Below, piece after piece: positions 1-45,799 of a stretch of DNA of 45,799 bases. Made by a program: the position numbers and the translations under genes. The stretch is from a bacterium. GTDB taxonomy: Bacteria; Patescibacteriota; Minisyncoccia; Phycocordibacterales; UBA5272. The stretch is from positions 149,165 to 194,963 of the forward strand of contig JAHFMX010000001.1 of NCBI GenBank assembly GCA_023267635.1, read 5' to 3'. The notes beneath the pieces were generated by a model, which saw only the letters and a list, made by a program, of their open reading frames with translations, was not told where the DNA came from and did no database searches. Positions within the stretch are counted from its first letter, which is position 1. Each line of letters opens with the position of its first letter.

Positions 1-1
1 A

Positions 2-289
2 GTCGCTGATCTTTCGTTTATTCCACTTACTCATGTGTTTACTGATGCTATTACATTTGGGGCACAGGGGGCACTTTATTTTTTCCTTATTAAACCTCAG
101 TTTGAAGTAGGAAGGGGTAATACAAAAAAGGGAATCGTGAAAGATGAAACTTTAGTGCAAGAATTACTTGCAAAGTATGCAACGTTAGCAGAGGAGAGTG
201 GTCTTGTGGACATTGCTGTGTACCCTTGTGTAATTCAGGGCGGGGACGGAAATCAGGAATATTTTTTATATGGAAAAAAGAAGATGTAA
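2..289 (+). CDS. tlyA: TlyA-family rRNA methyltransferase/hemolysin A, C-terminal part (5' truncated by window edge)
   Basis: Frame is open from base 2 (VADLSFIPL...FLIKPQFEVGR...GNQEY), matching the TlyA motifs D-x-SFIS, LIKPQFE and GNxEY. Confidence 0.85.
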   Translation, partial: VADLSFIPLTHVFTDAITFGAQGALYFFLIKPQFEVGRGNTKKGIVKDETLVQELLAKYATLAEESGLVDIAVYPCVIQGGDGNQEYFLYGKKKM

Positions 290-303
290 TAAAATCAGAC
301 AGA

Positions 304-344
304 CAAAAGAAAAACCAGCATCTCTGATGCTGGTTTTTCTTTTG
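304..344. terminator. Bidirectional intrinsic terminator
   Basis: 19-bp perfect inverted repeat (304-322/326-344), A-tract and T-tract ends, between convergent genes. Confidence 0.85.
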
Positions 345-361
345 CTTATTCTAATCTTAGA

Positions 362-643
362 TTAGAATGCGCGACGTGGACGATCTTCGCGAGGAGCGAG
401 AGGACGTGCTACGTTCACCGTTAGACGGCGACCCTGGAATTCCTGGTCATGGAACATAGCAATAGCCTTTTCAGCTTCTGCATCAGATGACATTTCAACG
501 AAGCCGAAGCCCTTTGAACGGTTAGTCATCTTATCAATAATGATCTGGGCTGAAGTCACAGTTCCAGCTGGGCTGAAGTGTGCCTTAAGATCCTCGTTTG
601 TAGAAGTGTAAGGTATTCCACCTACGTAAAGTTTTGAATTCAT
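362..643 (-). CDS. RRM (RNP-1-like) RNA-binding protein
   Basis: KLYVGGI (RNP2) and RSKGFGFVEM (RNP1) motifs; start placed at MNSKLY (643). Confidence 0.95.
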   Translation of the reverse strand: MNSKLYVGGIPYTSTNEDLKAHFSPAGTVTSAQIIIDKMTNRSKGFGFVEMSSDAEAEKAIAMFHDQEFQGRRLTVNVARPLAPREDRPRRAF

Positions 644-818
644 TCTGTTTGAAACTAATTTTGTTAACAATAAGCCCTAGCGCACAGTAGTACAAGTGTA
701 GAAACAGTGTAAAACGTGAGAGTTGCCTATTAGGTAATAGTATACCACAAAGGGGAAACTTTGTACACAGCTCTGTATACACAGCTTCTAATGTAAGGTA
801 ATTACGCAACCCTTTAAA

Positions 819-2294
819 TTAAAGCTTTCCTAGGTCGAGTGTTTGAGTCACTCCTACTTCTTTTACGAATTCGTGGACGTGGGAAACAATAATCATTGGG
901 CCTTGGTACGCCTTGAGTGCTTCGGCAATGGCAGGGAGGTGGCGGAAGTTGATGTGGTTTGTTGGTTCATCAAGGATGAGTAACCCTGGCTGAAGTAGGC
1001 GTAGGTATGCAAACATAAGGAGACCTTTTTGACCTTCAGAAAGGAGTCCAATTTTTGTTGCGAGCTGTTCAGCTCCAAGAAGCATACTTGCAGCCACTCG
1101 ACGGAGAAGTTGATCATCTAATCGTTTCAAGACTTTTGCCAATTCCTGGTACGCACTCTTTTCAAAGTCCAGTGTTGAGAAGTCTTGTCGATAATATCCT
1201 ACAGTAATACCATCTTGAATTGTCACACCTTTCTCCTTTCTATTAGCCATTTTTTCTAGAAGGGTAGTTTTTCCAATTCCATTTGGTCCGATGATATGAA
1301 GCTTATCTCCTTTGCGAAGTTCGATGCTTACATTTCGCTTTACTGGTTTTCCATCATGAAGTACTTCTACTGAATCAAACGTTACAATAACACTTCCAAT
1401 ATCTTCCTGGCATGGAATAGTAAAGGGTTTGATGGTCTTATCTTCCTTACGTACATCCACCTTACTATCTTCAAGTTCTTCTACTTCATCACGTAGTTTT
1501 GCGGCAAGTTTACGCATCTTTCCTCCTTTAAGAGCGAAGAAGTTTACCTTATCCTTGTTGTTTTGAATCTCTTTTTCAAGTTGGGAATTGGCACGTTCTG
1601 CACGCTCTACGGCGCGCTTAATCTCCTCTACTACCTTAAAGTAGTTACCAACATATTGTTCAACTTGGTATGTTTGTGTATTGATATAAATAACTCCATG
1701 CGTGAAAGAGTTAAGGAAGTCTGCATCATGGGAAATAACAATCACTGTCCCAGGGTATGACTTCATAAAGTTTGTAAGGAGCTCGATACCTGCCTTATCA
1801 AGGTTGTTTGTTGGTTCATCAAGAAGCAAGATATCAGGTTCTTGAATGAGGGCTTGAGCGATGAGAAGACGGCCTTTTTGTCCACCAGAGAGATCCTTGA
1901 TAGTTTTGTCCAAGGGTACGTTTAGTTGAACAGTTTCAAACACTCCTTTCGCGCGCTTATCAATATCATAGATTTTTTCATCAAACCCAAGCTCTAGAAA
2001 GTCGCGAACTGTGATGCCCCACTGTGTGTGTGGGATGAACTGCTTTGCAATTGCAATACGCAAATCATTTCCTATGACAATGCGACCTTCCTCAGGCTTA
2101 GAATCTCCTGTAATAAGAGAAAAGAGGGTAGACTTACCCGCTCCGTTTGGTCCCATAAGCGTGAGTTTAGTTCCTTTACGTACCACGAAATTTGCCTCTT
2201 GGAGAACAGGCTTGTTTTCACTGTAGTGAAAACTGACATCCTCAAAACGGAGTACAGCTTCACCACCGACAGGAATTTGTTTTTCTACAGCCAT
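819..2294 (-). CDS. ABC-F family ATP-binding protein (two ABC domains, no TM)
   Basis: Two Walker A motifs (GPNGAGKS, GPNGIGKT), LSGGQ/LSEGQ signatures, LDEPTN twice, coiled-coil linker. Confidence 0.93.
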   Translation of the reverse strand: MAVEKQIPVGGEAVLRFEDVSFHYSENKPVLQEANFVVRKGTKLTLMGPNGAGKSTLFSLITGDSKPEEGRIVIGNDLRIAIAKQFIPHTQWGITVRDFLELGFDEKIYDIDKRAKGVFETVQLNVPLDKTIKDLSGGQKGRLLIAQALIQEPDILLLDEPTNNLDKAGIELLTNFMKSYPGTVIVISHDADFLNSFTHGVIYINTQTYQVEQYVGNYFKVVEEIKRAVERAERANSQLEKEIQNNKDKVNFFALKGGKMRKLAAKLRDEVEELEDSKVDVRKEDKTIKPFTIPCQEDIGSVIVTFDSVEVLHDGKPVKRNVSIELRKGDKLHIIGPNGIGKTTLLEKMANRKEKGVTIQDGITVGYYRQDFSTLDFEKSAYQELAKVLKRLDDQLLRRVAASMLLGAEQLATKIGLLSEGQKGLLMFAYLRLLQPGLLILDEPTNHINFRHLPAIAEALKAYQGPMIIVSHVHEFVKEVGVTQTLDLGKL

Positions 2295-2928
2295 AATGCG
2301 TTAGGTAGTGAGGGTAGTGTACTTAAATGTAAAATACATGTACCAAAATAAAGTGCCCCTTCGGGCGATGAATATATAATAACACATTTTAAAGGGTACG
2401 TCACGCATACGGAAGGGAATAACAGGCAGTTTAGGGTCTTGTTCTTAAAGAAGTTACTAAGCTTTAGTTAGTTAAGGTGCTGGTAGCTCTAGAAAGTACT
2501 TTAGCTGACTTAATTTTAAGTGTTACTGTATCTATACTAGTTTCATTATTTTAATTGTTAGGTAATACAAATAGTTTAATCTATCTAAATTTGGACAATA
2601 TTTTATCATTTTTACTCTTTCTGATCCTAGCAAGAATATCTGTTTATGTACTTAGAAAGAGCTTATTGTATCCATATAACACAAAGGATAGTGGGAGGGT
2701 TTAGGTGTGTCGACAGTTGAGATTATTTTGAGTAAAATATTCTGTTTCTATTTTTCTAGCTGAGTATTTTTAAAAGAAAAGCTATCCACATATTTTATAT
2801 AAAATATGAATTTATTTTATAGTGTAAGGGTATAATTAAGGTATAAAAATAAGCGTTGTTTGGTTTACATTGCAGCAATGACACTTGCCTCACGTTAATC
2901 AAAAAGACACTTTTCTACACCTTATCCC

Positions 2929-5900
2929 ATGGATCCAATAGTCACACAAAAACTTGATGAGTTGATTGCCAACAAGAAAACGGTAACAGTGATTGCTGAT
3001 GAGTTACAGGTATCTCGACAAACGGTCTATAAGTGGCTTAGTAAGTACAAGAGAGATAATACTGAATTTGCTAAAGCCTTGAGAGAAAGAAGTACTCTTT
3101 CTGCTCATAATAAAATTCCGTCCCAGATAGAAAGTGTTGTTATTTCTATTGCTGAAAAAAACCCAGAAGACAGTGTTTCAGCTTTAACAGCCAAGCTTAA
3201 GAATAACTATAAAATTGTTCTTAACTCCGCAACTGTCTTTAGAATTCTTAAACGTAATAATATCCGTTACCAAGGAGTTTCTATCCCCAAAGAACAATTA
3301 GTAGAGATTTCTCAAGAAATTGTTCCCGTTGTAGAAACTTCTGTGCCCACACCACAAGTAGCTTCATTCACTCCGCCTGTTCAAACGATACCGCTACCCG
3401 TTCTCTTTTCTGAACCTTTTCTAGTACATAAAGGTAAAGATGTGAATACTCGTATGTTTGAGGGTTTGTATAAGTTAACGGCGACTGCACTCGCTGCGGT
3501 TACTTGTGTCTTAACTGTTACGTATGGAGCTACTCGTTTTGAATCAGGTGCTATTGCTTTAAAACAAACTATTCCCTATAACGAACTCAGCTCTCCTGCT
3601 TTTACATCCTACGCAAATATCCTACCAATCAGAGAGGTGGTTGAGTTAATTGGAATAGAAAACCGCACCGCACCAGCTACTCCTACGTTTACTTTTATTG
3701 CAGATTCTCCTCGTTTTAAGAAATCAATTAGTATTTTTTCACCTAGAACTTTTTCTCTTTCAAAACTTGGCACTGCAACAAATTCTTTTGTAAAAAATGG
3801 CCCACGCCTTAGTGTGCTTTCATCCGTTCCTCTCACTAACTATACAAACTATCTATTCGGTGGAGACGTTGCTCGAGCTGAAAATCAAGCTTCGAGCACC
3901 TTTTCTCTTGCTTCGAACTTCTCGTTGCTTGATCGTTTTTCACTCGCTCTTTTTTGCGGAGTTACATCGTTTTCTGGTGAAGTTAAACAGGAAAGATGTA
4001 ATTACAGCAAACTTGCTTCATTAACAGAAACATCAACAGAAGTCGCTCCTATTCCAGGCGATAGTGTTGTGGTTGATGGTGGTGCAGAAGATCAACAGGG
4101 CAGTGCTGAAGATGCAACCCCATCTCTCCCTCCCTCCTCCCCAATCTACCTCACCCGCTACATCACTCAATACATCGGTGTCCCAGGTCCAGCAGGTAAA
4201 GATGGAGCAGATGGTAAAGACGGAGTAAACGGTATCACGTCATCTGCACCAGAAGGCTATGGTTCCTACCTCATTCCTTCGTACTCTTCTCCAGCAACAT
4301 CAATTGGAGTTTCTACCATCTCATACCTTCGTCAAACAACCATTGAACTTCCTGTCATTACAGGAGGTACTGCTACTACGCTTTCTCTCATTACTCCAAC
4401 GGTACAAGGTGGAGTATTCAGTGGACACTCACTCTTTAATGACTCTGCATCATTCACTGGTTCAGTAACCATCAACAACCTTACCGCTACGTCTTCTACT
4501 GTCACTAACCTTACCGCTACTAACGCCACCACCACCAACGCTTACATTGATTTCCTCACCGTAGGGTCTTCTACTGCAGGAAGTCTTACACTAAGTGGCA
4601 CCCTTAACGTAGCAGGAACAACAACACTCGCCACCACTACCGCATCTTCTTTCACCACAACGTACGCAACCACGACAAACCTCTTTACTCAGAATCTTTC
4701 TGTGGGTAATGCTTCAACAACAGGGAATCAATCAATTGATGGACAGTTCAACGTATCAGGAACATCAACCCTTGGAGCAAAGGTCTTCCTTAACGGAAGT
4801 GTGGTAGTTGGTACTTCAAGTGACGAACTGTTCACGGTAAACGCACTTGTTAACTCAAACATTACTCCATCTCAGAACATTACCTATGACCTCGGTTCTC
4901 CATCCTTCTACTGGAGAAACCTCTACGCTAACAACATCAACGTAAACAGTATCTCTGCTGCCTCAACCACCATCTCTGGAACATCTAACAATGACTTCAT
5001 TGTGAACTCAGACAATGGTTCCTCTGATGCTGAAGATGCTTCCTTTGTGTTCTTCCGTGGACTCTCTACACCAAATGCATTGTTACGTTGGAACTCTGCA
5101 ACCAAGCGTATTGAATCCAACATGAGTTTCAAAGTACAAAACGAAACACCAACCACAGGAACAACAACACTCACCGTACAAGCAGGCGCAGGACAGGGAT
5201 CAACGAATCTCTTTGAACTCATTAATTACGCTGGAACCAAACTTTCCGCATTTACCTCACAAGGATGGCTAGGTATTGGAACTACCACACCCTCTACATC
5301 TCTTCACCTTACAACTAACGATGGACTCATCATTCCAGCAGGTACAACAGCACAGCGTCCAAGCACAACTCTCCCAGGTGTTATCAGATACAACACTACT
5401 AACACTGGCTTTGAAGGATTCAATGGTTCTACCTGGGGATCTCTTGGTGGAGTAAGTGATGCAGATCAAAATACCTACATCTCAGCTGAAAACTCAGCTG
5501 GATCAAACAATGATGAACTTAAGTTCTATACCGCAGGCACACTACGAGGCATCTTCTCCTCAACAGGGAACTTTGGGATTGGAACGAGTACGCCAGGGTC
5601 TATGCTTACTGTTGTCGGAACAACATCACTTGCAACGACAACGATTACGGGGACGCTTACGGTGAATGGTAATACCAACATCACTCAAGGAGGAACCCTT
5701 ACCGTTGGAGACAAAGTGATTGCTCCAGGAGAAATTGGTGCAGGAACATCTAGTCCATCAGGAAAAATTGCTATACAAAGTACATTAGCTAACCAGGTTG
5801 CATTTTTGATATACGGTACATCAACTCAGATAGCTCCACTTATTGATGTTTTTGATTACCCAGGATCAAACCAAAATATATTTCGTTTAAGTGCAACAGG

Positions 5901-8769
5901 AACTTTGTCTGCAATTGGTGGTTCATTTGGGAGTCTTGCTATTACTGGACAAACGAATCTTGGTACCGCTTCTTCTACTGGACTTACTGCAACAAATGTA
6001 TATGGTACAAACAGTACGATTACCAACGCAACTTCTAGTTCGTTCTTCTCAACTCTTATAAGCGCTGTAACCGCAGCGTTTACAAATCTTTCAACTACAG
6101 GAACAACAACACTGGCAACTACTGGGGGGAACGTGGGGATTGGAACTACAACACCAACATCTAAGCTGGACCTCTGGGGCAATCTCGCGGTAGGAACTTC
6201 TTCTACTCCCACGCTGTTTGTGAATACTGCATTAGGAAATGTTGGAATTGGAACTTCAATCGGAACATCAACCTTGTTTGTCCAGGGAGCTGGAACGATG
6301 AACCCATTCACTGTTGCATCGTCTTCAGGAACATCACTCTTTTCTGTTCTCGCCAATGGAAATGTAGGAGTGGGGACATCAAGTCCAACACATACGTTAG
6401 ATGTAAACGGAATAGTTAATGCAACTAATTTTTATAAAAATGGAGTTCCATTTATTGCAGGTAGTCCAGCAAATACTATTTCATCATTTAATCAGTCTAC
6501 CTGTCCCGCAGGATGGATTCTTGCAGACGGAACAAGTGGAACTCCTGATTTACGAGGTGTGTATGTGAGAGGTGCAGGAACAAGTGGTTCGTATACCATG
6601 GCAAATGGTAGTCCATACACTTCAACATACGGAACATTCCAGAATGATGCTTTCCAAGGGCATGCCTACCAACCATCTCTATATGCTCAGCATTTGGATA
6701 ATGGAGACGGAGCGGGGTATGCGCTTATAAACGTAGCAAACTTTGCTCTAACGGTGGCCGTTCCTTCGGGTGCAGCTATAAGTGATGGAGTAAACGGTGC
6801 ACCACGTATTTCTACTGAAACTCGTCCAGGTTCATATTCTCTTATCTATTGTATGAAGACTACAGAAGATGCGAACACAACGAGTACTATTTGGGGAAGC
6901 TCTGGAAATAATGTTTTCTTACAAGATACTTCAAAAAATCTTGGAATTGGAACAACGAGCCCAACTTCAGTGTTTACTGTTGCCTCTTCCACCGCAACAA
7001 GTACAGCTAGTATCTTTTCAGTGGCTAGTACAACAACACTCTTTAATGTATTAGCTAATGGAAATGTGGGAATTGGCGCTAGTCCACTTAATTTTAAGCT
7101 TCAAGTAAACGGTTCAGTAAAATTAGGAGGCCTTATAACTATTGGTCGATCTGGTGGTAATTATGATAGTGTTGGTTATAACTTTAGAACAACTGGGACA
7201 TCAGATTCTTATCTGTATGATGTTGAAGATTTTTCTTCTCGGTTAGAGTTTTTTCAAGGAGGATTTTATTTTAAATCGTCAGGTTCAGGTACCGCTGGGA
7301 ACGCAATTAGTTATACAAATACATTTATCGTAGAGCAAACAGGTAACGCAACCCTCGCAGGAACTCTCACTCAAAACTCCGACCAGCGCCTCAAAACAAA
7401 TATTACGTCTCTCCCTTCTTCCTATGGTCTTGATTCTATACTTAAGCTCAATCCAGTCACCTACATATGGAAAGATACTAATCGCGGAACAAGCACTCAG
7501 ATAGGTTTTCTAGCTCAACAAGTGCAGTCATTCTTCCCAGAACTTGTAACACGCTCTTCTGCTACTACAACAGATACACCAGATGGAACACTTGGTCTTA
7601 ATTATATTGATCTTATTGCACCCGCAATTAAAGCAATCCAAGACCTCAATTCTGTCTTTAACGCAACTAATGCCCTTAACGCTTCATCAACCATCTTCTC
7701 CTACTATCAGGGAACAACGACACCAGCAATCACCGTAGGAGCAACTGGAGTACTAGGTATTGGTAACAATGGTATCTCACTAGGCGGTGAATTGTTACGT
7801 GTATCAGGCACTGTGCGTGCGACAGGGTTTGATATCGACAATGCTTCTGATATTGCCGAAACATTTCCAGCAGCAGAAGCGGTGGACGCGGGAACGATTG
7901 TCGCATTTGCAACAAGCACCTATGCATGGTCACCAACGGCAACATCAACTGACACATACGACATGTCTGGTGTTCGCAAAGCACAGAGTGATTATGAAGC
8001 AATTGGTATTATTTCTACACAACCTGGAATACGTTTAGGTGGAACAACAGCAAACGGTGTGCCTGTCGCGTTTACTGGCCGAGTTCCAGTTAAAGTTACT
8101 AAGGAAAACGGAGAGATAAAACGAGGAGACTACATTACTGTATCAAAGACACGTGCTGGGTATGGAATGAAATTAACAGGAGAAGGTAAGGCTGTAGGTG
8201 TTGCTCTCTCAGACGATACAGGGCGAGATACTGTTCTTGTGCTTCTTCAAGTAGGGAATCATAAGTTAGATATGCAAGGACGTAATGCCACTACAACAGC
8301 ATTTCTCACAACAGGAAACCTGGACCTTAACGCAAATGGAGTTGCGATCACCAATATTAAATCTTTAGCCTCTGCAAACGGTACATGGTCAATTGATGAA
8401 AACGGAAAGATTGTAGCGAAGATGTTGTGTTTGGATGAGGTGTGTATCGATAAGAGTGTGCTCAGCACTATCCTCAATTCATTCGGTCAAAGTGGTGCTG
8501 TTGCAGGAACCACCACTTCGGTAGATGTTGCAACAACTACACCAACTGAGACTGGTACCACTACTCCAGATGTGCTTTCAACTGCGTCAACAACTCCATC
8601 AACTACAGCCACAACAACAGAACCAGTAGTAACGCCTACTCCTACAGAACCCGCACCCACACCTGAGCCAGTTCCTACATCTGAACCAACTCCAGAATCA
8701 ACCCCAACCCCTGAACCAACTCCAGAACCAATGTCTACTCCTGTAGAACCTACTCCAATAACACCCTAG
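2929..8769 (+). CDS. Giant (1946 aa) surface/tail-fibre-like protein: N-terminal HTH, TM segment, GNVGIGT repeats, tail-collar-like module, S74-type chaperone, G2-type chaperone, Pro/Thr tail
   Basis: IADELQVSRQTVYKWL HTH; hydrophobic segment near aa 180-200; repeated GNVGIGTxxP; CPAGWILADGTSGTPDLRG; NSDQRLK...IGFLAQQV...LNY; SDIAETF...GRVPVKV; (PE/PT)n tail. Confidence 0.85.
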   Translation: MDPIVTQKLDELIANKKTVTVIADELQVSRQTVYKWLSKYKRDNTEFAKALRERSTLSAHNKIPSQIESVVISIAEKNPEDSVSALTAKLKNNYKIVLNSATVFRILKRNNIRYQGVSIPKEQLVEISQEIVPVVETSVPTPQVASFTPPVQTIPLPVLFSEPFLVHKGKDVNTRMFEGLYKLTATALAAVTCVLTVTYGATRFESGAIALKQTIPYNELSSPAFTSYANILPIREVVELIGIENRTAPATPTFTFIADSPRFKKSISIFSPRTFSLSKLGTATNSFVKNGPRLSVLSSVPLTNYTNYLFGGDVARAENQASSTFSLASNFSLLDRFSLALFCGVTSFSGEVKQERCNYSKLASLTETSTEVAPIPGDSVVVDGGAEDQQGSAEDATPSLPPSSPIYLTRYITQYIGVPGPAGKDGADGKDGVNGITSSAPEGYGSYLIPSYSSPATSIGVSTISYLRQTTIELPVITGGTATTLSLITPTVQGGVFSGHSLFNDSASFTGSVTINNLTATSSTVTNLTATNATTTNAYIDFLTVGSSTAGSLTLSGTLNVAGTTTLATTTASSFTTTYATTTNLFTQNLSVGNASTTGNQSIDGQFNVSGTSTLGAKVFLNGSVVVGTSSDELFTVNALVNSNITPSQNITYDLGSPSFYWRNLYANNINVNSISAASTTISGTSNNDFIVNSDNGSSDAEDASFVFFRGLSTPNALLRWNSATKRIESNMSFKVQNETPTTGTTTLTVQAGAGQGSTNLFELINYAGTKLSAFTSQGWLGIGTTTPSTSLHLTTNDGLIIPAGTTAQRPSTTLPGVIRYNTTNTGFEGFNGSTWGSLGGVSDADQNTYISAENSAGSNNDELKFYTAGTLRGIFSSTGNFGIGTSTPGSMLTVVGTTSLATTTITGTLTVNGNTNITQGGTLTVGDKVIAPGEIGAGTSSPSGKIAIQSTLANQVAFLIYGTSTQIAPLIDVFDYPGSNQNIFRLSATGTLSAIGGSFGSLAITGQTNLGTASSTGLTATNVYGTNSTITNATSSSFFSTLISAVTAAFTNLSTTGTTTLATTGGNVGIGTTTPTSKLDLWGNLAVGTSSTPTLFVNTALGNVGIGTSIGTSTLFVQGAGTMNPFTVASSSGTSLFSVLANGNVGVGTSSPTHTLDVNGIVNATNFYKNGVPFIAGSPANTISSFNQSTCPAGWILADGTSGTPDLRGVYVRGAGTSGSYTMANGSPYTSTYGTFQNDAFQGHAYQPSLYAQHLDNGDGAGYALINVANFALTVAVPSGAAISDGVNGAPRISTETRPGSYSLIYCMKTTEDANTTSTIWGSSGNNVFLQDTSKNLGIGTTSPTSVFTVASSTATSTASIFSVASTTTLFNVLANGNVGIGASPLNFKLQVNGSVKLGGLITIGRSGGNYDSVGYNFRTTGTSDSYLYDVEDFSSRLEFFQGGFYFKSSGSGTAGNAISYTNTFIVEQTGNATLAGTLTQNSDQRLKTNITSLPSSYGLDSILKLNPVTYIWKDTNRGTSTQIGFLAQQVQSFFPELVTRSSATTTDTPDGTLGLNYIDLIAPAIKAIQDLNSVFNATNALNASSTIFSYYQGTTTPAITVGATGVLGIGNNGISLGGELLRVSGTVRATGFDIDNASDIAETFPAAEAVDAGTIVAFATSTYAWSPTATSTDTYDMSGVRKAQSDYEAIGIISTQPGIRLGGTTANGVPVAFTGRVPVKVTKENGEIKRGDYITVSKTRAGYGMKLTGEGKAVGVALSDDTGRDTVLVLLQVGNHKLDMQGRNATTTAFLTTGNLDLNANGVAITNIKSLASANGTWSIDENGKIVAKMLCLDEVCIDKSVLSTILNSFGQSGAVAGTTTSVDVATTTPTETGTTTPDVLSTASTTPSTTATTTEPVVTPTPTEPAPTPEPVPTSEPTPESTPTPEPTPEPMSTPVEPTPITP

Positions 8770-8864
8770 TTATTAATGTATAGTAGCCTCACCGTCTCAA
8801 TTGAGACACCAGTAGAAACATCTCAGACTCTTATTGAGTGGGTCTATGTTAGAATGATACGCAT

Positions 8865-9716
8865 ATGGAATCACTGAAAGATATTGTTGTTTTGTACCAC
8901 GGACATTGCTTCGACGGCTTTGGTGCAGCATATGCAGCATGGAAAAAGTTTGGGAATAATGCAACGTATCTCCCGGCTTTGGAGAGGAACGTATATCCAA
9001 ACGGAATAGAAAACAAAGAAGTGTATGTTCTTGATTTTTGTTTCAGTGAAGAGGTTACAAAAGAATTGGTAGCAAAAAATAAAAAGTTTACCATCCTCGA
9101 TCACCACGTAAGTTCCCAAGCAACAGTGGAAAGTGTGTCTGGTAGTGTTTTCTCGGAAACAGATTCAGGAGCAAAAATAGCTTGGAAGTATTTTCATCCA
9201 GAAGTAAAAGTTCCTGCGCTGATTGAATATCTTTCTGATGGGGATACATGGGCGCACGCTTTACCAACATGGAGAGAGGTGGAAGGGTACATACACATTC
9301 ACGAGCTTGAGTTTTCAGTGTTTGAACAGCTTGAAGAAGAACTGGAAAACCGAATGGAGTCAGTGATTGAAAAAGGTAAAGTTCTCAACAAGCAATTTAA
9401 TAATCTCGTGAACGAACACATGGAGAAGGCAATGCTTGTGGAATTTGAAGGGTACCAGGTCTATGCTGTAAACGCATCATCGTTTTTACGTAGTGAGCTT
9501 GGACACAGGTTAGCTCTTAAACAGAGACCATTCTCTATCGTTTACCGTTTCGAGAAAGATGTTCTCCGTATTTCGCTTCGCGGAGATGGTAGTATCGATT
9601 GCACAAAACTTGCTGAAAAATATGGAGGTGGGGGTCACCACGAAGCTGCTGCTATTGTTATGAAAGGAAAGAATCCACTCCCTTTTACAATGGTTGAGAG
9701 TTCGTTAGAAAATTAG
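8865..9716 (+). CDS. DHH/DHHA1 family phosphoesterase (nanoRNase-like)
   Basis: YHGHCFDG, LDF, LDHH and GGGHxxAA motifs. Confidence 0.9.
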   Translation: MESLKDIVVLYHGHCFDGFGAAYAAWKKFGNNATYLPALERNVYPNGIENKEVYVLDFCFSEEVTKELVAKNKKFTILDHHVSSQATVESVSGSVFSETDSGAKIAWKYFHPEVKVPALIEYLSDGDTWAHALPTWREVEGYIHIHELEFSVFEQLEEELENRMESVIEKGKVLNKQFNNLVNEHMEKAMLVEFEGYQVYAVNASSFLRSELGHRLALKQRPFSIVYRFEKDVLRISLRGDGSIDCTKLAEKYGGGGHHEAAAIVMKGKNPLPFTMVESSLEN

Positions 9717-9761
9717 AAATTAAAATATACATTTCGCAAAGCGGCTGGTATACTTTTTACT

Positions 9762-10235
9762 ATGTATCAAACACTTGTATTAGGTCTAGGAGTTCTTCTT
9801 CTCATTGGAGTCGGTTATTTTATTGGTCACACTGACCAAGCGGGCATTATTACGTCTGTTGTTTCTGTACCTGTGAGTACGAGTACCGCACAAAGTACAC
9901 CGACCAATATAGCTGGTACCTATGTCTGCGACATTGATTCAAAATGTAGTGATCCACGAATTCTTATACTTGAAGAGGACGGTGAACTTCGTATGACAAC
10001 ATCATATGCAAGTGGAGTTGAAATTCTTGAAGAAGTTGGAACTTGGTTATTTGAAGCAAAAGGGGATATCGTAATACTTCTTACAGGCACCAATACAGAG
10101 GTGTATGCAACCCCAGAGAGGCTTTCTCTGCGAAGAGTAAGTGATGTAACTCTCACTGGGCTTCCTAGTGCTAATCCTGAATACAAGGGGTGGGGAACTT
10201 CTCTGTTTAGAAAAGAACTGAAAGAAGCTGAATAA
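9762..10235 (+). CDS. Membrane-anchored exported protein, possibly NlpE-N-like beta domain
   Basis: N-terminal TM, Ser/Thr linker, GTYVC...C...L.L.EDG...GTW pattern; the family call is tentative. Confidence 0.6.
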   Translation: MYQTLVLGLGVLLLIGVGYFIGHTDQAGIITSVVSVPVSTSTAQSTPTNIAGTYVCDIDSKCSDPRILILEEDGELRMTTSYASGVEILEEVGTWLFEAKGDIVILLTGTNTEVYATPERLSLRRVSDVTLTGLPSANPEYKGWGTSLFRKELKEAE

Positions 10236-10362
10236 TAGTATATTTAGTAAGGGTTTTTACTAAAAACTTATCCACTGGCGGACATGTGTGTAGTCGCTAC
10301 ACTTAAGGAGTAGGGTATCGTTTCCTCTAGGTTAAGATATCTGATTATTTAATATATTATAT

Positions 10363-10551
10363 ATGCTCTCACAAATCACTCGTGTCTTGGTGGTAATCGG
10401 TGGAATCAACTGGGGACTTATCGGTCTTGGCATGCTTATGTCTAAAGATTGGAACGTCGTTAATATGATTTTAGGTGGTGTACCAATGCTTGAAGCAATT
10501 GTCTATGTTCTTGTAGGGCTAGCAGCTGTCAAAATGATCTTGCCTCGATAG
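10363..10551 (+). CDS. DUF378-family small membrane protein
   Basis: LVVIGGINWGLIG...IVYVLVGLAA pattern, two TM segments. Confidence 0.85.
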   Translation: MLSQITRVLVVIGGINWGLIGLGMLMSKDWNVVNMILGGVPMLEAIVYVLVGLAAVKMILPR

Positions 10552-10574
10552 AGTTTTATTTCTTATACACATAG

Positions 10575-10614
10575 AAACAAAAATAGCGCACCATATGGTG
10601 CGCTATTTTTGTTT
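10575..10614. terminator. Bidirectional terminator, perfect 40-bp palindrome
   Basis: 10575-10594 is the exact reverse complement of 10595-10614; lies between convergent genes. Confidence 0.85.
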
Positions 10615-10617
10615 GTC

Positions 10618-10860
10618 CTATCTCCCAAAAAGTTTGTTCATAAATCTAAGCAGTTTCTCATACCATGTTCCAATAAGAGTATTTTTGTGAGCAAGCTTGT
10701 TGAGGTGGTATTCAACGTACTTGCTTTCAAATGAAAGAAGGATGAACCCAAGAAGTAAAAGAATTATTCCATTAAGAATAGGAAGTACTAATCCCGCTAT
10801 ACCTAGGAGTATAAGAAACACCCCAAGAAGAATGTGGGCAAGTTTTTTAACCTTTTGCAT
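10618..10860 (-). CDS. Small membrane protein (DUF454/PGPGW-like)
   Basis: LGIAGLVLPILNGIILLLLG hairpin TM pattern; candidate extended -10 (TGATACGAT) just upstream. Confidence 0.7.
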   Translation of the reverse strand: MQKVKKLAHILLGVFLILLGIAGLVLPILNGIILLLLGFILLSFESKYVEYHLNKLAHKNTLIGTWYEKLLRFMNKLFGR

Positions 10861-10917
10861 ACTGTAATCGTATCATAGATATCCCTTAGTAGGGGGTAGG
10901 GTTGTGTTTTCAACATC

Positions 10918-10946
10918 TTGCGAAAGAGGTACATTTCTTGTATGAT
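10918..10946 (+). promoter_or_regulatory. Sigma70-type promoter of the tRNA-Asn locus
   Basis: TTGCGA (10918-23), 17-nt spacer, TATGAT (10941-46). Confidence 0.6.
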
Positions 10947-10969
10947 TGTATCTAGATTCAGCATTTAGC

Positions 10970-11030
10970 TCCGTGCTAGATTAGCGGCAAAGAATTAGTT
11001 CGTCAGTTCCCGTCACAGGGAACAGGTATT
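10970..11030 (+). pseudogene. Degenerate 5' partial copy of tRNA-Asn (no T arm)
   Basis: 18-nt direct repeat 10956-73 = 11047-64; the first 23 nt of this copy align 17/23 with the tRNA 5' end; anticodon-arm-like hairpin GTTCCC-GTCACA-GGGAAC. Confidence 0.55.
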
Positions 11031-11060
11031 ACCATATTAGTTACACATTCAGCATTTAGC

Positions 11061-11135
11061 TCCGCGGTAGCTCAGCGGTAGAGCAGTTCCCTGTTAAGGA
11101 ATTGGTCGTAGGTTCGATCCCTACCCGCGGAGCCA
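11061..11135 (+). tRNA. tRNA-Asn (GTT)
   Basis: Full cloverleaf: TCCGCGG/CCGCGGA acceptor stem, GCTC/GAGC D stem, loop CTGTTAA, GTAGG-TTCGATC-CCTAC T arm, G73 plus encoded CCA. Confidence 0.97.
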
Positions 11136-11362
11136 AGCGCTGAATCCAAAAGACACCCATTAGGGTGTCTTTTGCGCTTGGCTCCGCGGAGTACCTGACC
11201 TGTGTCAGGTACGTGTAGGGATCGAACCGCGGGCCGCAGTCTTCGAAGAGAAGACGTAGGTTTCGAGCATAGCAATGCGAGAGGCGATCCCTACCCATTT
11301 TGCTTTCAGTCTTTTGAAATTAGCAGTCCCGTGTAATCACGGGAAAGATCCCTACCCACGGA
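11125..11362 (+). repeat. tRNA trailer with antisense and repeated tRNA 3' fragments interleaved with small hairpins
   Basis: 11174-89 = revcomp of 11125-40; 11215-28 = revcomp of 11111-24; GATCCCTACCC recurs at 11286-96 and 11347-57. Confidence 0.8.
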
Positions 11363-11467
11363 TTGTAACCCGCGAAGAGCGGAGGTGGGTCCTGAACTCA
11401 GCAGAGAGCGAGGGGTAATTCTTAATGTTTTAGTAAAGTAAGCTTTTTGAATGGTATAATTAAGGTT

Positions 11468-11920
11468 ATGAAAAATAAACAACTTACTTGGTTTATAGTA
11501 TTACTTTTATTTGTGATTTGTTTATTCCTTTTTGCAACATACAAAAATAATCAAAGTAAGTTTATTTTACTTCAACAAGAGAAGTGCAGAGAGGCTGGCG
11601 ACATAGCCTATAAGGCTGATTTGAAACAATATGTTGGGGTTGAGGTATTTGAACCCGAGTATGCATATAATAAAAAGTTGAATACCTGTGTCTACGGTGG
11701 GGGTTATAGAGATGAAGGTGACAAGCGAGAAGGAATTAGTAATAACATTTTTCATGAAAATTGTAATAGTTCGTGGACTAAATGGGTGAAGGATAGCTAT
11801 ACAAATAAAAGAATTATTGAGTTAATGAACTTTCATAATAATTGTGAGTGGATTACAAAAATAGAGGAAATAGATACTTATAATGAAAAGGCTGAAGCCT
11901 TACTAAGCAATACTAACTAG
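11468..11920 (+). CDS. Hypothetical membrane-anchored protein, AT-rich
   Basis: N-terminal TM, four Cys; TGGTATAAT extended -10 ends 7 nt before the ATG at 11468. Confidence 0.75.
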   Translation: MKNKQLTWFIVLLLFVICLFLFATYKNNQSKFILLQQEKCREAGDIAYKADLKQYVGVEVFEPEYAYNKKLNTCVYGGGYRDEGDKREGISNNIFHENCNSSWTKWVKDSYTNKRIIELMNFHNNCEWITKIEEIDTYNEKAEALLSNTN

Positions 11921-11973
11921 TTTATAGAAAAGCTAGTCTGACTTCCTCTGATGTTTCGGGGTCAAGTATATTG

Positions 11974-12012
11974 AAATAATAAAACGTCCCTCTGAGGGAC
12001 GTTTTATTATTT
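11974..12012. terminator. Bidirectional terminator
   Basis: 19-bp perfect arms (11974-92/11994-12012). Confidence 0.8.
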
Positions 12013-12031
12013 ATATTTATAGAGTTCTGAG

Positions 12032-12667
12032 CTAGGCAGTTGCTAGGTGTCCTTCTCCGTGATGATGCTCTGTGTGAGCTTGAGTTTCCGTTGAGAGCTT
12101 TCTGTAGAGTCTTGCGTATGCAATACAGGTTACTGGGATGGTTATGAAGAGTCCAACGCCAAGTGCAATGAATCCTGCTATGTTTATGAGGATAAAGACT
12201 AATCCAAAACCAAAGAGGCTCCAGAATTTACCTTTTGTCATTTCCATACTTTTCTTAAGCGACTCTATTACTCCCATATTTTCATGTTCCACGAGAAGAT
12301 ATGCAAAGAATTGGAGTCTCACCAAAAGATATACACCAGGAAGAATCAGAAGAATCAGTCCGACAAGGACGATTAACATGTACAGTATTGAGGCAAGGAA
12401 GTAGTGAAGAGTTACCTTATATGTTTTAAACGGTGCTAGAAGGTCACTATAACGAGAGCTGTGTCCATCAACAAGTACCAAAGCTACTGCTGTGAGTGCA
12501 ATACTCATAAGCATGGAGACGATATCTCGTATAACTGAAATATCTGCGACTATAAAGCTTATTAGAAAATATAAGAATGTGAGAGCAACCAAAAACCAGG
12601 CATGTTGTTTAAAAGTATTCCACCCAAACGTGAGTAATTCCTTGTATGTAAATTGCTTATGTGTCAT
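12032..12667 (-). CDS. Integral membrane protein (DUF975-like)
   Basis: Multiple TM segments; LLILPGVY...ESLKKSMEMTKG.FW signature. Confidence 0.8.
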   Translation of the reverse strand: MTHKQFTYKELLTFGWNTFKQHAWFLVALTFLYFLISFIVADISVIRDIVSMLMSIALTAVALVLVDGHSSRYSDLLAPFKTYKVTLHYFLASILYMLIVLVGLILLILPGVYLLVRLQFFAYLLVEHENMGVIESLKKSMEMTKGKFWSLFGFGLVFILINIAGFIALGVGLFITIPVTCIAYARLYRKLSTETQAHTEHHHGEGHLATA

Positions 12668-12788
12668 ATGTAATTAAGTATATCAGACTTCTTCTCTGTA
12701 TATAGTGTAATATTAAGGTATTCTCCACGTCATAGATAGGCATGGAGCTTATTTAGTAGATCGTATCCTTTATATAATTAAAACGCAT

Positions 12789-13772
12789 ATGACCACAGGA
12801 ACAAGTAGATCGGTAGTAGGAGGGGTTGTTATCATTGGAGTTATAGCTCTTGGATTTTTGTATTACTCAAAGCGGAGTAATGATTATTCTGCAGTAACAA
12901 ATTTTAGTGAGTGTAAGCAGGCTGGGTATCCTATTATGGAAAGTTACCCAGAGAAATGCCAGACACCAGATGGACGTCAGTTTACTAATGAGGTGGCAAC
13001 TACTACTCCTTCAACTTCTACAACAACTCTTCCGATAACAGGAAAAGAAAATCTGATACGCGTAACAAGTGTTAGTTCAAACCAGATTGTTGCAAGCCCT
13101 CTTACTATTGAAGGTATGGCACGAGGATACTGGTATTTTGAGGCATCGTTTCCTGTGGAATTACGTGACGGAAATGGCAAGGTGTTAGCTTCAGGTCCAG
13201 CTACTGCGCGCACAGATTGGATGACAGAGGAGTTTGTGCCATTTTCTATAACGCTTACGTTTGCACGACCAGTAACCGCAACAGGGACATTAATCTTGCA
13301 CAAAGATAACCCAAGTGGACTTCCTGAAAACGATAATGAGCTTCGTATCCCTGTGCGATTTTCGACCACAGAACGTTCCGTTAGTCTTTACTATTACGAT
13401 AGTCGTCTAGATAAAGACAGTAGTGGAAACATTCTTTGTTCTGCAAAAGGCTTGGTGAGTGTTACAAGAACAATTCCTGTTACTCAGACCCCGCTACAGG
13501 ATGCTCTACGTCTTATGCTTACGGGCAATCTCACAGCCGCTGAGAAATCTGCTGGTGTTACGACAGAATTTCCTCTATCTGGAGTTTCTCTCATTAGTGC
13601 CACACTTCCTGCTAACGGAGCTCTCACTATTTCTTTGGCTGATCCGCTTAATAAAACCAGCGGCGGAGCCTGCCGCGCTCAAGTCTTACGTGCTCAAGTT
13701 GAAGCAACAGCTAAGCAGTTTTCGCAAGTGAAGTCCGTAACATTTTCTCCTGCTACTGTTTTCCAACCGTAA
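12789..13772 (+). CDS. Membrane-anchored Gmad2 Ig-like plus GerMN domain protein
   Basis: NFSECKQAGYPIMESYPEKC motif; SPLTIEGMARGYWYFEASFPV (Gmad2-like); C-terminal GerMN-like QVEATAKQFSQV. Confidence 0.8.
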   Translation: MTTGTSRSVVGGVVIIGVIALGFLYYSKRSNDYSAVTNFSECKQAGYPIMESYPEKCQTPDGRQFTNEVATTTPSTSTTTLPITGKENLIRVTSVSSNQIVASPLTIEGMARGYWYFEASFPVELRDGNGKVLASGPATARTDWMTEEFVPFSITLTFARPVTATGTLILHKDNPSGLPENDNELRIPVRFSTTERSVSLYYYDSRLDKDSSGNILCSAKGLVSVTRTIPVTQTPLQDALRLMLTGNLTAAEKSAGVTTEFPLSGVSLISATLPANGALTISLADPLNKTSGGACRAQVLRAQVEATAKQFSQVKSVTFSPATVFQP

Positions 13773-13821
13773 TAATGGTATTTATTGTGCTCTACTGAAG
13801 ATAGTCACAGCGTCACACTAC

Positions 13822-14322
13822 ATGGAACCTCTTACTTTAAAATTAAAACAAGCGTACGACGAACATTCAGATGCGATATTTCGGTATTGTTGTTTTAAGG
13901 TGTCAGATCGAGAAAAAGCAATTGACTTAACTCAAGACGTGTTCGTCAAGGTGTGGCAGTATCTTCTTGCTGGAAATGAAGTAGAAAATATGAAAGCACT
14001 TTTATATAAAGTTGCTCGTAATGTAATAATTGATGAATACAGGAAAAAGAAGTTTGATTCTCTTGATACCATGTCAGAAGCTGGCTTTGAGCCGAGCGAC
14101 ACAACGCAGGTAGACGCTATCAGTATTGTTGAAGTACGTTTACTGGTGGAGAGAATTAAAGAATTACCAGATTCCTACAGCGAGGTAGTCTTTATGAGAT
14201 ATGTGGACGATTTATCGGTCAAAGAAATTGCAGAAGCTTTAGGGGAAAAAGAAAATAATATCTCCGTTCGAATACACAGAGGGTTACATAAATTGAAGGC
14301 AAGCATTACACAAACACCATAA
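13822..14322 (+). CDS. ECF (sigma-70 group 4) RNA polymerase sigma factor
   Basis: Region 2 (AIDLTQDVFVKVW) and region 4 (LSVKEIAEALG...ISVRIHRG). Confidence 0.93.
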   Translation: MEPLTLKLKQAYDEHSDAIFRYCCFKVSDREKAIDLTQDVFVKVWQYLLAGNEVENMKALLYKVARNVIIDEYRKKKFDSLDTMSEAGFEPSDTTQVDAISIVEVRLLVERIKELPDSYSEVVFMRYVDDLSVKEIAEALGEKENNISVRIHRGLHKLKASITQTP

Positions 14323-14326
14323 CACC

Positions 14327-14530
14327 ATGAAAGAAAAATACACATTACAACAACTTAAAGACATAAAAATGACCGACGAGGAGAAAGCAACTGTTTGGGA
14401 TGGGGTTATGAGACGTACCACAGATTACCCAGAAGGGGAATATCCTTTTGAGAAAAAACCAAATAATTGGGATGGGGTACTTCGTCGTAAGAGTGATTTT
14501 CCAGATGACACTACAAAGAAATCTGAGTAG
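14327..14530 (+). CDS. Small soluble protein with a tandem WDGV(M/L)RR repeat, candidate anti-sigma factor
   Basis: Starts 4 nt after the sigma stop; LQQLKDIKMTDEEK start; two 13-aa repeats 24 aa apart. Confidence 0.6.
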   Translation: MKEKYTLQQLKDIKMTDEEKATVWDGVMRRTTDYPEGEYPFEKKPNNWDGVLRRKSDFPDDTTKKSE

Positions 14531-14557
14531 GGATTAGTTTTGTAAGAAAGTGCAAAA

Positions 14558-14923
14558 ATGAATGCTCTTATTGCAGGAGGCACTGTGCCGACTGGAGATA
14601 TTTCAGGTCCTTCATTCTATAATGCAACTCAGACTCAGAACAGTAACTCAGCTACATTTAGTTTCAACACAAATGAAAATACAATGGCGCGTGTTGTGTA
14701 CAACACAAGTCCAGTTATGTTTAACGAAGGAGACATAAACAGTAATGGTTTTGGTCCTATTGGTGGATACTCTGCAAGTAGTGTAAATGGGATGTCATCA
14801 TCACATTCAATCACTATTCCAGGTCTTCAATCAAACACAAATTACTACTACACTGTTATTGCAACAGATGCAGCAGGTAATGCAAGTGTGTGGGGAACAA
14901 ACTCTGTGCTCCGTACAAACTAG
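14558..14923 (+). CDS. Fibronectin type III-like (purple-acid-phosphatase N-terminal-like) single-domain protein
   Basis: SATFSFNTNE...SHSITIPGLQSNTNYYYTVIATDAAGN pattern. Confidence 0.75.
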   Translation: MNALIAGGTVPTGDISGPSFYNATQTQNSNSATFSFNTNENTMARVVYNTSPVMFNEGDINSNGFGPIGGYSASSVNGMSSSHSITIPGLQSNTNYYYTVIATDAAGNASVWGTNSVLRTN

Positions 14924-14943
14924 TATCTAGATTGTAGGAATAG

Positions 14944-14974
14944 TACAAAACCGCTCTTTTTGAGCGGTTTTGTA
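14944..14974 (+). terminator. Intrinsic terminator
   Basis: 13-bp stem TACAAAACCGCTC/GAGCGGTTTTGTA. Confidence 0.75.
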
Positions 14975-15095
14975 ATATCTGATAAGGAAAGACCGTCTCT
15001 AGAGGGGAGAGTCGGTCCACGGTTTGTGTCGGGAGTCTGCGCCTGTGGAAAGCACAACGACAGATGGTATACTAATCATATTAACTTGTAAAACT

Positions 15096-15458
15096 ATGCA
15101 TATAATAATCACTGGTGTTCATATGGAAATGACTGAGGCAATCAGGAGTTATGCGATGGAGAAAATGAAGACGCTTGAAAAGTATGTTTCTAAAGACGAT
15201 ACAAGTGGAAAATTAACTGTAGAGCTTTCACGAACGACAACGCACCACGCACATGGAGATGTGTTTCAAGCAGAAGGTATTCTTCATATTCGCGGAAAAG
15301 AATCAACGGTACGAACAACACAGGATGATTTATATAAAGCTATTGACCTTCTTAAAGACATGCTCGCTCGGGAACTTGCTCAGCATAAAGACAAAGAGCG
15401 TTCTATTTTTAGAAGAGGAGCACACAAGGTAAAAACACTATTCAAAAGATTAAATTAA
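15096..15458 (+). CDS. hpf: Ribosome hibernation promoting factor (HPF/RaiA)
   Basis: IIITGVHMEMTEAIRSYA...DLYKAIDL signature; start placed at ATG 15096. Confidence 0.9.
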   Translation: MHIIITGVHMEMTEAIRSYAMEKMKTLEKYVSKDDTSGKLTVELSRTTTHHAHGDVFQAEGILHIRGKESTVRTTQDDLYKAIDLLKDMLARELAQHKDKERSIFRRGAHKVKTLFKRLN

Positions 15459-15466
15459 AGAACCTC

Positions 15467-16165
15467 ATGGATCATGACACAAAGACAACATTTGCAGTAA
15501 TACTCGTTCTCATTGTTATCTTAGGAGGTCTAGCTTTCTTCCTAAGGGGAGATATCAATTCCTCTCTTATAACGGGAGATACGTACGCAACCACAACAAG
15601 TAACCCAGCGACAAACATTAATCAAACACAAACAATCGGAACAACGACACACTCTATGAGTACATCCACTACACCAGAAACTATTACACGAGCAACTATC
15701 ACGACAAACAAAGGAGCTATTGAAATAACGTTTGCAACAAACACTCCAGCGACAGTTGAAAACTTTACAAAACTGGCAGCAAGCGGATTTTATGACGGCA
15801 CTCGATTCCATCGTGTTATCAAAGATTTCATGATTCAAGGAGGAGATCCACTATCGAAAGAGCTTACTATGAAAGATAGATGGGGGACAGGAGGTCCAGG
15901 GTATACATTTAAAGATGAAGTGTCTCCAACCGATAACTTCAGTAAAGGGGTAATCGCTATGGCAAACTCTGGTCCAGCTACAAACGGAAGTCAGTTTTTC
16001 ATTGTGACAGCAGACGCAGGCACTCCATGGCTTGCTGGGAAACACACTATCTTCGGACACGTAAGTAAGGGGATGGATATCGTAACGCTTATTGGAAGCG
16101 TATCAACAGACGGACGAGATCAACCGCTACAGGAAGTGATTGTTGAGAAAGTTGAAATACACTAA
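15467..16165 (+). CDS. Cyclophilin-type peptidyl-prolyl isomerase with N-terminal TM anchor
   Basis: FYDGTRFHRVIKDFMIQGGDP, MANSGPATNGSQFFI and WLAGKHTIFG motifs. Confidence 0.95.
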   Translation: MDHDTKTTFAVILVLIVILGGLAFFLRGDINSSLITGDTYATTTSNPATNINQTQTIGTTTHSMSTSTTPETITRATITTNKGAIEITFATNTPATVENFTKLAASGFYDGTRFHRVIKDFMIQGGDPLSKELTMKDRWGTGGPGYTFKDEVSPTDNFSKGVIAMANSGPATNGSQFFIVTADAGTPWLAGKHTIFGHVSKGMDIVTLIGSVSTDGRDQPLQEVIVEKVEIH

Positions 16166-16178
16166 AAAGGATAATACG

Positions 16179-16211
16179 CAAAAATGACCTGCATGTTGCA
16201 GGTCATTTTTG
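16179..16211. terminator. Bidirectional terminator
   Basis: 15-bp perfect arms (16179-93/16197-211) between convergent genes. Confidence 0.8.
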
Positions 16212-16214
16212 TTT

Positions 16215-17108
16215 CTAATGGAGATACCCTCGCTTGAAGTCTTCAAATGTCATTTCATGTTTTCCTTCAGGAGTAACTTTCAGGATGATGTCACTTGCGA
16301 CAAGTGTTTCAGTTCCTGCAAGCGTGAGGTCAACGCTTGTTACTTTTATGCGCATCTTCTTATCTTTATGATCAATGAAAAAATAAAGAGATGGCCATGG
16401 GGTAAGGGCTCTAAATTTTCTTTGTACCTCACTTGCGTTGGTTGTGAGCGTTATTTCCCCAAGTTCTTTAGTTATCTTCTTACAAACAGTTGTTTGGTCA
16501 TGATCTTGCTCTTTAGGGATAAGCGTACCTTCTAAGTAATGAGGGAGAACCTGTACTAAGAGTTCACCGCCGAGTTGACCACACTCTACTTCCATAGCTC
16601 CCACGGTGGTGTTTGGATTAATAATAAATGCAGACTGTGTGAGAATCGGGCCATGATCCATAAGATCATCAAGCTTCATGATAGAAACGCCTGTCGTCAT
16701 GTCGCCTGAAAGTAATACTGATTCAATAGGGGACGGTCCACGGTATTTAGGAAGAAGTGAAGGGTGAACATTTAACACACCATGAGTGGGGATATTGAGA
16801 ATTTCTTCGGGAATCATTTTGCCATAACTTGCAACAATGAATAGATCGAACGGTTCGCTGTGAAGTGGAGAATCTTCCCCAAGTTCTTTAAGGGATTCTG
16901 GTTGATAGGTTGAGATGTGATTCATTTCAGCCCATGTTTTTATGTGTGGGGAGACAATCTCTAAATGACGCCCTTGAGGTGCATCAGGTTTAGTTACCAG
17001 AAGGGCTGGAGTGTATCCCGCACGGACAAGTGCCGCTAGTACTGACTCAGCAAGTGGTCCTGTTCCAAAAAATGCGAAGGTACTATTTTTTTCAAGTTCT
17101 TTTGTCAT
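16215..17108 (-). CDS. fmt: Methionyl-tRNA formyltransferase
   Basis: FFGTG, VASYGKMIP, LNVHPSLLPKYRGPSPI and DHGPI motifs; adjacent to def. Confidence 0.96.
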   Translation of the reverse strand: MTKELEKNSTFAFFGTGPLAESVLAALVRAGYTPALLVTKPDAPQGRHLEIVSPHIKTWAEMNHISTYQPESLKELGEDSPLHSEPFDLFIVASYGKMIPEEILNIPTHGVLNVHPSLLPKYRGPSPIESVLLSGDMTTGVSIMKLDDLMDHGPILTQSAFIINPNTTVGAMEVECGQLGGELLVQVLPHYLEGTLIPKEQDHDQTTVCKKITKELGEITLTTNASEVQRKFRALTPWPSLYFFIDHKDKKMRIKVTSVDLTLAGTETLVASDIILKVTPEGKHEMTFEDFKRGYLH

Positions 17109-17114
17109 AACGTT

Positions 17115-17648
17115 TTATTTTTTTACACTGGCGCACACCTCCTCCTCGGTGTATTCTTCAAAATCGAATCCATGGTCTATAAAAAGTATTCCATCAAGGT
17201 GGTCAATTTCATGTTGGAATATGTGAGCAATAAGACCAGTTCCACCATACGAGAATTTATTACCATCAACATCCATAGCTTGCACAGTTGCTGATATGTG
17301 TCGTTTTGTTTTTCCATATATCCAACGTACTGATAAACACCCTTCCTGCTGTTCTCCTGTTTTCTTAGACATCTTAGAAAGAACAGGGTTAATGAATACC
17401 AGCGGTTTCCATTTTGCATTTTCTTCGTAGGCGTTTGGAGCAATAACGAAAATTCTTTTACTTATTGCTATTTGAGGCGCAGCCAAAGCAACACCGTCAT
17501 TTTCTTTAGCGAGTGCTTTTTGCATCAGAGCAATAGTGTCTTTTAATTCCTGTGTTCCAAATTCTGATTTGGTCACCATTGATGCATGGAGGCGGAGCGG
17601 ATTCTTCTCATCTTCGTCTATTTGGATTATCTTTCCAAGGTTTTTCAT
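17115..17648 (-). CDS. def: Peptide deformylase
   Basis: GVALAAPQI, EGCLS and QHEIDHLDG motifs. Confidence 0.97.
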   Translation of the reverse strand: MKNLGKIIQIDEDEKNPLRLHASMVTKSEFGTQELKDTIALMQKALAKENDGVALAAPQIAISKRIFVIAPNAYEENAKWKPLVFINPVLSKMSKKTGEQQEGCLSVRWIYGKTKRHISATVQAMDVDGNKFSYGGTGLIAHIFQHEIDHLDGILFIDHGFDFEEYTEEEVCASVKK

Positions 17649-17694
17649 AGCACTACTTTATCATATTTTTGTAAAGAGAAGAAACGTACACTTG

Positions 17695-19554
17695 CTAGAT
17701 GAAGAAGTGAAGGGGGTTAACAAGAGGTCTACCGTGATAAATAATACGTTTGATTCGTTCGCGTACTTGAGGGTTATGTGCCCACTCAGTTTCTTTTATG
17801 TGTATAAAGAGAAGGGTTACACCTTTACCTGCTTCGAACCATTCCACAACATATGGCTCAAGTTCTTGTTCTAATCGTACGCGCATCTGGTCTGCGATGT
17901 TATCAAAGGAAGCCTTAATAACGACGTAATGAGGGGGGAGGAGAAATTGCTCACGTTCACGAAGTAAGGTGCTATACACCTCGCGAAAGCTTGGAGCGGT
18001 TAATTGCTTAATTACCGTCATACCCTTGAGTCTCGTTTGTAGTAATAATTTGCCGTCCCTGTGATCACTTATAACTTTCTCGGCCATTTCAGTAACAAGG
18101 TTAAGAATTTTTTCATCAGTTCTATATTCTGGAAGAGAGAAAAGTGAATCAAGAGAGAGGATAATAATCCCATCTGCTTTTTCTATAATGTTGTGTGCCA
18201 TCTCGGTTCCAATTAGTACTCCGTACGGAGCCTCTTGCCACTCTTTGTACACCTTCTTTACCTTTGCACGTGTCGGAGTGTGTTCGCCATCAATAATAAA
18301 AAGCGGAATACCTAATCTTCGGAGCTCTTCCTCGACTCCTGTGGTTGCGATGCCGAGTGTTTGCATTCTCCATCCACCACAATTTCTACAAGAGAGTGTT
18401 GTATCATCGTTGAGTTGTACTATGTTTTCACATCCATGACATATGTATGTCCGCATACCTGCAATTTTATGGAGCACGTATGGTCGATTACAGTGTGGGC
18501 ACGTGAATAGTGTTCCACAATCCGAGCACACCGTCGTAGGGTACATTCCTTTTCTGTGGGCGTATAAAAAGTAATGTCCTTTTGTTGAAAGTTTTGCCGT
18601 GTGAAGAAGTGCAAGCGTTTGCCTCGCGAGGTAAGGACTCCCAGTTTTGTTTTCATCTGTCATAGGAATGATAGAGATAGGGGTATCGTTTCTAAATTGA
18701 AGCGGCATCACTTCGTGAGCATCTTTTGAAGTGTGGAGCATGTGAGCTCGAAGCGAAAGCATGTGAGATCCAAGGAGGCACGGTATATTACTTCCACGAG
18801 CAAGATGTTCAAGCACCAGCCTCATGTCATATCCGTAATCACCGTGAGTGAAATAGTAATGACTATGTTCACGCTCAATAACAATAAGCCCTAAATCAGA
18901 ACGCATCCATGGAAGCATGGAAGGAGTGGATAGAATAAGAAGCGGGTGATCAAGGTCTGTTATTTTCTTGAAATTATCTTTGTATTGTTTTTCGGTTAGT
19001 CCGCTGTGAAGCATGACAACATATTCATCAATTCCTCGAGACAGTTCTGCTTTCGCATACTCAAGGTCTGTAATAGTAGGAAAGAAAATGACAAGAGATT
19101 TCTTTTTTGAAAATGATTCACGAACAGTTGTTTTATATCGGGTGATTCTAGTGTCGGCGGTTTGTTCTAAAAGAAGAAGTTCAAATCCTTTAGAGTCTTC
19201 TGCGATTTTGATTGGTGAAAGCATGTCGAACGCTTTTTCTGAAAGCAGGTCGTACATGATGGTGCCGAGAGGCTGCAGGAGGTACGATGAAATATATGAA
19301 AGTGTATTCCACATCTTTGGATGGAGAAATTCTTTTTTGATTACTTTAGTTATTTTTTTTATTCCAAAAGAAGCGTTGCGAAGAGATTGTTTTTCGTCTT
19401 CTGCTTTTTGAGCATCAATGACGAGAGCCTTAACTATTCTTCGTTTGATAGTTACTTCTACTAAGTCTCCAGCATTCACATCATCTTTACCAAAATACGA
19501 AAGCTCTTCGTAGGGAATGCCGGTAGCGAGTGGGGCGACAGTGAGGACGCGCAT
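17695..19554 (-). CDS. priA: Primosomal protein N' (PriA)-like with degenerate helicase motifs
   Basis: N-terminal 3'-binding-domain pattern, four CxxC pairs, LGIATTGVEEEL and VLIGTEM; Walker A and B not recognisable. Confidence 0.85.
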   Translation of the reverse strand: MRVLTVAPLATGIPYEELSYFGKDDVNAGDLVEVTIKRRIVKALVIDAQKAEDEKQSLRNASFGIKKITKVIKKEFLHPKMWNTLSYISSYLLQPLGTIMYDLLSEKAFDMLSPIKIAEDSKGFELLLLEQTADTRITRYKTTVRESFSKKKSLVIFFPTITDLEYAKAELSRGIDEYVVMLHSGLTEKQYKDNFKKITDLDHPLLILSTPSMLPWMRSDLGLIVIEREHSHYYFTHGDYGYDMRLVLEHLARGSNIPCLLGSHMLSLRAHMLHTSKDAHEVMPLQFRNDTPISIIPMTDENKTGSPYLARQTLALLHTAKLSTKGHYFLYAHRKGMYPTTVCSDCGTLFTCPHCNRPYVLHKIAGMRTYICHGCENIVQLNDDTTLSCRNCGGWRMQTLGIATTGVEEELRRLGIPLFIIDGEHTPTRAKVKKVYKEWQEAPYGVLIGTEMAHNIIEKADGIIILSLDSLFSLPEYRTDEKILNLVTEMAEKVISDHRDGKLLLQTRLKGMTVIKQLTAPSFREVYSTLLREREQFLLPPHYVVIKASFDNIADQMRVRLEQELEPYVVEWFEAGKGVTLLFIHIKETEWAHNPQVRERIKRIIYHGRPLVNPLHFFI

Positions 19555-19674
19555 ATGGGGTTAGTATACAGGAATACTTTGTCTATGTAGAGGGGTTTCA
19601 GATGCAATAATCCTTTAAATGTAAGGTTTTTCACTCTGCCATACATTCCTCATTTGTGTTAGAATGAGATAACT

Positions 19675-20688
19675 ATGGGATTTTTCTCCAAGAAACTTGG
19701 TATCGACCTAGGAACAGCTAACACGCTTGTGTATGTTCCGCATAAAGGTGTGGTTCTTGTCGAGCCTTCGGTTGTGGCGGTTTCTGTTATCGATAATAAA
19801 ATCATGGCTGTTGGAAATGAGGCTAAAGATATGATTGGAAAGACACCTGATTCAATTATTGCCTACCGACCGATGCGTGATGGCGTGATCGCTGACTATC
19901 GAGTAACAGAAGCAATGCTCCGTTACTATATTAATAAAGCGCTTAAAGGTTTTAATCTTTTCAAACCAGACGTTATGATTTCTGTTCCGGCGGGAGTAAC
20001 TTCTACTGAACGTCGTGCCGTGATCGAAGCTGCTCTTAAAGCAGGAGCTAGAAATGCCTACGTTGTTAAGGAGCCTATCTTGGCTGCTATCGGAGCTGGT
20101 ATTCCAATTCATGAAGCTCAAGGAAGAATGATTGTTGATATTGGAGGAGGGACAACTGATGTGGCGGTGATTTCTCTTGGCGGTATTGTGTGCAGTACAT
20201 CTGTTAAGTGTGCTGGAAATAAGATTGACCAAGCGATTATTGATTACATTAAGAAAACATACAATCTAGCAATTGGAGATCAGACAGCAGAAGAGATTAA
20301 AATAAAAATAGGATCTGCGCTTCCTGTGGAAGAAGAGCTTTCTATGAAGGTGAAGGGACGTGATTTTATTGCAGGACTTCCACGCACTGTTGAAATTAGA
20401 ACCAACGAAATTGTAAAAGCGATTGATAAGGAGCTCCGCCTCATGGTTAAGGCAATTAAGGATGTGCTTCAGGAAACACCACCAGAACTTGCCTCAGATA
20501 TTATTGATAACGGAATCATTATGTCAGGAGGAACATCAATGCTTCGTCACTTTCCAGACCTTGTAGAGAGACGTACTGGGGTAAAAGCTGTACTTGCGGA
20601 TGATGCTTTCTATTGTGTGGCAAAGGGGACAGGTATTGCGCTGGAACATTTGGATACCTATAAGCGCTCTATCTTCGCAAAGAAGTAA
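19675..20688 (+). CDS. mreB: Rod shape-determining protein MreB, paralog 1 (stand-alone)
   Basis: GIDLGTANT, EPSVVA, VDIGGGTTD and SGGTSML motifs. Confidence 0.96.
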   Translation: MGFFSKKLGIDLGTANTLVYVPHKGVVLVEPSVVAVSVIDNKIMAVGNEAKDMIGKTPDSIIAYRPMRDGVIADYRVTEAMLRYYINKALKGFNLFKPDVMISVPAGVTSTERRAVIEAALKAGARNAYVVKEPILAAIGAGIPIHEAQGRMIVDIGGGTTDVAVISLGGIVCSTSVKCAGNKIDQAIIDYIKKTYNLAIGDQTAEEIKIKIGSALPVEEELSMKVKGRDFIAGLPRTVEIRTNEIVKAIDKELRLMVKAIKDVLQETPPELASDIIDNGIIMSGGTSMLRHFPDLVERRTGVKAVLADDAFYCVAKGTGIALEHLDTYKRSIFAKK

Positions 20689-20693
20689 AAAGA

Positions 20694-20720
20694 AAAAGTC
20701 AGCGCATAGCGCTGACTTTT
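20694..20720. terminator. Bidirectional terminator
   Basis: 12-bp stem AAAAGTCAGCGC/GCGCTGACTTTT. Confidence 0.75.
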
Positions 20721-21538
20721 CACTTGTAGCCAAGTTCGTCGCGTACCCATTTCCATGTTGTTGCAAGGCCGACAATCAAACTGAGTTGTTGCCAGCTGCT
20801 ATCAACATTGTGAGCGTCAATGAATGAACCCTCGTCTTCAGTTGCCTCTCTAGGCATGGCACCCATACAGGCACAGTTTCCGAGGGTTTTGAAGTCAAGA
20901 GTTCCATGATTGCGGATCGTTCCCACAAGTCCGCCAAGAAATTCAAGTGGTCTAACTTCTTTATCCTTCGGGAATATTCCGAGGTGGTGCGCCTTCATGG
21001 CTTCGTGCACGCCCGGTATTGTTCTACCTGATTGTTGCTCAAGGAAACGTGCGGCTTCTGGTGACACTGAAAAACTAAGGTACCCGCCACCCAGTCTTGG
21101 TTCGTCCAAATGAATGGTAGATAACGAAAAAAGTTGGATTTGCTCTCCTTTTTTTGCTGTATGTTTTCCCCCCTCATCTCTCCCAATTAATTCAAGGATA
21201 TTAAGGAAATTTGAAAGGTCGGAACAAATTTCTTTTCTCTTCTCTTGGTCGACTTGGTCCTTCAGGGTAATGGAAAAAGAATGTCCTCCATCTTCGGTTT
21301 TATGCAAAGGGAAGAAAGCGTACTTGTTGCCCCACATCTCTTCGGCTGAAGGATCAAAAAGGAAGAGTTGTTTGGCCGCCACTTCGTCGTTCAAGAATTC
21401 CTTGATAAGGTCAAATGTTCCGACCGTTAGGTAGAACGTAATGTCGCCACCTTTTGAATCCATATGCCACAGCTCTTGCAAGACATGCCCAAGCCTTCTG
21501 TTGGTAAGGTGATAGTTTTCCACGATTTTTCCTTTCAA
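20720..21538 (-). CDS. Orphan hypothetical protein (267-272 aa)
   Basis: Long open frame; TTGCTT-17-TAGTAT promoter; AAGGA 6 nt before GTG at 21523 (likely start); TGA stop. Confidence 0.8.
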   Translation of the reverse strand: MKGKIVENYHLTNRRLGHVLQELWHMDSKGGDITFYLTVGTFDLIKEFLNDEVAAKQLFLFDPSAEEMWGNKYAFFPLHKTEDGGHSFSITLKDQVDQEKRKEICSDLSNFLNILELIGRDEGGKHTAKKGEQIQLFSLSTIHLDEPRLGGGYLSFSVSPEAARFLEQQSGRTIPGVHEAMKAHHLGIFPKDKEVRPLEFLGGLVGTIRNHGTLDFKTLGNCACMGAMPREATEDEGSFIDAHNVDSSWQQLSLIVGLATTWKWVRDELGYK

Positions 21539-21611
21539 AGAGCAGTTAATTTACATTGATACTACTCTTTTAGATAAATCTAAGCAAACGACTGTTTGCT
21601 ATACTGTTTGT

Positions 21612-22265
21612 ATGAAATTCTCTGACCTCCCACTTCATCACGCAGTTCTTATAACGCACCCAGATAGAGATGTGTATGGTGCAGGACTCTGGGAAGAGTT
21701 ACAAAAGAATTCTCCTGCTCACAGATATTTTAATCAAACTGTATTGGATATTGAAACCGCACGGGACATTATTTCTTTTGCACAGGCAGCATATAACGAA
21801 GAGAAAGTTGGTCTTATTTCTTTTAATACTGTTTCGTTACCAGCACAGAATGCAATGCTTAAAGTACTAGAAGAGCCGCGCCCTGGTGTACGGTTTATTC
21901 TTCTCACTACACACAAAAATACACTTATCGAAACCGTGCTTTCAAGAGTCCATCACATTCAACTAGGAGGAATAAGTAATGTGGAAGTAAGACACGCACA
22001 GGAATTTCTTTCAACATCTCCATCATTTCGCGTAAAGCTTTCTTTCGTCACAACGCTGCTAGCTGGTGTCGACGAAGAAGGAAGAAAAGATAGAGAGGCG
22101 GTTAAGACGTTTATTCTTTCTCTCGTCGAAGTTCTTGCTGAGAACCATGTGGAGGCGCGATATATAACCGAAACACTTGAGATCGCGTCCTATGCATCTG
22201 ATCCATCAGCCTCAGGAAAAGCTCTTATTGAATATTTGGCGCTCTTATTGCCGCAAATCAAGTAG
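21612..22265 (+). CDS. holB: DNA polymerase III delta-prime-like clamp loader subunit (short)
   Basis: AQNAMLKVLEEP...FILLT...TVLSRV signature; no Walker A or Zn module. Confidence 0.8.
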   Translation: MKFSDLPLHHAVLITHPDRDVYGAGLWEELQKNSPAHRYFNQTVLDIETARDIISFAQAAYNEEKVGLISFNTVSLPAQNAMLKVLEEPRPGVRFILLTTHKNTLIETVLSRVHHIQLGGISNVEVRHAQEFLSTSPSFRVKLSFVTTLLAGVDEEGRKDREAVKTFILSLVEVLAENHVEARYITETLEIASYASDPSASGKALIEYLALLLPQIK

Positions 22266-22290
22266 TGGAGTACAATACAGCACACAAACT

Positions 22291-22845
22291 ATGGCATACA
22301 ATTTTTCAGATATAGAAAAGAAGAAAGGGGATATAACAGAATGGCTTATGAGTGAGTACCGGTCTATTTCGACAGGGCGAGCAACTCCTGCGGTTCTGGA
22401 TTTGGTACACGTTGATCTGTACGGTTCTCGTACTCCTATTGCTCATACAGGAAGTATTAATATCGAAGACGCACGAACACTTCGTGTTGCTCCTTGGGAT
22501 AAATCAATTATTGGGCAGATGGAGAAAGCAGTTAACGATGCAGACCTCGGGCTTTCTGTATCGTCTGATGATGCTGGGCTTCGTATTCATTTTCCAATGC
22601 TTACAACAGAGACACGACAGAAATTAGTGAAGCTACTTAAAGATAGATTGGAAGATGCTCGCGTCCGTGTCCGTTCACTTCGTGAAGATGCGAACAAGGA
22701 CATTGATGCTCGCGCTAAAGCTGGTGAATATGGCGAGGATGAACAGCATCGATACCGCGATGATATGCAAAAGATAGTAGACGGAGCAAATGCTGAACTT
22801 GAAGCTCTCTTTACGAAAAAAGAAAAGGAAGTAATGGGGGAATAA
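22291..22845 (+). CDS. frr: Ribosome recycling factor
   Basis: ISTGRATP, YGSRTPI, PWDKS and FPMLTTETRQKLVK motifs; start at ATG 22291. Confidence 0.96.
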   Translation: MAYNFSDIEKKKGDITEWLMSEYRSISTGRATPAVLDLVHVDLYGSRTPIAHTGSINIEDARTLRVAPWDKSIIGQMEKAVNDADLGLSVSSDDAGLRIHFPMLTTETRQKLVKLLKDRLEDARVRVRSLREDANKDIDARAKAGEYGEDEQHRYRDDMQKIVDGANAELEALFTKKEKEVMGE

Positions 22846-22898
22846 TCAAAAATATATTCAATCTTCGTTGTTGCAGTTCAAAACAAAAGAAGAACATA

Positions 22899-22924
22899 AA
22901 AAGCCCCACTTTCGTGGGGCTTTT
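22899..22924. terminator. Bidirectional terminator
   Basis: AAAAGCCCCAC-TTTC-GTGGGGCTTTT. Confidence 0.8.
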
Positions 22925-22940
22925 GAAATGCATTGCAAAG

Positions 22941-23222
22941 CTATTTGAGCTTAGCCAACGCTTTCGAGAGTTTCTCACAGGCGCCCGGTGTTTTGTCGAA
23001 GCAGTCCAGGTGGTAGTGCGAGTTGGACATTTTCATGTCAGGCAATTTTTGTTTGGGCGAGACCTGCTGGCCGACGGTCACCATCGGACCAGAAGGGGTC
23101 GGACCGTCCGTGTAGGAATAGGTCGGCATCGCACCGCCGGAAGGCTGGATGGTAATCTGGGCCGAAGCCGCAGATACGGACAAGACCAGAAACATGGCAG
23201 TGAACAATTTTGAAACTTTCAT
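22941..23222 (-). CDS. Small secreted orphan protein, GC-rich
   Basis: Classic signal peptide (...VSAASA-Q); AGGAG 6 nt upstream; TTGACA-17-TATAAT promoter; 73/120 G+C in 23041-23160. Confidence 0.85.
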   Translation of the reverse strand: MKVSKLFTAMFLVLSVSAASAQITIQPSGGAMPTYSYTDGPTPSGPMVTVGQQVSPKQKLPDMKMSNSHYHLDCFDKTPGACEKLSKALAKLK

Positions 23223-23263
23223 GAGAAACTCCTTAGTTTGTTGATGGAACAGGGTACATGTAT

Positions 23264-23292
23264 ATTATAGCATAGAATGTATTAAATGTCAA
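23264..23292 (-). promoter_or_regulatory. Consensus sigma70 promoter of orphan gene
   Basis: TTGACA (23292-87), 17 nt, TATAAT (23269-64), with extended TG. Confidence 0.85.
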
Positions 23293-23351
23293 TAGTTCTC
23301 TTTCTGCTTTCCCTGTGAGCTTACACTCCATTACTGTATAATAGTTAGATT

Positions 23352-24449
23352 ATGTCAGCTACCGCAATTTTCCTTTTCTTTATTATTTTATTAGCGCTTG
23401 TTATCGTCCATGAGTTTGGGCACTTCATCGTTGCTAAATGGGTTGGTATGAGGGTGGATGAGTTTGCATTTGGTTTTCCGCCACGATTGTTTTCAAAAAA
23501 GAAAGGAGAAACGGTGTATGTGGTGAATGCATTGCCACTCGGTGGATATGTTTCAATTTGGGGAGAAAATGGCGAGCCCGACGATGAAGCGAAAACTCAT
23601 CCTCGCGCATTTGGTAATCGTCCAAAATGGGCGCAACTCCTTGTTCTCATGGCAGGCGTTGCAATGAACATGGTATTGGCATGGTTCATTTTTGTGGCTA
23701 TTTCATTTGGAAGTATTCAGATGAGTACAAATGATCCAGTATACGGATCACGAGTTAAGAACGCCGCTATTATGGTGGTAGATGCAGCTCCTAATTCTCC
23801 TGCGCATTTGGCGGGCATTATCCCAGGCTCTGTTATTACAAATATAAAGAGTGGTACAGCAACAGCCAACCTCACTTCTGCTACGTCGGTAATTGCATTT
23901 ATCGCGAGCCATCAGAATGATTCGTTCGCTATTAGTTACGTTAAACCAAATGGTACAAAAGCAGAAACGGTTGTCGCTGCGGTCTATGGAATTACACCTG
24001 ATAAAAAAGCACTTGGCATAACTGTCGATACCGTTGGAGTGGTACGCACTTCTATGGTTGAAGCTGTAAAAATTGGAACAGCTCGTACACAAGATATAAC
24101 GATGATGACGCTCCAAGGGTTGTGGGCGCTAGTGTCTTCTATTGGAGGAGGAACTAATGTGCTCGAATCTTTATCTGGTCCGATTGGGATTGCTCGTATT
24201 GTGGGAGAGACAAGTGAATATGGATTTGCTGCAGTGCTTACGCTTGTAGCCATTCTTTCAATTAACCTTGCAGTGTTTAATGCACTTCCGCTCCCAGCAC
24301 TTGATGGAGGAAGAATGGTGGTTGTGGCACTTGAAGCACTAAGTAGAAAGAAGATTCCATTTAAGTATTATTCTTGGGTGAACGTAGCAGGGTTTGTTGC
24401 GCTTATGCTGCTATTGGTTGTGGTAACCGTTAACGATGTACGGCGATAG
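23352..24449 (+). CDS. rseP: Site-2 protease (M50, RseP-like) with PDZ domain
   Basis: HEFGH motif; NALPLPALDGG. Confidence 0.93.
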   Translation: MSATAIFLFFIILLALVIVHEFGHFIVAKWVGMRVDEFAFGFPPRLFSKKKGETVYVVNALPLGGYVSIWGENGEPDDEAKTHPRAFGNRPKWAQLLVLMAGVAMNMVLAWFIFVAISFGSIQMSTNDPVYGSRVKNAAIMVVDAAPNSPAHLAGIIPGSVITNIKSGTATANLTSATSVIAFIASHQNDSFAISYVKPNGTKAETVVAAVYGITPDKKALGITVDTVGVVRTSMVEAVKIGTARTQDITMMTLQGLWALVSSIGGGTNVLESLSGPIGIARIVGETSEYGFAAVLTLVAILSINLAVFNALPLPALDGGRMVVVALEALSRKKIPFKYYSWVNVAGFVALMLLLVVVTVNDVRR

Positions 24450-24484
24450 GACATCTCTTTATTTTCTTGTAGAATACTAACTAT

Positions 24485-25765
24485 ATGCGACAATCTAAAC
24501 TATATACAAAAACAAGAAAGGAATCCCCAGCGGACGAAGTTTCAAAGAATGCGATATTACTTACTCGTGCTGGCTTTATCCATAAGGAGATGGCGGGTGT
24601 CTATACGTTTCTTCCTCTAGGACTTCGAGTGCTCACTAAAATAGAAAATATTATTCGTCGCCAGATGGATACAATAGGTAATGAATTAGTTATGTCGTCT
24701 CTGTCTCCACGAGAGTTGTGGGAGAAAACAGGTCGCGCTGATGTAGTGGACGTGCTTATGAAAACGATGCCAGCGAATAAAGCATCCGAAGAGAAATCGA
24801 CAAACTCATACATTCTCAATCCAACACATGAGGAATTGATTACTCCTATCGCGGCAGAATATGCTCGTTCATATAAAGACCTCCCTGCGGCTTTTTATCA
24901 GATACAAACAAAGTTCAGAAACGAAGCTCGTGCAAAATCAGGGCTTCTTCGTGGGCGTGAGTTTCGTATGAAGGACTTGTATAGTTTCCATCGTGATGAG
25001 GCCGATTTGAAGGAATATTACGAAGAAGCAAAGCAGGTATACATGAGTATTTATCGAGAACTTGGGTTGGGAGATGACACATTTATCACGGTTGCAGGAG
25101 GGGGAGATTTTACAAAAGAATTCTCACATGAATTTCAAACAGTTACAGACGCAGGAGAAGACGTGATCTATCTTGATCGTAAAAATAATATTGCATACAA
25201 CAAAGAGGTTGTTACAGAAGAAAATGCAAAGCGTCTTTCTGTTGATTTCCAGTCCCTTGAGCAAGTGAAGGCATGTGAGGTTGGAAATATATTTCCGCTT
25301 GGAACAAAATTTACGCAAGCGTTTGAATATACCTATACAGATGAAGAAGGAAAACAGCAGGAAGTACATATGGGCTGTTACGGAATCGGGCCGTCACGCC
25401 TTATGGGTGTAATCACAGAAAAGTTTGCAGATGAAAAAGGTCTCGTATGGCCAGCTTCCATCGCACCATTTTCTCTTCATCTTATTTGTCTTTCAAAAGA
25501 AAAAGATAGTGAAGCTTCAAAAATTGCCGAAGAGTTATACAACAAACTAACCGCAGCGCACGTTGAGGTATTGTTTGATGATCGAGAAGAGCAAGCGGGA
25601 AGTAAGTTTGCAGATAGTGATCTTATCGGAATCCCTATGCGTGTCGTAGTATCTGATAAATCATTGGAGAAGGGTGGAGTTGAAATAAAAGAACGAACTT
25701 CTGATACGGGAGAAATTGTAACTGTAGAACAACTCTTGAAAACATACACTCCTAATTGTGAGTAA
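24485..25765 (+). CDS. proS: Prolyl-tRNA synthetase (short form without INS editing domain)
   Basis: PTHEE, YQIQTKFRNEAR...GLLRGREF, GCYGIG and anticodon-binding domain. Confidence 0.93.
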   Translation: MRQSKLYTKTRKESPADEVSKNAILLTRAGFIHKEMAGVYTFLPLGLRVLTKIENIIRRQMDTIGNELVMSSLSPRELWEKTGRADVVDVLMKTMPANKASEEKSTNSYILNPTHEELITPIAAEYARSYKDLPAAFYQIQTKFRNEARAKSGLLRGREFRMKDLYSFHRDEADLKEYYEEAKQVYMSIYRELGLGDDTFITVAGGGDFTKEFSHEFQTVTDAGEDVIYLDRKNNIAYNKEVVTEENAKRLSVDFQSLEQVKACEVGNIFPLGTKFTQAFEYTYTDEEGKQQEVHMGCYGIGPSRLMGVITEKFADEKGLVWPASIAPFSLHLICLSKEKDSEASKIAEELYNKLTAAHVEVLFDDREEQAGSKFADSDLIGIPMRVVVSDKSLEKGGVEIKERTSDTGEIVTVEQLLKTYTPNCE

Positions 25766-25866
25766 ACATACGTAGAAAAATAAAAAACCCGTCGTGATGA
25801 CGGGCTTTTGTCTAGCTTCTAAGGGCTAGTTAGCTATGAGGTTCTTCACCTGTAGGGTGAGTCTCC

Positions 25867-26256
25867 TCATAGTAGGGAGTCTTCATGCTGGTGAGCGCAT
25901 ATTCCCCAAGATGTACCTGGGAGAAGTAAAAATGATTGGGAACGAAAGCCCCCCCACTGAGACTCTCCATCTTTCACGATGCACCGCTCAGGCAGAGTTA
26001 TCTCCAGCATGAGGGCAGGAAGAGTTTCTTCCGCCCCAGTAGGGAGAGTTACAAGTTTTGTTTGCACCTTGCCGTGGTTTGAGGTTTCGATGAAGTTCTC
26101 TTCTTCAGACATCGGCCCCATGACAGGGCTAAGCCAGGGATGTTTTTGCAGGACTGATTTTTTGAGGCCTGTAAACATTTTCCAATCTTGCAACACAGAC
26201 TCTAGCATGTGGATCAAAATGTCCAAATCTATTGCCGAGTAAAATTTCGGTTTCAT
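25867..26256 (-). CDS. Orphan hypothetical protein
   Basis: Open frame; TTGACA-17-TATAAT at 26326-26298; AGGG before ATG 26256; TGA stop; terminator-like stem at 25788-25804. Confidence 0.75.
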   Translation of the reverse strand: MKPKFYSAIDLDILIHMLESVLQDWKMFTGLKKSVLQKHPWLSPVMGPMSEEENFIETSNHGKVQTKLVTLPTGAEETLPALMLEITLPERCIVKDGESQWGGFRSQSFLLLPGTSWGICAHQHEDSLL

Positions 26257-26297
26257 TTCTGTTTTCCCTATGTGAATGAGCAAAATATAACCTATCG

Positions 26298-26326
26298 ATT
26301 ATAGCATAAAACACCTGCATTGTCAA
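26298..26326 (-). promoter_or_regulatory. Consensus sigma70 promoter of orphan gene
   Basis: TTGACA (26326-21), 17 nt, TATAAT (26303-298), with extended TG. Confidence 0.85.
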
Positions 26327-26363
26327 TGAATACGTCACTTCATAAAAGTGATAGAATACCTCC

Positions 26364-27413
26364 ATGTTTGAGCGACTTTATAGGCAATTTTCCAATGATA
26401 TTGGTATCGATTTAGGAACTGCGAATACGCTTGTGTACTTACGTGGAAGGGGTATTGTTATTGATGAACCTTCAGTTGTTGCTCTCAACACAAAAACATC
26501 TCGTGTGGTTGCTGTCGGAACTGAAGCAAAAGAGATGATGGGTCGCACGCCATCTCATATTCGTATTGTTCGACCGCTTGTTGATGGTGTGATTTCGGAT
26601 TATGAAGTGACAGAAGAGATGCTGTCGTATTTGATAAATAAAGCGAATGATACTGATAAGAAATTATTTCGCCCGCGAGTAGTGATTGGTATTCCTGTTG
26701 GTATCACTAATGTGGAAATGCGTGCTGTGTATGATGCAGCAAAGTCAGCAGGAGCTCGCGAGGTATATATTGTTGAAGAACCGATGGCCGCAGCAATTGG
26801 AGTGCAAATGCCAATTCATGACCCAATCGGAAGTATGATTGTTGATATCGGAGGAGGAACAACAGACATCGCTGTCATCGCATTAAGTGGGGTGGTGCGT
26901 GCTAAGTCTCTTAAAATTGCAGGAGATAAATTAACGCAAGATATTGTGAGCTATATGCGAGATGAATTTAAGATGCTCATCGGGGAAAAGACTGGAGAGA
27001 ATATTAAAATCGCAATTGGGTCTGCATTACCTGATGATGAAGGTGAAGAGCTTTCTGTGAAGGGGAGAGATTTAGTAACAGGACTTCCTCGTGAGGCAAT
27101 CATTACAGATGTTGATATTCGTGAAGCGATGTATGGATCGATTTCTCAATTGGTAGATGCGATACGTGAAGTGCTTGAGACAACGCCACCTGAAGTGCTT
27201 GCTGATATTATGCACAAAGGAATGACTATTTCAGGAGGAGGAGCGCTCATTAGAAATCTTCCACAGCTTTTGGAGATGCAGCTTAAGGTTCCTGTTACCG
27301 TAGCGCTCGATCCTCTTACTGCTGTTGCTCGAGGTACAGGGGTTATACTTGAACATATCGACTCATTCAAAGATGTCTTAATACAAAACACAGATGAAAT
27401 ATCTTTCAGATAA
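26364..27413 (+). CDS. mreB: Rod shape-determining protein MreB, paralog 2 (mre operon)
   Basis: GIDLGTANT, DEPSVVA and VDIGGGTTD motifs; upstream of mreC. Confidence 0.96.
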   Translation: MFERLYRQFSNDIGIDLGTANTLVYLRGRGIVIDEPSVVALNTKTSRVVAVGTEAKEMMGRTPSHIRIVRPLVDGVISDYEVTEEMLSYLINKANDTDKKLFRPRVVIGIPVGITNVEMRAVYDAAKSAGAREVYIVEEPMAAAIGVQMPIHDPIGSMIVDIGGGTTDIAVIALSGVVRAKSLKIAGDKLTQDIVSYMRDEFKMLIGEKTGENIKIAIGSALPDDEGEELSVKGRDLVTGLPREAIITDVDIREAMYGSISQLVDAIREVLETTPPEVLADIMHKGMTISGGGALIRNLPQLLEMQLKVPVTVALDPLTAVARGTGVILEHIDSFKDVLIQNTDEISFR

Positions 27414-28197
27414 ATCAAGGTCACGCAGAAATTCGTACCGCAACGCCATTCTTTTTTTTGCTGGCTGTGTAGCATTCGTTTATTATTGGCAACCAATACA
27501 CGCAACTTTGTATCCAATTATTGAGCCAGTTGTACGCACGTATGGTGGAACAAAAGGCGCAGTAAGTTTTGTTCCTAGATTTTTTTCTACGTACGTTAGT
27601 ACACACGAAGAACTTGCTACAAGAAATAGTGATTTGGAACTTTCAATTGAGCGTCTTGAAAATCAGCTAGCTGAAAAAAATGCACTTCTTCGTGAACATG
27701 AAATGTTGGCCGGAAGCTCTACTGCTGTAATAGATGGTTCAGTTATTGTTATGTACCCCGTAATGGAAGATATAACGAAGCTGTATTCAACTATCATTCT
27801 TTCAAAAGGGTATAAAGATGGTATTGAGATAGGAGGATTGGTATATGTCCGTGGATTACAACCAGTGTGTGAAATTATTGAAGTCTACGACAGAACATCG
27901 CTCTGTGAACTTCTTTCAAAAGGCAATAAGACGATAGAAGCCGTGACGGCAAGCTCAAGTATTACATTGTCGCTTACGGGTAATGGAGGAGGAAATTATA
28001 TTGGAGCTACTGTGAAAGGTTCTCTTGTGTACGTTGGAGAGCAAGTGTATGTACGAAGCAACCCAGCGTTCACGCTCGGCACTATTGTACGAGTGCAAGA
28101 AGACGATCAAGACACGGGTGCAAAGGTGTATATCCGTGGTGCATACAATCCAGTAAGTTCTTCTGTTTTTTATCTCAACACTCGCTATGCGCCGTAA
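27394..28197 (+). CDS. mreC: Rod shape-determining protein MreC
   Basis: TM, coiled coil, then IILSKGYKDGIEIG beta domain; located between mreB and mrdA. Confidence 0.85.
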   Translation: MKYLSDKSRSRRNSYRNAILFFAGCVAFVYYWQPIHATLYPIIEPVVRTYGGTKGAVSFVPRFFSTYVSTHEELATRNSDLELSIERLENQLAEKNALLREHEMLAGSSTAVIDGSVIVMYPVMEDITKLYSTIILSKGYKDGIEIGGLVYVRGLQPVCEIIEVYDRTSLCELLSKGNKTIEAVTASSSITLSLTGNGGGNYIGATVKGSLVYVGEQVYVRSNPAFTLGTIVRVQEDDQDTGAKVYIRGAYNPVSSSVFYLNTRYAP

Positions 28198-28339
28198 GTA
28201 CCTTTTCTTCGCAGCACTTATAGCCATTTCTTTCTTTATTGATCTTAGTTTAGGCGTGGGAGACTACCCAAAAATGCTACTTATGGTCTGTGCTATTATA
28301 GCTATATATGAACTTGTTTCACCGTACGTTTACACGTAA
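28187..28339 (+). CDS. Unannotated 50-aa two-TM protein in the mreD position
   Basis: MRRKYLFFAALIAISFFIDLSLGVGDYPKMLLMVCAIIAIYELVSPYVYT*; start overlaps the mreC stop, end overlaps the mrdA start. Confidence 0.6.
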   Translation: MRRKYLFFAALIAISFFIDLSLGVGDYPKMLLMVCAIIAIYELVSPYVYT

Positions 28340-30005
28340 AGCTCGCATTGCTGCATCGCACGAAATCTCTCCAGAAGATGTGTTTTTGGACTCTGAAAAT
28401 ATTTCTAAATTGAATCTTAATCAGATGGAGGGGCATTTAGAGCGACCCCTCAGTAAGTATGTATTTTATGTTTCTATACTTTTTATTTTTCTTTTAATTG
28501 GTGGCTTTGGTGCACGACTTTTCGCTATGCAAATAGTAGAAGGGAAAGCATACAAAGAAAAAGCAGATAGGAACCACTTAAAGAGCACTCCGATCTTTGC
28601 CCTTCGGGGAACTATTTCTGATAGAAACGGAACTCTTCTTGCGTGGAATACGTTGGGCACAAGCACAAAAGAAGTTCCTGAGCGAACTTATACAAGCACT
28701 GCTGGATTTTCTCATTTATTAGGATATGTAAGTTATCCGAAGAAGGACTCGTCGGGTATTTTTTGGCAGGAAGAATATATAGGAAAAGATGGAATTGAAA
28801 AGCAGTATCAAACTCTCTTGCAAGGTGTTCCTGGAGAACGAGTGATTGCTATAAATGCTCGACAAGAAGTTGAAGCAGAAAACGTAACTGTTGATCCAAC
28901 ACATGGAGAAAACATACGCTTATCGATTGATGCTGGCGTACAAGCAAAACTGCAAGAAAGAATTAAGACGTTAGCTCAAGACTATGGATATGTTGCAGGA
29001 GCGGGGGCGATTATGGATATTCACACAGGAGAACTTCTTGCTCTCACGAGTTATCCAGAGTATGACAATAATCTCATTACTAACGCCAAAACAAAGGAAG
29101 AGAATTCTCAAGTAGGTAAAGATTTACTCGACAAGCGTCAGAAGTTTCTTAATCGTGCAGTGAGTGGATTGTTTACGCCAGGATCAACAGTTAAACCATT
29201 TATGGCGATAGCTGCTCTTATGGAAGGTGTTATTACTCCAGAAAAGAGTATTTTTAGTTCTGGTTCGCTCGTGATTAAAAATAAATACGGCGGTCCAGAT
29301 ACGGTGTTTAAGGATTGGAAAGCGCATGGATATGTTGATATGCGAGAAGCTATCGCTGTATCGTCGGACGAGTATTTTTACCAAATAGGCGGTGGATATA
29401 TGGATCAACCTGGGCTTGGTATTGATAGGATTAATACCTATGCGTCTATGTTTGGTTTTGGAACCACAACAGGCATCGATCTTCCAGGGGAAGAGTATGG
29501 AGTCGTTCCATCTCAAGCATGGAAGAAAAAAGTGTTCGGGGAGGATTGGTTGTTGGGTAATACCTACCACACATCTATCGGACAGTATGGTTTTCAGTTA
29601 ACTCCACTTGAACTTATTCGTGGTATTGCTTCTATTGCAAATGGCGGCACTCTCGTAACCCCTCATCTTCTTCTTGGTTTGCCAACTAAAACTACAGAGC
29701 TCCCGCTTAAACAAAAAGACTTACAAGTTATTCATGAAGGTATGCGTCGAGGTGTTCTTGAGGGTACCGGGCGAGTACTTAATATTCCTGGAGTGAACAT
29801 TGCGTCAAAGTCAGGAACAGCCGAACTTGGCGTAAAAAAGGATTTAATCAATTCATGGATCACAGGATATTTTCCATATGAAAATCCGAAGTATGCATTT
29901 GTCGTAATCATGGAAAAGGGTTCAATAAAAAATCTTCATGGAGCTGTTTTCGCAGCACGAGAGACGATTGAATGGATGAGAGATAACACCCAGTACACAA
30001 AGTAG
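28308..30005 (+). CDS. mrdA: Penicillin-binding protein 2
   Basis: PGSTVK (SxxK), SSD (SxD) and KSGT motifs; follows mreBC. Confidence 0.92.
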   Translation: MNLFHRTFTRKARIAASHEISPEDVFLDSENISKLNLNQMEGHLERPLSKYVFYVSILFIFLLIGGFGARLFAMQIVEGKAYKEKADRNHLKSTPIFALRGTISDRNGTLLAWNTLGTSTKEVPERTYTSTAGFSHLLGYVSYPKKDSSGIFWQEEYIGKDGIEKQYQTLLQGVPGERVIAINARQEVEAENVTVDPTHGENIRLSIDAGVQAKLQERIKTLAQDYGYVAGAGAIMDIHTGELLALTSYPEYDNNLITNAKTKEENSQVGKDLLDKRQKFLNRAVSGLFTPGSTVKPFMAIAALMEGVITPEKSIFSSGSLVIKNKYGGPDTVFKDWKAHGYVDMREAIAVSSDEYFYQIGGGYMDQPGLGIDRINTYASMFGFGTTTGIDLPGEEYGVVPSQAWKKKVFGEDWLLGNTYHTSIGQYGFQLTPLELIRGIASIANGGTLVTPHLLLGLPTKTTELPLKQKDLQVIHEGMRRGVLEGTGRVLNIPGVNIASKSGTAELGVKKDLINSWITGYFPYENPKYAFVVIMEKGSIKNLHGAVFAARETIEWMRDNTQYTK

Positions 30006-30066
30006 TAGTTTTGATGCAAGTATGCAAAAAGGCCCAAATTATGGTATACTTATACGTAATAAAAAT

Positions 30067-30522
30067 ATGGAATATCTAACACCTGAAAAGAAAGTAGAGC
30101 TAGAAAACGAACTTAATCAGCTTAAAACAGTGCGTCGTAAGGAAATTGCGGATGCTCTTGAGTATGCAAAGTCTTTGGGGGATTTGTCTGAAAACGCAGA
30201 ATATCATCAGGCTCGCGAAGATCAAGCGAATTGTGAAGATCGTATTGGACATCTTGAACAAGTTCTTAAGAATGCTGTGGTTATGGACAAGCATCATTCT
30301 GGAACCGTTGAGGTGGGTACGACAGTGACTATTGTTAAGAAAGGTGAGAAAGAAGCTCGTCAGTTTACACTAGTAGGAAGTGAAGAGGCTGATTCTATCG
30401 GAGGAAAGATTTCAAATGAATCTCCACTAGGCGCTGCTCTTCTTGGAAAATCAAAAGGTGATACAGTGACATTTGATGCACCTAAAGGAAAGACAGAATA
30501 TACAATCAAGTCGATCGCTTAA
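30067..30522 (+). CDS. greA: Transcription elongation factor GreA
   Basis: GDLSENAEY and ISNESPLGAALLG motifs. Confidence 0.97.
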   Translation: MEYLTPEKKVELENELNQLKTVRRKEIADALEYAKSLGDLSENAEYHQAREDQANCEDRIGHLEQVLKNAVVMDKHHSGTVEVGTTVTIVKKGEKEARQFTLVGSEEADSIGGKISNESPLGAALLGKSKGDTVTFDAPKGKTEYTIKSIA

Positions 30523-30532
30523 TTGAAAAGTA

Positions 30533-30562
30533 AAAAAGCCGCGCAACCTTGCGCGGCTTTTT
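30533..30562. terminator. Bidirectional terminator
   Basis: 14-bp arms AAAAAGCCGCGCAA/TTGCGCGGCTTTTT. Confidence 0.85.
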
Positions 30563-30566
30563 GTTT

Positions 30567-30977
30567 CTATGCAGGAATGAGCGAAGACAGAAAAGGGAGA
30601 GGGTTGCGTTTGCCCTTGTCTCCACCAGAGCTTTTCACGAGCTTGTAATTTATTGAGACAATCACTGCAAATGGTTCTATACCAGCCACACATGATTCGA
30701 ATCTCTTCGGAGACTGAGCCTCCTCTGCTTGGCATGGTTGCACGACCAGTTTTTCTACTTTGTTTTTTGAGTGCAACAGAAAGAGGATTTCATTGTGATC
30801 AGTAAGACTGAGGTTCGGGTGGGTCTTGGTGATTAACTCATAGATCTCCGCTTCTTCTCTCCATCGATGTGGACTAAGAAGTGCCAAGTAGTCATCCATA
30901 GGCCAACTTTTCTTGCTTGGCCAAAATAGATAGATGAGTAAAAGTGATACACCGAGAGCGAGTAGTACAGCTTCCAT
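30567..30977 (-). CDS. Orphan protein with N-terminal TM
   Basis: AGGGAG 5 nt before ATG 30977 (MEAVLLALG...); the frame could extend to 31025. Confidence 0.7.
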   Translation of the reverse strand: MEAVLLALGVSLLLIYLFWPSKKSWPMDDYLALLSPHRWREEAEIYELITKTHPNLSLTDHNEILFLLHSKNKVEKLVVQPCQAEEAQSPKRFESCVAGIEPFAVIVSINYKLVKSSGGDKGKRNPLPFLSSLIPA

Positions 30978-31085
30978 AAGAGCTCCCTTGTAGTAGTGTT
31001 GAACAGTTCGTAGGAACTTTAACATATAGCTCTTCTTTGTGTCTAGTGTGAGCTTCTGAACTAATTTGGTATACTTTAGATCATT

Positions 31086-32540
31086 ATGGCATCAATCGAT
31101 GAGCTTCGCGCAGAGCGTCTCAAAAAATTACAAGCGTTAGAAGAATTAGGAAAGTCAGGGTTTCCAGCGGTCTCGCGAAGAACACATGAACTAAGTGATA
31201 TTGTTCGTAATTTCCAAGAATTAGAAAAGTCAGGTAGTCAGGTTATCGTAACAGGAAGAGTGATGGTCTCGCGTGGGCAGGGAGCTCTTATCTTTATTGA
31301 CCTGTATGATGGAACAGCAAAACTTCAAGCTGTCATTAAACTTCCTGAATCTGGAGAAGAAGCTCATACATTCTTTACAACGTATGTTGATACGGGAGAT
31401 TTCATTGAAGTAACAGGAACGTTGTTTACCACAAAGTCAGGGCAGGAGAGTGTGCTCGTTACAAACATTTCTATGCTTTCAAAAGCACTCCTACCACTAC
31501 CTGATAAGTACCACGGTATTCAGGATGAGGAACTTCGTATGCGTGAACGATATTTAGATATTCTTACAAATCCTGAGCTTCGCGAACTACTTGAAAAGAA
31601 GGCAAAGTTCTGGGAAGTTGTGCGTGCATTTTTGCGTGAGAAAAAATTCCTTGAAGTTGAAACACCAACTATTGAAGTAACAACAGGAGGAGCTGAAGCT
31701 CGTCCATTTGCAACATATCACAACGACTTTGATCTTGATGTATTCATGCGTATTTCTGTTGGAGAATTGTGGCAGAAAAGATTAATGGCAGCAGGGCTTC
31801 CGAAAACATTTGAAATAGGTCGCGTCTACAGAAACGAAGGATCTTCCCCAGAGCATGTCCAGGAATTCACTAACTGTGAGTTTTACATGGCGTATGCTGA
31901 CTATGAGGATGGAATGAAAATGGTTGAAGAATTGTACAAGAAGATCGCAGAAGAGGTGTTCGGAACGACCACATTCACTACTCGAGGGCATACATTTGAT
32001 TTGGCAGGTGAGTGGAAACGAATTGATTACCGAGAAGAAGTTCTGGGTCAAACAGGAGTTGATATTACTACTGCGACCCTTGAGCAACTCGTGGCAAAGG
32101 CTAATGAACTTAAGATTAAATATGAGGGAGTCAATGAAGAGCGTCTTATTGATACGCTATGGAAGTATTGCCGAAAGAATATTTCTGGTCCAGCATTTCT
32201 TGTTAATCACCCATTACTTGTTGCTCCGCTTGCAAAGAAGAACAGTGATGGAATGACAGCACAAATTTTCCAACCAATTCTCGCTGGTTCTGAAATTGGA
32301 AAAGGGTACTCTGAATTGAATGATCCGATTGATCAGCGTGCTCGATTTGAAAAACAACAAGAACTCTTATCAGGTGGGGATGAAGAAGCGATGATGGCTG
32401 ACGATTCTTTCATTGAAATGCTTGAGCATGGAATGCCACCAACATGTGGATTTGGATTCGGAGAGCGTTTATTTGCGTTCTTGTCCGATAAACCTATACG
32501 TGAAATTCACACATTCCCTCTCATAAAGCCAAAGAATTAG
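31086..32540 (+). CDS. lysS: Lysyl-tRNA synthetase (class II)
   Basis: OB-fold N-terminus; GGAEARPF, YRNEG, EFTNCEFY and GMPPTCGFGFG motifs. Confidence 0.97.
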   Translation: MASIDELRAERLKKLQALEELGKSGFPAVSRRTHELSDIVRNFQELEKSGSQVIVTGRVMVSRGQGALIFIDLYDGTAKLQAVIKLPESGEEAHTFFTTYVDTGDFIEVTGTLFTTKSGQESVLVTNISMLSKALLPLPDKYHGIQDEELRMRERYLDILTNPELRELLEKKAKFWEVVRAFLREKKFLEVETPTIEVTTGGAEARPFATYHNDFDLDVFMRISVGELWQKRLMAAGLPKTFEIGRVYRNEGSSPEHVQEFTNCEFYMAYADYEDGMKMVEELYKKIAEEVFGTTTFTTRGHTFDLAGEWKRIDYREEVLGQTGVDITTATLEQLVAKANELKIKYEGVNEERLIDTLWKYCRKNISGPAFLVNHPLLVAPLAKKNSDGMTAQIFQPILAGSEIGKGYSELNDPIDQRARFEKQQELLSGGDEEAMMADDSFIEMLEHGMPPTCGFGFGERLFAFLSDKPIREIHTFPLIKPKN

Positions 32541-32640
32541 TCCATCTACTTTGTCGCTACAGAATTTTTCTCAGTCAGCGTAGGTCTACTACGCTTTCTT
32601 CAGAAAATTCTTATGCTTCGCGTATCTTAACCAATTCTTT
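32531..32640 (+). repeat. Nested fold-back element at the lysS 3' end (family member A)
   Basis: Outer arm includes the stop codon; middle arms 32561-69/32603-11; inner hairpin AGCGTAG/CTACGCT; 26/31 identity to 39706-36. Confidence 0.75.
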
Positions 32641-32667
32641 TACTTTCTGAAATATATAAATCAGAGA

Positions 32668-32710
32668 GATAAACGAAAAAGCACTACATTGTAGTGCTTT
32701 TTCGTTTATC
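32668..32710 (+). terminator. Long-stem terminator
   Basis: 20-bp perfect arms (32668-87/32691-710). Confidence 0.8.
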
Positions 32711-32714
32711 CACA
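32706..32714 (+). promoter_or_regulatory. DnaA box upstream of the mraZ/dcw promoter
   Basis: Exact TTATCCACA consensus. Confidence 0.55.
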
Positions 32715-32741
32715 GGCATTTTCTAGGACATTAAAAGCTAA

Positions 32742-32777
32742 GTGGAGTATAATGGAGGCTAGTGGAGGATTGTGGGA
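32742..32777 (+). promoter_or_regulatory. MraZ operator repeats overlapping the -10 box
   Basis: GTGGAG, ATGGAG, GTGGAG, GTGGGA at exact 10-bp period (32742, 32752, 32762, 32772); TATAAT at 32748-53. Confidence 0.85.
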
Positions 32778-32795
32778 GATTCTTCACAAACTAAT

Positions 32796-33230
32796 ATGCT
32801 GATAGGCCAATACACACACGAACTCGATCCGAAAAAACGACTGACCTTGCCAGCTAAATGGAGGACTTCGTTGGGGAAAAAAGTTGTTGTAACAAATGGT
32901 CTTGATGGATCGCTCTTTATATTCGCAGAAAAAGAATGGACGAGGATTGCAGAACAGCTTGCGTCAAATGGATTCGGTAATGCCGATTCACGAAGTTTTA
33001 ATCGTGTGATGCTTGCACATGCGTTTGAAACAGACATCGATGCACAGGGGCGCATTCTTATCCCTGATACGTTGAAGGATTCAGCAGGACTTAGTTCTAA
33101 AGTAGTTCTTGCTGGTATGTATTCACGTATTGAAATGTGGGATGAAGGAAGATGGAAGGAATATTCAAAGAAAGCTCTTGGCGAAGCAGATGCTTTGGCA
33201 GGAAAGCTAAGTGATCTAGGTTTACTATAG
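32796..33230 (+). CDS. mraZ: Division/cell-wall cluster repressor MraZ
   Basis: DPKKRL and DAQGRILIP motifs; start at MLIGQY. Confidence 0.96.
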   Translation: MLIGQYTHELDPKKRLTLPAKWRTSLGKKVVVTNGLDGSLFIFAEKEWTRIAEQLASNGFGNADSRSFNRVMLAHAFETDIDAQGRILIPDTLKDSAGLSSKVVLAGMYSRIEMWDEGRWKEYSKKALGEADALAGKLSDLGLL

Positions 33231-33248
33231 GTGGTGACATTTACGACC

Positions 33249-34142
33249 ATGTCACATATACCAGTACTTTTACATGAATCTCTAGAAGGTTTAGCTATAC
33301 AAGAAGGTGGCGTGTACGTTGATTGCACAACCAATCGCGGAGGCCACAGTTTAGAAATAGCTAAAGCTTTGGGAAAAAACGGAACACTTGTCTGTATTGA
33401 TCTTGATCAAGTGGCGCTTGAAGAAGCAAAAAATAAACTAGATGCTTTGGAAGATAAACCTACCATTCATTATGTTCATTCTAACTTCAGACATTTACAA
33501 GCGGTACTTGCAGATCTACAGATAGAAAAGGTTAATGGGGTGCTTGCGGATTTGGGGCTTTCATCTCAAGAGCTAGACAGCTCAAAGAGAGGATTCTCTT
33601 TTAGGTTCGATGAGCCACTCCTTATGACCTTTCACGCATCTCCAAGTGAAGATATGACAACAGCGTATGACATTGTTAACACGTGGAATGAAGAATCAAT
33701 TGCAGACGTTTTGTACGGTTTCGCTGACGAAACCTACTCACGACGCATTGCGAAAAGAATCATTGATGCGCGACAGAGGGGAAAGATAGAAACAACACTT
33801 CAGTTGGTTGATATCATCGCTTCCGCTGTTCCAGCTGACTATCGCCACAAGAAGACGCACTTTGCTACAAAAACATTTCAAGCGCTTCGTATGGCAGTGA
33901 ACGATGAGTTAGGAAGTATCCACGACCTCATCTCATCACTCCCTCATGTATTACAAGTAGGGGGACGTGCGGCAATCATAACCTTTCATTCAACTGAAGA
34001 CAGAATTGTAAAAAAAGAATTAAGAAGTTTACCTGAATCATTAACAATTATTAACAAGAAAGCAATCGTTCCGACAGATGAGGAATTAGAACATAATCCT
34101 CGTGCACGAAGTGCTCAGTTACGTATCGCCGAAAAAATATAA
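33249..34142 (+). CDS. rsmH: 16S rRNA m4C1402 methyltransferase RsmH (MraW)
   Basis: HIPVLL, DLGLSSQEL, FQALRMAVNDEL and NPRARSAQLR motifs. Confidence 0.96.
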   Translation: MSHIPVLLHESLEGLAIQEGGVYVDCTTNRGGHSLEIAKALGKNGTLVCIDLDQVALEEAKNKLDALEDKPTIHYVHSNFRHLQAVLADLQIEKVNGVLADLGLSSQELDSSKRGFSFRFDEPLLMTFHASPSEDMTTAYDIVNTWNEESIADVLYGFADETYSRRIAKRIIDARQRGKIETTLQLVDIIASAVPADYRHKKTHFATKTFQALRMAVNDELGSIHDLISSLPHVLQVGGRAAIITFHSTEDRIVKKELRSLPESLTIINKKAIVPTDEELEHNPRARSAQLRIAEKI

Positions 34143-34157
34143 GCCAACCCCACACTC

Positions 34158-34475
34158 ATGTCATCACGCTACCAATCAATCACACTTTTCGAACGCACTG
34201 TTCACACCATGTTCGGGTCTCTTGTGGTGCTCGCGCTCATCTATTGTGTGGTTTTGCTCTCATTAATTTTTTCAGTGATTGAACGTAAACAAAATGCTCT
34301 TGCAAGTCGTGATTTAACCTCTACCTTGAGCGCCCTTGAAGCAAAGTACGCAAATAGTGTTGCTTCTATCAATGATGCGACGCTGCTCGCTAATAATTAT
34401 AAGAGAATTGATGGTGCAACATTTGCAGTGCGTAAAGATGCTATAGCTAGTTATACTGTGCTCTATGCACGCTAA
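34158..34475 (+). CDS. ftsL: FtsL-like cell division protein
   Basis: Single TM plus coiled coil; located between rsmH and ftsI. Confidence 0.6.
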   Translation: MSSRYQSITLFERTVHTMFGSLVVLALIYCVVLLSLIFSVIERKQNALASRDLTSTLSALEAKYANSVASINDATLLANNYKRIDGATFAVRKDAIASYTVLYAR

Positions 34476-36216
34476 TCCTGAGGAACAACTAAACGAAGAT
34501 CAGAGGCTGCGATCAGAGGACAGAGCTCATCTTGTGATGTTGTTATGGTTTCTCGTGGCACTTTTTATTGCTTCACGAGCTTTTTATATTCAAGTTGTTA
34601 AGCATTCATATTATGTGGATGTGGCAGATAGACAATACATAACAAATGGACCTGTAAACTTCGACAGGGGGACAGTATTTTTTTCTCATTATAGAGAGGA
34701 ATTAGTTCCAGCTGCTCAACTTTCAACAACGTATCGCGTAGCAATTGATCCAACTGCTATTAGCAATGCGACATCTACGTACGAAAAACTTGTGACTCAT
34801 CTTCCTCTTTTAGATAGTGTTTCTTTTATGGCGCGCGCCACTAAAGTAGGTGACCCGTATGAAGAAATAGCAAAAGACATATCTGCTGAAACGGTTGCAC
34901 AAATAAAGTTAGAGAAACTTACTGGGGTAAGTTTTGTAAAAGATAATAAGCGCGCCTATCCACAAATGGATATAGGGTCAAAGATTTTAGGATTCGTAGG
35001 TAACGACGGTTCTCGTGTTAAAGGGCAATATGGCATCGAGCGATATTATAATGATGTGCTTTCCAGATCAGGAAGTAGTCAGTCAGTGAATTTCTTTGCG
35101 GAACTTTTTGCGGATATCGAGAAAACAAGTATTTCCAATACCGACGCGAAGGAGGGAGATATTGTTCTTACTATTGATGCGGAAGCAGAGCGCGCACTCC
35201 ATAATGCTCTCGTAGAAACAAAAAAGGAATGGAACTCCGACATTATCGGGGGGATCATTATGGACCCTCAAACGGGAAATATTCTTGCTATGGATTCACT
35301 TCCTTCGTTTGATCCAAATGCGTATGCGAATGTAGAGGACGCAAGTTTCTTTTTAAATCAAAATGTTTCTGGAGTGTATGAAATGGGGAGTATTATCAAA
35401 CCGCTTACTATGGCAGCGGCACTGGACAGTGGGGCGGTAACAGAAGAAACAACGTATAACGACACTGGATTTCGCGATCTTAACGGCTATAAAGTTAAAA
35501 ACTTTGACGGACAAGCCAGGGGGGCGGGAACAGCTATGCAAACTATATTGGATAAATCTCTCAACATCGGTATTGTTTTCTTGGTTGAACAGCTCGGCAC
35601 TAAACGATTCCAGCAGTACTTTAAAAACTTTGGACTTGGAGAAGAGACAGGCATTGATCTTCCAGGAGAGGCGAGTGGGCTTACAAAAAACTTAGATAGT
35701 AACGTGCTTGTTGATAGTGCTACTGCTGGATTCGGACAAGGTATTGCCGTAACTCCTATTCAAACAGTTCGCGCGCTTGCGGCTTTGGGGAACGGTGGGA
35801 AGTTAGTCAATCCTCATGTTGTTGATACTATTATTTACAATAACGGCACAACAAAAAAGATTGTTCAAGATCCACCAACACAAGTGATAACAGAAAAAAC
35901 AAGTGAAGAGATTTCGCGCATGTTGGTGCATGTGGTGGACACTGCCCTTAAAAATGGAACGTATAAAATGGATAGGTATTCAATCGCAGCAAAAACTGGG
36001 ACTGCTCAAATAGCAAAGGGAGGAGGAGGGTACTACGAAGACAGGTATCTTCACTCATTCTTTGGATATTTCCCAGCGTATGAACCAAAGTATATTATTT
36101 TCTTGTATCACACGAATCCAAAAGGTGCAGAATACGCCTCAGCAACGCTTACTGACCCATTCTTTAAGTTGGTTAAGTTCCTTATCTCATATTACGAAGT
36201 TCCACCAGACCGTTAG
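34465..36216 (+). CDS. ftsI: Penicillin-binding protein 3 (FtsI-like)
   Basis: MGSIIK (SxxK), SLN (SxN) and KTGT motifs; dcw position. Confidence 0.88.
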   Translation: MHANPEEQLNEDQRLRSEDRAHLVMLLWFLVALFIASRAFYIQVVKHSYYVDVADRQYITNGPVNFDRGTVFFSHYREELVPAAQLSTTYRVAIDPTAISNATSTYEKLVTHLPLLDSVSFMARATKVGDPYEEIAKDISAETVAQIKLEKLTGVSFVKDNKRAYPQMDIGSKILGFVGNDGSRVKGQYGIERYYNDVLSRSGSSQSVNFFAELFADIEKTSISNTDAKEGDIVLTIDAEAERALHNALVETKKEWNSDIIGGIIMDPQTGNILAMDSLPSFDPNAYANVEDASFFLNQNVSGVYEMGSIIKPLTMAAALDSGAVTEETTYNDTGFRDLNGYKVKNFDGQARGAGTAMQTILDKSLNIGIVFLVEQLGTKRFQQYFKNFGLGEETGIDLPGEASGLTKNLDSNVLVDSATAGFGQGIAVTPIQTVRALAALGNGGKLVNPHVVDTIIYNNGTTKKIVQDPPTQVITEKTSEEISRMLVHVVDTALKNGTYKMDRYSIAAKTGTAQIAKGGGGYYEDRYLHSFFGYFPAYEPKYIIFLYHTNPKGAEYASATLTDPFFKLVKFLISYYEVPPDR

Positions 36217-36337
36217 ACAGAAATTATCTCATCTACTGCGTTACAAGAAATTTTCTCTCCACGCAACGTACTATTCGTACGTTTTGGTCGAGAAAATTTC
36301 TTGTGCCTTGTATCTAAAATAATTTCTGTCTAACGGT
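36209..36337 (+). repeat. Nested fold-back element at the ftsI 3' end (family member B)
   Basis: 19-bp perfect outer arms (36209-27/36319-37) including the stop codon; 15-bp perfect middle arms (36243-57/36290-304); 7-bp inner hairpin. Confidence 0.85.
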
Positions 36338-36362
36338 TCCCGAAATGTGTTAGTATATACCC

Positions 36363-37172
36363 ATGATTAAAAAAACTTCTGCAAAAAAGAAGATACCAGC
36401 CTCTGTGACGAAAGATACTTCGTGGGGTGGAGTTGCTGAGTGGTACGACAAACATCTCGAAAAAGGAACAGACACATACCATGATAAAGTAGTTCATCCG
36501 AACCTTCTGCGTATGCTCGGGGATGTTAAAGGAAAGCAAATACTTGACCTTGGATGCGGTCAGGGAATTTTCTCGCGCTTGCTTGCTGACGCTTCCGCAA
36601 ACGTAGTTGGTGTTGACCTTGGGAAAGAACTCATTGCAATAGCCGAGAAGAAAAATGCCGAGTATGCATTTAAGATTCATTATTTCCACGGCGCATCTGA
36701 TGATCTTTATATGGTTAAAGATGAAACAAAAGATATTGTTGTATGTGTCTTGGCTCTTCAGAACATTGAAAAGTTACAGGGTACTGTTACAGAGGTGGTT
36801 CGCACACTTAAGAAAGGTGGAAAGTTTTTTGTAGTACTCAACCACCCAAGTTTCAGAAATCCACGAAACACCCATTGGGGGTATGACGAACATGAAAAGG
36901 TTCAGTATCGCCGAGTAGACGAATATCTCAGTGAATCAAAGATTAAAATTGATATGACCCCAGGGGCTATCAAAGATAAGAAATTTACCGTTTCTTTCCA
37001 TCGCCCACTTCAGGTATACGTGAAGGCATTTGGAAAACACGGACTCGCAGTTACAAGACTTGAGGAATGGGAATCTCACCGTGCAAGCCAAAATGGACCA
37101 CGAAAAGACGCTGAAGATAAAGCTCGAAAAGAGATACCACTTTTCTTGTGTTTGGAGATGATTAAGTTGTAA
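36363..37172 (+). CDS. Class I SAM-dependent methyltransferase
   Basis: ILDLGCGQG motif I; VGVDLG. Confidence 0.9.
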   Translation: MIKKTSAKKKIPASVTKDTSWGGVAEWYDKHLEKGTDTYHDKVVHPNLLRMLGDVKGKQILDLGCGQGIFSRLLADASANVVGVDLGKELIAIAEKKNAEYAFKIHYFHGASDDLYMVKDETKDIVVCVLALQNIEKLQGTVTEVVRTLKKGGKFFVVLNHPSFRNPRNTHWGYDEHEKVQYRRVDEYLSESKIKIDMTPGAIKDKKFTVSFHRPLQVYVKAFGKHGLAVTRLEEWESHRASQNGPRKDAEDKARKEIPLFLCLEMIKL

Positions 37173-37208
37173 AAAGCTTTAAAATCAAGTGTGATACACT
37201 AGAGTAAT

Positions 37209-37874
37209 ATGAAAAAATTATCACGCTTTCTTGCAACAACTGAAGGAAAATTCCTCACTTTTATCGGAGCTTTAGTAGTACTTTCTTTTGCCTACTATTT
37301 CTATGCAATGAGTACACGAGCAAATCTACCAACACCAGAAATCACAATTAACGAACAAGATCACGTTCGTGGAACCGTCGGTGGAAAAGTTACGCTTGTT
37401 GAGTTCGGTGACTTTCAGTGTCCAGCCTGTGCAGCTTACGAACCAATTGTTCGTCAGGTAATTGCTGATAACGCAGGTACATTACAGTTCGTGTTTAAAC
37501 ACTTCCCACTTACGCAGATTCACCAGAATGCTTTACTCTCCGCAAAGGCATCTGAAGCCGCAGCACTTCAGGGTAAGTTCTGGGAAATGCATGATATTCT
37601 CTACGACAAACAAACAGAGTGGTCAGGAAGTTTAAACGCTCGAGATATGTTCGTTGGGTATGCCACAACGCTAGGACTTGATGCGGCAAAGTTTTCAACT
37701 GATCTGAATAATGCTTCTATTGAAGATAAAATTGTTGCTGAGTACAAAGAAGGGGTATCTCTTGGTGTACAGGGGACTCCAACATTCTTCCTTAATGGAA
37801 AGAAGCTTGATAACCCAGGAAGTGTGGATGCGTTTAATAAGTTAATTAAAGAAGCAGCTGCTTCATCAAACTAA
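37209..37874 (+). CDS. DsbA-family thioredoxin-fold protein with TM anchor
   Basis: EFGDFQCPAC, FKHFPL and GVQGTPTFF (cis-Pro) motifs. Confidence 0.93.
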   Translation: MKKLSRFLATTEGKFLTFIGALVVLSFAYYFYAMSTRANLPTPEITINEQDHVRGTVGGKVTLVEFGDFQCPACAAYEPIVRQVIADNAGTLQFVFKHFPLTQIHQNALLSAKASEAAALQGKFWEMHDILYDKQTEWSGSLNARDMFVGYATTLGLDAAKFSTDLNNASIEDKIVAEYKEGVSLGVQGTPTFFLNGKKLDNPGSVDAFNKLIKEAAASSN

Positions 37875-37876
37875 CT

Positions 37877-38104
37877 ATGATTAAAGAATTTCTATTAAAG
37901 CAGGCAGTTAAGCGCGGAACAAAAGATCTTCCAAAGGAACAGCAAGAGATGTTACAAGTTGCTGTAGAGAAAAACCCTGAGCTCTTCACAAAGATCGCAA
38001 AAGAAATTGAAGTCTTGAAGAAGCAAGGTAAGCCAGAGATGTATGCAGCCCTCGATGTGATGAAGAAGTATCAAAAGGAGATGCAGGAATTGTTTCAGAA
38101 ATAA
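37877..38104 (+). CDS. Small helical hypothetical protein
   Basis: Starts 2 nt after the dsbA stop; protein-like composition. Confidence 0.75.
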   Translation: MIKEFLLKQAVKRGTKDLPKEQQEMLQVAVEKNPELFTKIAKEIEVLKKQGKPEMYAALDVMKKYQKEMQELFQK

Positions 38105-38108
38105 ATAA

Positions 38109-38191
38109 AAAAAGCCGCACAGTGCGCTCCCAAATTTTTTAGACTGTATCCAGTCTCTTAAAATTGGCAGTACCTTTAGGTGCGGCTTTTT
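38109..38191. terminator. Bidirectional terminator with an extended internal hairpin
   Basis: AAAAAGCCGCAC/GTGCGGCTTTTT arms enclosing AGACTG-TATC-CAGTCT. Confidence 0.7.
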
Positions 38192-38209
38192 GTTTCGGCA
38201 GGTGTTCGA

Positions 38210-38476
38210 TCAGTCGTAGATTTTCAGGATGCCACCGATGTCCGATGAGCATTCTGCGGGCTTGATCAGGTTTTCCTCAGGACTTCTCCGTCCAGAGATA
38301 ACCTTCGCAATGAGATAGGTAAAAAACAGACAAACCCACACCGCGAAGCAAATCCAGAGAATCTGTTCGACGAGAGAGTTCTTCAAGAATGCGATATTGA
38401 CGGTCGTAACCACCAATATGCAGCAAATAATCACCGAAAGCGCGTTTGCGCTTTGTCTCCAGAATTGGTTACTCAT
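38210..38476 (-). CDS. Orphan two-TM membrane protein
   Basis: AGAGGG 6 nt before ATG 38476; two hydrophobic segments; TGA stop. Confidence 0.7.
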   Translation of the reverse strand: MSNQFWRQSANALSVIICCILVVTTVNIAFLKNSLVEQILWICFAVWVCLFFTYLIAKVISGRRSPEENLIKPAECSSDIGGILKIYD

Positions 38477-38570
38477 GATTTTCCCTCTAAAGAATTTCGC
38501 CACGAGGACGATACATCAGCAGATTACCACAATGGAAAGATAACTCAAAGCGTGATAAGATTACACGACT

Positions 38571-39668
38571 ATGTCACTCTCAATCGGTATTGTAGGTCTT
38601 CCAAATGTTGGTAAATCAACACTCTTTAATGCGCTCACGAAAAAATCTGTACCAGCGGATAACTATCCTTTTTGTACTATCGATCCGTCAGTTGGTATTG
38701 TTCCTGTTCCTGATGAACGACTTGAGGCGCTTTCAAAAATTTCTGGTTCAAAGAAAATAATTCCAGCGATTGTGGAGTTCGTAGATATTGCAGGTCTTGT
38801 TAAGGGGGCCTCTGAAGGGCTTGGACTCGGTAATCAATTCCTCACACATATTCGTGAGACTGACGCTATTGCAGAAGTGGTTCGTATTTATGAGAACGCA
38901 GATCTTATTCACGTGGAAGGAACGGTGGACCCAATGCGTGATATTGAAATCATCAACATGGAACTTATCTTGGCCGACATGCAGACGGTTGATAAGCGAG
39001 CTCAAACAATTGGACGAGATGTAAAACGTGGAGATAAGGACGCAGTTAAACTGCAAGGTGTTATCGAACGCCTACAAAAGTTGTTCGCTGAAGAAAAACT
39101 TGCGAATAGATTGGAACTTGATGAAGAAGAACACAAACTTGTGCGTGATCTACACCTCATTACTATGAAGCCGTTTCTCTACGTGTTGAATAAGCAATCA
39201 GGTGGAAAAAATTTGGATGAAATGAAAGACCCACGATTTGATGCACTTGTTGCATATTTTAAAGAAAACAAATTCCACTATGTTGTCGTGGACGCAAAGA
39301 TTGAAGATGAGCTCAAAGACTTCGAAGGAACAGAGCGTGATGAGATGCGTTCTGAACTTGGTGCGCACGATAGCGGAGTAGATCATCTTATTAAAGCAGG
39401 CTACGACCTTCTTGGACTTGAGACATATCTTACGACAGGGGAAATGGAAACACGTGCATGGACTATCAAGAAAGGTTCTACTGCGCCTCGTGCAGCAGCA
39501 GCTATTCACTCTGACTTTGAAACAAAGTTTATTCGCGCTGAAGTTGTTGCCTGTGATGATTTAGTACAAGCTGGAAGCTTTGCAGAAGCAAAAGCGAAAG
39601 GAGTACTACGAACAGAAGGGAAGGAATATGTCGTCCAAGATGGCGACGTCATAGAATTCAAAATCTAA
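38571..39668 (+). CDS. ychF: Redox-regulated ATPase YchF
   Basis: [38 protein letters not shown] and TGS domain. Confidence 0.97.
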
Positions 39669-39783
39669 AAAACATTCCATCTTCGTTGTTGTGACTTTAT
39701 TTTTGTCAGTCACCGTAGATTAACTACGTTTTCTTCCAAAAACTTGTCACGCCTAGAATATGAAACATTTTTTAGATTTTGAA
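39657..39783 (+). repeat. Nested fold-back element at the ychF 3' end (family member C)
   Basis: 16-bp perfect outer arms (39657-72/39768-83) including the stop codon; GTGAC/GTCAC middle arms; CGTAG/CTACG inner hairpin. Confidence 0.8.
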
Positions 39784-39799
39784 AGCTTAAGATATAAAT

Positions 39800-39832
39800 A
39801 AATAAGCCAGCCAATCCGAAGATTGACTGGCT
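39800..39832 (-). terminator. Intrinsic terminator with C(UUCG)G loop
   Basis: AGCCAGTCAATC-TTCG-GATTGGCTGGCT-TATTT; the G-U wobble works only on the minus strand. Confidence 0.85.
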
Positions 39833-40013
39833 ATGGAACTACCTTACCCTGTTTCATCCCTACGGAATCATCAGGAGAAGAATCCACTTGTTTGTAATCT
39901 GACTGAAATCAAGATTACGGGACGCGTGATATTGGGAAGTCTTTTTCTGGATGGCGCCAGTTAAGACCTTGTCACACCCAACATCTGCTTCTCTACATGA
40001 ACAGGTATTCCAT
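39800..40013 (-). ncRNA. Stand-alone structured RNA with a type III hammerhead-ribozyme-like core
   Basis: Consensus promoter; 5' ATGGAA pairs with TTCCAT just before a C(UUCG)G terminator; CTGATGA (39874-68), stem II, GAAAC (39855-51), GTA triplet (39996-94), stem I GAGAAG/CTTCTC; only tiny ORFs (6-7 codons) seen. Confidence 0.7.
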
Positions 40014-40018
40014 AATCT

Positions 40019-40047
40019 ATTATAACAGATTATTAAGTTAATGTCAA
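40019..40047 (-). promoter_or_regulatory. Perfect-consensus sigma70 promoter driving the hammerhead-like RNA
   Basis: TTGACA (40047-42), 17 nt, TATAAT (40024-19), with extended TG. Confidence 0.9.
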
Positions 40048-40100
40048 GTAAATAAGATTATTAGATACTTACATCTTAAATTAACTGATATACTTTTTCT

Positions 40101-40550
40101 ATGTATATTCTTTATGCGCTCCTCGGTGCAGTTATGGCTTCTATCGGAACTATTTTTGCAAAAGTTGGATTGAAAGGCGTCGATGCAAATCTTTTAACAG
40201 CGCTTCGGGGAATTGTTATGGCGGTGATCGTAACGCTTGCCGCACTTTCGTTTGGGAAATTTACTCAAGCAGGACTTTCATCGCTCACGGCTAAACATTG
40301 GCTTTTTATTATTCTCTCTGGGCTCGCAGGAGCATTATCATGGATATTCTTTTATCATGCACTATCTGCTGGACCGACCGTAACGGTAACAGTGCTTGAT
40401 AAGTTGTCCCTCGTTTTCACTGCAATTCTCACAATGATTGTATTGGCAGAAGGGATAACACTGCAAGCGGGGGTGGGGCTTGTGTTGGTTGTTGTGGGAA
40501 CAATTCTCGTTGCAATTCCTTGGAATAGCTTGATTTCATTCGTTAAATAG
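40101..40550 (+). CDS. EamA/DMT-family small transporter
   Basis: Five TM segments; FAKVGLKGVD...LSGLAGALSWIFFYHAL...LDKLS pattern. Confidence 0.88.
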   Translation: MYILYALLGAVMASIGTIFAKVGLKGVDANLLTALRGIVMAVIVTLAALSFGKFTQAGLSSLTAKHWLFIILSGLAGALSWIFFYHALSAGPTVTVTVLDKLSLVFTAILTMIVLAEGITLQAGVGLVLVVVGTILVAIPWNSLISFVK

Positions 40551-40552
40551 AC

Positions 40553-40582
40553 TTGACAAATAGCACTAAATAGTGCTATAAT
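40553..40582 (+). promoter_or_regulatory. Sigma70 promoter with a 9-2-9 palindromic operator between -35 and -10
   Basis: TTGACA (40553-58), 18 nt, TATAAT (40577-82); ATAGCACTA-AA-TAGTGCTAT at 40560-79. Confidence 0.75.
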
Positions 40583-40587
40583 ATATA

Positions 40588-40658
40588 TCCAACTATTGAT
40601 CGCAGTTGCCATACTGTTGTTGGTTCAGGGAGCGTCGCGTGACGCTCCCTATTTTTTT
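40588..40658 (+). ncRNA. Candidate ~70-nt small RNA or attenuated leader
   Basis: Between the promoter and a strong terminator AGGGAGCGTC-GCGT-GACGCTCCCT-A-T7; internal stems CCAAC/GTTGG and CAGT/ACTG. Confidence 0.5.
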
Positions 40659-40743
40659 GCCTATGTGCGTCTGTGCTTAACTTTCCTATACAACCTATTT
40701 TTACTGATACTCTTAGTATAGAGGCACAACAAAGGAGATCACC

Positions 40744-40986
40744 ATGAACACTCTGCATGGTAGCGTGAATTGCGAAAAGTGTGATGGGGAGCGAGAGCTT
40801 CCTGCTTGGTACGCAAATGAAGAAGAACAAGAACTTAGTTTTTATTACGACCTGTGCCCATGCACAGGAAAAACAAATCACCGACCGAATGAGAAAAGCG
40901 TCAGTGAAGAAGAGTACTATCGCCTGAAGCTGAAGTGGGCGAAACCACCACCATCCCCAGACCTTTCATTTCAAGCCGCTGCATAA
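40744..40986 (+). CDS. Small orphan protein with a possible Zn-binding motif
   Basis: CEKC...LCPC; AGGAG 6 nt before the ATG. Confidence 0.7.
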   Translation: MNTLHGSVNCEKCDGERELPAWYANEEEQELSFYYDLCPCTGKTNHRPNEKSVSEEEYYRLKLKWAKPPPSPDLSFQAAA

Positions 40987-41358
40987 ACGGGAAGCTTTTG
41001 CTTGTCGTTTTTTCTTATTTGCTTTTTCGTTTGTATGGAGTATTCTATGGAAGTGCAGGCTGGTCAATGATATACAAACGAAAGCTGATCACCAGTCTGA
41101 TGGTTCTCCGCCGTTGACCGAACGCTGGGCGAAGTAAGAACTTGTAGGACGTCTTATCACGACAGATATCCTCTTGTTTTGAAAAGTTTGGAAATAGGTT
41201 GTCTGACTACACCCAGGGACTTGAGAAGGAACAACTGGAGTGTGTCGTGACATGTCCAACTTTTCTTGTTTCTGGGAGTTTTCAAAAACACGAACCGTAG
41301 AGGTTCGTTTTTTCTTTTGTAAATTTCCTTCAGTAGAGTATTTTGCTATAATCAAACG

Positions 41359-43326
41359 ATGTCATTGACCGTAAACGAGATTCGTTCAAAATTTTTAAAC
41401 TATATGTTGGAGAAGGGGCACGCCGTTGTTCCTTCAGCTTCTCTTGTACCAGAGAACGACCCAACAACACTCTTTACGGGTTCAGGTATGCAACCGATGC
41501 TTCCGTATCTTCTAGGGCAGCCACACCCACTTGGTAAGCGTATAGCAGACTCACAGAAGTCATTTCGTTCACAAGATATTGAAGAAGTGGGAGATAATCG
41601 TCATACAACCTTTTTTGAAATGCTTGGGAACTGGTCGTTTGGAGATTATTTTAAAGAAGAAGAAATTACATGGATGTGGACGTTCCTTATTGATGAACTT
41701 AAACTTGATCCAAGCAATTTTTATGTAACCTGTTTTGCGGGGAATGAAGCATTAGGCGTTCCGCGGGATACATTTTCAGCAGACCTTTGGCAGAAGCTTT
41801 TTGCAGAATATGGAGTTGATGCAAATATAAGCGATACACCAGAAGAAGGAATTGGGGAAGGTGAAAGAATTTTCTATTATAGTGAAAAGAAAAACTGGTG
41901 GTCACGAAGCGGAGTTCCTCAAAATATGCCAGAAGGTGAGCCAGGGGGGCCTGACAGTGAAATGTTCTATGACTTTGATCCGAAGAACGAAAAGAAAGTT
42001 CACGAGAACAGTGCTTGGAAAAATGAACCATGTCACGTGAACTGTGACTGTGGACGTTTTCTTGAGATTGGGAATAATGTATTCATGCAGTACAAGAAAA
42101 CTGCAAATGGTTTTGAAGAATTGCCACAGATGAATGTGGATCATGGTTCTGGACTTGAACGCTATGCTGCAGCGCTTCGTAATGATTCTGATATGTTTAA
42201 TATTGATGTGTTTGATGAACCAAAGAAAACAATTGCTCGTCTTTCTGGTAAGAACTATGGGGCAAATGATATAGAGATTTATGCATATCGTGTTGTGCTT
42301 GACCATATTCGATCAGCAACATTTCTTATTGGAGACGGTGTCATGCCAGGGAACAAAGATCAAATGTACTTTGTACGTCGTCTTATTCGTCGCGCAGTGA
42401 GATTTGCGCGCAACTTGGGTGTGCAAGAAAATTTTACAAAAGAAGTTGCGAGTTCATTTATTGAAACGTATAAAGGAGAGTATAAAAATCTAGAAGAAAA
42501 GAAAGAAAGTATCCTTACAGAAATTGATAGAGAGGAAAGTAAGTTTAGAAAGACTCTTGAGAATGGGATTAAAGAGTTTGAAAAAGTTATTGCTAAAGAT
42601 AAAGGCGATGAAGCTTGGAATAAATTAAATCCAAATGAAAGCAACATAAATCCCAATGATGTACTTAGGTGGGAGATTCCAGCCGATGTTGCTTTTAATT
42701 TACTACAGTCTTTTGGATTTCCAATTGAGTTAACAGAAGAAATTGCTAAAGAAAAAGGATTCAGTGTGGATATGAGTGGTTTTGAAGAACTAAAAAAACA
42801 ACACTCAGAATCTTCTCGTACAGCATCTGCTGGAAAGTTTAAAGGAGGTCTCGGTGGAGATGGAGAAATGGAAGTGAAATTCCACACTGCAACACACTTG
42901 CTCCACGAAGCGCTTCGTCAGGTGCTTGGAGATCATGTACTACAAAAAGGGTCAAATATCACCTCTGAGCGTTTACGTTTTGATTTTTCGCATGGTGAAA
43001 AAATGACAGATGAACAAAAAGCTAATGTAGAAAAGATTATCAATGATGTTATTGCTGCTGATCTTCCTGTACATCGTGAGGAGGTTTCGTATGAAGAAGC
43101 TCGTGCGCGAGGCGCGATTGGAGTGTTTGACGCAAAGTACGATGCTACCGTTTCTATTTATACAATTGGAGCACAAACAGGAAAGCGTGGAGAGGCAAAC
43201 TTGTTCTCAATGGAATTCTGTGGAGGCCCACACGTAGAGCACACAGGTCAATTGGGTCATTTCAAGATTGCTAAAGAGGAAGCGGTATCGGCAGGTGTCA
43301 GAAGAATTAAGGCAGTTTTAGAGTAA
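41359..43326 (+). CDS. alaS: Alanyl-tRNA synthetase (no C-Ala domain)
   Basis: DPTTLFTGSGMQ, HTTFFEMLGNWSFGDYFK; editing motifs HTATHLL and CGGPH. Confidence 0.96.
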   Translation: MSLTVNEIRSKFLNYMLEKGHAVVPSASLVPENDPTTLFTGSGMQPMLPYLLGQPHPLGKRIADSQKSFRSQDIEEVGDNRHTTFFEMLGNWSFGDYFKEEEITWMWTFLIDELKLDPSNFYVTCFAGNEALGVPRDTFSADLWQKLFAEYGVDANISDTPEEGIGEGERIFYYSEKKNWWSRSGVPQNMPEGEPGGPDSEMFYDFDPKNEKKVHENSAWKNEPCHVNCDCGRFLEIGNNVFMQYKKTANGFEELPQMNVDHGSGLERYAAALRNDSDMFNIDVFDEPKKTIARLSGKNYGANDIEIYAYRVVLDHIRSATFLIGDGVMPGNKDQMYFVRRLIRRAVRFARNLGVQENFTKEVASSFIETYKGEYKNLEEKKESILTEIDREESKFRKTLENGIKEFEKVIAKDKGDEAWNKLNPNESNINPNDVLRWEIPADVAFNLLQSFGFPIELTEEIAKEKGFSVDMSGFEELKKQHSESSRTASAGKFKGGLGGDGEMEVKFHTATHLLHEALRQVLGDHVLQKGSNITSERLRFDFSHGEKMTDEQKANVEKIINDVIAADLPVHREEVSYEEARARGAIGVFDAKYDATVSIYTIGAQTGKRGEANLFSMEFCGGPHVEHTGQLGHFKIAKEEAVSAGVRRIKAVLE

Positions 43327-43337
43327 CTGTCTACTGC

Positions 43338-43787
43338 ATGGATGTACTTGATTATTTGGGTCAAGCAACAAAGTCTCTCTTTCGTTTTGAGGCGCTACAA
43401 ATATACAATATTACTGAGGAGAATCTCGATGACGATTCTTCTATGGAGGATTGGTGGCAATTTGTTAAAGAAAAAACTTCTCACGGGGTGATGATGCAGC
43501 GTGTGCGTTTTGTAAAAGAACCAGAGACAAGCTATATACAGAGAGAACTTGAGACTCATAAGAAAACCGCTCTCTTCGGTGATAATATTTATGTTCTTAA
43601 AGATAAAGATTGGAGGCAAGTCATTTCAAAAGATTTTTGGATTATAGATGACAAGCTTGTGCTTATCATGAATTACAGCGATATGGGCGAATATCTTGAT
43701 TTTGAAGTAGTGAAAGAAGTAGGTACGTATAGAGCGCTTAAAGAACAGTTACTTAAGCATTCCTCTCCACTAGTAACTACCAACTAG
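43338..43787 (+). CDS. DUF6879-like protein
   Basis: SLFRFEALQIY...QRVRFVKEPETSYIQRE...DFWIIDD..VLIMNYS pattern, recognised from memory of the family. Confidence 0.65.
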   Translation: MDVLDYLGQATKSLFRFEALQIYNITEENLDDDSSMEDWWQFVKEKTSHGVMMQRVRFVKEPETSYIQRELETHKKTALFGDNIYVLKDKDWRQVISKDFWIIDDKLVLIMNYSDMGEYLDFEVVKEVGTYRALKEQLLKHSSPLVTTN

Positions 43788-43806
43788 TGACTATATACTG
43801 TCATAT

Positions 43807-44190
43807 ATGAATTCACATCTCGTTATTACTGTTGCTGATCGTGAGACAGCTATTGCATACGTTGTAGATGGACACTCAATTGTCTCTCATGTACATCCTG
43901 TGGGAATCAAACATATTGAGATTGAAGGTATGAATAAAGAAGCAGCTTCAAAGTTTATTGATGGAGTTATGTATACGTTAGAATTTATTTCGCTACACGA
44001 TAGAATCCCAACTCATTTCACCTTAGTAACACCTGCACATGCCACCTGGCTTGGTGAGGCACTGGAGTCTGCTTCTTATACACAGTTCTATACTGACGGA
44101 GCGCCAGTGAGTGTTACACTAAAGGGTATACAAGACGTTCCTCTTTCTTATGCAAGACATTCGCAAACCATACTCTCGTTCAAAGTCTAA
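43807..44190 (+). CDS. Hypothetical protein
   Basis: Open frame preceded by TATACT; overlaps the next gene. Confidence 0.65.
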   Translation: MNSHLVITVADRETAIAYVVDGHSIVSHVHPVGIKHIEIEGMNKEAASKFIDGVMYTLEFISLHDRIPTHFTLVTPAHATWLGEALESASYTQFYTDGAPVSVTLKGIQDVPLSYARHSQTILSFKV

Positions 44191-45571
44191 CCACACTCTA
44201 ACTGACAAGGTTGAGGCTTTTGAAACAAATCACTACCCAACAGATGAAGAGGTAGAAATTCCTGTTCAAATCCCTGTACGTCAGAGAAGTTTTAAGGAGA
44301 GGCGAAATGTCGACAGCATGGAAATGTTTCCTGTACGAGGGCGCCGTTCATATGATCAGGTAAACGATGAGCCTCTCGTAGATCGCCGAGGTGGTGATAT
44401 TGTGTACCGTGATCCACGCACACGATATGAAAACAAAAGACAGTCTATTGGTACACTCGCATTTATTGGGGTCATGTTGTTTGTACTTGTTGGTGGAAGT
44501 TTGCTCACATTTGTTTTTAACCGAGCAACTGTCACCATTACTCCAAAGTACGAAGATATAAGTGACTTCCGAAAACCTATCACGTTTGCTCAAGCTGGAA
44601 GCGATAATGAAAACACTGTTCTCTATACACTTGCGACAACCTCTCTTTCAAAGAGTAAGACTCTTACTCTTTCAGAAGCAAAAAAAGTAGAAGCGAAGGC
44701 AACAGGAAAAATAATCATTTACAATAATTATAGTGCTGAATCTCAGCGACTTATAAAGAATACTCGTTTTGAATCCTCTACCGGTAAAATTTACCGTATT
44801 AACCAATCTGTTACTGTTCCGGGAAAGAAAGGACAAACTCCAGGAAGTGTAGAAGTCGTTGTCTACGCTGACAGTGTGGGAGCGGAATACAATACAGCGC
44901 CGTCTGACTTTACTATTCCAGGCTTTAAGGGTAGTGCACAATTCGATGCCTTCTACGCTCGTTCTAACGGGCCAATCACTGGAGGGGCTTCGGGAAACGT
45001 ATCATCTGCTTCTCTTTCAGATATTAACGCTGCAAAGGATGCGCTTGCCATTGAATTAAAGCAAGAACTTACGCAGAAATTCTTGAAAGAAAAAATGGAT
45101 GGATATATTGGTCTTTATAATGCAATTGATATTGTGTATGTTGATAATGAGCAAGAGTTACTTCTCGGCACAACGGCTACCTATCAAATTACAGCGACAG
45201 GATACCTTATGTTTGCAAAAGATAATGAGCTCGCTCAATCAGTGGCGCTTTCTGTGAGAGATTACAAAGGGGAGTCAGTTCGTCTTGATGATACAGATAC
45301 ATTAACGTACACACGTAAAGATACTGATCGATTAGCTGTCGTACAGTCGCTTGAAGTGCTTACAGAAGGCTCTCCACGTGTTGTATTCCTTACAAATGAC
45401 ACGACTCTAAAAGAACTTGTTGCAGGAAAGAAACGTTCAGAGTTTACTTCGCTCATGAAGTCTATTGATTCAATAGAAGGGGCTGAAATTAGCTTCTCAC
45501 CGCTTTGGCTCTCAGCTTTCCCAGATGAAGTTTCTAAAATTTCTATTGTCGAATCACTGCCTAAGCGCTAG
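44150..45571 (+). CDS. Single-TM protein with an extracytoplasmic domain resembling baseplate J/gp47-annotated CPR proteins
   Basis: Charged N-terminus, TM near aa 100-125, ATGKIIIYN...TRF...GSVEVVVYADSVGAEYN...GG pattern; the family call is tentative. Confidence 0.65.
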   Translation: MQDIRKPYSRSKSNHTLTDKVEAFETNHYPTDEEVEIPVQIPVRQRSFKERRNVDSMEMFPVRGRRSYDQVNDEPLVDRRGGDIVYRDPRTRYENKRQSIGTLAFIGVMLFVLVGGSLLTFVFNRATVTITPKYEDISDFRKPITFAQAGSDNENTVLYTLATTSLSKSKTLTLSEAKKVEAKATGKIIIYNNYSAESQRLIKNTRFESSTGKIYRINQSVTVPGKKGQTPGSVEVVVYADSVGAEYNTAPSDFTIPGFKGSAQFDAFYARSNGPITGGASGNVSSASLSDINAAKDALAIELKQELTQKFLKEKMDGYIGLYNAIDIVYVDNEQELLLGTTATYQITATGYLMFAKDNELAQSVALSVRDYKGESVRLDDTDTLTYTRKDTDRLAVVQSLEVLTEGSPRVVFLTNDTTLKELVAGKKRSEFTSLMKSIDSIEGAEISFSPLWLSAFPDEVSKISIVESLPKR

Positions 45572-45618
45572 TCTGCGTTGATTAAAGAGGCTATATCTGA
45601 TACACTTTACTCCTAACT

Positions 45619-45798
45619 ATGGATGAAAACGATATTGAGATAGTGGAAGGACGTGTTACGGAGGCACTCCCAAGTGCTCTTTTTAGAATCCAGCTGGCAA
45701 ATGGAAAGACAACACTAGCTAATCTCGCTGGGCGCATGCGTATTCACAAGATTAAAGTTCTTGTAGGGGATAAAGTAAGCATGCAGATAGATCCATAC
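45619..45798 (+). CDS. infA: Translation initiation factor IF-1 (3' truncated by window edge)
   Basis: EGRVTEALPSALFRIQLANG...LAGRMRIHKIKVLVGDKV; read manually, absent from the ORF track. Confidence 0.95.
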   Translation, partial: MDENDIEIVEGRVTEALPSALFRIQLANGKTTLANLAGRMRIHKIKVLVGDKVSMQIDPY

Positions 45799-45799
45799 T

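Follow-up and report, generated by a model that had tools for sequence, protein, structure and literature searches.

A giant membrane-anchored fibre of an ultra-small bacterium with a predicted IS481-derived DNA-binding head and a candidate cognate site in its own leader

N-terminal insertion sequence (IS) products such as InsA of IS1 and OrfA of IS911 act as repressors at the left end. That a transposase DNA-binding domain can be domesticated along with its terminal repeat is well established for eukaryotes, where the host-transposase fusion SETMAR still binds the old terminal repeats. A different eukaryotic protein, MyRF, is a membrane-bound trimeric transcription factor with the order DNA-binding domain, S74 domain, transmembrane (TM) segment, in which self-cleavage of S74 frees the DNA-binding domain. 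CSB-PGBD3, a further eukaryotic host-transposase fusion, is likewise reported to bind its old terminal repeats (PMC3459987). Single-pass proteins are the commonest type in a census of transmembrane transcription regulators such as ToxR, CadC and TcpP (Demey et al. 2023, PMC10269533), the main text of which mentions neither transposases nor Patescibacteria. Long modular fibres that resemble phage tail fibres have been described in Bdellovibrio as MAT fibres (Caulton et al. 2024, PMC10769870), and the membership of MyRF in the S74 group is mentioned in the same paper. Our literature search found no published bacterial case of a transposase domain/repeat pair wired to a membrane protein, and no published description of an HTH-TM-fibre architecture.

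Here we describe a gene that lies in a window of 45,799 nucleotides (the whole stretch of DNA that was analysed) and encodes what is, judged from its predicted domains, a giant cell-surface protein of an ultra-small member of the Patescibacteria, a Nomurabacteria-type bacterium. Along the protein follow a bipartite HTH head (residues 1–115), a disordered linker, a predicted TM helix (residues 183–201) and a phage-tail-fibre-like ectodomain of ~1,745 residues. The head is 34–41% identical to the bipartite HTH of IS481-type transposases of sister genomes, and the same left-repeat sequence stands before the gene; a DNA-binding N-terminal piece seated at the left end of its own element is how an IS classically autoregulates, and the fibre gene matches this layout. 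In contrast to an IS481 element, the fibre gene lacks a DDE domain, a right repeat and the terminal TGT; its site is single-copy and immobile, and its head continues in frame into a TM helix and a fibre of 1,745 residues. The protein has a recognised DNA-binding domain and at least one predicted TM region, as transmembrane regulators do by the definition of PMC10269533, but unlike ToxR, CadC and TcpP it has a transposase-derived head that is neither OmpR- nor Xre-type, a giant structural fibre in place of a compact sensor as its ectodomain and, as its sole evident target, its own promoter. With the MAT and phage S74 tail fibres it shares the long modular build, an S74 domain with an SDxxxK motif and tips that are swappable among paralogues; it differs from MAT as described (PMC10769870) in its N-terminus, which consists of HTH, linker and TM helix, and in the position of S74, which lies 460 residues before the C-terminus and not at the end. 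As in MyRF, one chain unites a domain for DNA binding with a TM anchor and a phage-tailspike S74 trimerisation domain, but the DNA-binding domains are unrelated and the order here is DNA-binding domain, TM, fibre, S74 (HTH 1–115, TM 183–201, S74 1484–1541). Because this order places S74 outside the cell, the head cannot be freed by it, unlike that of MyRF. Finally, SETMAR and CSB-PGBD3 resemble the fibre gene in carrying a transposase DNA-binding domain on a host protein and in reusing the cognate repeat (a prediction in the present case), but both are nuclear and soluble with many dispersed sites, whereas the fibre is bacterial and membrane-tethered and has one site. The features of the locus are as follows.

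2831..2836, + strand: predicted −10 box TATAAT of the fibre gene, at a conserved alignment position
2863..2889, + strand: candidate operator from the IS481 left terminal repeat, outer half intact and inner half degenerate
2902..2909, + strand: conserved AAAAGACA box, ~20 nt ahead of the ATG and without variation in 8 aligned orthologous leaders
2929..8769, + strand: whole open reading frame (head, TM helix and fibre), 1946 aa, with an ATG start and no internal stop
2929..3273, + strand: bipartite HTH head, aa 1–115, from Pfam/NCBIfam matches and AF2 (HTH1 helices aa 3–43, HTH2 aa 65–109)
3274..3468, + strand: variable Pro/Val/Thr/Glu-rich linker, aa 116–180, from AF2, dN/dS and ortholog comparison
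3475..3531, + strand: predicted single TM helix (signal anchor), aa 183–201, from hydrophobicity, AF2 and dN/dS
3574..4128, + strand: membrane-proximal base module, aa 216–400, conserved across orthologues, with the motif FSLLDRFSLALFCG...RCNY (Cys343/Cys357)
4177..4239, + strand: collagen-like run of seven G-X-Y triplets (GVPGPAGKDGADGKDGVNGIT), with YLTRYITQYI just before it
4240..7377, + strand: fibre shaft, Thr/Ser/Gly/Ala-rich with GNVGIG repeats, from PHROG matches and repeat count
7378..7551, + strand: Peptidase_S74 intramolecular chaperone domain, aa 1484–1541 (Pfam PF13884, 4.5e-16)
7810..8454, + strand: conserved C-terminal module, aa 1628–1842, 62–65% identical in P0003 and P0008
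8512..8766, + strand: low-complexity Pro/Thr/Glu-rich C-terminal tail, from sequence

Residues 12–115 of the head match the Pfam families HTH_23 (8.6e-09; 35.4 bits against a cut-off of 24.6), HTH_28 (26.7 bits against a cut-off of 25), HTH_32 and HTH_29, and the NCBIfam models for IS481 (7e-14, profile positions 12–108 of 284) and IS630 (1.8e-12, profile positions 9–113 of 299). The head covers the N-terminal third of these two models alone (~110 residues), and with 52 bits it scores far under the 224-bit cut-off. The best models are of the transposase-type HTH, the Xre-type HTH_3 reaching E = 0.053. Neither Pfam nor NCBIfam gave a match to a DDE/rve catalytic domain at E ≤ 1 anywhere in the protein. 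The homology to the transposases stops at residue 113–114; the alignment runs up to RILKRNN[IV]RY and the following 14 residues show 0/14 identities. Before that point identity to the transposases amounts to 52–63% in HTH1 and 53–67% in the recognition helix of HTH2, and the 20–24 invariant columns of the N-terminal alignment all lie inside residues 1–110. In the AF2 model the head forms two three-helix bundles (aa 3–43 and 65–109, pLDDT 88–95), for which the best Foldseek matches were the Pax5/Pax6 paired domains and the bipartite DNA-binding domain of Tc3 (1u78), at weak E-values of 0.09–0.11. A search of the PDB with the head profile gave weak single-HTH matches alone (SpoIIID, Tn552 invertase and IS21 IstA). 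The head is single-copy in its own genome. On the strength of the profile and transposase alignments, the DNA-binding region of an IS481-family transposase, without its catalytic domain, makes up residues 1–113. This bears out the preliminary description of the locus, which had reported a transposase-type double HTH at residues ~1–115 resembling IS481/IS630 transposases and no DDE domain behind it.

According to the same description the frame continues without a break into a TM helix and a fibre, and the 1946-residue open reading frame, the hydrophobic segment, the AF2 helix and the PHROG tail-fibre matches all agree with it. Orthologues align with the same Met start. A candidate internal start at Met177, from which a fibre without the head would result, was rejected because this Met is conserved only in the closest relatives. 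The linker is disordered (AF2 pLDDT < 50 at aa 117–171), and neither its length nor its sequence is kept among orthologues. It is followed by a long AF2 helix (aa 172–211) that covers the predicted TM segment, LTATALAAVTCVLTVTYGA; the Kyte-Doolittle value of this segment is borderline at 1.59, and orthologues reach 1.9–2.25 at the same place. Four K/R residues before the segment and two after it favour an N-in orientation, and the orthologues are likewise rich in such residues on the N-side. The head is basic (net charge +8) and the ectodomain acidic (−36), Thr/Ser/Gly-rich and equipped with six Cys. The gene product is predicted to be a single-pass N-in/C-out membrane protein with a cytoplasmic head. 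The full-length sequence had no match in the PDB.

Within the ectodomain, the base module occurs in 25/41 genomes of the genus, and the G-X-Y run is kept in every orthologue long enough to show the region. The shaft holds four GNVG[IV]G repeats and a tail-collar-like domain at ~nt 6475–6888 (weak Collar match, E = 0.038). Its C-terminal part and the S74 region are matched by the PHROG tail-fibre families phrog_1980 (1e-19, aa 1312–1585), phrog_9942 and phrog_33119. The SDxxxK motif of the S74 domain is SDQRLK at aa 1484 (S1484-D-Q-R-L-K); the domain is present in the P0002 orthologue and not in P0003 or P0008. The C-terminal module is found in 31/41 genus genomes and also in several fibre paralogues, and a weak match to DUF7765 is the sole hint at its family (AF2 pLDDT 29). 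The tail behind it is the fastest-evolving part of the protein, with 41% amino acid identity to P0002. Together, the G-X-Y run, the S74 domain and the PHROG tail-fibre matches suggest a homotrimeric fibre with a beta-helical shaft.

A search for the same HTH-TM-fibre architecture, which had been proposed earlier, found it in 13 or more independent assemblies that stem from different projects (33–94% identity), and the recurrence of the same junction shows that it is not an assembly artefact. The orthologue in P0002 has 1981 aa and an N-terminal region that is 94% identical; those in P0003 (present on 21 contigs), G029 (complete) and P0008 have 3327, 3615 and 4454 aa, respectively, and in G014, G017, G018, G022, G013, G035, L026 and L028 the frame is open through the TM helix to the contig end. 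Orthologues thus measure between 1946 and 4454 aa, and it is the middle of the protein that varies in length. In a first survey the head was seen in 10/36 other genus genomes, and so it is dispensable for the lineage. Where it is present, few parts of the protein are as constrained, and purifying selection on it is strong: dN/dS is 0.03 and 0.056 for the head, 0–0.07 for the TM segment, 0.29–0.44 for the linker and 0.20–0.22 for the whole protein. The same genome also encodes an HTH-less paralogue of 1627 aa with an ordinary cleavable signal peptide instead of the head. It shares the base module from ~aa 292 (38% identity in a local alignment of aa 292–437; 68% over aa 151–926 in a full-length alignment), and its signal peptide stands at about the same distance from this module as the TM anchor does. 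A derivation of the TM helix from the signal peptide of the paralogue was considered and is unsupported, significant similarity beginning only at ~aa 292. The preliminary description had named two circumstances that would speak against a functional head, namely homologous fibres that start downstream and an HTH that is a one-off IS remnant. The first applies in part, since homologous headless fibres do exist, the paralogue being one of them; the one-off remnant did not hold up, given the conserved head, its dN/dS of 0.03–0.056 and the many assemblies.

Live IS481-type elements occur in sister genomes. They encode an HTH + DDE transposase of 303–306 aa, have both terminal repeats (31–33 bp, starting with TGT) and are flanked by 5-bp target-site duplications; one of the copies is a pseudogene. 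Empty sites are present in genomes without the fibre gene. The left terminal repeat of these elements includes CATTGCAGCAA-N4-GTTTACA and is kept, downstream of a conserved TATAAT, in the fibre gene leader of almost every orthologue. The fibre locus has a single left-repeat-like site with neither a right repeat nor a conserved TGT end, and a second copy is absent from the genome. The outer half of this candidate operator, GTTTACATTGCAGCAAT at 2863–2879, agrees in 16/17 bases with the left repeat of the IS in L010, and the window has no other match of this kind (0.02 expected by chance); the inner half, GACACTTGCC, is degenerate in the window genome. GTTTACATTGCAGC has a single occurrence in the 1.22-Mb genome, and CATTGCAGCAA is invariant among 8 aligned leaders. 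Aligned without gaps, the 33-mer of the IS repeat agrees at 26–27/33 positions with the leaders of P0008, G013, G029, G035 and G022; in the genome of the window the maximum over 2.45 million positions is 23/33, and the window's own site has 19/33. The same five leaders carry CATTGCAGCAA-N4-GTT(T/C/G)ACA 48–75 nt upstream of the ATG. This composite site is found in L026 and L028 as well and in variant forms in P0003 and P0004; the window, P0002 and G017 keep the outer half alone, and G014 and G018 have rearranged versions. Of the 41 genus genomes, 5 have a single copy of the composite pattern, at a fibre promoter, and its only other occurrences are at IS left ends (twice in G002, once in G026), with no match in the window's own genome, G000; a reversed control pattern had 0 matches in the 41 genomes. 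The presence of the IS left repeat in the leaders and the restriction of the composite site to fibre promoters and IS ends argue for joint domestication of the head and its cognate site.

The surrounding leader is also conserved. TATAAT or TATACT stands at one alignment position in 11 orthologous upstream regions; a generic promoter scan of the leader region chose other hexamers. The AAAAGACA box has 110 copies in the genome against 69 expected, a modest excess, and resembles ACACTT, the core of the IS inner end, as well as the GACACTT at 2880–2886. Up to three ACAYTT-type boxes are present in the leader. An RNA element was rejected: folding of the leader is not conserved (0 consensus pairs, z = −0.46), and what is conserved is the primary sequence. 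An oriC or DnaA-box cluster at the upstream TATCCACA box was likewise rejected, the box having one copy here and 60 unclustered copies in the genome. A wider regulon is unsupported, since the site is unique in the window's genome and is found elsewhere in the genus only at the fibre promoter or an IS end. The transcription start is predicted from the conserved TATAAT alone; should transcription in fact begin further downstream, the motif could be a promoter element that came with the IS, and not an operator.

We therefore consider it probable, at roughly 0.6, that the gene encodes a single-pass fibre with an IS481-derived head whose cognate site was domesticated along with it and that the two serve cis autoregulation of their own gene. 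More than a protein fragment was taken over from the IS: the inner part of the left terminal repeat, to which the transposase binds, was kept too and now lies in the 5' leader, downstream of the conserved TATAAT. There the head would bind its single site and autoregulate its own gene; a site at roughly +20 to +50 suggests repression. The head leaves the ribosome first, and its site precedes the start codon of the gene by ~60 bp; the loop could therefore operate in cis during translation, in the manner of IS transposases at their own ends. Such a loop may limit the output of a very large, Sec-dependent protein and keep the locus at the membrane. Cis autoregulation is thus the most likely function of the head on the present comparisons. 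The preliminary description had already proposed a membrane-anchored regulator made from a domesticated transposase, and this proposal has gained independent support from the IS481 left-end repeat, the binding site of the transposase itself, which is conserved in the leader.

Other readings of the locus place the emphasis elsewhere. The fibre might be the sensor of a signal-transducing transmembrane regulator, in which binding, tension, S74 self-cleavage or shedding recluster the heads or lead to their proteolytic release, as in ToxR/CadC or site-2-protease pathways, and thereby switch fibre expression. The architecture is that of the single-pass transmembrane regulators (PMC10269533), the collagen-like run and S74 suggest a trimer that would cluster three heads, the ACAYTT-type boxes in the leader number up to three, and an RseP-type site-2 protease gene lies in the window at 23352–24449. 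However, such proteases are near-universal in control genomes, S74 on the outer side is unable to release the head, and the ectodomain sequence bears no sign of sensing; moreover, the composite pattern marks the gene's own promoter and IS left ends alone, so any signal would reach the fibre only. We regard sensing as rather doubtful. The head need not bind DNA at all if it is a cytoplasmic plug through which a signal peptide becomes an uncleaved anchor, or a RodZ-like docking domain for a partner in the cytoplasm, the motif then being inherited IS promoter DNA. RodZ, in which an Xre-type HTH is joined to a TM helix and a periplasmic domain, is a precedent for a membrane-tethered HTH that binds a protein (MreB) and not DNA; mreB lies in the window (19675–20688), and the paralogue has a signal peptide at about the distance of the anchor from the base module. 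This option is unlikely, as a dN/dS of 0.03–0.056 would be needless for a plug, conservation is focused on both recognition helices common to active transposases, and the part of the repeat that was kept is the inner, transposase-binding one, the terminal TGT having been lost.

DNA binding by the head may alternatively serve mainly as a physical tether that keeps the fibre gene or the nucleoid where the giant protein enters the membrane, with the level of transcription a secondary matter. The cells of Patescibacteria are very small, the single site adjoins the gene itself, and the head emerges long before the 5.8-kb gene is fully translated. Sequence alone cannot separate such a tether from autoregulation, and with its position between the −10 box and the ATG the site would influence transcription anyway; we think a mainly tethering role improbable. 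That the gene is an assembly chimera, or that a recent IS insertion is decaying before a fibre gene, can be given hardly any weight: giant repetitive genes often break assemblies, most orthologues end at contig ends and related IS copies exist in the genus, but the same junction recurs in at least 13 independent assemblies of different projects, neither a DDE remnant nor a right repeat is left, and purifying selection is strong.

The close relatives display the whole path, from the live IS through the domesticated head and site to the HTH-less signal-peptide paralogue and the empty sites. They also provide a concrete pair, a 17–33-bp DNA target and a 115-residue domain, that is bench-testable without culturing the organism. 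Beyond the autoregulation favoured above, it is conceivable, if speculative, that the three heads of a trimeric fibre sit on the IS-derived leader boxes of their own gene, in cis and during translation, and that events outside the cell alter their occupancy, which would make one polypeptide a link from surface to promoter. Completion of the trimer, S74 cleavage, loss of the fibre or engagement of a host cell might each change occupancy in this way, and such a link, if true, would mean that fibres are replaced or multiplied only at need. The predicted pairing of head and site bears on how the largest and costliest surface structures may be controlled in ultra-small bacteria with few regulators.

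The fibre gene is a single open frame whose ATG lies ten codons past an in-frame stop:

2929-8769, forward strand: fibre ORF, 1946 codons

Residues 12–115 match HTH_23, HTH_28, HTH_29 and HTH_32, and the head (aa 1–115) matches the NCBIfam models IS481 (E 7e-14) and IS630 (1.8e-12) over their first ~110 positions only; searches with Pfam and NCBIfam family models returned no DDE core anywhere in the protein. An AlphaFold2 model of the head-TM region, built on a nine-sequence alignment, consists of two three-helix bundles (aa 3–43 and 65–109, pLDDT 88–95), a disordered stretch (aa 117–171) and a long helix (aa 172–211). The nearest structures to the head are Pax paired domains and the Tc3 transposase bipartite DNA-binding domain on transposon DNA, both weak matches (E ~0.1). 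The TM core, LTATALAAVTCVLTVTYGA (aa 183–201), is borderline by Kyte-Doolittle score (1.59) and carries positive charges on its N-terminal side; the helix at the same position in orthologues is stronger (1.9–2.25). The head is Cys-free and basic (net +8), the ectodomain acidic (net −36) with 38% Thr, Ser and Gly. The latter contains six Cys in three apparent pairs, seven consecutive G-X-Y triplets, GNVGIG repeats, matches to PHROG tail-fibre families (phrog_1980, 1e-19) and a Peptidase_S74 domain whose SDQRLK motif lies at aa 1484, and the protein ends in a Pro/Thr-rich tail. Thus, the preliminary description of a transposase-type double HTH that lacks a DDE domain and continues without interruption into a TM helix and a fibre was accurate.

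This architecture is real and conserved. The genome that harbors it (1.22 Mb in 56 contigs, ~94% complete) has as its closest named relative one labelled Candidatus Nomurabacteria. The same frame is present in the related proteins P0002 (1981 aa, from another metagenome, with 94% identity over the N-terminal region and 84% overall), P0003 (3327 aa, on 21 contigs) and P0008 (4454 aa, two contigs), in a complete orthologue from genome G029 (3615 aa) and in partial orthologues from genomes G014, G017, G018, G022, G013 and G035 and loci L026 and L028, where the contig ends inside the ectodomain. This recurrence contradicts an assembly artefact at the junction. Orthologues share a conserved N-terminal part of 600–1,040 aa and a conserved C-terminal module (aa 1628–1842); they range from 1946 to 4454 aa because the middle varies in length. 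Within the first 215 residues of the orthologue alignment, all 20–24 invariant columns fall in residues 1–110. Nei-Gojobori dN/dS by region shows the head and TM segment to be under some of the strongest constraint in the protein.

dN/dS of the window protein by region, against P0002 and against the G017 orthologue
Head: 0.030 against P0002; 0.056 against G017
Linker: 0.29; 0.44
TM segment: 0; 0.07
Whole fibre protein: 0.20; 0.22

The head therefore recurs under purifying selection (0.030–0.056), and the possibility that it is a one-off IS remnant falls away. The P0004 orthologue (L047 3001-3804) stops after 267 aa, comprising the head, the TM helix and ~65 residues, with 141 nt between the ORF end and the contig end; its leader carries the IS-type motif, and the ORF may be short because the allele is truncated, the gene is split or the sequencing introduced an error.

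The head is of IS origin. Its likely source family is represented by IS481-type elements in three genomes of the window's genus or order:

L009 (G002:C30), 921-1904: IS481-type element
L010 (G048:C24), 934-1904: IS481-type element
L008 (G026:C7), about 1427-2400: IS481-type element, pseudogene with a TAG inside HTH1

The elements are ~1 kb long (G002 has two copies), with terminal repeats of 31–33 bp that begin TGT, and encode transposases of 303–306 aa with an HTH region and a DDE core; L009 and L010 are flanked by 5-bp target-site duplications, AACCT and AAAAA. The head aligns with these transposases from about residue 5 to RILKRNN[IV]RY at residues 113–114, with 34–41% identity overall, 52–63% in HTH1 and 53–67% in the HTH2 recognition helix, and none of the following 14 residues is identical (0/14). 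The window's genome contains no second copy of the head.

The core of the IS left repeat is also kept in the fibre leader. That fibre promoter and head together correspond to an IS left end was checked directly on live IS copies. Their left repeat, TGTTAACATTGCAGCAATAGAGTTTACACTTTA, ends 2–3 nt 5' of the transposase ATG and shares the core TTGCAGC-N5-AGTTTACAC with the right repeat. A left-repeat element precedes the fibre ATG by 48–75 nt in P0008, G022, G013, G029 and G035; the leaders in L026, L028 and G459 also carry it, and P0003 and P0004 have variant forms. Five orthologue leaders match the IS 33-mer at 26–27 of 33 positions, ungapped, with 23/33 as the highest score anywhere among the 2.45 million positions in the window's own genome. 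Across 41 genus genomes, CATTGCAGCAANNNNGTTNACA with one mismatch allowed is confined to fibre promoters (5 genomes) and IS left ends (twice in G002, once in G026), and the reversed control pattern gave zero matches. Four boxes are common to the leaders: TATAAT, a TATA(A/T)AAA-TAAG stretch, the repeat-derived box and AAAAGACA, which is invariant. Conservation does not extend to the terminal IS TGT, which fits a site kept for binding and not cleavage. No conserved RNA structure was found in the leader. The window and its close relatives P0002 and G017 retain only the outer half of the site intact:

2863-2879: outer half-site GTTTACATTGCAGCAAT, a 16/17 match to the IS, unique in its genome

The chance expectation of this match is 0.02, and GACACTTGCC stands where the inner half would be. 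G014 and G018 have arrays of repeat half-sites, rearranged or palindromic. In the G014 orthologue (L014, G014:C26 5208-5762, reverse strand) HTH1 is duplicated in tandem, and ~125–175 nt before its ATG a GTTTACA/TGTAAAC half-site array with the perfect palindrome GTTTACATGTAAAC takes the place of the composite site; the palindrome AAAGTGTAAAATTTCAGCTGAAATTTTACACTTT lies upstream of the G018 orthologue.

These analyses covered the last ~150 bp of the intergenic spacer that separates the fibre gene from the divergent ABC-F gene (2295-2928). At 634 bp this spacer is long in relation to the small genome, and its length is similar in P0002 and P0008 (633–648 bp). A TATCCACA box at 2783-2790 matches the E. 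coli DnaA-box consensus TTATCCACA at 8/9 positions and is conserved 5' of the -10 box in almost every orthologous promoter, at varying spacing, ~40 nt in the window. It is present in single copy at the fibre promoter, with 60 unclustered copies in the genome.

A role as a transposase was rejected because a DDE core, a second repeat and a target duplication were each tested for and are absent. The protein falls within the operational definition of transmembrane transcription regulators (PMC10269533), but differs from them in its transposase-derived head, its giant structural ectodomain and its single self-target. Its N-terminus is not of the type described for the Bdellovibrio mosaic adhesive trimer fibres (PMC10769870), and MyRF has an unlike domain order. 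Our literature search found no published description of an HTH head-TM-fibre protein with an IS site. In a library of 1.8 billion proteins, a TM helix is predicted in 71 of the best 150 head-region relatives, one of which, when checked, proved to be a family-2 glycosyltransferase with tandem heads. TM helices are predicted in 56 of the 67 head-region matches above 400 aa in length; P0014 and many other head relatives form a large membrane family-2 glycosyltransferase family with two tandem transposase-type double HTH modules before the first TM. Besides the window's genome and G018, eight of 400 evenly drawn Patescibacteria genomes contain head matches, three of them in frames of 2,000–2,600 aa.

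Membrane-based autoregulation is the best-supported function, with a probability of roughly 0.6. The head would be cytoplasmic and bind the leader site; since this site lies between the predicted -10 box (2831-2836) and the ATG, repression of transcription would be the simplest outcome. The loop could work in cis, as translation starts with the head, whose codons lie ~60 bp downstream of the site; cis action is known behaviour of IS transposases. The TM helix would afterwards hold the DNA-bound head at the membrane. The S74 domain and the collagen-like run suggest a fibre trimer, in which case, speculatively, the two or three related boxes of the leader would have three heads available to them. 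The window also contains a site-2 protease gene, for which no tie to the fibre protein was seen.

The fibre gene has at least three genomic contexts: between ABC-F and DHH (the window, P0002, P0008, G017), after DHH (G022, P0004) and after an RNase HII gene (P0003, G013). In G030 and G461 it is absent and ABC-F adjoins DHH; at the empty sites L050 (G030:C11), L052 (G461:C10), L051 (G009:C8) and L053 (G023:C1), where ABC-F adjoins DHH or a 157-aa gene, no residual IS-type motif was found. The varied contexts and empty sites indicate that the head-fibre gene is accessory. The C-terminal module (7810-8454) is more conserved than the head (62–65% versus 33–43% identity among orthologues), with BLASTP matches spanning it at 52–58% and a weak match to DUF7765 as its sole family hint; as it lies past the S74 cleavage motif, cleavage there might detach it from the fibre. 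This module occurs in 31/41 genus genomes and the base module (aa 216–400) in 25/41, many in head-less fibres with several copies per genome. Homologous fibres without the head do exist, in part bearing out one objection that the preliminary description had raised against itself, and one of them lies in the same genome:

G000:C35:134268-139148: head-less paralogue of 1627 aa, ~10 kb before the window start

The identity of this paralogue with fibre aa 151–926 is 68%, an ordinary cleavable signal peptide (…SVEVHA|AS…) replaces the HTH-linker-TM region, and no IS-type motif lies upstream. Within a larger fibre family, one paralogous lineage acquired the IS head and its site, and the head-less paralogue provides the natural comparison for a fibre without the head.

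Follow-up and report, generated by a model that had tools for sequence, protein, structure and literature searches.

Three palindromic elements behind the genes lysS, ftsI and ychF, in a 45,799-nt stretch of Patescibacteria DNA that was analysed as a whole (the window), are copies of a large, widespread repeat family, on balance probably a non-autonomous mobile palindrome defined by structure and not by sequence, whose closing stem would have been lengthened by fold-back (template-switch) DNA synthesis. About 30 copies are found in the 1.2-Mb genome bin to which the window belongs (30 by iterated nhmmer and 31 by a covariance model). The elements of the window are the following:

22846-22895, plus strand: decayed remnant behind frr, which retains the 5' arm and linker (AAAAATATATTCAATCTTCGTTGTTGC) and starts 1 nt past the frr stop codon TAA.
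32531-32640, plus strand: lysS copy; its outer stem is formed by AAAGAATTAGT (32531-32541) and ACCAATTCTTT (32630-32640), with 10 of 11 positions paired.
36209-36337, plus strand: ftsI (class-B PBP) copy, 129 nt long.
36209-36227 with 36319-36337: outer stem P1 of the ftsI copy, 19 bp, perfect.
36209-36216, plus strand: host-native part of the ftsI outer arm, ACCGTTAG, that is, the last codons and stop.
36228-36242: 5' linker of the ftsI copy.
36243-36257 with 36290-36304: middle stem of the ftsI copy, 15 bp, perfect.
36258-36265 and 36283-36289: inner loops of the ftsI copy.
36266-36282: apical hairpin of the ftsI copy.
36305-36318: 3' linker of the ftsI copy.
36330-36337, plus strand: inverted copy of the ftsI gene end, CTAACGGT, missing from empty sites.
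39657-39783, plus strand: ychF copy; 16-bp perfect outer stem, in which TTCAAAATCTAAAAAA pairs with TTTTTTAGATTTTGAA.

The names lysS, YchF and frr are backed by NCBIfam scores above the equivalog cut-offs, and the same check identifies "ftsI" as a class-B penicillin-binding transpeptidase. The stop codons of lysS (TAG, 32538-32540) and ftsI (TAG, 36214-36216) lie within the 5' outer arm, and 12 nt of the ychF outer stem are ychF coding sequence together with the stop TAA (39666-39668). The coordinates and counts of the original prediction for the three elements all hold on recomputation. The arms differ between copies and yet pair, as had been claimed, perfectly in the ftsI and ychF copies and with a perfect run of only 8 bp in the lysS copy. 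The conservation of the unpaired linkers was reproduced (32571-32601 and 39706-39736 are identical at 26 of 31 positions), and so was the match behind frr, where ATCTTCGTTGTTG at 22861-22873, 16 nt past the stop codon, agrees with 39679-39691 at 13 of 13 positions. The frr remnant is recognised by this match and by the 18/21 match to the 5' arm and linker within which it sits, the half-element HMM having given no detection; the site holds about 27 nt more than that of the sister genome G017, which is without that sequence.

The conserved unit of about 104-113 nt consists of a short proximal closing stem, two asymmetric linkers, a middle stem and an apical hairpin. The linkers and the apical hairpin are conserved and the middle stem is variable, with 11-15 bp. 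In the copies from CPR genomes the proximal 10-11 bp of the closing stem are conserved across the family and its outer part is locus-specific, whereas the Bdellovibrio copies examined have in common a 13-bp terminal repeat (GGAGTGATGAAAA / TTTTGATCACTCC) that is not locus-specific. In an alignment of 96 copies from many genomes, 91.1% of the cells pair, compared with 63.6% after shuffling (none of 500 shuffles reached the observed value), and sliding the partners drops the paired cells to 32-43%; changes on both sides are seen in 28 of the 32 pairs. Beyond the conserved 104-nt core, the two flanks of one and the same copy have a complementarity score of 8.27, against 5.06 when flanks of different copies are paired, and none of 5000 permutations reached the former value. 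The idea of a dispersed family, in which the unpaired linkers are conserved while the arms covary and are specific to each locus, is supported.

Many further copies exist: the family is present in 35 of the 36 genomes of the genus, with 1-57 copies each, and also in other CPR classes, Bdellovibrio, Acidobacteriota, Bacteroidota and Desulfobacterota. In one cultured Bdellovibrio an array-like cluster of about 16 copies, all in one orientation, lies within a conjugative island that has a phage-type tyrosine integrase at its end. The similarity of the linkers is far above chance and the elements match no already described REP or Rfam family. In a search of Rfam release 15 only a tRNA reaches the gathering score in the window and, with permissive filters, only chance-level miRNA hits far below threshold fall on the elements (32400-39900); a literature search found no description of the repeat family.

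A positional bias towards the 3' side of stop codons, which had been suggested as a check, was found. The distance of the copies to the stop codon is 0-16 nt, the gene having the same orientation, and, when only ORFs of at least 60 aa are counted, an ORF ends at the sense 5' edge in 22 cases against 4 mirrored in this genome (n=30), 26 against 4 in other genomes of the genus (n=34), 44 against 2 in other CPR genomes (n=64) and 8 against 2 outside CPR (n=13). At about 8 of the 11 sites inspected by eye the element has inserted 0-1 nt from the stop, also where the locus offers 10-33 nt of free spacer. Orientation tracks the gene and not the replichore: minus copies stand behind minus-strand genes within positive GC skew, and opposite orientations occur 3 kb apart on one contig (C35, 71620 plus and 74621 minus). 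A few copies in Bdellovibrio disregard gene orientation.

The comparison of filled and empty sites shows how the outer arm is related to the host gene. About 20 of the 30 loci have an empty site in the sister species G017, where the 5' outer arm is orthologous host coding sequence; the inverted copy, of 7-16 nt, is found only where the element is present. Since the 5' arm is host-native and the 3' arm is missing from empty sites, adjacent sequence has been copied in inverted form. The copied span relative to G017 is 7 nt at ftsI, 12 nt at ychF, 11 nt at C23_48369 and 13 nt at both C53_36799 and C9_54701, and it always agrees with the host's own allele. Besides, stop codon and inverted copy covary across species (TAG with CTA, TAA with TTA): the G011 ftsI site has the stop TAA and the copy TTAACGG, and in G029 the copy TTATCTA corresponds to TAGATAA in the host. 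Of the 30 relatives examined, 29 share the ftsI C-terminus, ISYYEVPPDR*, and two relatives each show a single conservative change; the empty site of G017 (L031) has an identical gene end, which also occurs in the empty allele of metagenome run X6. The lysS site of G017 has just CCAAAATAG and a 25-nt spacer, and run X4 contains a near-identical filled allele. The ychF gene of G017 keeps the C-terminus DGDVIEFKI*, with synonymous differences and without the element, and in run X4 the contig jumps from 39668 to 40101.

No direct target duplication was found on comparing filled and empty sites at ftsI, ychF, lysS and C53_36799, among others, although at C50_34296 the old gene end, which may be a diverged direct duplication, is retained to the right of the element. 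Both the claim that the outer arm derives from the host 3' end by inverted copying and the proposal of a mechanism that copies target sequence in inverted form are therefore supported, by empty sites in the sister species and in a metagenome strain about 97% identical, by the restriction of the inverted copy to filled sites and by the lack of direct duplication. The length gained at filled sites varies from 107 to 158 nt, so that unit and copied flank are not cleanly separable at every locus. Some sites scored as empty may be decayed remnants, as at C50_22745, where G017 holds ATAAATTCACTTC, which is near the consensus 5' arm. Copying from the right flank to the left may also occur (three sites, each ambiguous).

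Presence/absence polymorphism at orthologous loci, likewise suggested as a check, was found with G017 and with runs X4 and X6. Where the flanks are 97-98% identical, the ftsI site of this genome is filled, that of X6 is empty and that of X4 holds a different copy; in G029 and G014 the site is occupied by a second subfamily. Decayed remnants are found in G025 and G004 as well as behind frr, that of G025 being exactly the two outer arms with one CATCT between them. The right-hand spacer beside the ftsI copy diverges from the empty allele beyond the 3% divergence of the flanks, which suggests that filled alleles may spread by homologous recombination between strains and not by repeated insertion.

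The two strands of the element differ in their folding. In all 30 copies of this genome the rod folds more stably on the complement of the mRNA (on average -49.1 kcal/mol, against -36.7 on the mRNA strand), and the same holds for 122 of 124 copies from other genomes (33/34, 74/74 and 15/16 in the three sets). Isolated helix mismatches that are A.C on the mRNA strand, and thus G.U on the opposite one, outnumber the converse by 25 to 3 (A.C against G.T on the sense strand is 25:3, 47:9 and 12:3 in the copy sets). RNAalifold gives -25.4 kcal/mol for the antisense alignment and -3.55 for the sense one, and the covariance model, which fits the antisense strand, scores the ftsI copy with 104 bits on the minus strand. 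That the preserved fold is the one on the complement of the mRNA suggests that a single-stranded DNA form is what is propagated or selected, and copies placing the very stable strand in the mRNA have probably been removed by selection.

These results weaken the alternative, also contained in the original prediction, of a 3'-UTR RNA fold that buries the stop codon. In such a case the hairpin enclosing the stop would shield the transcript against 3' exonucleases or act on termination and on the release of ribosomes, as REPs near stop codons do in E. coli, and would have spread because it is useful. E. coli REPs located within about 15 nt of the stop are reported to influence translation. The fixed sense orientation agrees with this role, and so does the location of many copies after the stop codon and ahead of a distinct intrinsic terminator, which means that the element is co-transcribed; the sense strand, moreover, still folds at -37 to -52 kcal/mol. 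However, the fold is systematically better, and the wobble pairs are located, on the other strand, close relatives and strains about 97% identical are without the element behind the same essential genes, and copy number runs from 0 to 57 within one genus, so we regard this explanation as unlikely. A benefit to the host through the complementary strand, whether as an antisense RNA that stops or processes transcripts arriving from downstream or as a folded single-stranded DNA signal (for example a priming site, or a single-strand promoter on transferred DNA), has a similarly small probability. It would accommodate an antisense fold that is retained in different phyla and has G.U pairs and purine-rich loops able to form tandem G.A pairs, and the same-orientation copies of the Bdellovibrio island, the DNA of which is expected to be transferred single-stranded; on the other hand, outside the palindrome there is no conserved promoter, sister genomes do without the element, copies decay, and in CPR the orientation follows each gene and not the direction of replication or transfer.

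Mobilisation in trans of a REP/REPIN-like or IS200/IS605-derived palindrome by an HUH Y1 transposase (RAYT/TnpA), or by another enzyme acting on single-stranded DNA, is judged improbable. The enzyme would recognise the folded strand and cut near the two conserved (C)ATCT motifs. Strand-specific conservation of the hairpin and the lack of target duplication are typical of single-strand transposition, REP/BIME and REPIN elements are thought to move as folded single strands and, like the present family, are extragenic palindromes at gene 3' ends, and the G025 remnant is as expected from excision between two ATCT cleavage sites. Nevertheless, the CATCT deletion is equally a product of replication slippage across the hairpin. 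REPs are 20-40 nt long, have a GTAG or CGTC head and come with a RAYT gene, whereas the present unit has 104-129 nt (3-5 times the length of a REP) and is without an unpaired head, GTAC or GTAG being found only paired inside the apical hairpin and the conserved unpaired parts being the linkers of 10-15 nt; the locus-specific outer arms would also be left unexplained. The earlier observation that no cognate transposase lies in the window extends to the whole bin (94% complete), in which PF01797 has no match, though the same search was positive in 6 of 14 control genomes. The description as a REPIN/MITE-like insertion stands as an analogy, without the direct duplication, the RAYT gene or the cargo-carrying master copy, none of which was found; weak half-element models gave no pair of 5' and 3' halves 151-4000 nt apart in this genome and the retrieved loci. 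A mobilising protein may be present, unrecognised, among the 132 ORFs that are specific to the genome and free of annotation. Still less credible, and in our opinion very improbable, is an attC-like site, with the genes in front as cassettes for a tyrosine recombinase of the integron type that acts on the folded bottom strand. The repeats of integrons (e.g. those of about 123 nt in Vibrio cholerae) are similar in size (about 120 nt here), in their position just 3' of ORFs and often over the stop, in a structure conserved above sequence and in a functional fold on the complement of the coding strand, and the Bdellovibrio cluster with its integrase recalls an array. attC sites, however, have conserved R and L boxes at their outer ends, a variable centre and arrays next to intI, the opposite of a family with conserved centre and loops and variable ends, whose copies in this genome stand behind core housekeeping genes (lysS, ftsI, ychF, frr) scattered over 8 contigs. 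No RYYYAAC / GTTRRRY boxes are found at the ends (the ftsI copy reads GTTAGAC...GTCTAAC, which is the reverse box order, and other copies have neither box), and empty sites are without the element only, the gene being still there.

Two other candidates were rejected. An intrinsic (Rho-independent) terminator does not fit the A+T-rich stems and the separate canonical terminator found 3' of many copies (e.g. 32679-32710). A retron msr/msd or another element dependent on reverse transcriptase was discarded because PF00078 is missing where copies abound: the presence of reverse transcriptase does not track copy number, as this domain is lacking in genomes that have 57, 52, 33 and 27 copies and is found in one that has a single copy.

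Bacterial MITE-like palindromes such as ERIC/IRU, the YPAL type and Correia/NEMIS of Neisseria have 100-170 nt and tens to hundreds of copies. The present family resembles them in being an imperfect, co-transcribed palindrome that forms one long hairpin and is present or absent between strains. However, ERIC, YPAL and Correia are each restricted to a narrow taxon and combine conserved terminal inverted repeats with a direct duplication of the target (TA in Correia), whereas the present family has conserved internal loops, a locus-specific outermost stem in CPR, no direct duplication and one-orientation docking on stop codons, and crosses phyla.

The explanation that seems to us on the whole the probable one is that of a non-autonomous mobile palindrome with a closing stem lengthened by fold-back synthesis. 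The unit would arrive 0-10 nt behind a stop codon, in gene orientation and without direct target duplication, and the closing stem would be lengthened during or after arrival. For this, a nascent DNA strand would fold back on the palindrome and, by snap-back or template-switch synthesis, make an inverted copy of the adjacent flank, whereby the outer arm would come to mirror the last codons and stop of the host gene. As a gene end copied onto the non-coding side would be harmless, such products would survive. Published work describes template switching as creating, homogenising and expanding inverted-repeat arms (PMC8794818, PMC13100816, PMC5941160) and, in quasipalindromes, one-step creation, homogenisation and outward growth of arms from adjacent sequence (PMC8794818, PMC13100816, PMC7202029). 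Such outward growth would account for the arms of the present family, whereas quasipalindrome template switching is described as sporadic and at arbitrary inverted repeats. In Salmonella, snap-back synthesis has been proposed as the start of tandem inversion duplications. To our knowledge, template switching is not on record as a regular trait of dispersed repeats, with the closing stem rebuilt from the end of each host gene.

Mobility is seen here from genome comparison, a fresh insertion or an intermediate not being among the observations, and we infer both the route to new sites and the reason why stop codons are hit. Fold-back synthesis alone leaves the 0-1 nt precision at stop codons unexplained, and the conserved terminal repeat that forms the outer stem in Bdellovibrio speaks against the model.

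A more far-reaching reading, which taken as a whole is possible but doubtful, is that of a new kind of mobile element without an enzyme of its own: a rod palindrome, recognised by its fold and not by its sequence, that would propagate through template switching in host replication and rebuild its stem from the last codons of the host. If this were true, conjugative elements would carry the family between phyla, from the ultrasmall CPR bacteria to Bdellovibrio and Acidobacteriota, and docking on stop codons would arise because single-stranded DNA becomes exposed in connection with the end of translation or transcription.

Three palindromic elements stand in the window behind lysS, ftsI and ychF, and the positions and counts with which the original prediction had described them were all reproduced:

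32531-32640, plus strand: copy behind lysS, outer stem paired at 10/11 positions.
36209-36337, plus strand: copy behind ftsI, perfect outer stem of 19 bp and perfect middle stem of 15 bp.
39657-39783, plus strand: copy behind ychF, perfect outer stem of 16 bp.

The 5' outer arm of each copy contains the host stop codon. The inner segments of the lysS and ychF copies are identical at 26/31 positions, and a 13-mer located 3' of frr is the same (13/13) as a 13-mer of the ychF copy. The identities of lysS, YchF and frr were confirmed by NCBIfam, and in the same check the product of 'ftsI' was found to be a class-B penicillin-binding transpeptidase. Elsewhere in the window, an ORF of 1946 aa (2929-8769, plus strand) lies within a stretch of lower G+C content and negative GC skew.

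These elements belong to a real, widespread repeat family, and a full-text literature search, which included palindromic stop-codon repeats of Patescibacteria, returned no published description of it. An HMM made from the three window copies and iterated on the whole assembly (1.22 Mb, 56 contigs) found 30 copies, and a covariance model found 31 in the same assembly, the scan proposed along with the original prediction having thus yielded further members. Rfam gave no relevant match at gathering or permissive thresholds, so that the elements do not fall into a family already described there. The unpaired linkers are conserved (gene strand consensus CATCTnCTTyGTyGC and GCcTCGnATCT), as are two inner loops and the small hairpin at the apex (GTAC-TATTC-GTAC or CGTAG-n5-CTACG); the stem sequences vary from copy to copy. 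In an alignment of 96 copies from many genomes, standard pairs make up 91.1% of cells versus 63.6% in shuffles (0/500 reach the observed value), a figure that leans towards structure because the alignment was fitted to the model. Pairing with slid partners in this alignment is 32-43%, and 28/32 pairs have changes on both sides. Independently of the model-fitted alignment, MAFFT/RNAalifold detected compensatory changes at 26/32 pairs, and the predicted combination of conserved linkers with host-specific covarying arms is therefore borne out. Within the source genome the identity between copies has a median of 62% and a maximum of 87%, which excludes a very recent burst from one master copy.

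Some copies are modified or paired. The copy at C23 23572-23721 of the source genome has a 46-nt insertion in the apical region, and two loci from other genomes (L009, L010) carry 48-nt insertions there; these may be nested small elements. Tandem or back-to-back pairs, about 10-125 nt apart, occur in several genomes (C35 122144-122355; L244 1799-2047; L253 969-1235; L239 1928-2285), and beside the copy pair of an Acidobacteriota locus there is a sequence which, judged by eye, resembles the reverse complement of a tRNA.

The origin of the outer stems can be read from empty sites. The reference was the whole genome of the sister organism (G017), about 87% identical to the source over aligned windows, which holds one or two copies itself and lacks the element at the counterparts of about 20/30 source loci; presence/absence polymorphism at orthologous loci is thus a property of the family. 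The sister genome has an identical ftsI gene end, CCACCAGACCGTTAG, from which a 33-nt spacer leads to the next ATG. In the window a palindromic unit of 113 nt, ACAGAAATTAT...ATAATTTCTGT, comes directly after this TAG, and behind the unit stand CTAACGG and what is left of the spacer. The heptamer CTAACGG, which the empty site lacks, is the host CCGTTAG in reverse complement. Behind ychF, 12 nt of coding sequence plus the stop, TTCAAAATCTAA, are mirrored in the far arm; the sister gene has synonymous differences here but the same encoded end, DGDVIEFKI*, and the mirrored sequence corresponds to the window allele. Mirrored lengths at other loci are 13 nt (C53_36799 and C9_54701), 11 nt (C23_48369) and 7 nt (C15_48282). 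At lysS an 11-nt arm, AAAGAATTAGT, pairs at 10/11 positions and overlaps the gene end and stop, the sister gene end being different by one codon. Across all copies, the complementarity of a copy's left flank to its own right flank, beyond the conserved core, is 8.27 versus 5.06 for flanks paired across copies (0/5000 permutations). The outer stem is therefore host flank plus an inverted copy of that flank, as had been proposed, and no direct duplication was found at the filled and empty sites compared (ftsI, ychF, lysS and other loci against the sister genome).

The flank may have been copied from right to left at three sites, each case being ambiguous. In the copy at C50_22745, the 3' arm shares TTCTTGGGAA with the sister genome, and the 5' arm is complementary to it; the 'empty' sister site includes ATAAATTCACTTC, close to the family 5' arm, and could be a remnant too. 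The gene at C23_55463 has two different C-terminal residues (SL versus NI), and their new codons pair with the A tract of the terminator. To the right of the element at C50_34296 stands the former gene end, TCAAGAAGATCTAG, and the present end of the gene is FKKA* instead of FKKI*.

The ftsI site was followed in relatives, where the C-terminus ISYYEVPPDR* is the same in 29/30 examined; two relatives have a single conservative change each. Two congeners (G035, G011) have a copy of the window subfamily directly 3' of the ftsI stop, and the far arm tracks the stop codon, TAG being accompanied by a CTAACGG end and TAA by a TTAACGG end. At least 6 positions differ between the 15-bp middle stems of these two copies and of the window copy, and all three stems nevertheless pair at 15/15. 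Two others (G029, G014) carry another subfamily at the same position, which mirrors TAGATAA, while the closest relatives (G017, G005) have no element. One genome (G004) has a copy without apex, and in another (G025) just the two outer arms are left, joined at a single CATCT; copies decay through deletion between the two CATCT repeats. Among close strains from metagenome runs, a contig from X6 (97% identical over 618 nt of ftsI) is empty, with TAG, a 33-nt spacer and the next gene, and a contig from X4 (97.7% identical over 3 kb) has a different copy, ATTAAAATTATTCCAGCTTCTTTGTTGCGG..., after the ftsI stop. In the X4 run the lysS copy is also present, nearly unchanged, and behind ychF position 39668 is joined to 40101. 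Filled, empty and replaced alleles amount to at least three states of the site at less than 3% flank divergence, and the palindromic unit is mobile, or at least rapidly turning over. The spacer to the right of the window ftsI copy differs by more than 3% from the empty allele, so that, as an alternative to repeated insertion, filled alleles may have passed whole between strains through homologous recombination. Independently of the repeat, the intergenic region at 38121-38570, upstream of ychF, is polymorphic among close strains: in the comparison with X4 and X6, 60 nt (38121-38182, with TCGC instead) and 318 nt (38251-38570) are skipped.

The unit is placed at stop codons in the orientation of the gene. 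A copy was considered docked when an ORF of at least 60 codons ended between -25 and +12 nt from the sense 5' edge of the element. By this measure the suspected 3'-of-stop bias is present in the source genome (22 docked against 4 mirrored, n=30), and the corresponding numbers are 26 against 4 of 34 in other genomes of the genus, 44 against 2 of 64 in other CPR and 8 against 2 of 13 outside CPR. The stops at docked copies (13 TAA, 8 TAG and 1 TGA) are near genome usage, TAG being somewhat commoner. No copy in the source genome abuts the 3' end of a tRNA. A replication-strand cause of the orientation was rejected: the GC skew of the contig that contains the window (C35, window at 149165-194963) is positive throughout, and its copies at 74621, 122144 and 122271 are reversed, behind minus-strand genes. 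The copies at 71620 (plus) and 74621 (minus), 3 kb apart, each lie 3' of their own convergent gene. Orientation thus tracks the gene.

The strand that folds bears on the choice between a DNA and an RNA reading of the element. The original prediction had offered, as one alternative, selection for a 3'-UTR RNA fold that buries the stop codon. The antisense strand, complementary to the mRNA, has the lower minimum free energy in 30/30 copies of the source genome (mean -49.1 versus -36.7 kcal/mol), in 33/34 from other genomes of the genus, in 74/74 from further CPR and in 15/16 outside CPR. RNAalifold assigned -25.4 kcal/mol to the antisense alignment, and a sense-strand consensus fold was abandoned after giving only 13 pairs and -3.55 kcal/mol on the mRNA-strand alignment. 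When the left half was aligned to the reverse complement of the right half, both strands being treated alike, isolated in-helix mismatches on the gene strand were A.C rather than G.T by 25 to 3, 47 to 9 and 12 to 3, counts that are not all independent events since part of the asymmetry lies at family-conserved proximal-stem positions; these positions do vary (U-A, U-G, G-U, G-C, C-G). An A.C on the gene strand is G.U or G.T on the opposite one. Mutational bias was rejected as the cause, by inference from the positive GC skew of the sense strand: C-to-T changes there would lead to sense G.T, the opposite of what is observed. Read on the antisense strand, the linkers are purine-rich internal loops (GA facing GA, GAG facing GAA) in which tandem G.A pairs might form. 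The fold is thus preserved on the non-mRNA strand, and the RNA alternative is disfavoured by this evidence. Three metatranscriptomes of the same study contained essentially no reads from the source organism.

The family extends well beyond the source organism. Among the other genomes of the genus, the covariance model detected it in 35/36, at 1 to 57 copies per genome; 6/24 genomes from other families of the order have it as well. An exact-pattern scan of 185,579 species genomes, in which about 4 chance matches are expected, produced 63 loci, where the covariance model found about 94 full-length copies (96 matches, two being reverse-strand duplicates). The CPR hosts are Paceibacterota, Nomura-, Kaiser-, Saccharibacteria and Gracilibacteria, and those outside CPR include Bdellovibrio, Acidobacteriota (copies with 65% G+C), Rikenellaceae, Methylophilaceae and several Desulfobacterota. 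In viruses, the covariance model matched 0/80 loci examined, from more than 118 given by a loose pattern; the specific pattern hit one of these 80, without support from the model.

The complete genome of Bdellovibrio sp. HCB290 (NZ_CP178620.1), apparently a cultured isolate since its record, unlike the rest, is not labelled 'MAG', has 19 matches, about 16 of them within 57 kb and nearly all on one strand. Genes for a Replic_Relax protein, a type IV coupling protein, a VirB4-like ATPase and a tyrosine integrase make this region look like an integrative conjugative element; a TrbI-like match is weak, below the curated cut-off. The outer stem there is a shared 13-bp repeat, GGAGTGATGAAAA / TTTTGATCACTCC, which carries TGATGA. 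About 11/16 copies lie on the stop of a co-oriented ORF, and two to four within blocks of opposite genes retain the common orientation of the island. The island (L287-L290, 1.695-1.775 Mb) also encodes a 1291-aa protein, RHS/YD-repeat-like by eye and followed by small ORFs, a non-specific endonuclease (PF01223), two paralogous Replic_Relax-like genes and several near-duplicate pairs of small ORFs.

Candidate partner enzymes were sought in the source genome and the genus. PF01797 (Y1/RAYT) is absent from the source genome, which extends beyond the window the earlier statement that no cognate transposase is present. Reverse transcriptase was rejected as a partner: genomes with 57, 52, 33 and 27 copies have none and a single-copy genome has one, its presence across the genus being patchy and unrelated to the repeat. 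The source genome itself has two PF00078 genes (C35 49508-50131 and C9 40821-41438; frames of about 370 aa). Replic_Relax, considered because of the Bdellovibrio island, was found in no genome of the genus, by a search that also found none in control genomes and is uninformative in that respect. A search for cargo-carrying copies gave only 48-66-nt apical insertions, and 132 ORFs of the source genome are absent from the sister genome.

Regarding the source bin, contigs C28, C40, C43, C45, C46, C21, C22, C24, C25 and C29 (about 0.4 Mb) have no 400-nt match in the sister genome and no element copy; all element-bearing contigs match it at about 87% identity. Together with a bin size of 1.22 Mb versus 0.5-1.0 Mb for genomes in the genus, this composition indicates that two organisms may be mixed. 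On contig C15, ORF runs of identical lengths (399, 386, 235, 476, 230 and 364 aa) at about 65.6-72.3 kb and 76.6-83.3 kb suggest an approximately 11-kb tandem duplication, absent from the sister genome.

The comparison with REPIN or MITE elements, put forward in the original prediction, holds in part. Like a bacterial MITE or REP, the element is small, palindromic, co-transcribed and polymorphic, but it has no direct duplication and no RAYT gene, its outer ends are not conserved in CPR, and no autonomous relative was found in the source genome or at the loci retrieved from other genomes. On the other hand, it is like attC in size, position and bottom-strand folding, whereas its conservation pattern is the opposite, it is found 3' of core genes, and these do not travel along with it.

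In the most likely model for the arms, a nascent DNA strand would fold back on the palindrome and template itself, leaving an inverted copy of the flank. Fold-back at quasipalindromes is documented, and hairpin arms are created, homogenised and expanded by it (PMC8794818, PMC13100816, PMC5941160, PMC7202029). An inverted gene end on the non-coding side would carry no cost, so that the product would survive, and fold-back copying would explain why the variable stems are almost always perfectly Watson-Crick paired. The strand asymmetry suggests that an antisense single-stranded DNA form must fold for the element to persist, and selection against having the very stable strand in the mRNA at the stop may account for part of the gene-linked orientation. 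The model leaves unexplained the close docking, the unit lying within 0-1 nt of the stop at about 8/11 sites (read by eye) despite 10-33 nt of free spacer. AAAAT-like strings resembling the 5' arm are seen at several target sites, a hint of microhomology.

If the model holds, fold-back or template switching at palindromes, a mutational process described at individual loci, would regularly shape a whole repeat family, and perfect locus-specific stems would arise without slow compensatory evolution. For annotation, the arms of the element cause false ORF extensions and contig breaks. The same structure and loop sequences are found across phyla and on the conjugative island of an apparently cultured, fully sequenced host (HCB290), which makes the question of recognition experimentally approachable. 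With copies at the 3' ends of essential genes (lysS, ftsI, ychF, frr), in genomes otherwise among the most streamlined known, the family sometimes appears to rewrite their last codons; it therefore bears on the evolution of gene ends and on the survival of mobile DNA in minimal genomes.

Follow-up and report, generated by a model that had tools for sequence, protein, structure and literature searches.

Does the spacer between ychF and a small transporter gene in a Patescibacteria chromosome encode a self-cleaving RNA and, if so, from where does this RNA derive and what does the large insertion in one of its stems do to it? The window, i.e. the whole stretch of 45,799 nucleotides that was analysed (GCA_023267635.1, JAHFMX010000001.1:149165-194963), belongs to a chromosome of the Paceibacteria/Nomurabacteria type, and the best match of its ychF is to a Candidatus Nomurabacteria MAG with 98% identity. 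A first-pass annotation, made from the sequence alone, had proposed a stand-alone RNA gene of type III hammerhead topology with an insert in stem I, and this proposal is supported by two compact orthologs (L018 and L189) and by covariation in a phage family of hammerheads. The reading we favour, with good though incomplete confidence, is that the locus is a chromosomal, strain-variable, stand-alone type III hammerhead gene of the phage-borne CUGAYGA-UUCC-NNNN-GGAU-GAAAC subclass, which is characterized by U10.1·U11.1.

The genes surrounding the locus are ordinary chromosomal ones, among them those for a PBP transpeptidase, a methyltransferase, a DsbA-like protein and AlaRS. The candidate gene runs opposite to both of its immediate neighbours and is delimited by a promoter and a terminator, as follows.

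38571-39668, plus strand: ychF, flanking the RNA gene
39794..39832, minus strand: intrinsic terminator, composed of a 12-bp hairpin (39832-39805) with a UCUUCGGA (UUCG-type) apex, then a U-rich tail
40019..40047, minus strand: sigma-70 promoter, with the −35 element TTGACA at 40047-40042 and the −10 element TATAAT at 40024-40019
40101-40550, plus strand: small EamA-family transporter gene, flanking the RNA gene

The promoter agrees with the consensus at 12/12 positions, and its 17-nt spacer has TGT at the end, giving the TG of an extended −10 element. From the position of the promoter, transcription is predicted to start at ~40013 on the minus strand. The body between this start and the terminator is 181 nt long, carries all elements listed in the first-pass annotation at the coordinates given there, and holds no ORF of at least 20 aa on the RNA strand. 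Its two ends pair with each other, AUGGAAUACC at 40013 with GGUAGUUCCAU, whose end is 39833. When folding was compared with that of shuffled sequences, z was −4.7 for the unit with its terminator and −3.1 for the body alone. Each component of the stand-alone unit as originally described (TTGACA-17-TATAAT, body, paired ends, terminator and only tiny ORFs) was thus recovered in place on the minus strand. In the three metatranscriptomes from the same study nothing came from the 3-kb region around the gene, and they are uninformative on its expression.

Within the body, the elements of a type III hammerhead and of the insert were assigned as follows, all on the minus strand.

39995..40013, minus strand: 5′ leader, which is the 5′ strand of an extended helix III (positions 16.19 to 16.1), from the fold
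39994, minus strand: predicted cleavage-site nucleotide A17 of the GUA triplet 39996-39994, from sequence and descriptor match
39988..39993, minus strand: 5′ strand of stem I, GAGAAG, paired with 39880-39875
39881..39987, minus strand: 107-nt insert in place of the 4-nt loop I of the family, from folds and coordinates
39984-39929, minus strand: hairpin A of the insert
39924-39919, minus strand: CGUCCC, in the insert linker between hairpins A and B
39918-39894, minus strand: hairpin B of the insert
39875..39880, minus strand: 3′ strand of stem I, CUUCUC, forming the 6-bp stem I with 39993-39988
39868..39874, minus strand: catalytic core strand C3-U4-G5-A6-U7-G8-A9 (CUGAUGA), from sequence
39856..39867, minus strand: stem II, UUCC-GUAG-GGAU, with a U10.1·U11.1 mismatch, 3 Watson-Crick pairs and the loop GUAG
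39833..39855, minus strand: G12-A13-A14 and then the 3′ strand of helix III (A15.1 to U15.20), abutting the terminator

The core is complete, with C3 U4 G5 A6 N7 G8 A9 and G12 A13 A14 all present, and L018 and L189 differ from it only at the free position N7. GAAAC occupies 39855-39851, of which GAA (39855-39853) is G12-A13-A14. U39995 pairs with A39852 as U16.1 with A15.1, and the N-U-H triplet GUA lies directly 5′ of stem I, which puts the predicted scissile bond between 39994 and 39993. The same GUA occurs in L018, in L189 and in most phage members, and is the commonest triplet of the phage family. The three helices follow each other in the correct order round the core, stems I and II being closed and helix III open. 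Helix III comprises ~15 pairs in the window RNA, compared with 3-6 in the phage copies, and contains an A·G mismatch at position 16.4/15.4. At 10.1/11.1 the window has U·U in place of the G10.1-C11.1 pair.

How exceptional this arrangement is was assessed with a type III descriptor that admitted any 10.1/11.1 pair and demanded at least 3 further pairs in stem II, at least 5 pairs in stem I adjacent to H17 and C3, a stem I insert of at most 130 nt and at least 3 pairs in helix III. On both strands of the 45.8-kb window exactly one match was found, namely the one at the first-pass coordinates, with 6 bp in stem I, 3 bp in stem II and 3 contiguous pairs plus the extension in helix III. The claimed topology, with CUGAUGA, stems I and II, GUA and GAAAC where they had been located, is borne out by this sole match. 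Any match at all was present in 3/300 dinucleotide-preserving shuffles of the window; taken alone, the motif is an event of about 1% per window.

A scan of the window at Rfam gathering thresholds returned tRNA-Asn only. Hammerhead_3 (RF00008, clan CL00010) gave the locus 17.7 bits (E 0.5), the gathering threshold being 48.5. An Infernal search with the Rfam hammerhead and 6S models had been recommended as a check on the first-pass reading, and its outcome is divided: Hammerhead_3 is the best model at the locus and is sub-threshold, while a better match to 6S is refuted. The same model remained below its 48.5-bit gathering threshold on L018 (13.5 bits) and on a typical phage member, which it aligned end-to-end with the correct helices at 26.5 bits (E 7e-4), and the hammerhead passed gathering in none of 14 phage loci. 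RF00008 does recognise the core and stem II of both the window and L018, the alignment of the window taking another GUC without stem I. On these comparisons the sub-threshold score and the missing G10.1-C11.1 pair are properties of the whole phage subclass.

Other RNA classes were considered and set aside. 6S RNA gave no match at E up to 10, and the locus shows a multi-branch, hammerhead-like fold with no central bubble and has an ortholog of only ~70 nt. SRP RNA, riboswitches and any other Rfam family had no match at the locus beyond noise at E up to 10. Reading UGAUGA...UGA as a K-turn or box C/D would require a C-stem that begins with A·C directly after the tandem G·A pairs.

Since the Rfam threshold is not reached and the RNA is by that yardstick no member of RF00008, the case rests elsewhere, and homology is decisive, above all that of the compact ortholog L018 to a model built only from phages. 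L018 is a Paceibacterota MAG whose YchF has 86% identity, and its RNA gene occupies the ychF–eamA spacer, as in the window, with the same orientation. The promoter reads TTGACA-17-TATAGT and likewise has TGT ahead of the −10 element, and the UCUUCGGA terminator apex is common to the window, L018 and L189. The body of ~70 nt is insert-free (AGGUGCUCUUGUA / GAGAUGU-GUGU-ACAUCUC-CUGACGA-UUCC-GAAA-GGAU-GAAAC-AGGACUGCUGCACC, the slash marking the predicted cleavage site), keeps the loops of the family (loop I GUGU, loop II GAAA) and is, by its sequence, a textbook compact type III hammerhead.

Pairwise alignment of the window and L018 yields four blocks, i.e. the promoter, UGUAGAGA, UCUCCUGAYGAUUCCGNANGGAUGAAACAGG and the terminator apex, and the intergenic DNA is otherwise unalignable. 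Covariation within the window lineage consists of one compensatory pair in stem I, A-U in the window and U-A in L018, and of an outer helix III that has been wholly rewritten in sequence, yet leaves the transcript ends paired in both. The preservation of paired ends amid unalignable intergenic DNA argues that the promoter-ribozyme-terminator architecture has been conserved across lineages, and on this comparison the window gene is an ortholog of the L018 gene.

Further homologs are few. Among 80 ychF loci of GTDB species representatives, which make up the synteny set, only L018 was found to carry the RNA by nhmmer, blastn, regular expressions and the model R1 described below. A metagenome scan with a lineage-specific pattern returned L189, a second insert-free ortholog at the same locus and a relative of L018 in which a U·G pair of helix III has become C-G, together with the unrelated L188, and revealed no second insert-bearing copy. 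The search for Patescibacteria homologs suggested in the first-pass annotation hence produced two; both retain the core, and in L018 stem I keeps its pairing.

The affinity to phages became evident from a scan of IMG/VR with the signature CTGAYGATTCC-N3-8-GGATGAAAC, which is present in 107 viral contigs against a rough estimate of ~1 expected by chance. Type III organisation, with a perfectly paired stem I flanked directly by U-H and C3, was seen in 93/109 matches analysed. Inspection by eye of the remaining 16/109, which comprise 12 distinct sequences, suggests that these carry the core in the type I permutation, and the occurrence of a single core in circularly permuted forms is characteristic of hammerheads. 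In an alignment of 42 distinct 55-nt phage type III copies (A2), 98.9% of the cells are paired and 9/15 pairs show changes in both partners. Covariation reaches a score of 0.655, compared with 0.20 in shuffles and no more than 0.11 with slid partners, and the signal comes from stems I and III. Pairing in stem I had been required for selection into A2. Pairing in helix III had not, and helix III covaries all the same; at one of its pairs, for example, 22 sequences have U-A and 16 have C-G. The test of covariation that had been called for was accordingly run on the phage subclass, where the support for both stems is strong. The same element is found in 71 cultured Pseudomonas phage genomes, and among the 40 records listed none has an RNA feature annotated at the site.

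Stem II in these phage copies, from viral contigs and Pseudomonas phage genomes alike, is UUCC/GGAU and identical to that of the window. U10.1·U11.1 is fixed in every UUCC/GGAU copy retrieved and is consequently a trait of the subclass rather than a disqualifier. Natural hammerheads with U10.1·U11.1 have been described by Perreault et al. 2011 (PMC3088659), where U·U at 10.1/11.1 gave the most cleavage among the mismatches and where hammerheads were found to flank genes in prophages. These phage and prophage hammerheads have the same core, the same three-helix topology and the same U10.1·U11.1 at the start of stem II as the window RNA. The caveat about this position that accompanied the first-pass reading is thereby removed, as U·U is the norm of the phage subclass and has natural precedent.

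A covariance model made from the 42 phage members only (R1) recognises L018 over its full length with 65.8 bits (E 8e-16). For the window the score is 23.8 bits (E 4e-4), obtained by way of a local end in which a nearer GUC is taken and stem I is skipped, since the model cannot span the 107-nt insertion. Over 624 kb of Patescibacteria loci R1 found nothing besides L018. The alternative GUC site at 39903-39901, chosen by both Rfam and R1, has no adjacent stem I and a mismatch in helix III, and was dismissed as an artefact of local-end scoring over the insert. On the evidence of sequence homology, the window RNA probably descends from bacteriophage hammerheads and is predicted to work like them.

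The distribution of the gene among close relatives is patchy. In L001, the closest species, eamA follows ychF after 35 nt and no RNA gene is present, and L006 has no RNA gene in the same ychF spacer. Its absence from the closest relative implies that the gene is dispensable. Near-identical DNA from the runs X4 and X5 shows 3 substitutions in the 181-nt body, at U15.7, in the loop of hairpin B and at the first base, and 0 in the core or in stems I/II, which are too few variants for a test of structure. In a second contig of run X4, 39670-40101 is replaced by 159 unrelated bases, and a contig of run X9 diverges at 39793. Seen across these sequences, the gene is a self-contained cassette that can be dispensed with and whose spacer is variable; it is conserved where present and often absent, and this pattern of presence and absence is probably that of an accessory, phage-derived element. 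The earlier impression that the locus has no phage context is correct insofar as the window is chromosomal, but calls for qualification with respect to a ribozyme family that is overwhelmingly phage-borne and a gene that varies between strains.

The insert is the feature that sets the window copy apart. That stem I carries a large insert with two hairpins was already part of the first-pass description and is upheld, hairpins A and B being present in every fold. No homolog of the insert was detected among 189 loci and the window, and neither L018 nor L189 nor any of the 93 phage copies of type III that were examined has a comparable insert. That the insert represents a decayed partial duplicate of the hammerhead is no more than an idea: when it was aligned locally with the L018 hammerhead, the best result was not significant by shuffling (p ~0.056). 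Loop I of the family is a near-invariant U-GNGU-R, including a closing U·R pair, and has been lost in the window copy. Loop II is GUAG in the window, while the final loop base is A in 42/42 phage copies (family NAAA). With loop I replaced and loop II changed, the usual contact between the two loops, to which hammerheads owe fast cleavage at physiological Mg2+, has probably been lost in the window copy; no obvious pseudoknot that could replace it was seen in the window RNA.

Nearest-neighbour energies, which are blind to hammerhead tertiary structure, place the hammerhead-constrained fold of the window RNA at −51.1 kcal/mol versus an MFE of −56.1 kcal/mol, a gap of ~5 kcal/mol. The corresponding values for the L018 RNA are −20.7 and −21.1 kcal/mol (within 0.4), and in the phage member tested the hammerhead fold is itself the MFE at −11.8 kcal/mol. 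In the nearest-neighbour ensemble of the window RNA, stem I has a probability of ~0.002 and stem II of ~0.01, and the three core-proximal pairs of helix III are in the hammerhead register with a probability of ~0.7. The active fold competes mainly with a 6-bp helix in which CGUCCC of the insert pairs with GGGAUG, a segment made up of G12 and the 3′ strand of stem II. When folding was followed in the order of transcription, stem I was part of the MFE at 140 nt and became displaced once stem II had been made. An inactive alternative fold that sequesters GAAAC had been predicted in the first-pass annotation from pairing of CCUGUU with AACAGG; this register accounts for ~2% of the ensemble and is a minor form, and the competition that disfavours the active fold comes from CGUCCC/GGGAUG. 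The energies point to a plausible competitor and not to inactivity.

These observations bear on two alternative readings of the window copy. It could be a crippled relic, in which the insert and the change in loop II ended useful self-cleavage in a gene of L018-type ancestry and left a neutral remnant or a non-cutting sRNA. The replaced loop I, the GUAG loop where the family has an invariant final A, an active fold that is 5 kcal/mol less stable than the MFE structure, in which the insert pairs with stem II, and the A·G mismatch in helix III would all fit such decay, as would an insert for which no homolog was found and a dispensable gene that is absent in L001 and replaced in the second X4 contig. 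Decay of this kind is harder to reconcile with a perfect promoter and an intact terminator, with the integrity of every core nucleotide and of all three stems, with the compensatory change that keeps stem I paired, and with so few X4/X5 substitutions in the body, all of them outside the core and stems I/II. It is moreover established that hammerheads reduced to a minimal form, in which loop-loop contacts are lacking, retain cleavage in cis, although at a lower rate. We consider a relic unlikely, while granting it real weight.

The second alternative is a conditional hammerhead. The insert would here be a sensor, CGUCCC/GGGAUG would unfold stem II in the OFF state, and binding of a ligand, protein or RNA would allow cleavage in the ON state. 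Two mutually exclusive folds within ~5 kcal/mol, a competitor helix of 6 bp supplied precisely by the insert, a transcription order in which stem I comes first and the competitor wins after stem II has been made, and the well-structured nature of the insert are what such a switch might look like. Yet the insert has no homologs, and therefore neither covariation nor a conserved pocket, it has no match to any Rfam aptamer even at E up to 10, the energies that suggest a switch take no account of hammerhead tertiary structure, and the compact ortholog does without such a domain. A switch of this type is in our view improbable.

It is very improbable that the RNA belongs to another sRNA class (6S-like, SRP-like or K-turn/C-D-like) and mimics the hammerhead consensus by chance, for although it is superficially 6S-like in its ~180 nt with paired ends, scores below threshold with the Rfam hammerhead and matches a descriptor that ~1% of shuffled windows also match, 6S, SRP and other families are not found at E up to 10, the K-turn reading fails at its A·C, and the ~70-nt ortholog, which is nothing but a hammerhead, reaches 65.8 bits on the phage-only model, so that the ortholog, the phage covariation and the R1 score together effectively refute it.

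On the favoured reading, that of a phage-derived, stand-alone type III hammerhead gene, the consensus promoter would drive transcription from ~40013 to an end at the hairpin 39832-39805. The resulting RNA would comprise little beyond the ribozyme, its 5′ and 3′ ends coming together as helix III. The core is predicted to cleave after A39994 (GUA/G), which would yield a 20-nt 5′-triphosphate leader with a 2′,3′-cyclic phosphate and a 5′-OH body of ~160 nt plus the terminator. With ~15 pairs in helix III, where phage copies have 3-6, the products would be expected to stay annealed as a nicked RNA, and re-ligation may be possible. In the window lineage the insert and the change in loop II would slow or gate the reaction. 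Because loop I is replaced, loop II is changed and an insert helix competes with stem II, the window copy is probably slower than, or conditional relative to, its compact ortholog.

As to the role of the gene, we infer that a phage-derived accessory ncRNA is most likely, although we know of no established function for a self-cleaving RNA without a cargo gene. Alternatively, the strong convergent promoter between ychF and eamA could, purely by inference from the arrangement of the genes, interfere with read-through, an idea that stems from the position of eamA 35 nt after ychF in L001, where the two may be co-transcribed.

Bacterial and phage hammerheads are known, and where any role has been proposed for them it is the processing of longer transcripts. 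In most of the phage copies listed here the ribozyme comes immediately after a hairpin and precedes an ATG by some tens of bases, and helix III has 3-6 bp, an arrangement that fits the expectation for mRNA processing. In contrast, the window copy has a transcription unit of its own, no downstream gene, an end-to-end helix III and a 107-nt insert for loop I. A discontinuous hammerhead was reportedly described by Martick and colleagues in 2008 from the 3′ UTRs of mammalian Clec2 mRNAs. It is said likewise to combine a functional core with stem I strands split by a long intervening sequence, but to reside in a eukaryotic mRNA 3′ UTR, to have inserts of hundreds of bases and to regulate its host mRNA, whereas the window element is a bacterial RNA gene. 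In engineered hammerhead aptazymes and in the glmS ribozyme, self-cleavage is conditional on an appended or integrated sensor domain. The insert of the window RNA resembles these in its predicted capacity to sequester stem II, but has no known ligand, pocket or covariation, and switching is for the window RNA a hypothesis. To our knowledge no natural allosteric hammerhead has been described. With 6S RNA the window RNA shares a size of ~180 nt, a strong promoter and a terminator of its own and paired 5′ and 3′ ends.

Three aspects of the locus are new. Literature searches on hammerheads in combination with Patescibacteria, CPR or LUZ24 gave nothing relevant, and a predicted hammerhead in Patescibacteria is new with respect to the literature searched. 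New as well, as far as the predicted architecture goes, is a hammerhead that constitutes a transcription unit by itself, its helix III joining the two ends, and so is a large structured stem I insert that folding suggests to be able to sequester stem II. A promoter, a whole-transcript ribozyme and a terminator are kept together in two diverged lineages of Patescibacteria and are not found in the nearest relative of the window, which suggests that a self-cleaving RNA has here an accessory role of an autonomous kind; we are aware of no such role that has been established. The window and L018 genes constitute a natural experiment, being the same gene with and without an insert predicted to sequester stem II. 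If the conditional reading were true, the window gene would supply both the first allosteric hammerhead from nature and, for Patescibacteria, the first ribozyme gene of autonomous function, and a cellular or phage-derived signal would regulate the self-cleavage of a stand-alone ncRNA in a Patescibacteria cell.

For the phages themselves, the analysis brings to light a large subclass of hammerheads that falls below Rfam gathering and is missed in annotation. A ribozyme of another family was also encountered in this material, as at the phage locus L134 a Twister-P5 ribozyme lies ~400 nt from the hammerhead.

Small cassettes turn up with unusual frequency in the spacer between ychF and eamA, which makes it a hot spot for them. 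Its content varies widely among the 27 related genomes compared, and its length is 432 nt in the window (39669-40100) as opposed to 35 nt in the closest relative (L001:5096-5130), while in a second contig of the DNA sequencing run X4 the spacer is replaced by 159 unrelated bases. Two features lie within this spacer and beside eamA, respectively:

39669-39793, ~120-nt element immediately 3′ of the ychF stop codon
40553-40660, forward strand, second tiny stand-alone RNA unit with promoter and terminator

The element at 39669-39793, probably the terminator hairpin of ychF in expanded form, is flanked by a 16-nt inverted repeat (TTCAAAATCTAAAAAA / TTTTTTAGATTTTGAA), the left arm of which is the 3′ end of ychF itself. 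Resembling sequence is also found 3′ of ychF in three loci of the ychF-synteny set (L007, L013 and L021), and a contig from run X9 carries the element and lacks the hammerhead cassette.

The unit at 40553-40660 has a perfectly matching promoter (TTGACA-18-TATAAT) and a strong terminator (40627-40650), and its RNA can be written approximately as AUCCAAC-N8-GCAGUUGCC-N8-GUUGGUU followed by the terminator. The hairpin CCAAC...GCAGUUGCC...GUUGG, again with promoter and terminator, was also found in nine further Patescibacteria loci (L001, L002, L004, L006, L017, L018, L025, L026 and L027), and the unit has no match in Rfam.

A large hammerhead subclass, CUGAYGA-UUCC-NNNN-GGAU-GAAAC, comprising both type I and type III, is present in phages and scores under the Rfam gathering threshold. 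It was drawn from IMG/VR viral contigs (L081-L187) and from the records of 71 Pseudomonas phages, KC294142.1 (238-284) being one example; none of the 40 cultured Pseudomonas phage records among the matches listed has an annotated RNA feature at the hammerhead site. R1, the covariance model built from 42 phage hammerheads of the UUCC/GGAU subclass, gave a weak match at 11298-11348 on the minus strand (16.7 bits, E 0.04), just downstream of tRNA-Asn (11061-11135); this match was judged to have arisen by chance because its core is CUGCUAA instead of CUGANGA and helix III is unpaired. Antisense to the hammerhead ribozyme body runs a 43-aa ATG ORF (39833-39964, forward strand), which is probably spurious.

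Self-cleaving ribozymes are known to cluster, and the Twister-P5 ribozyme at L134:463-521 (51.5 bits, exceeding the gathering threshold), ~400 nt downstream of the hammerhead on the same viral contig, is consistent with this.
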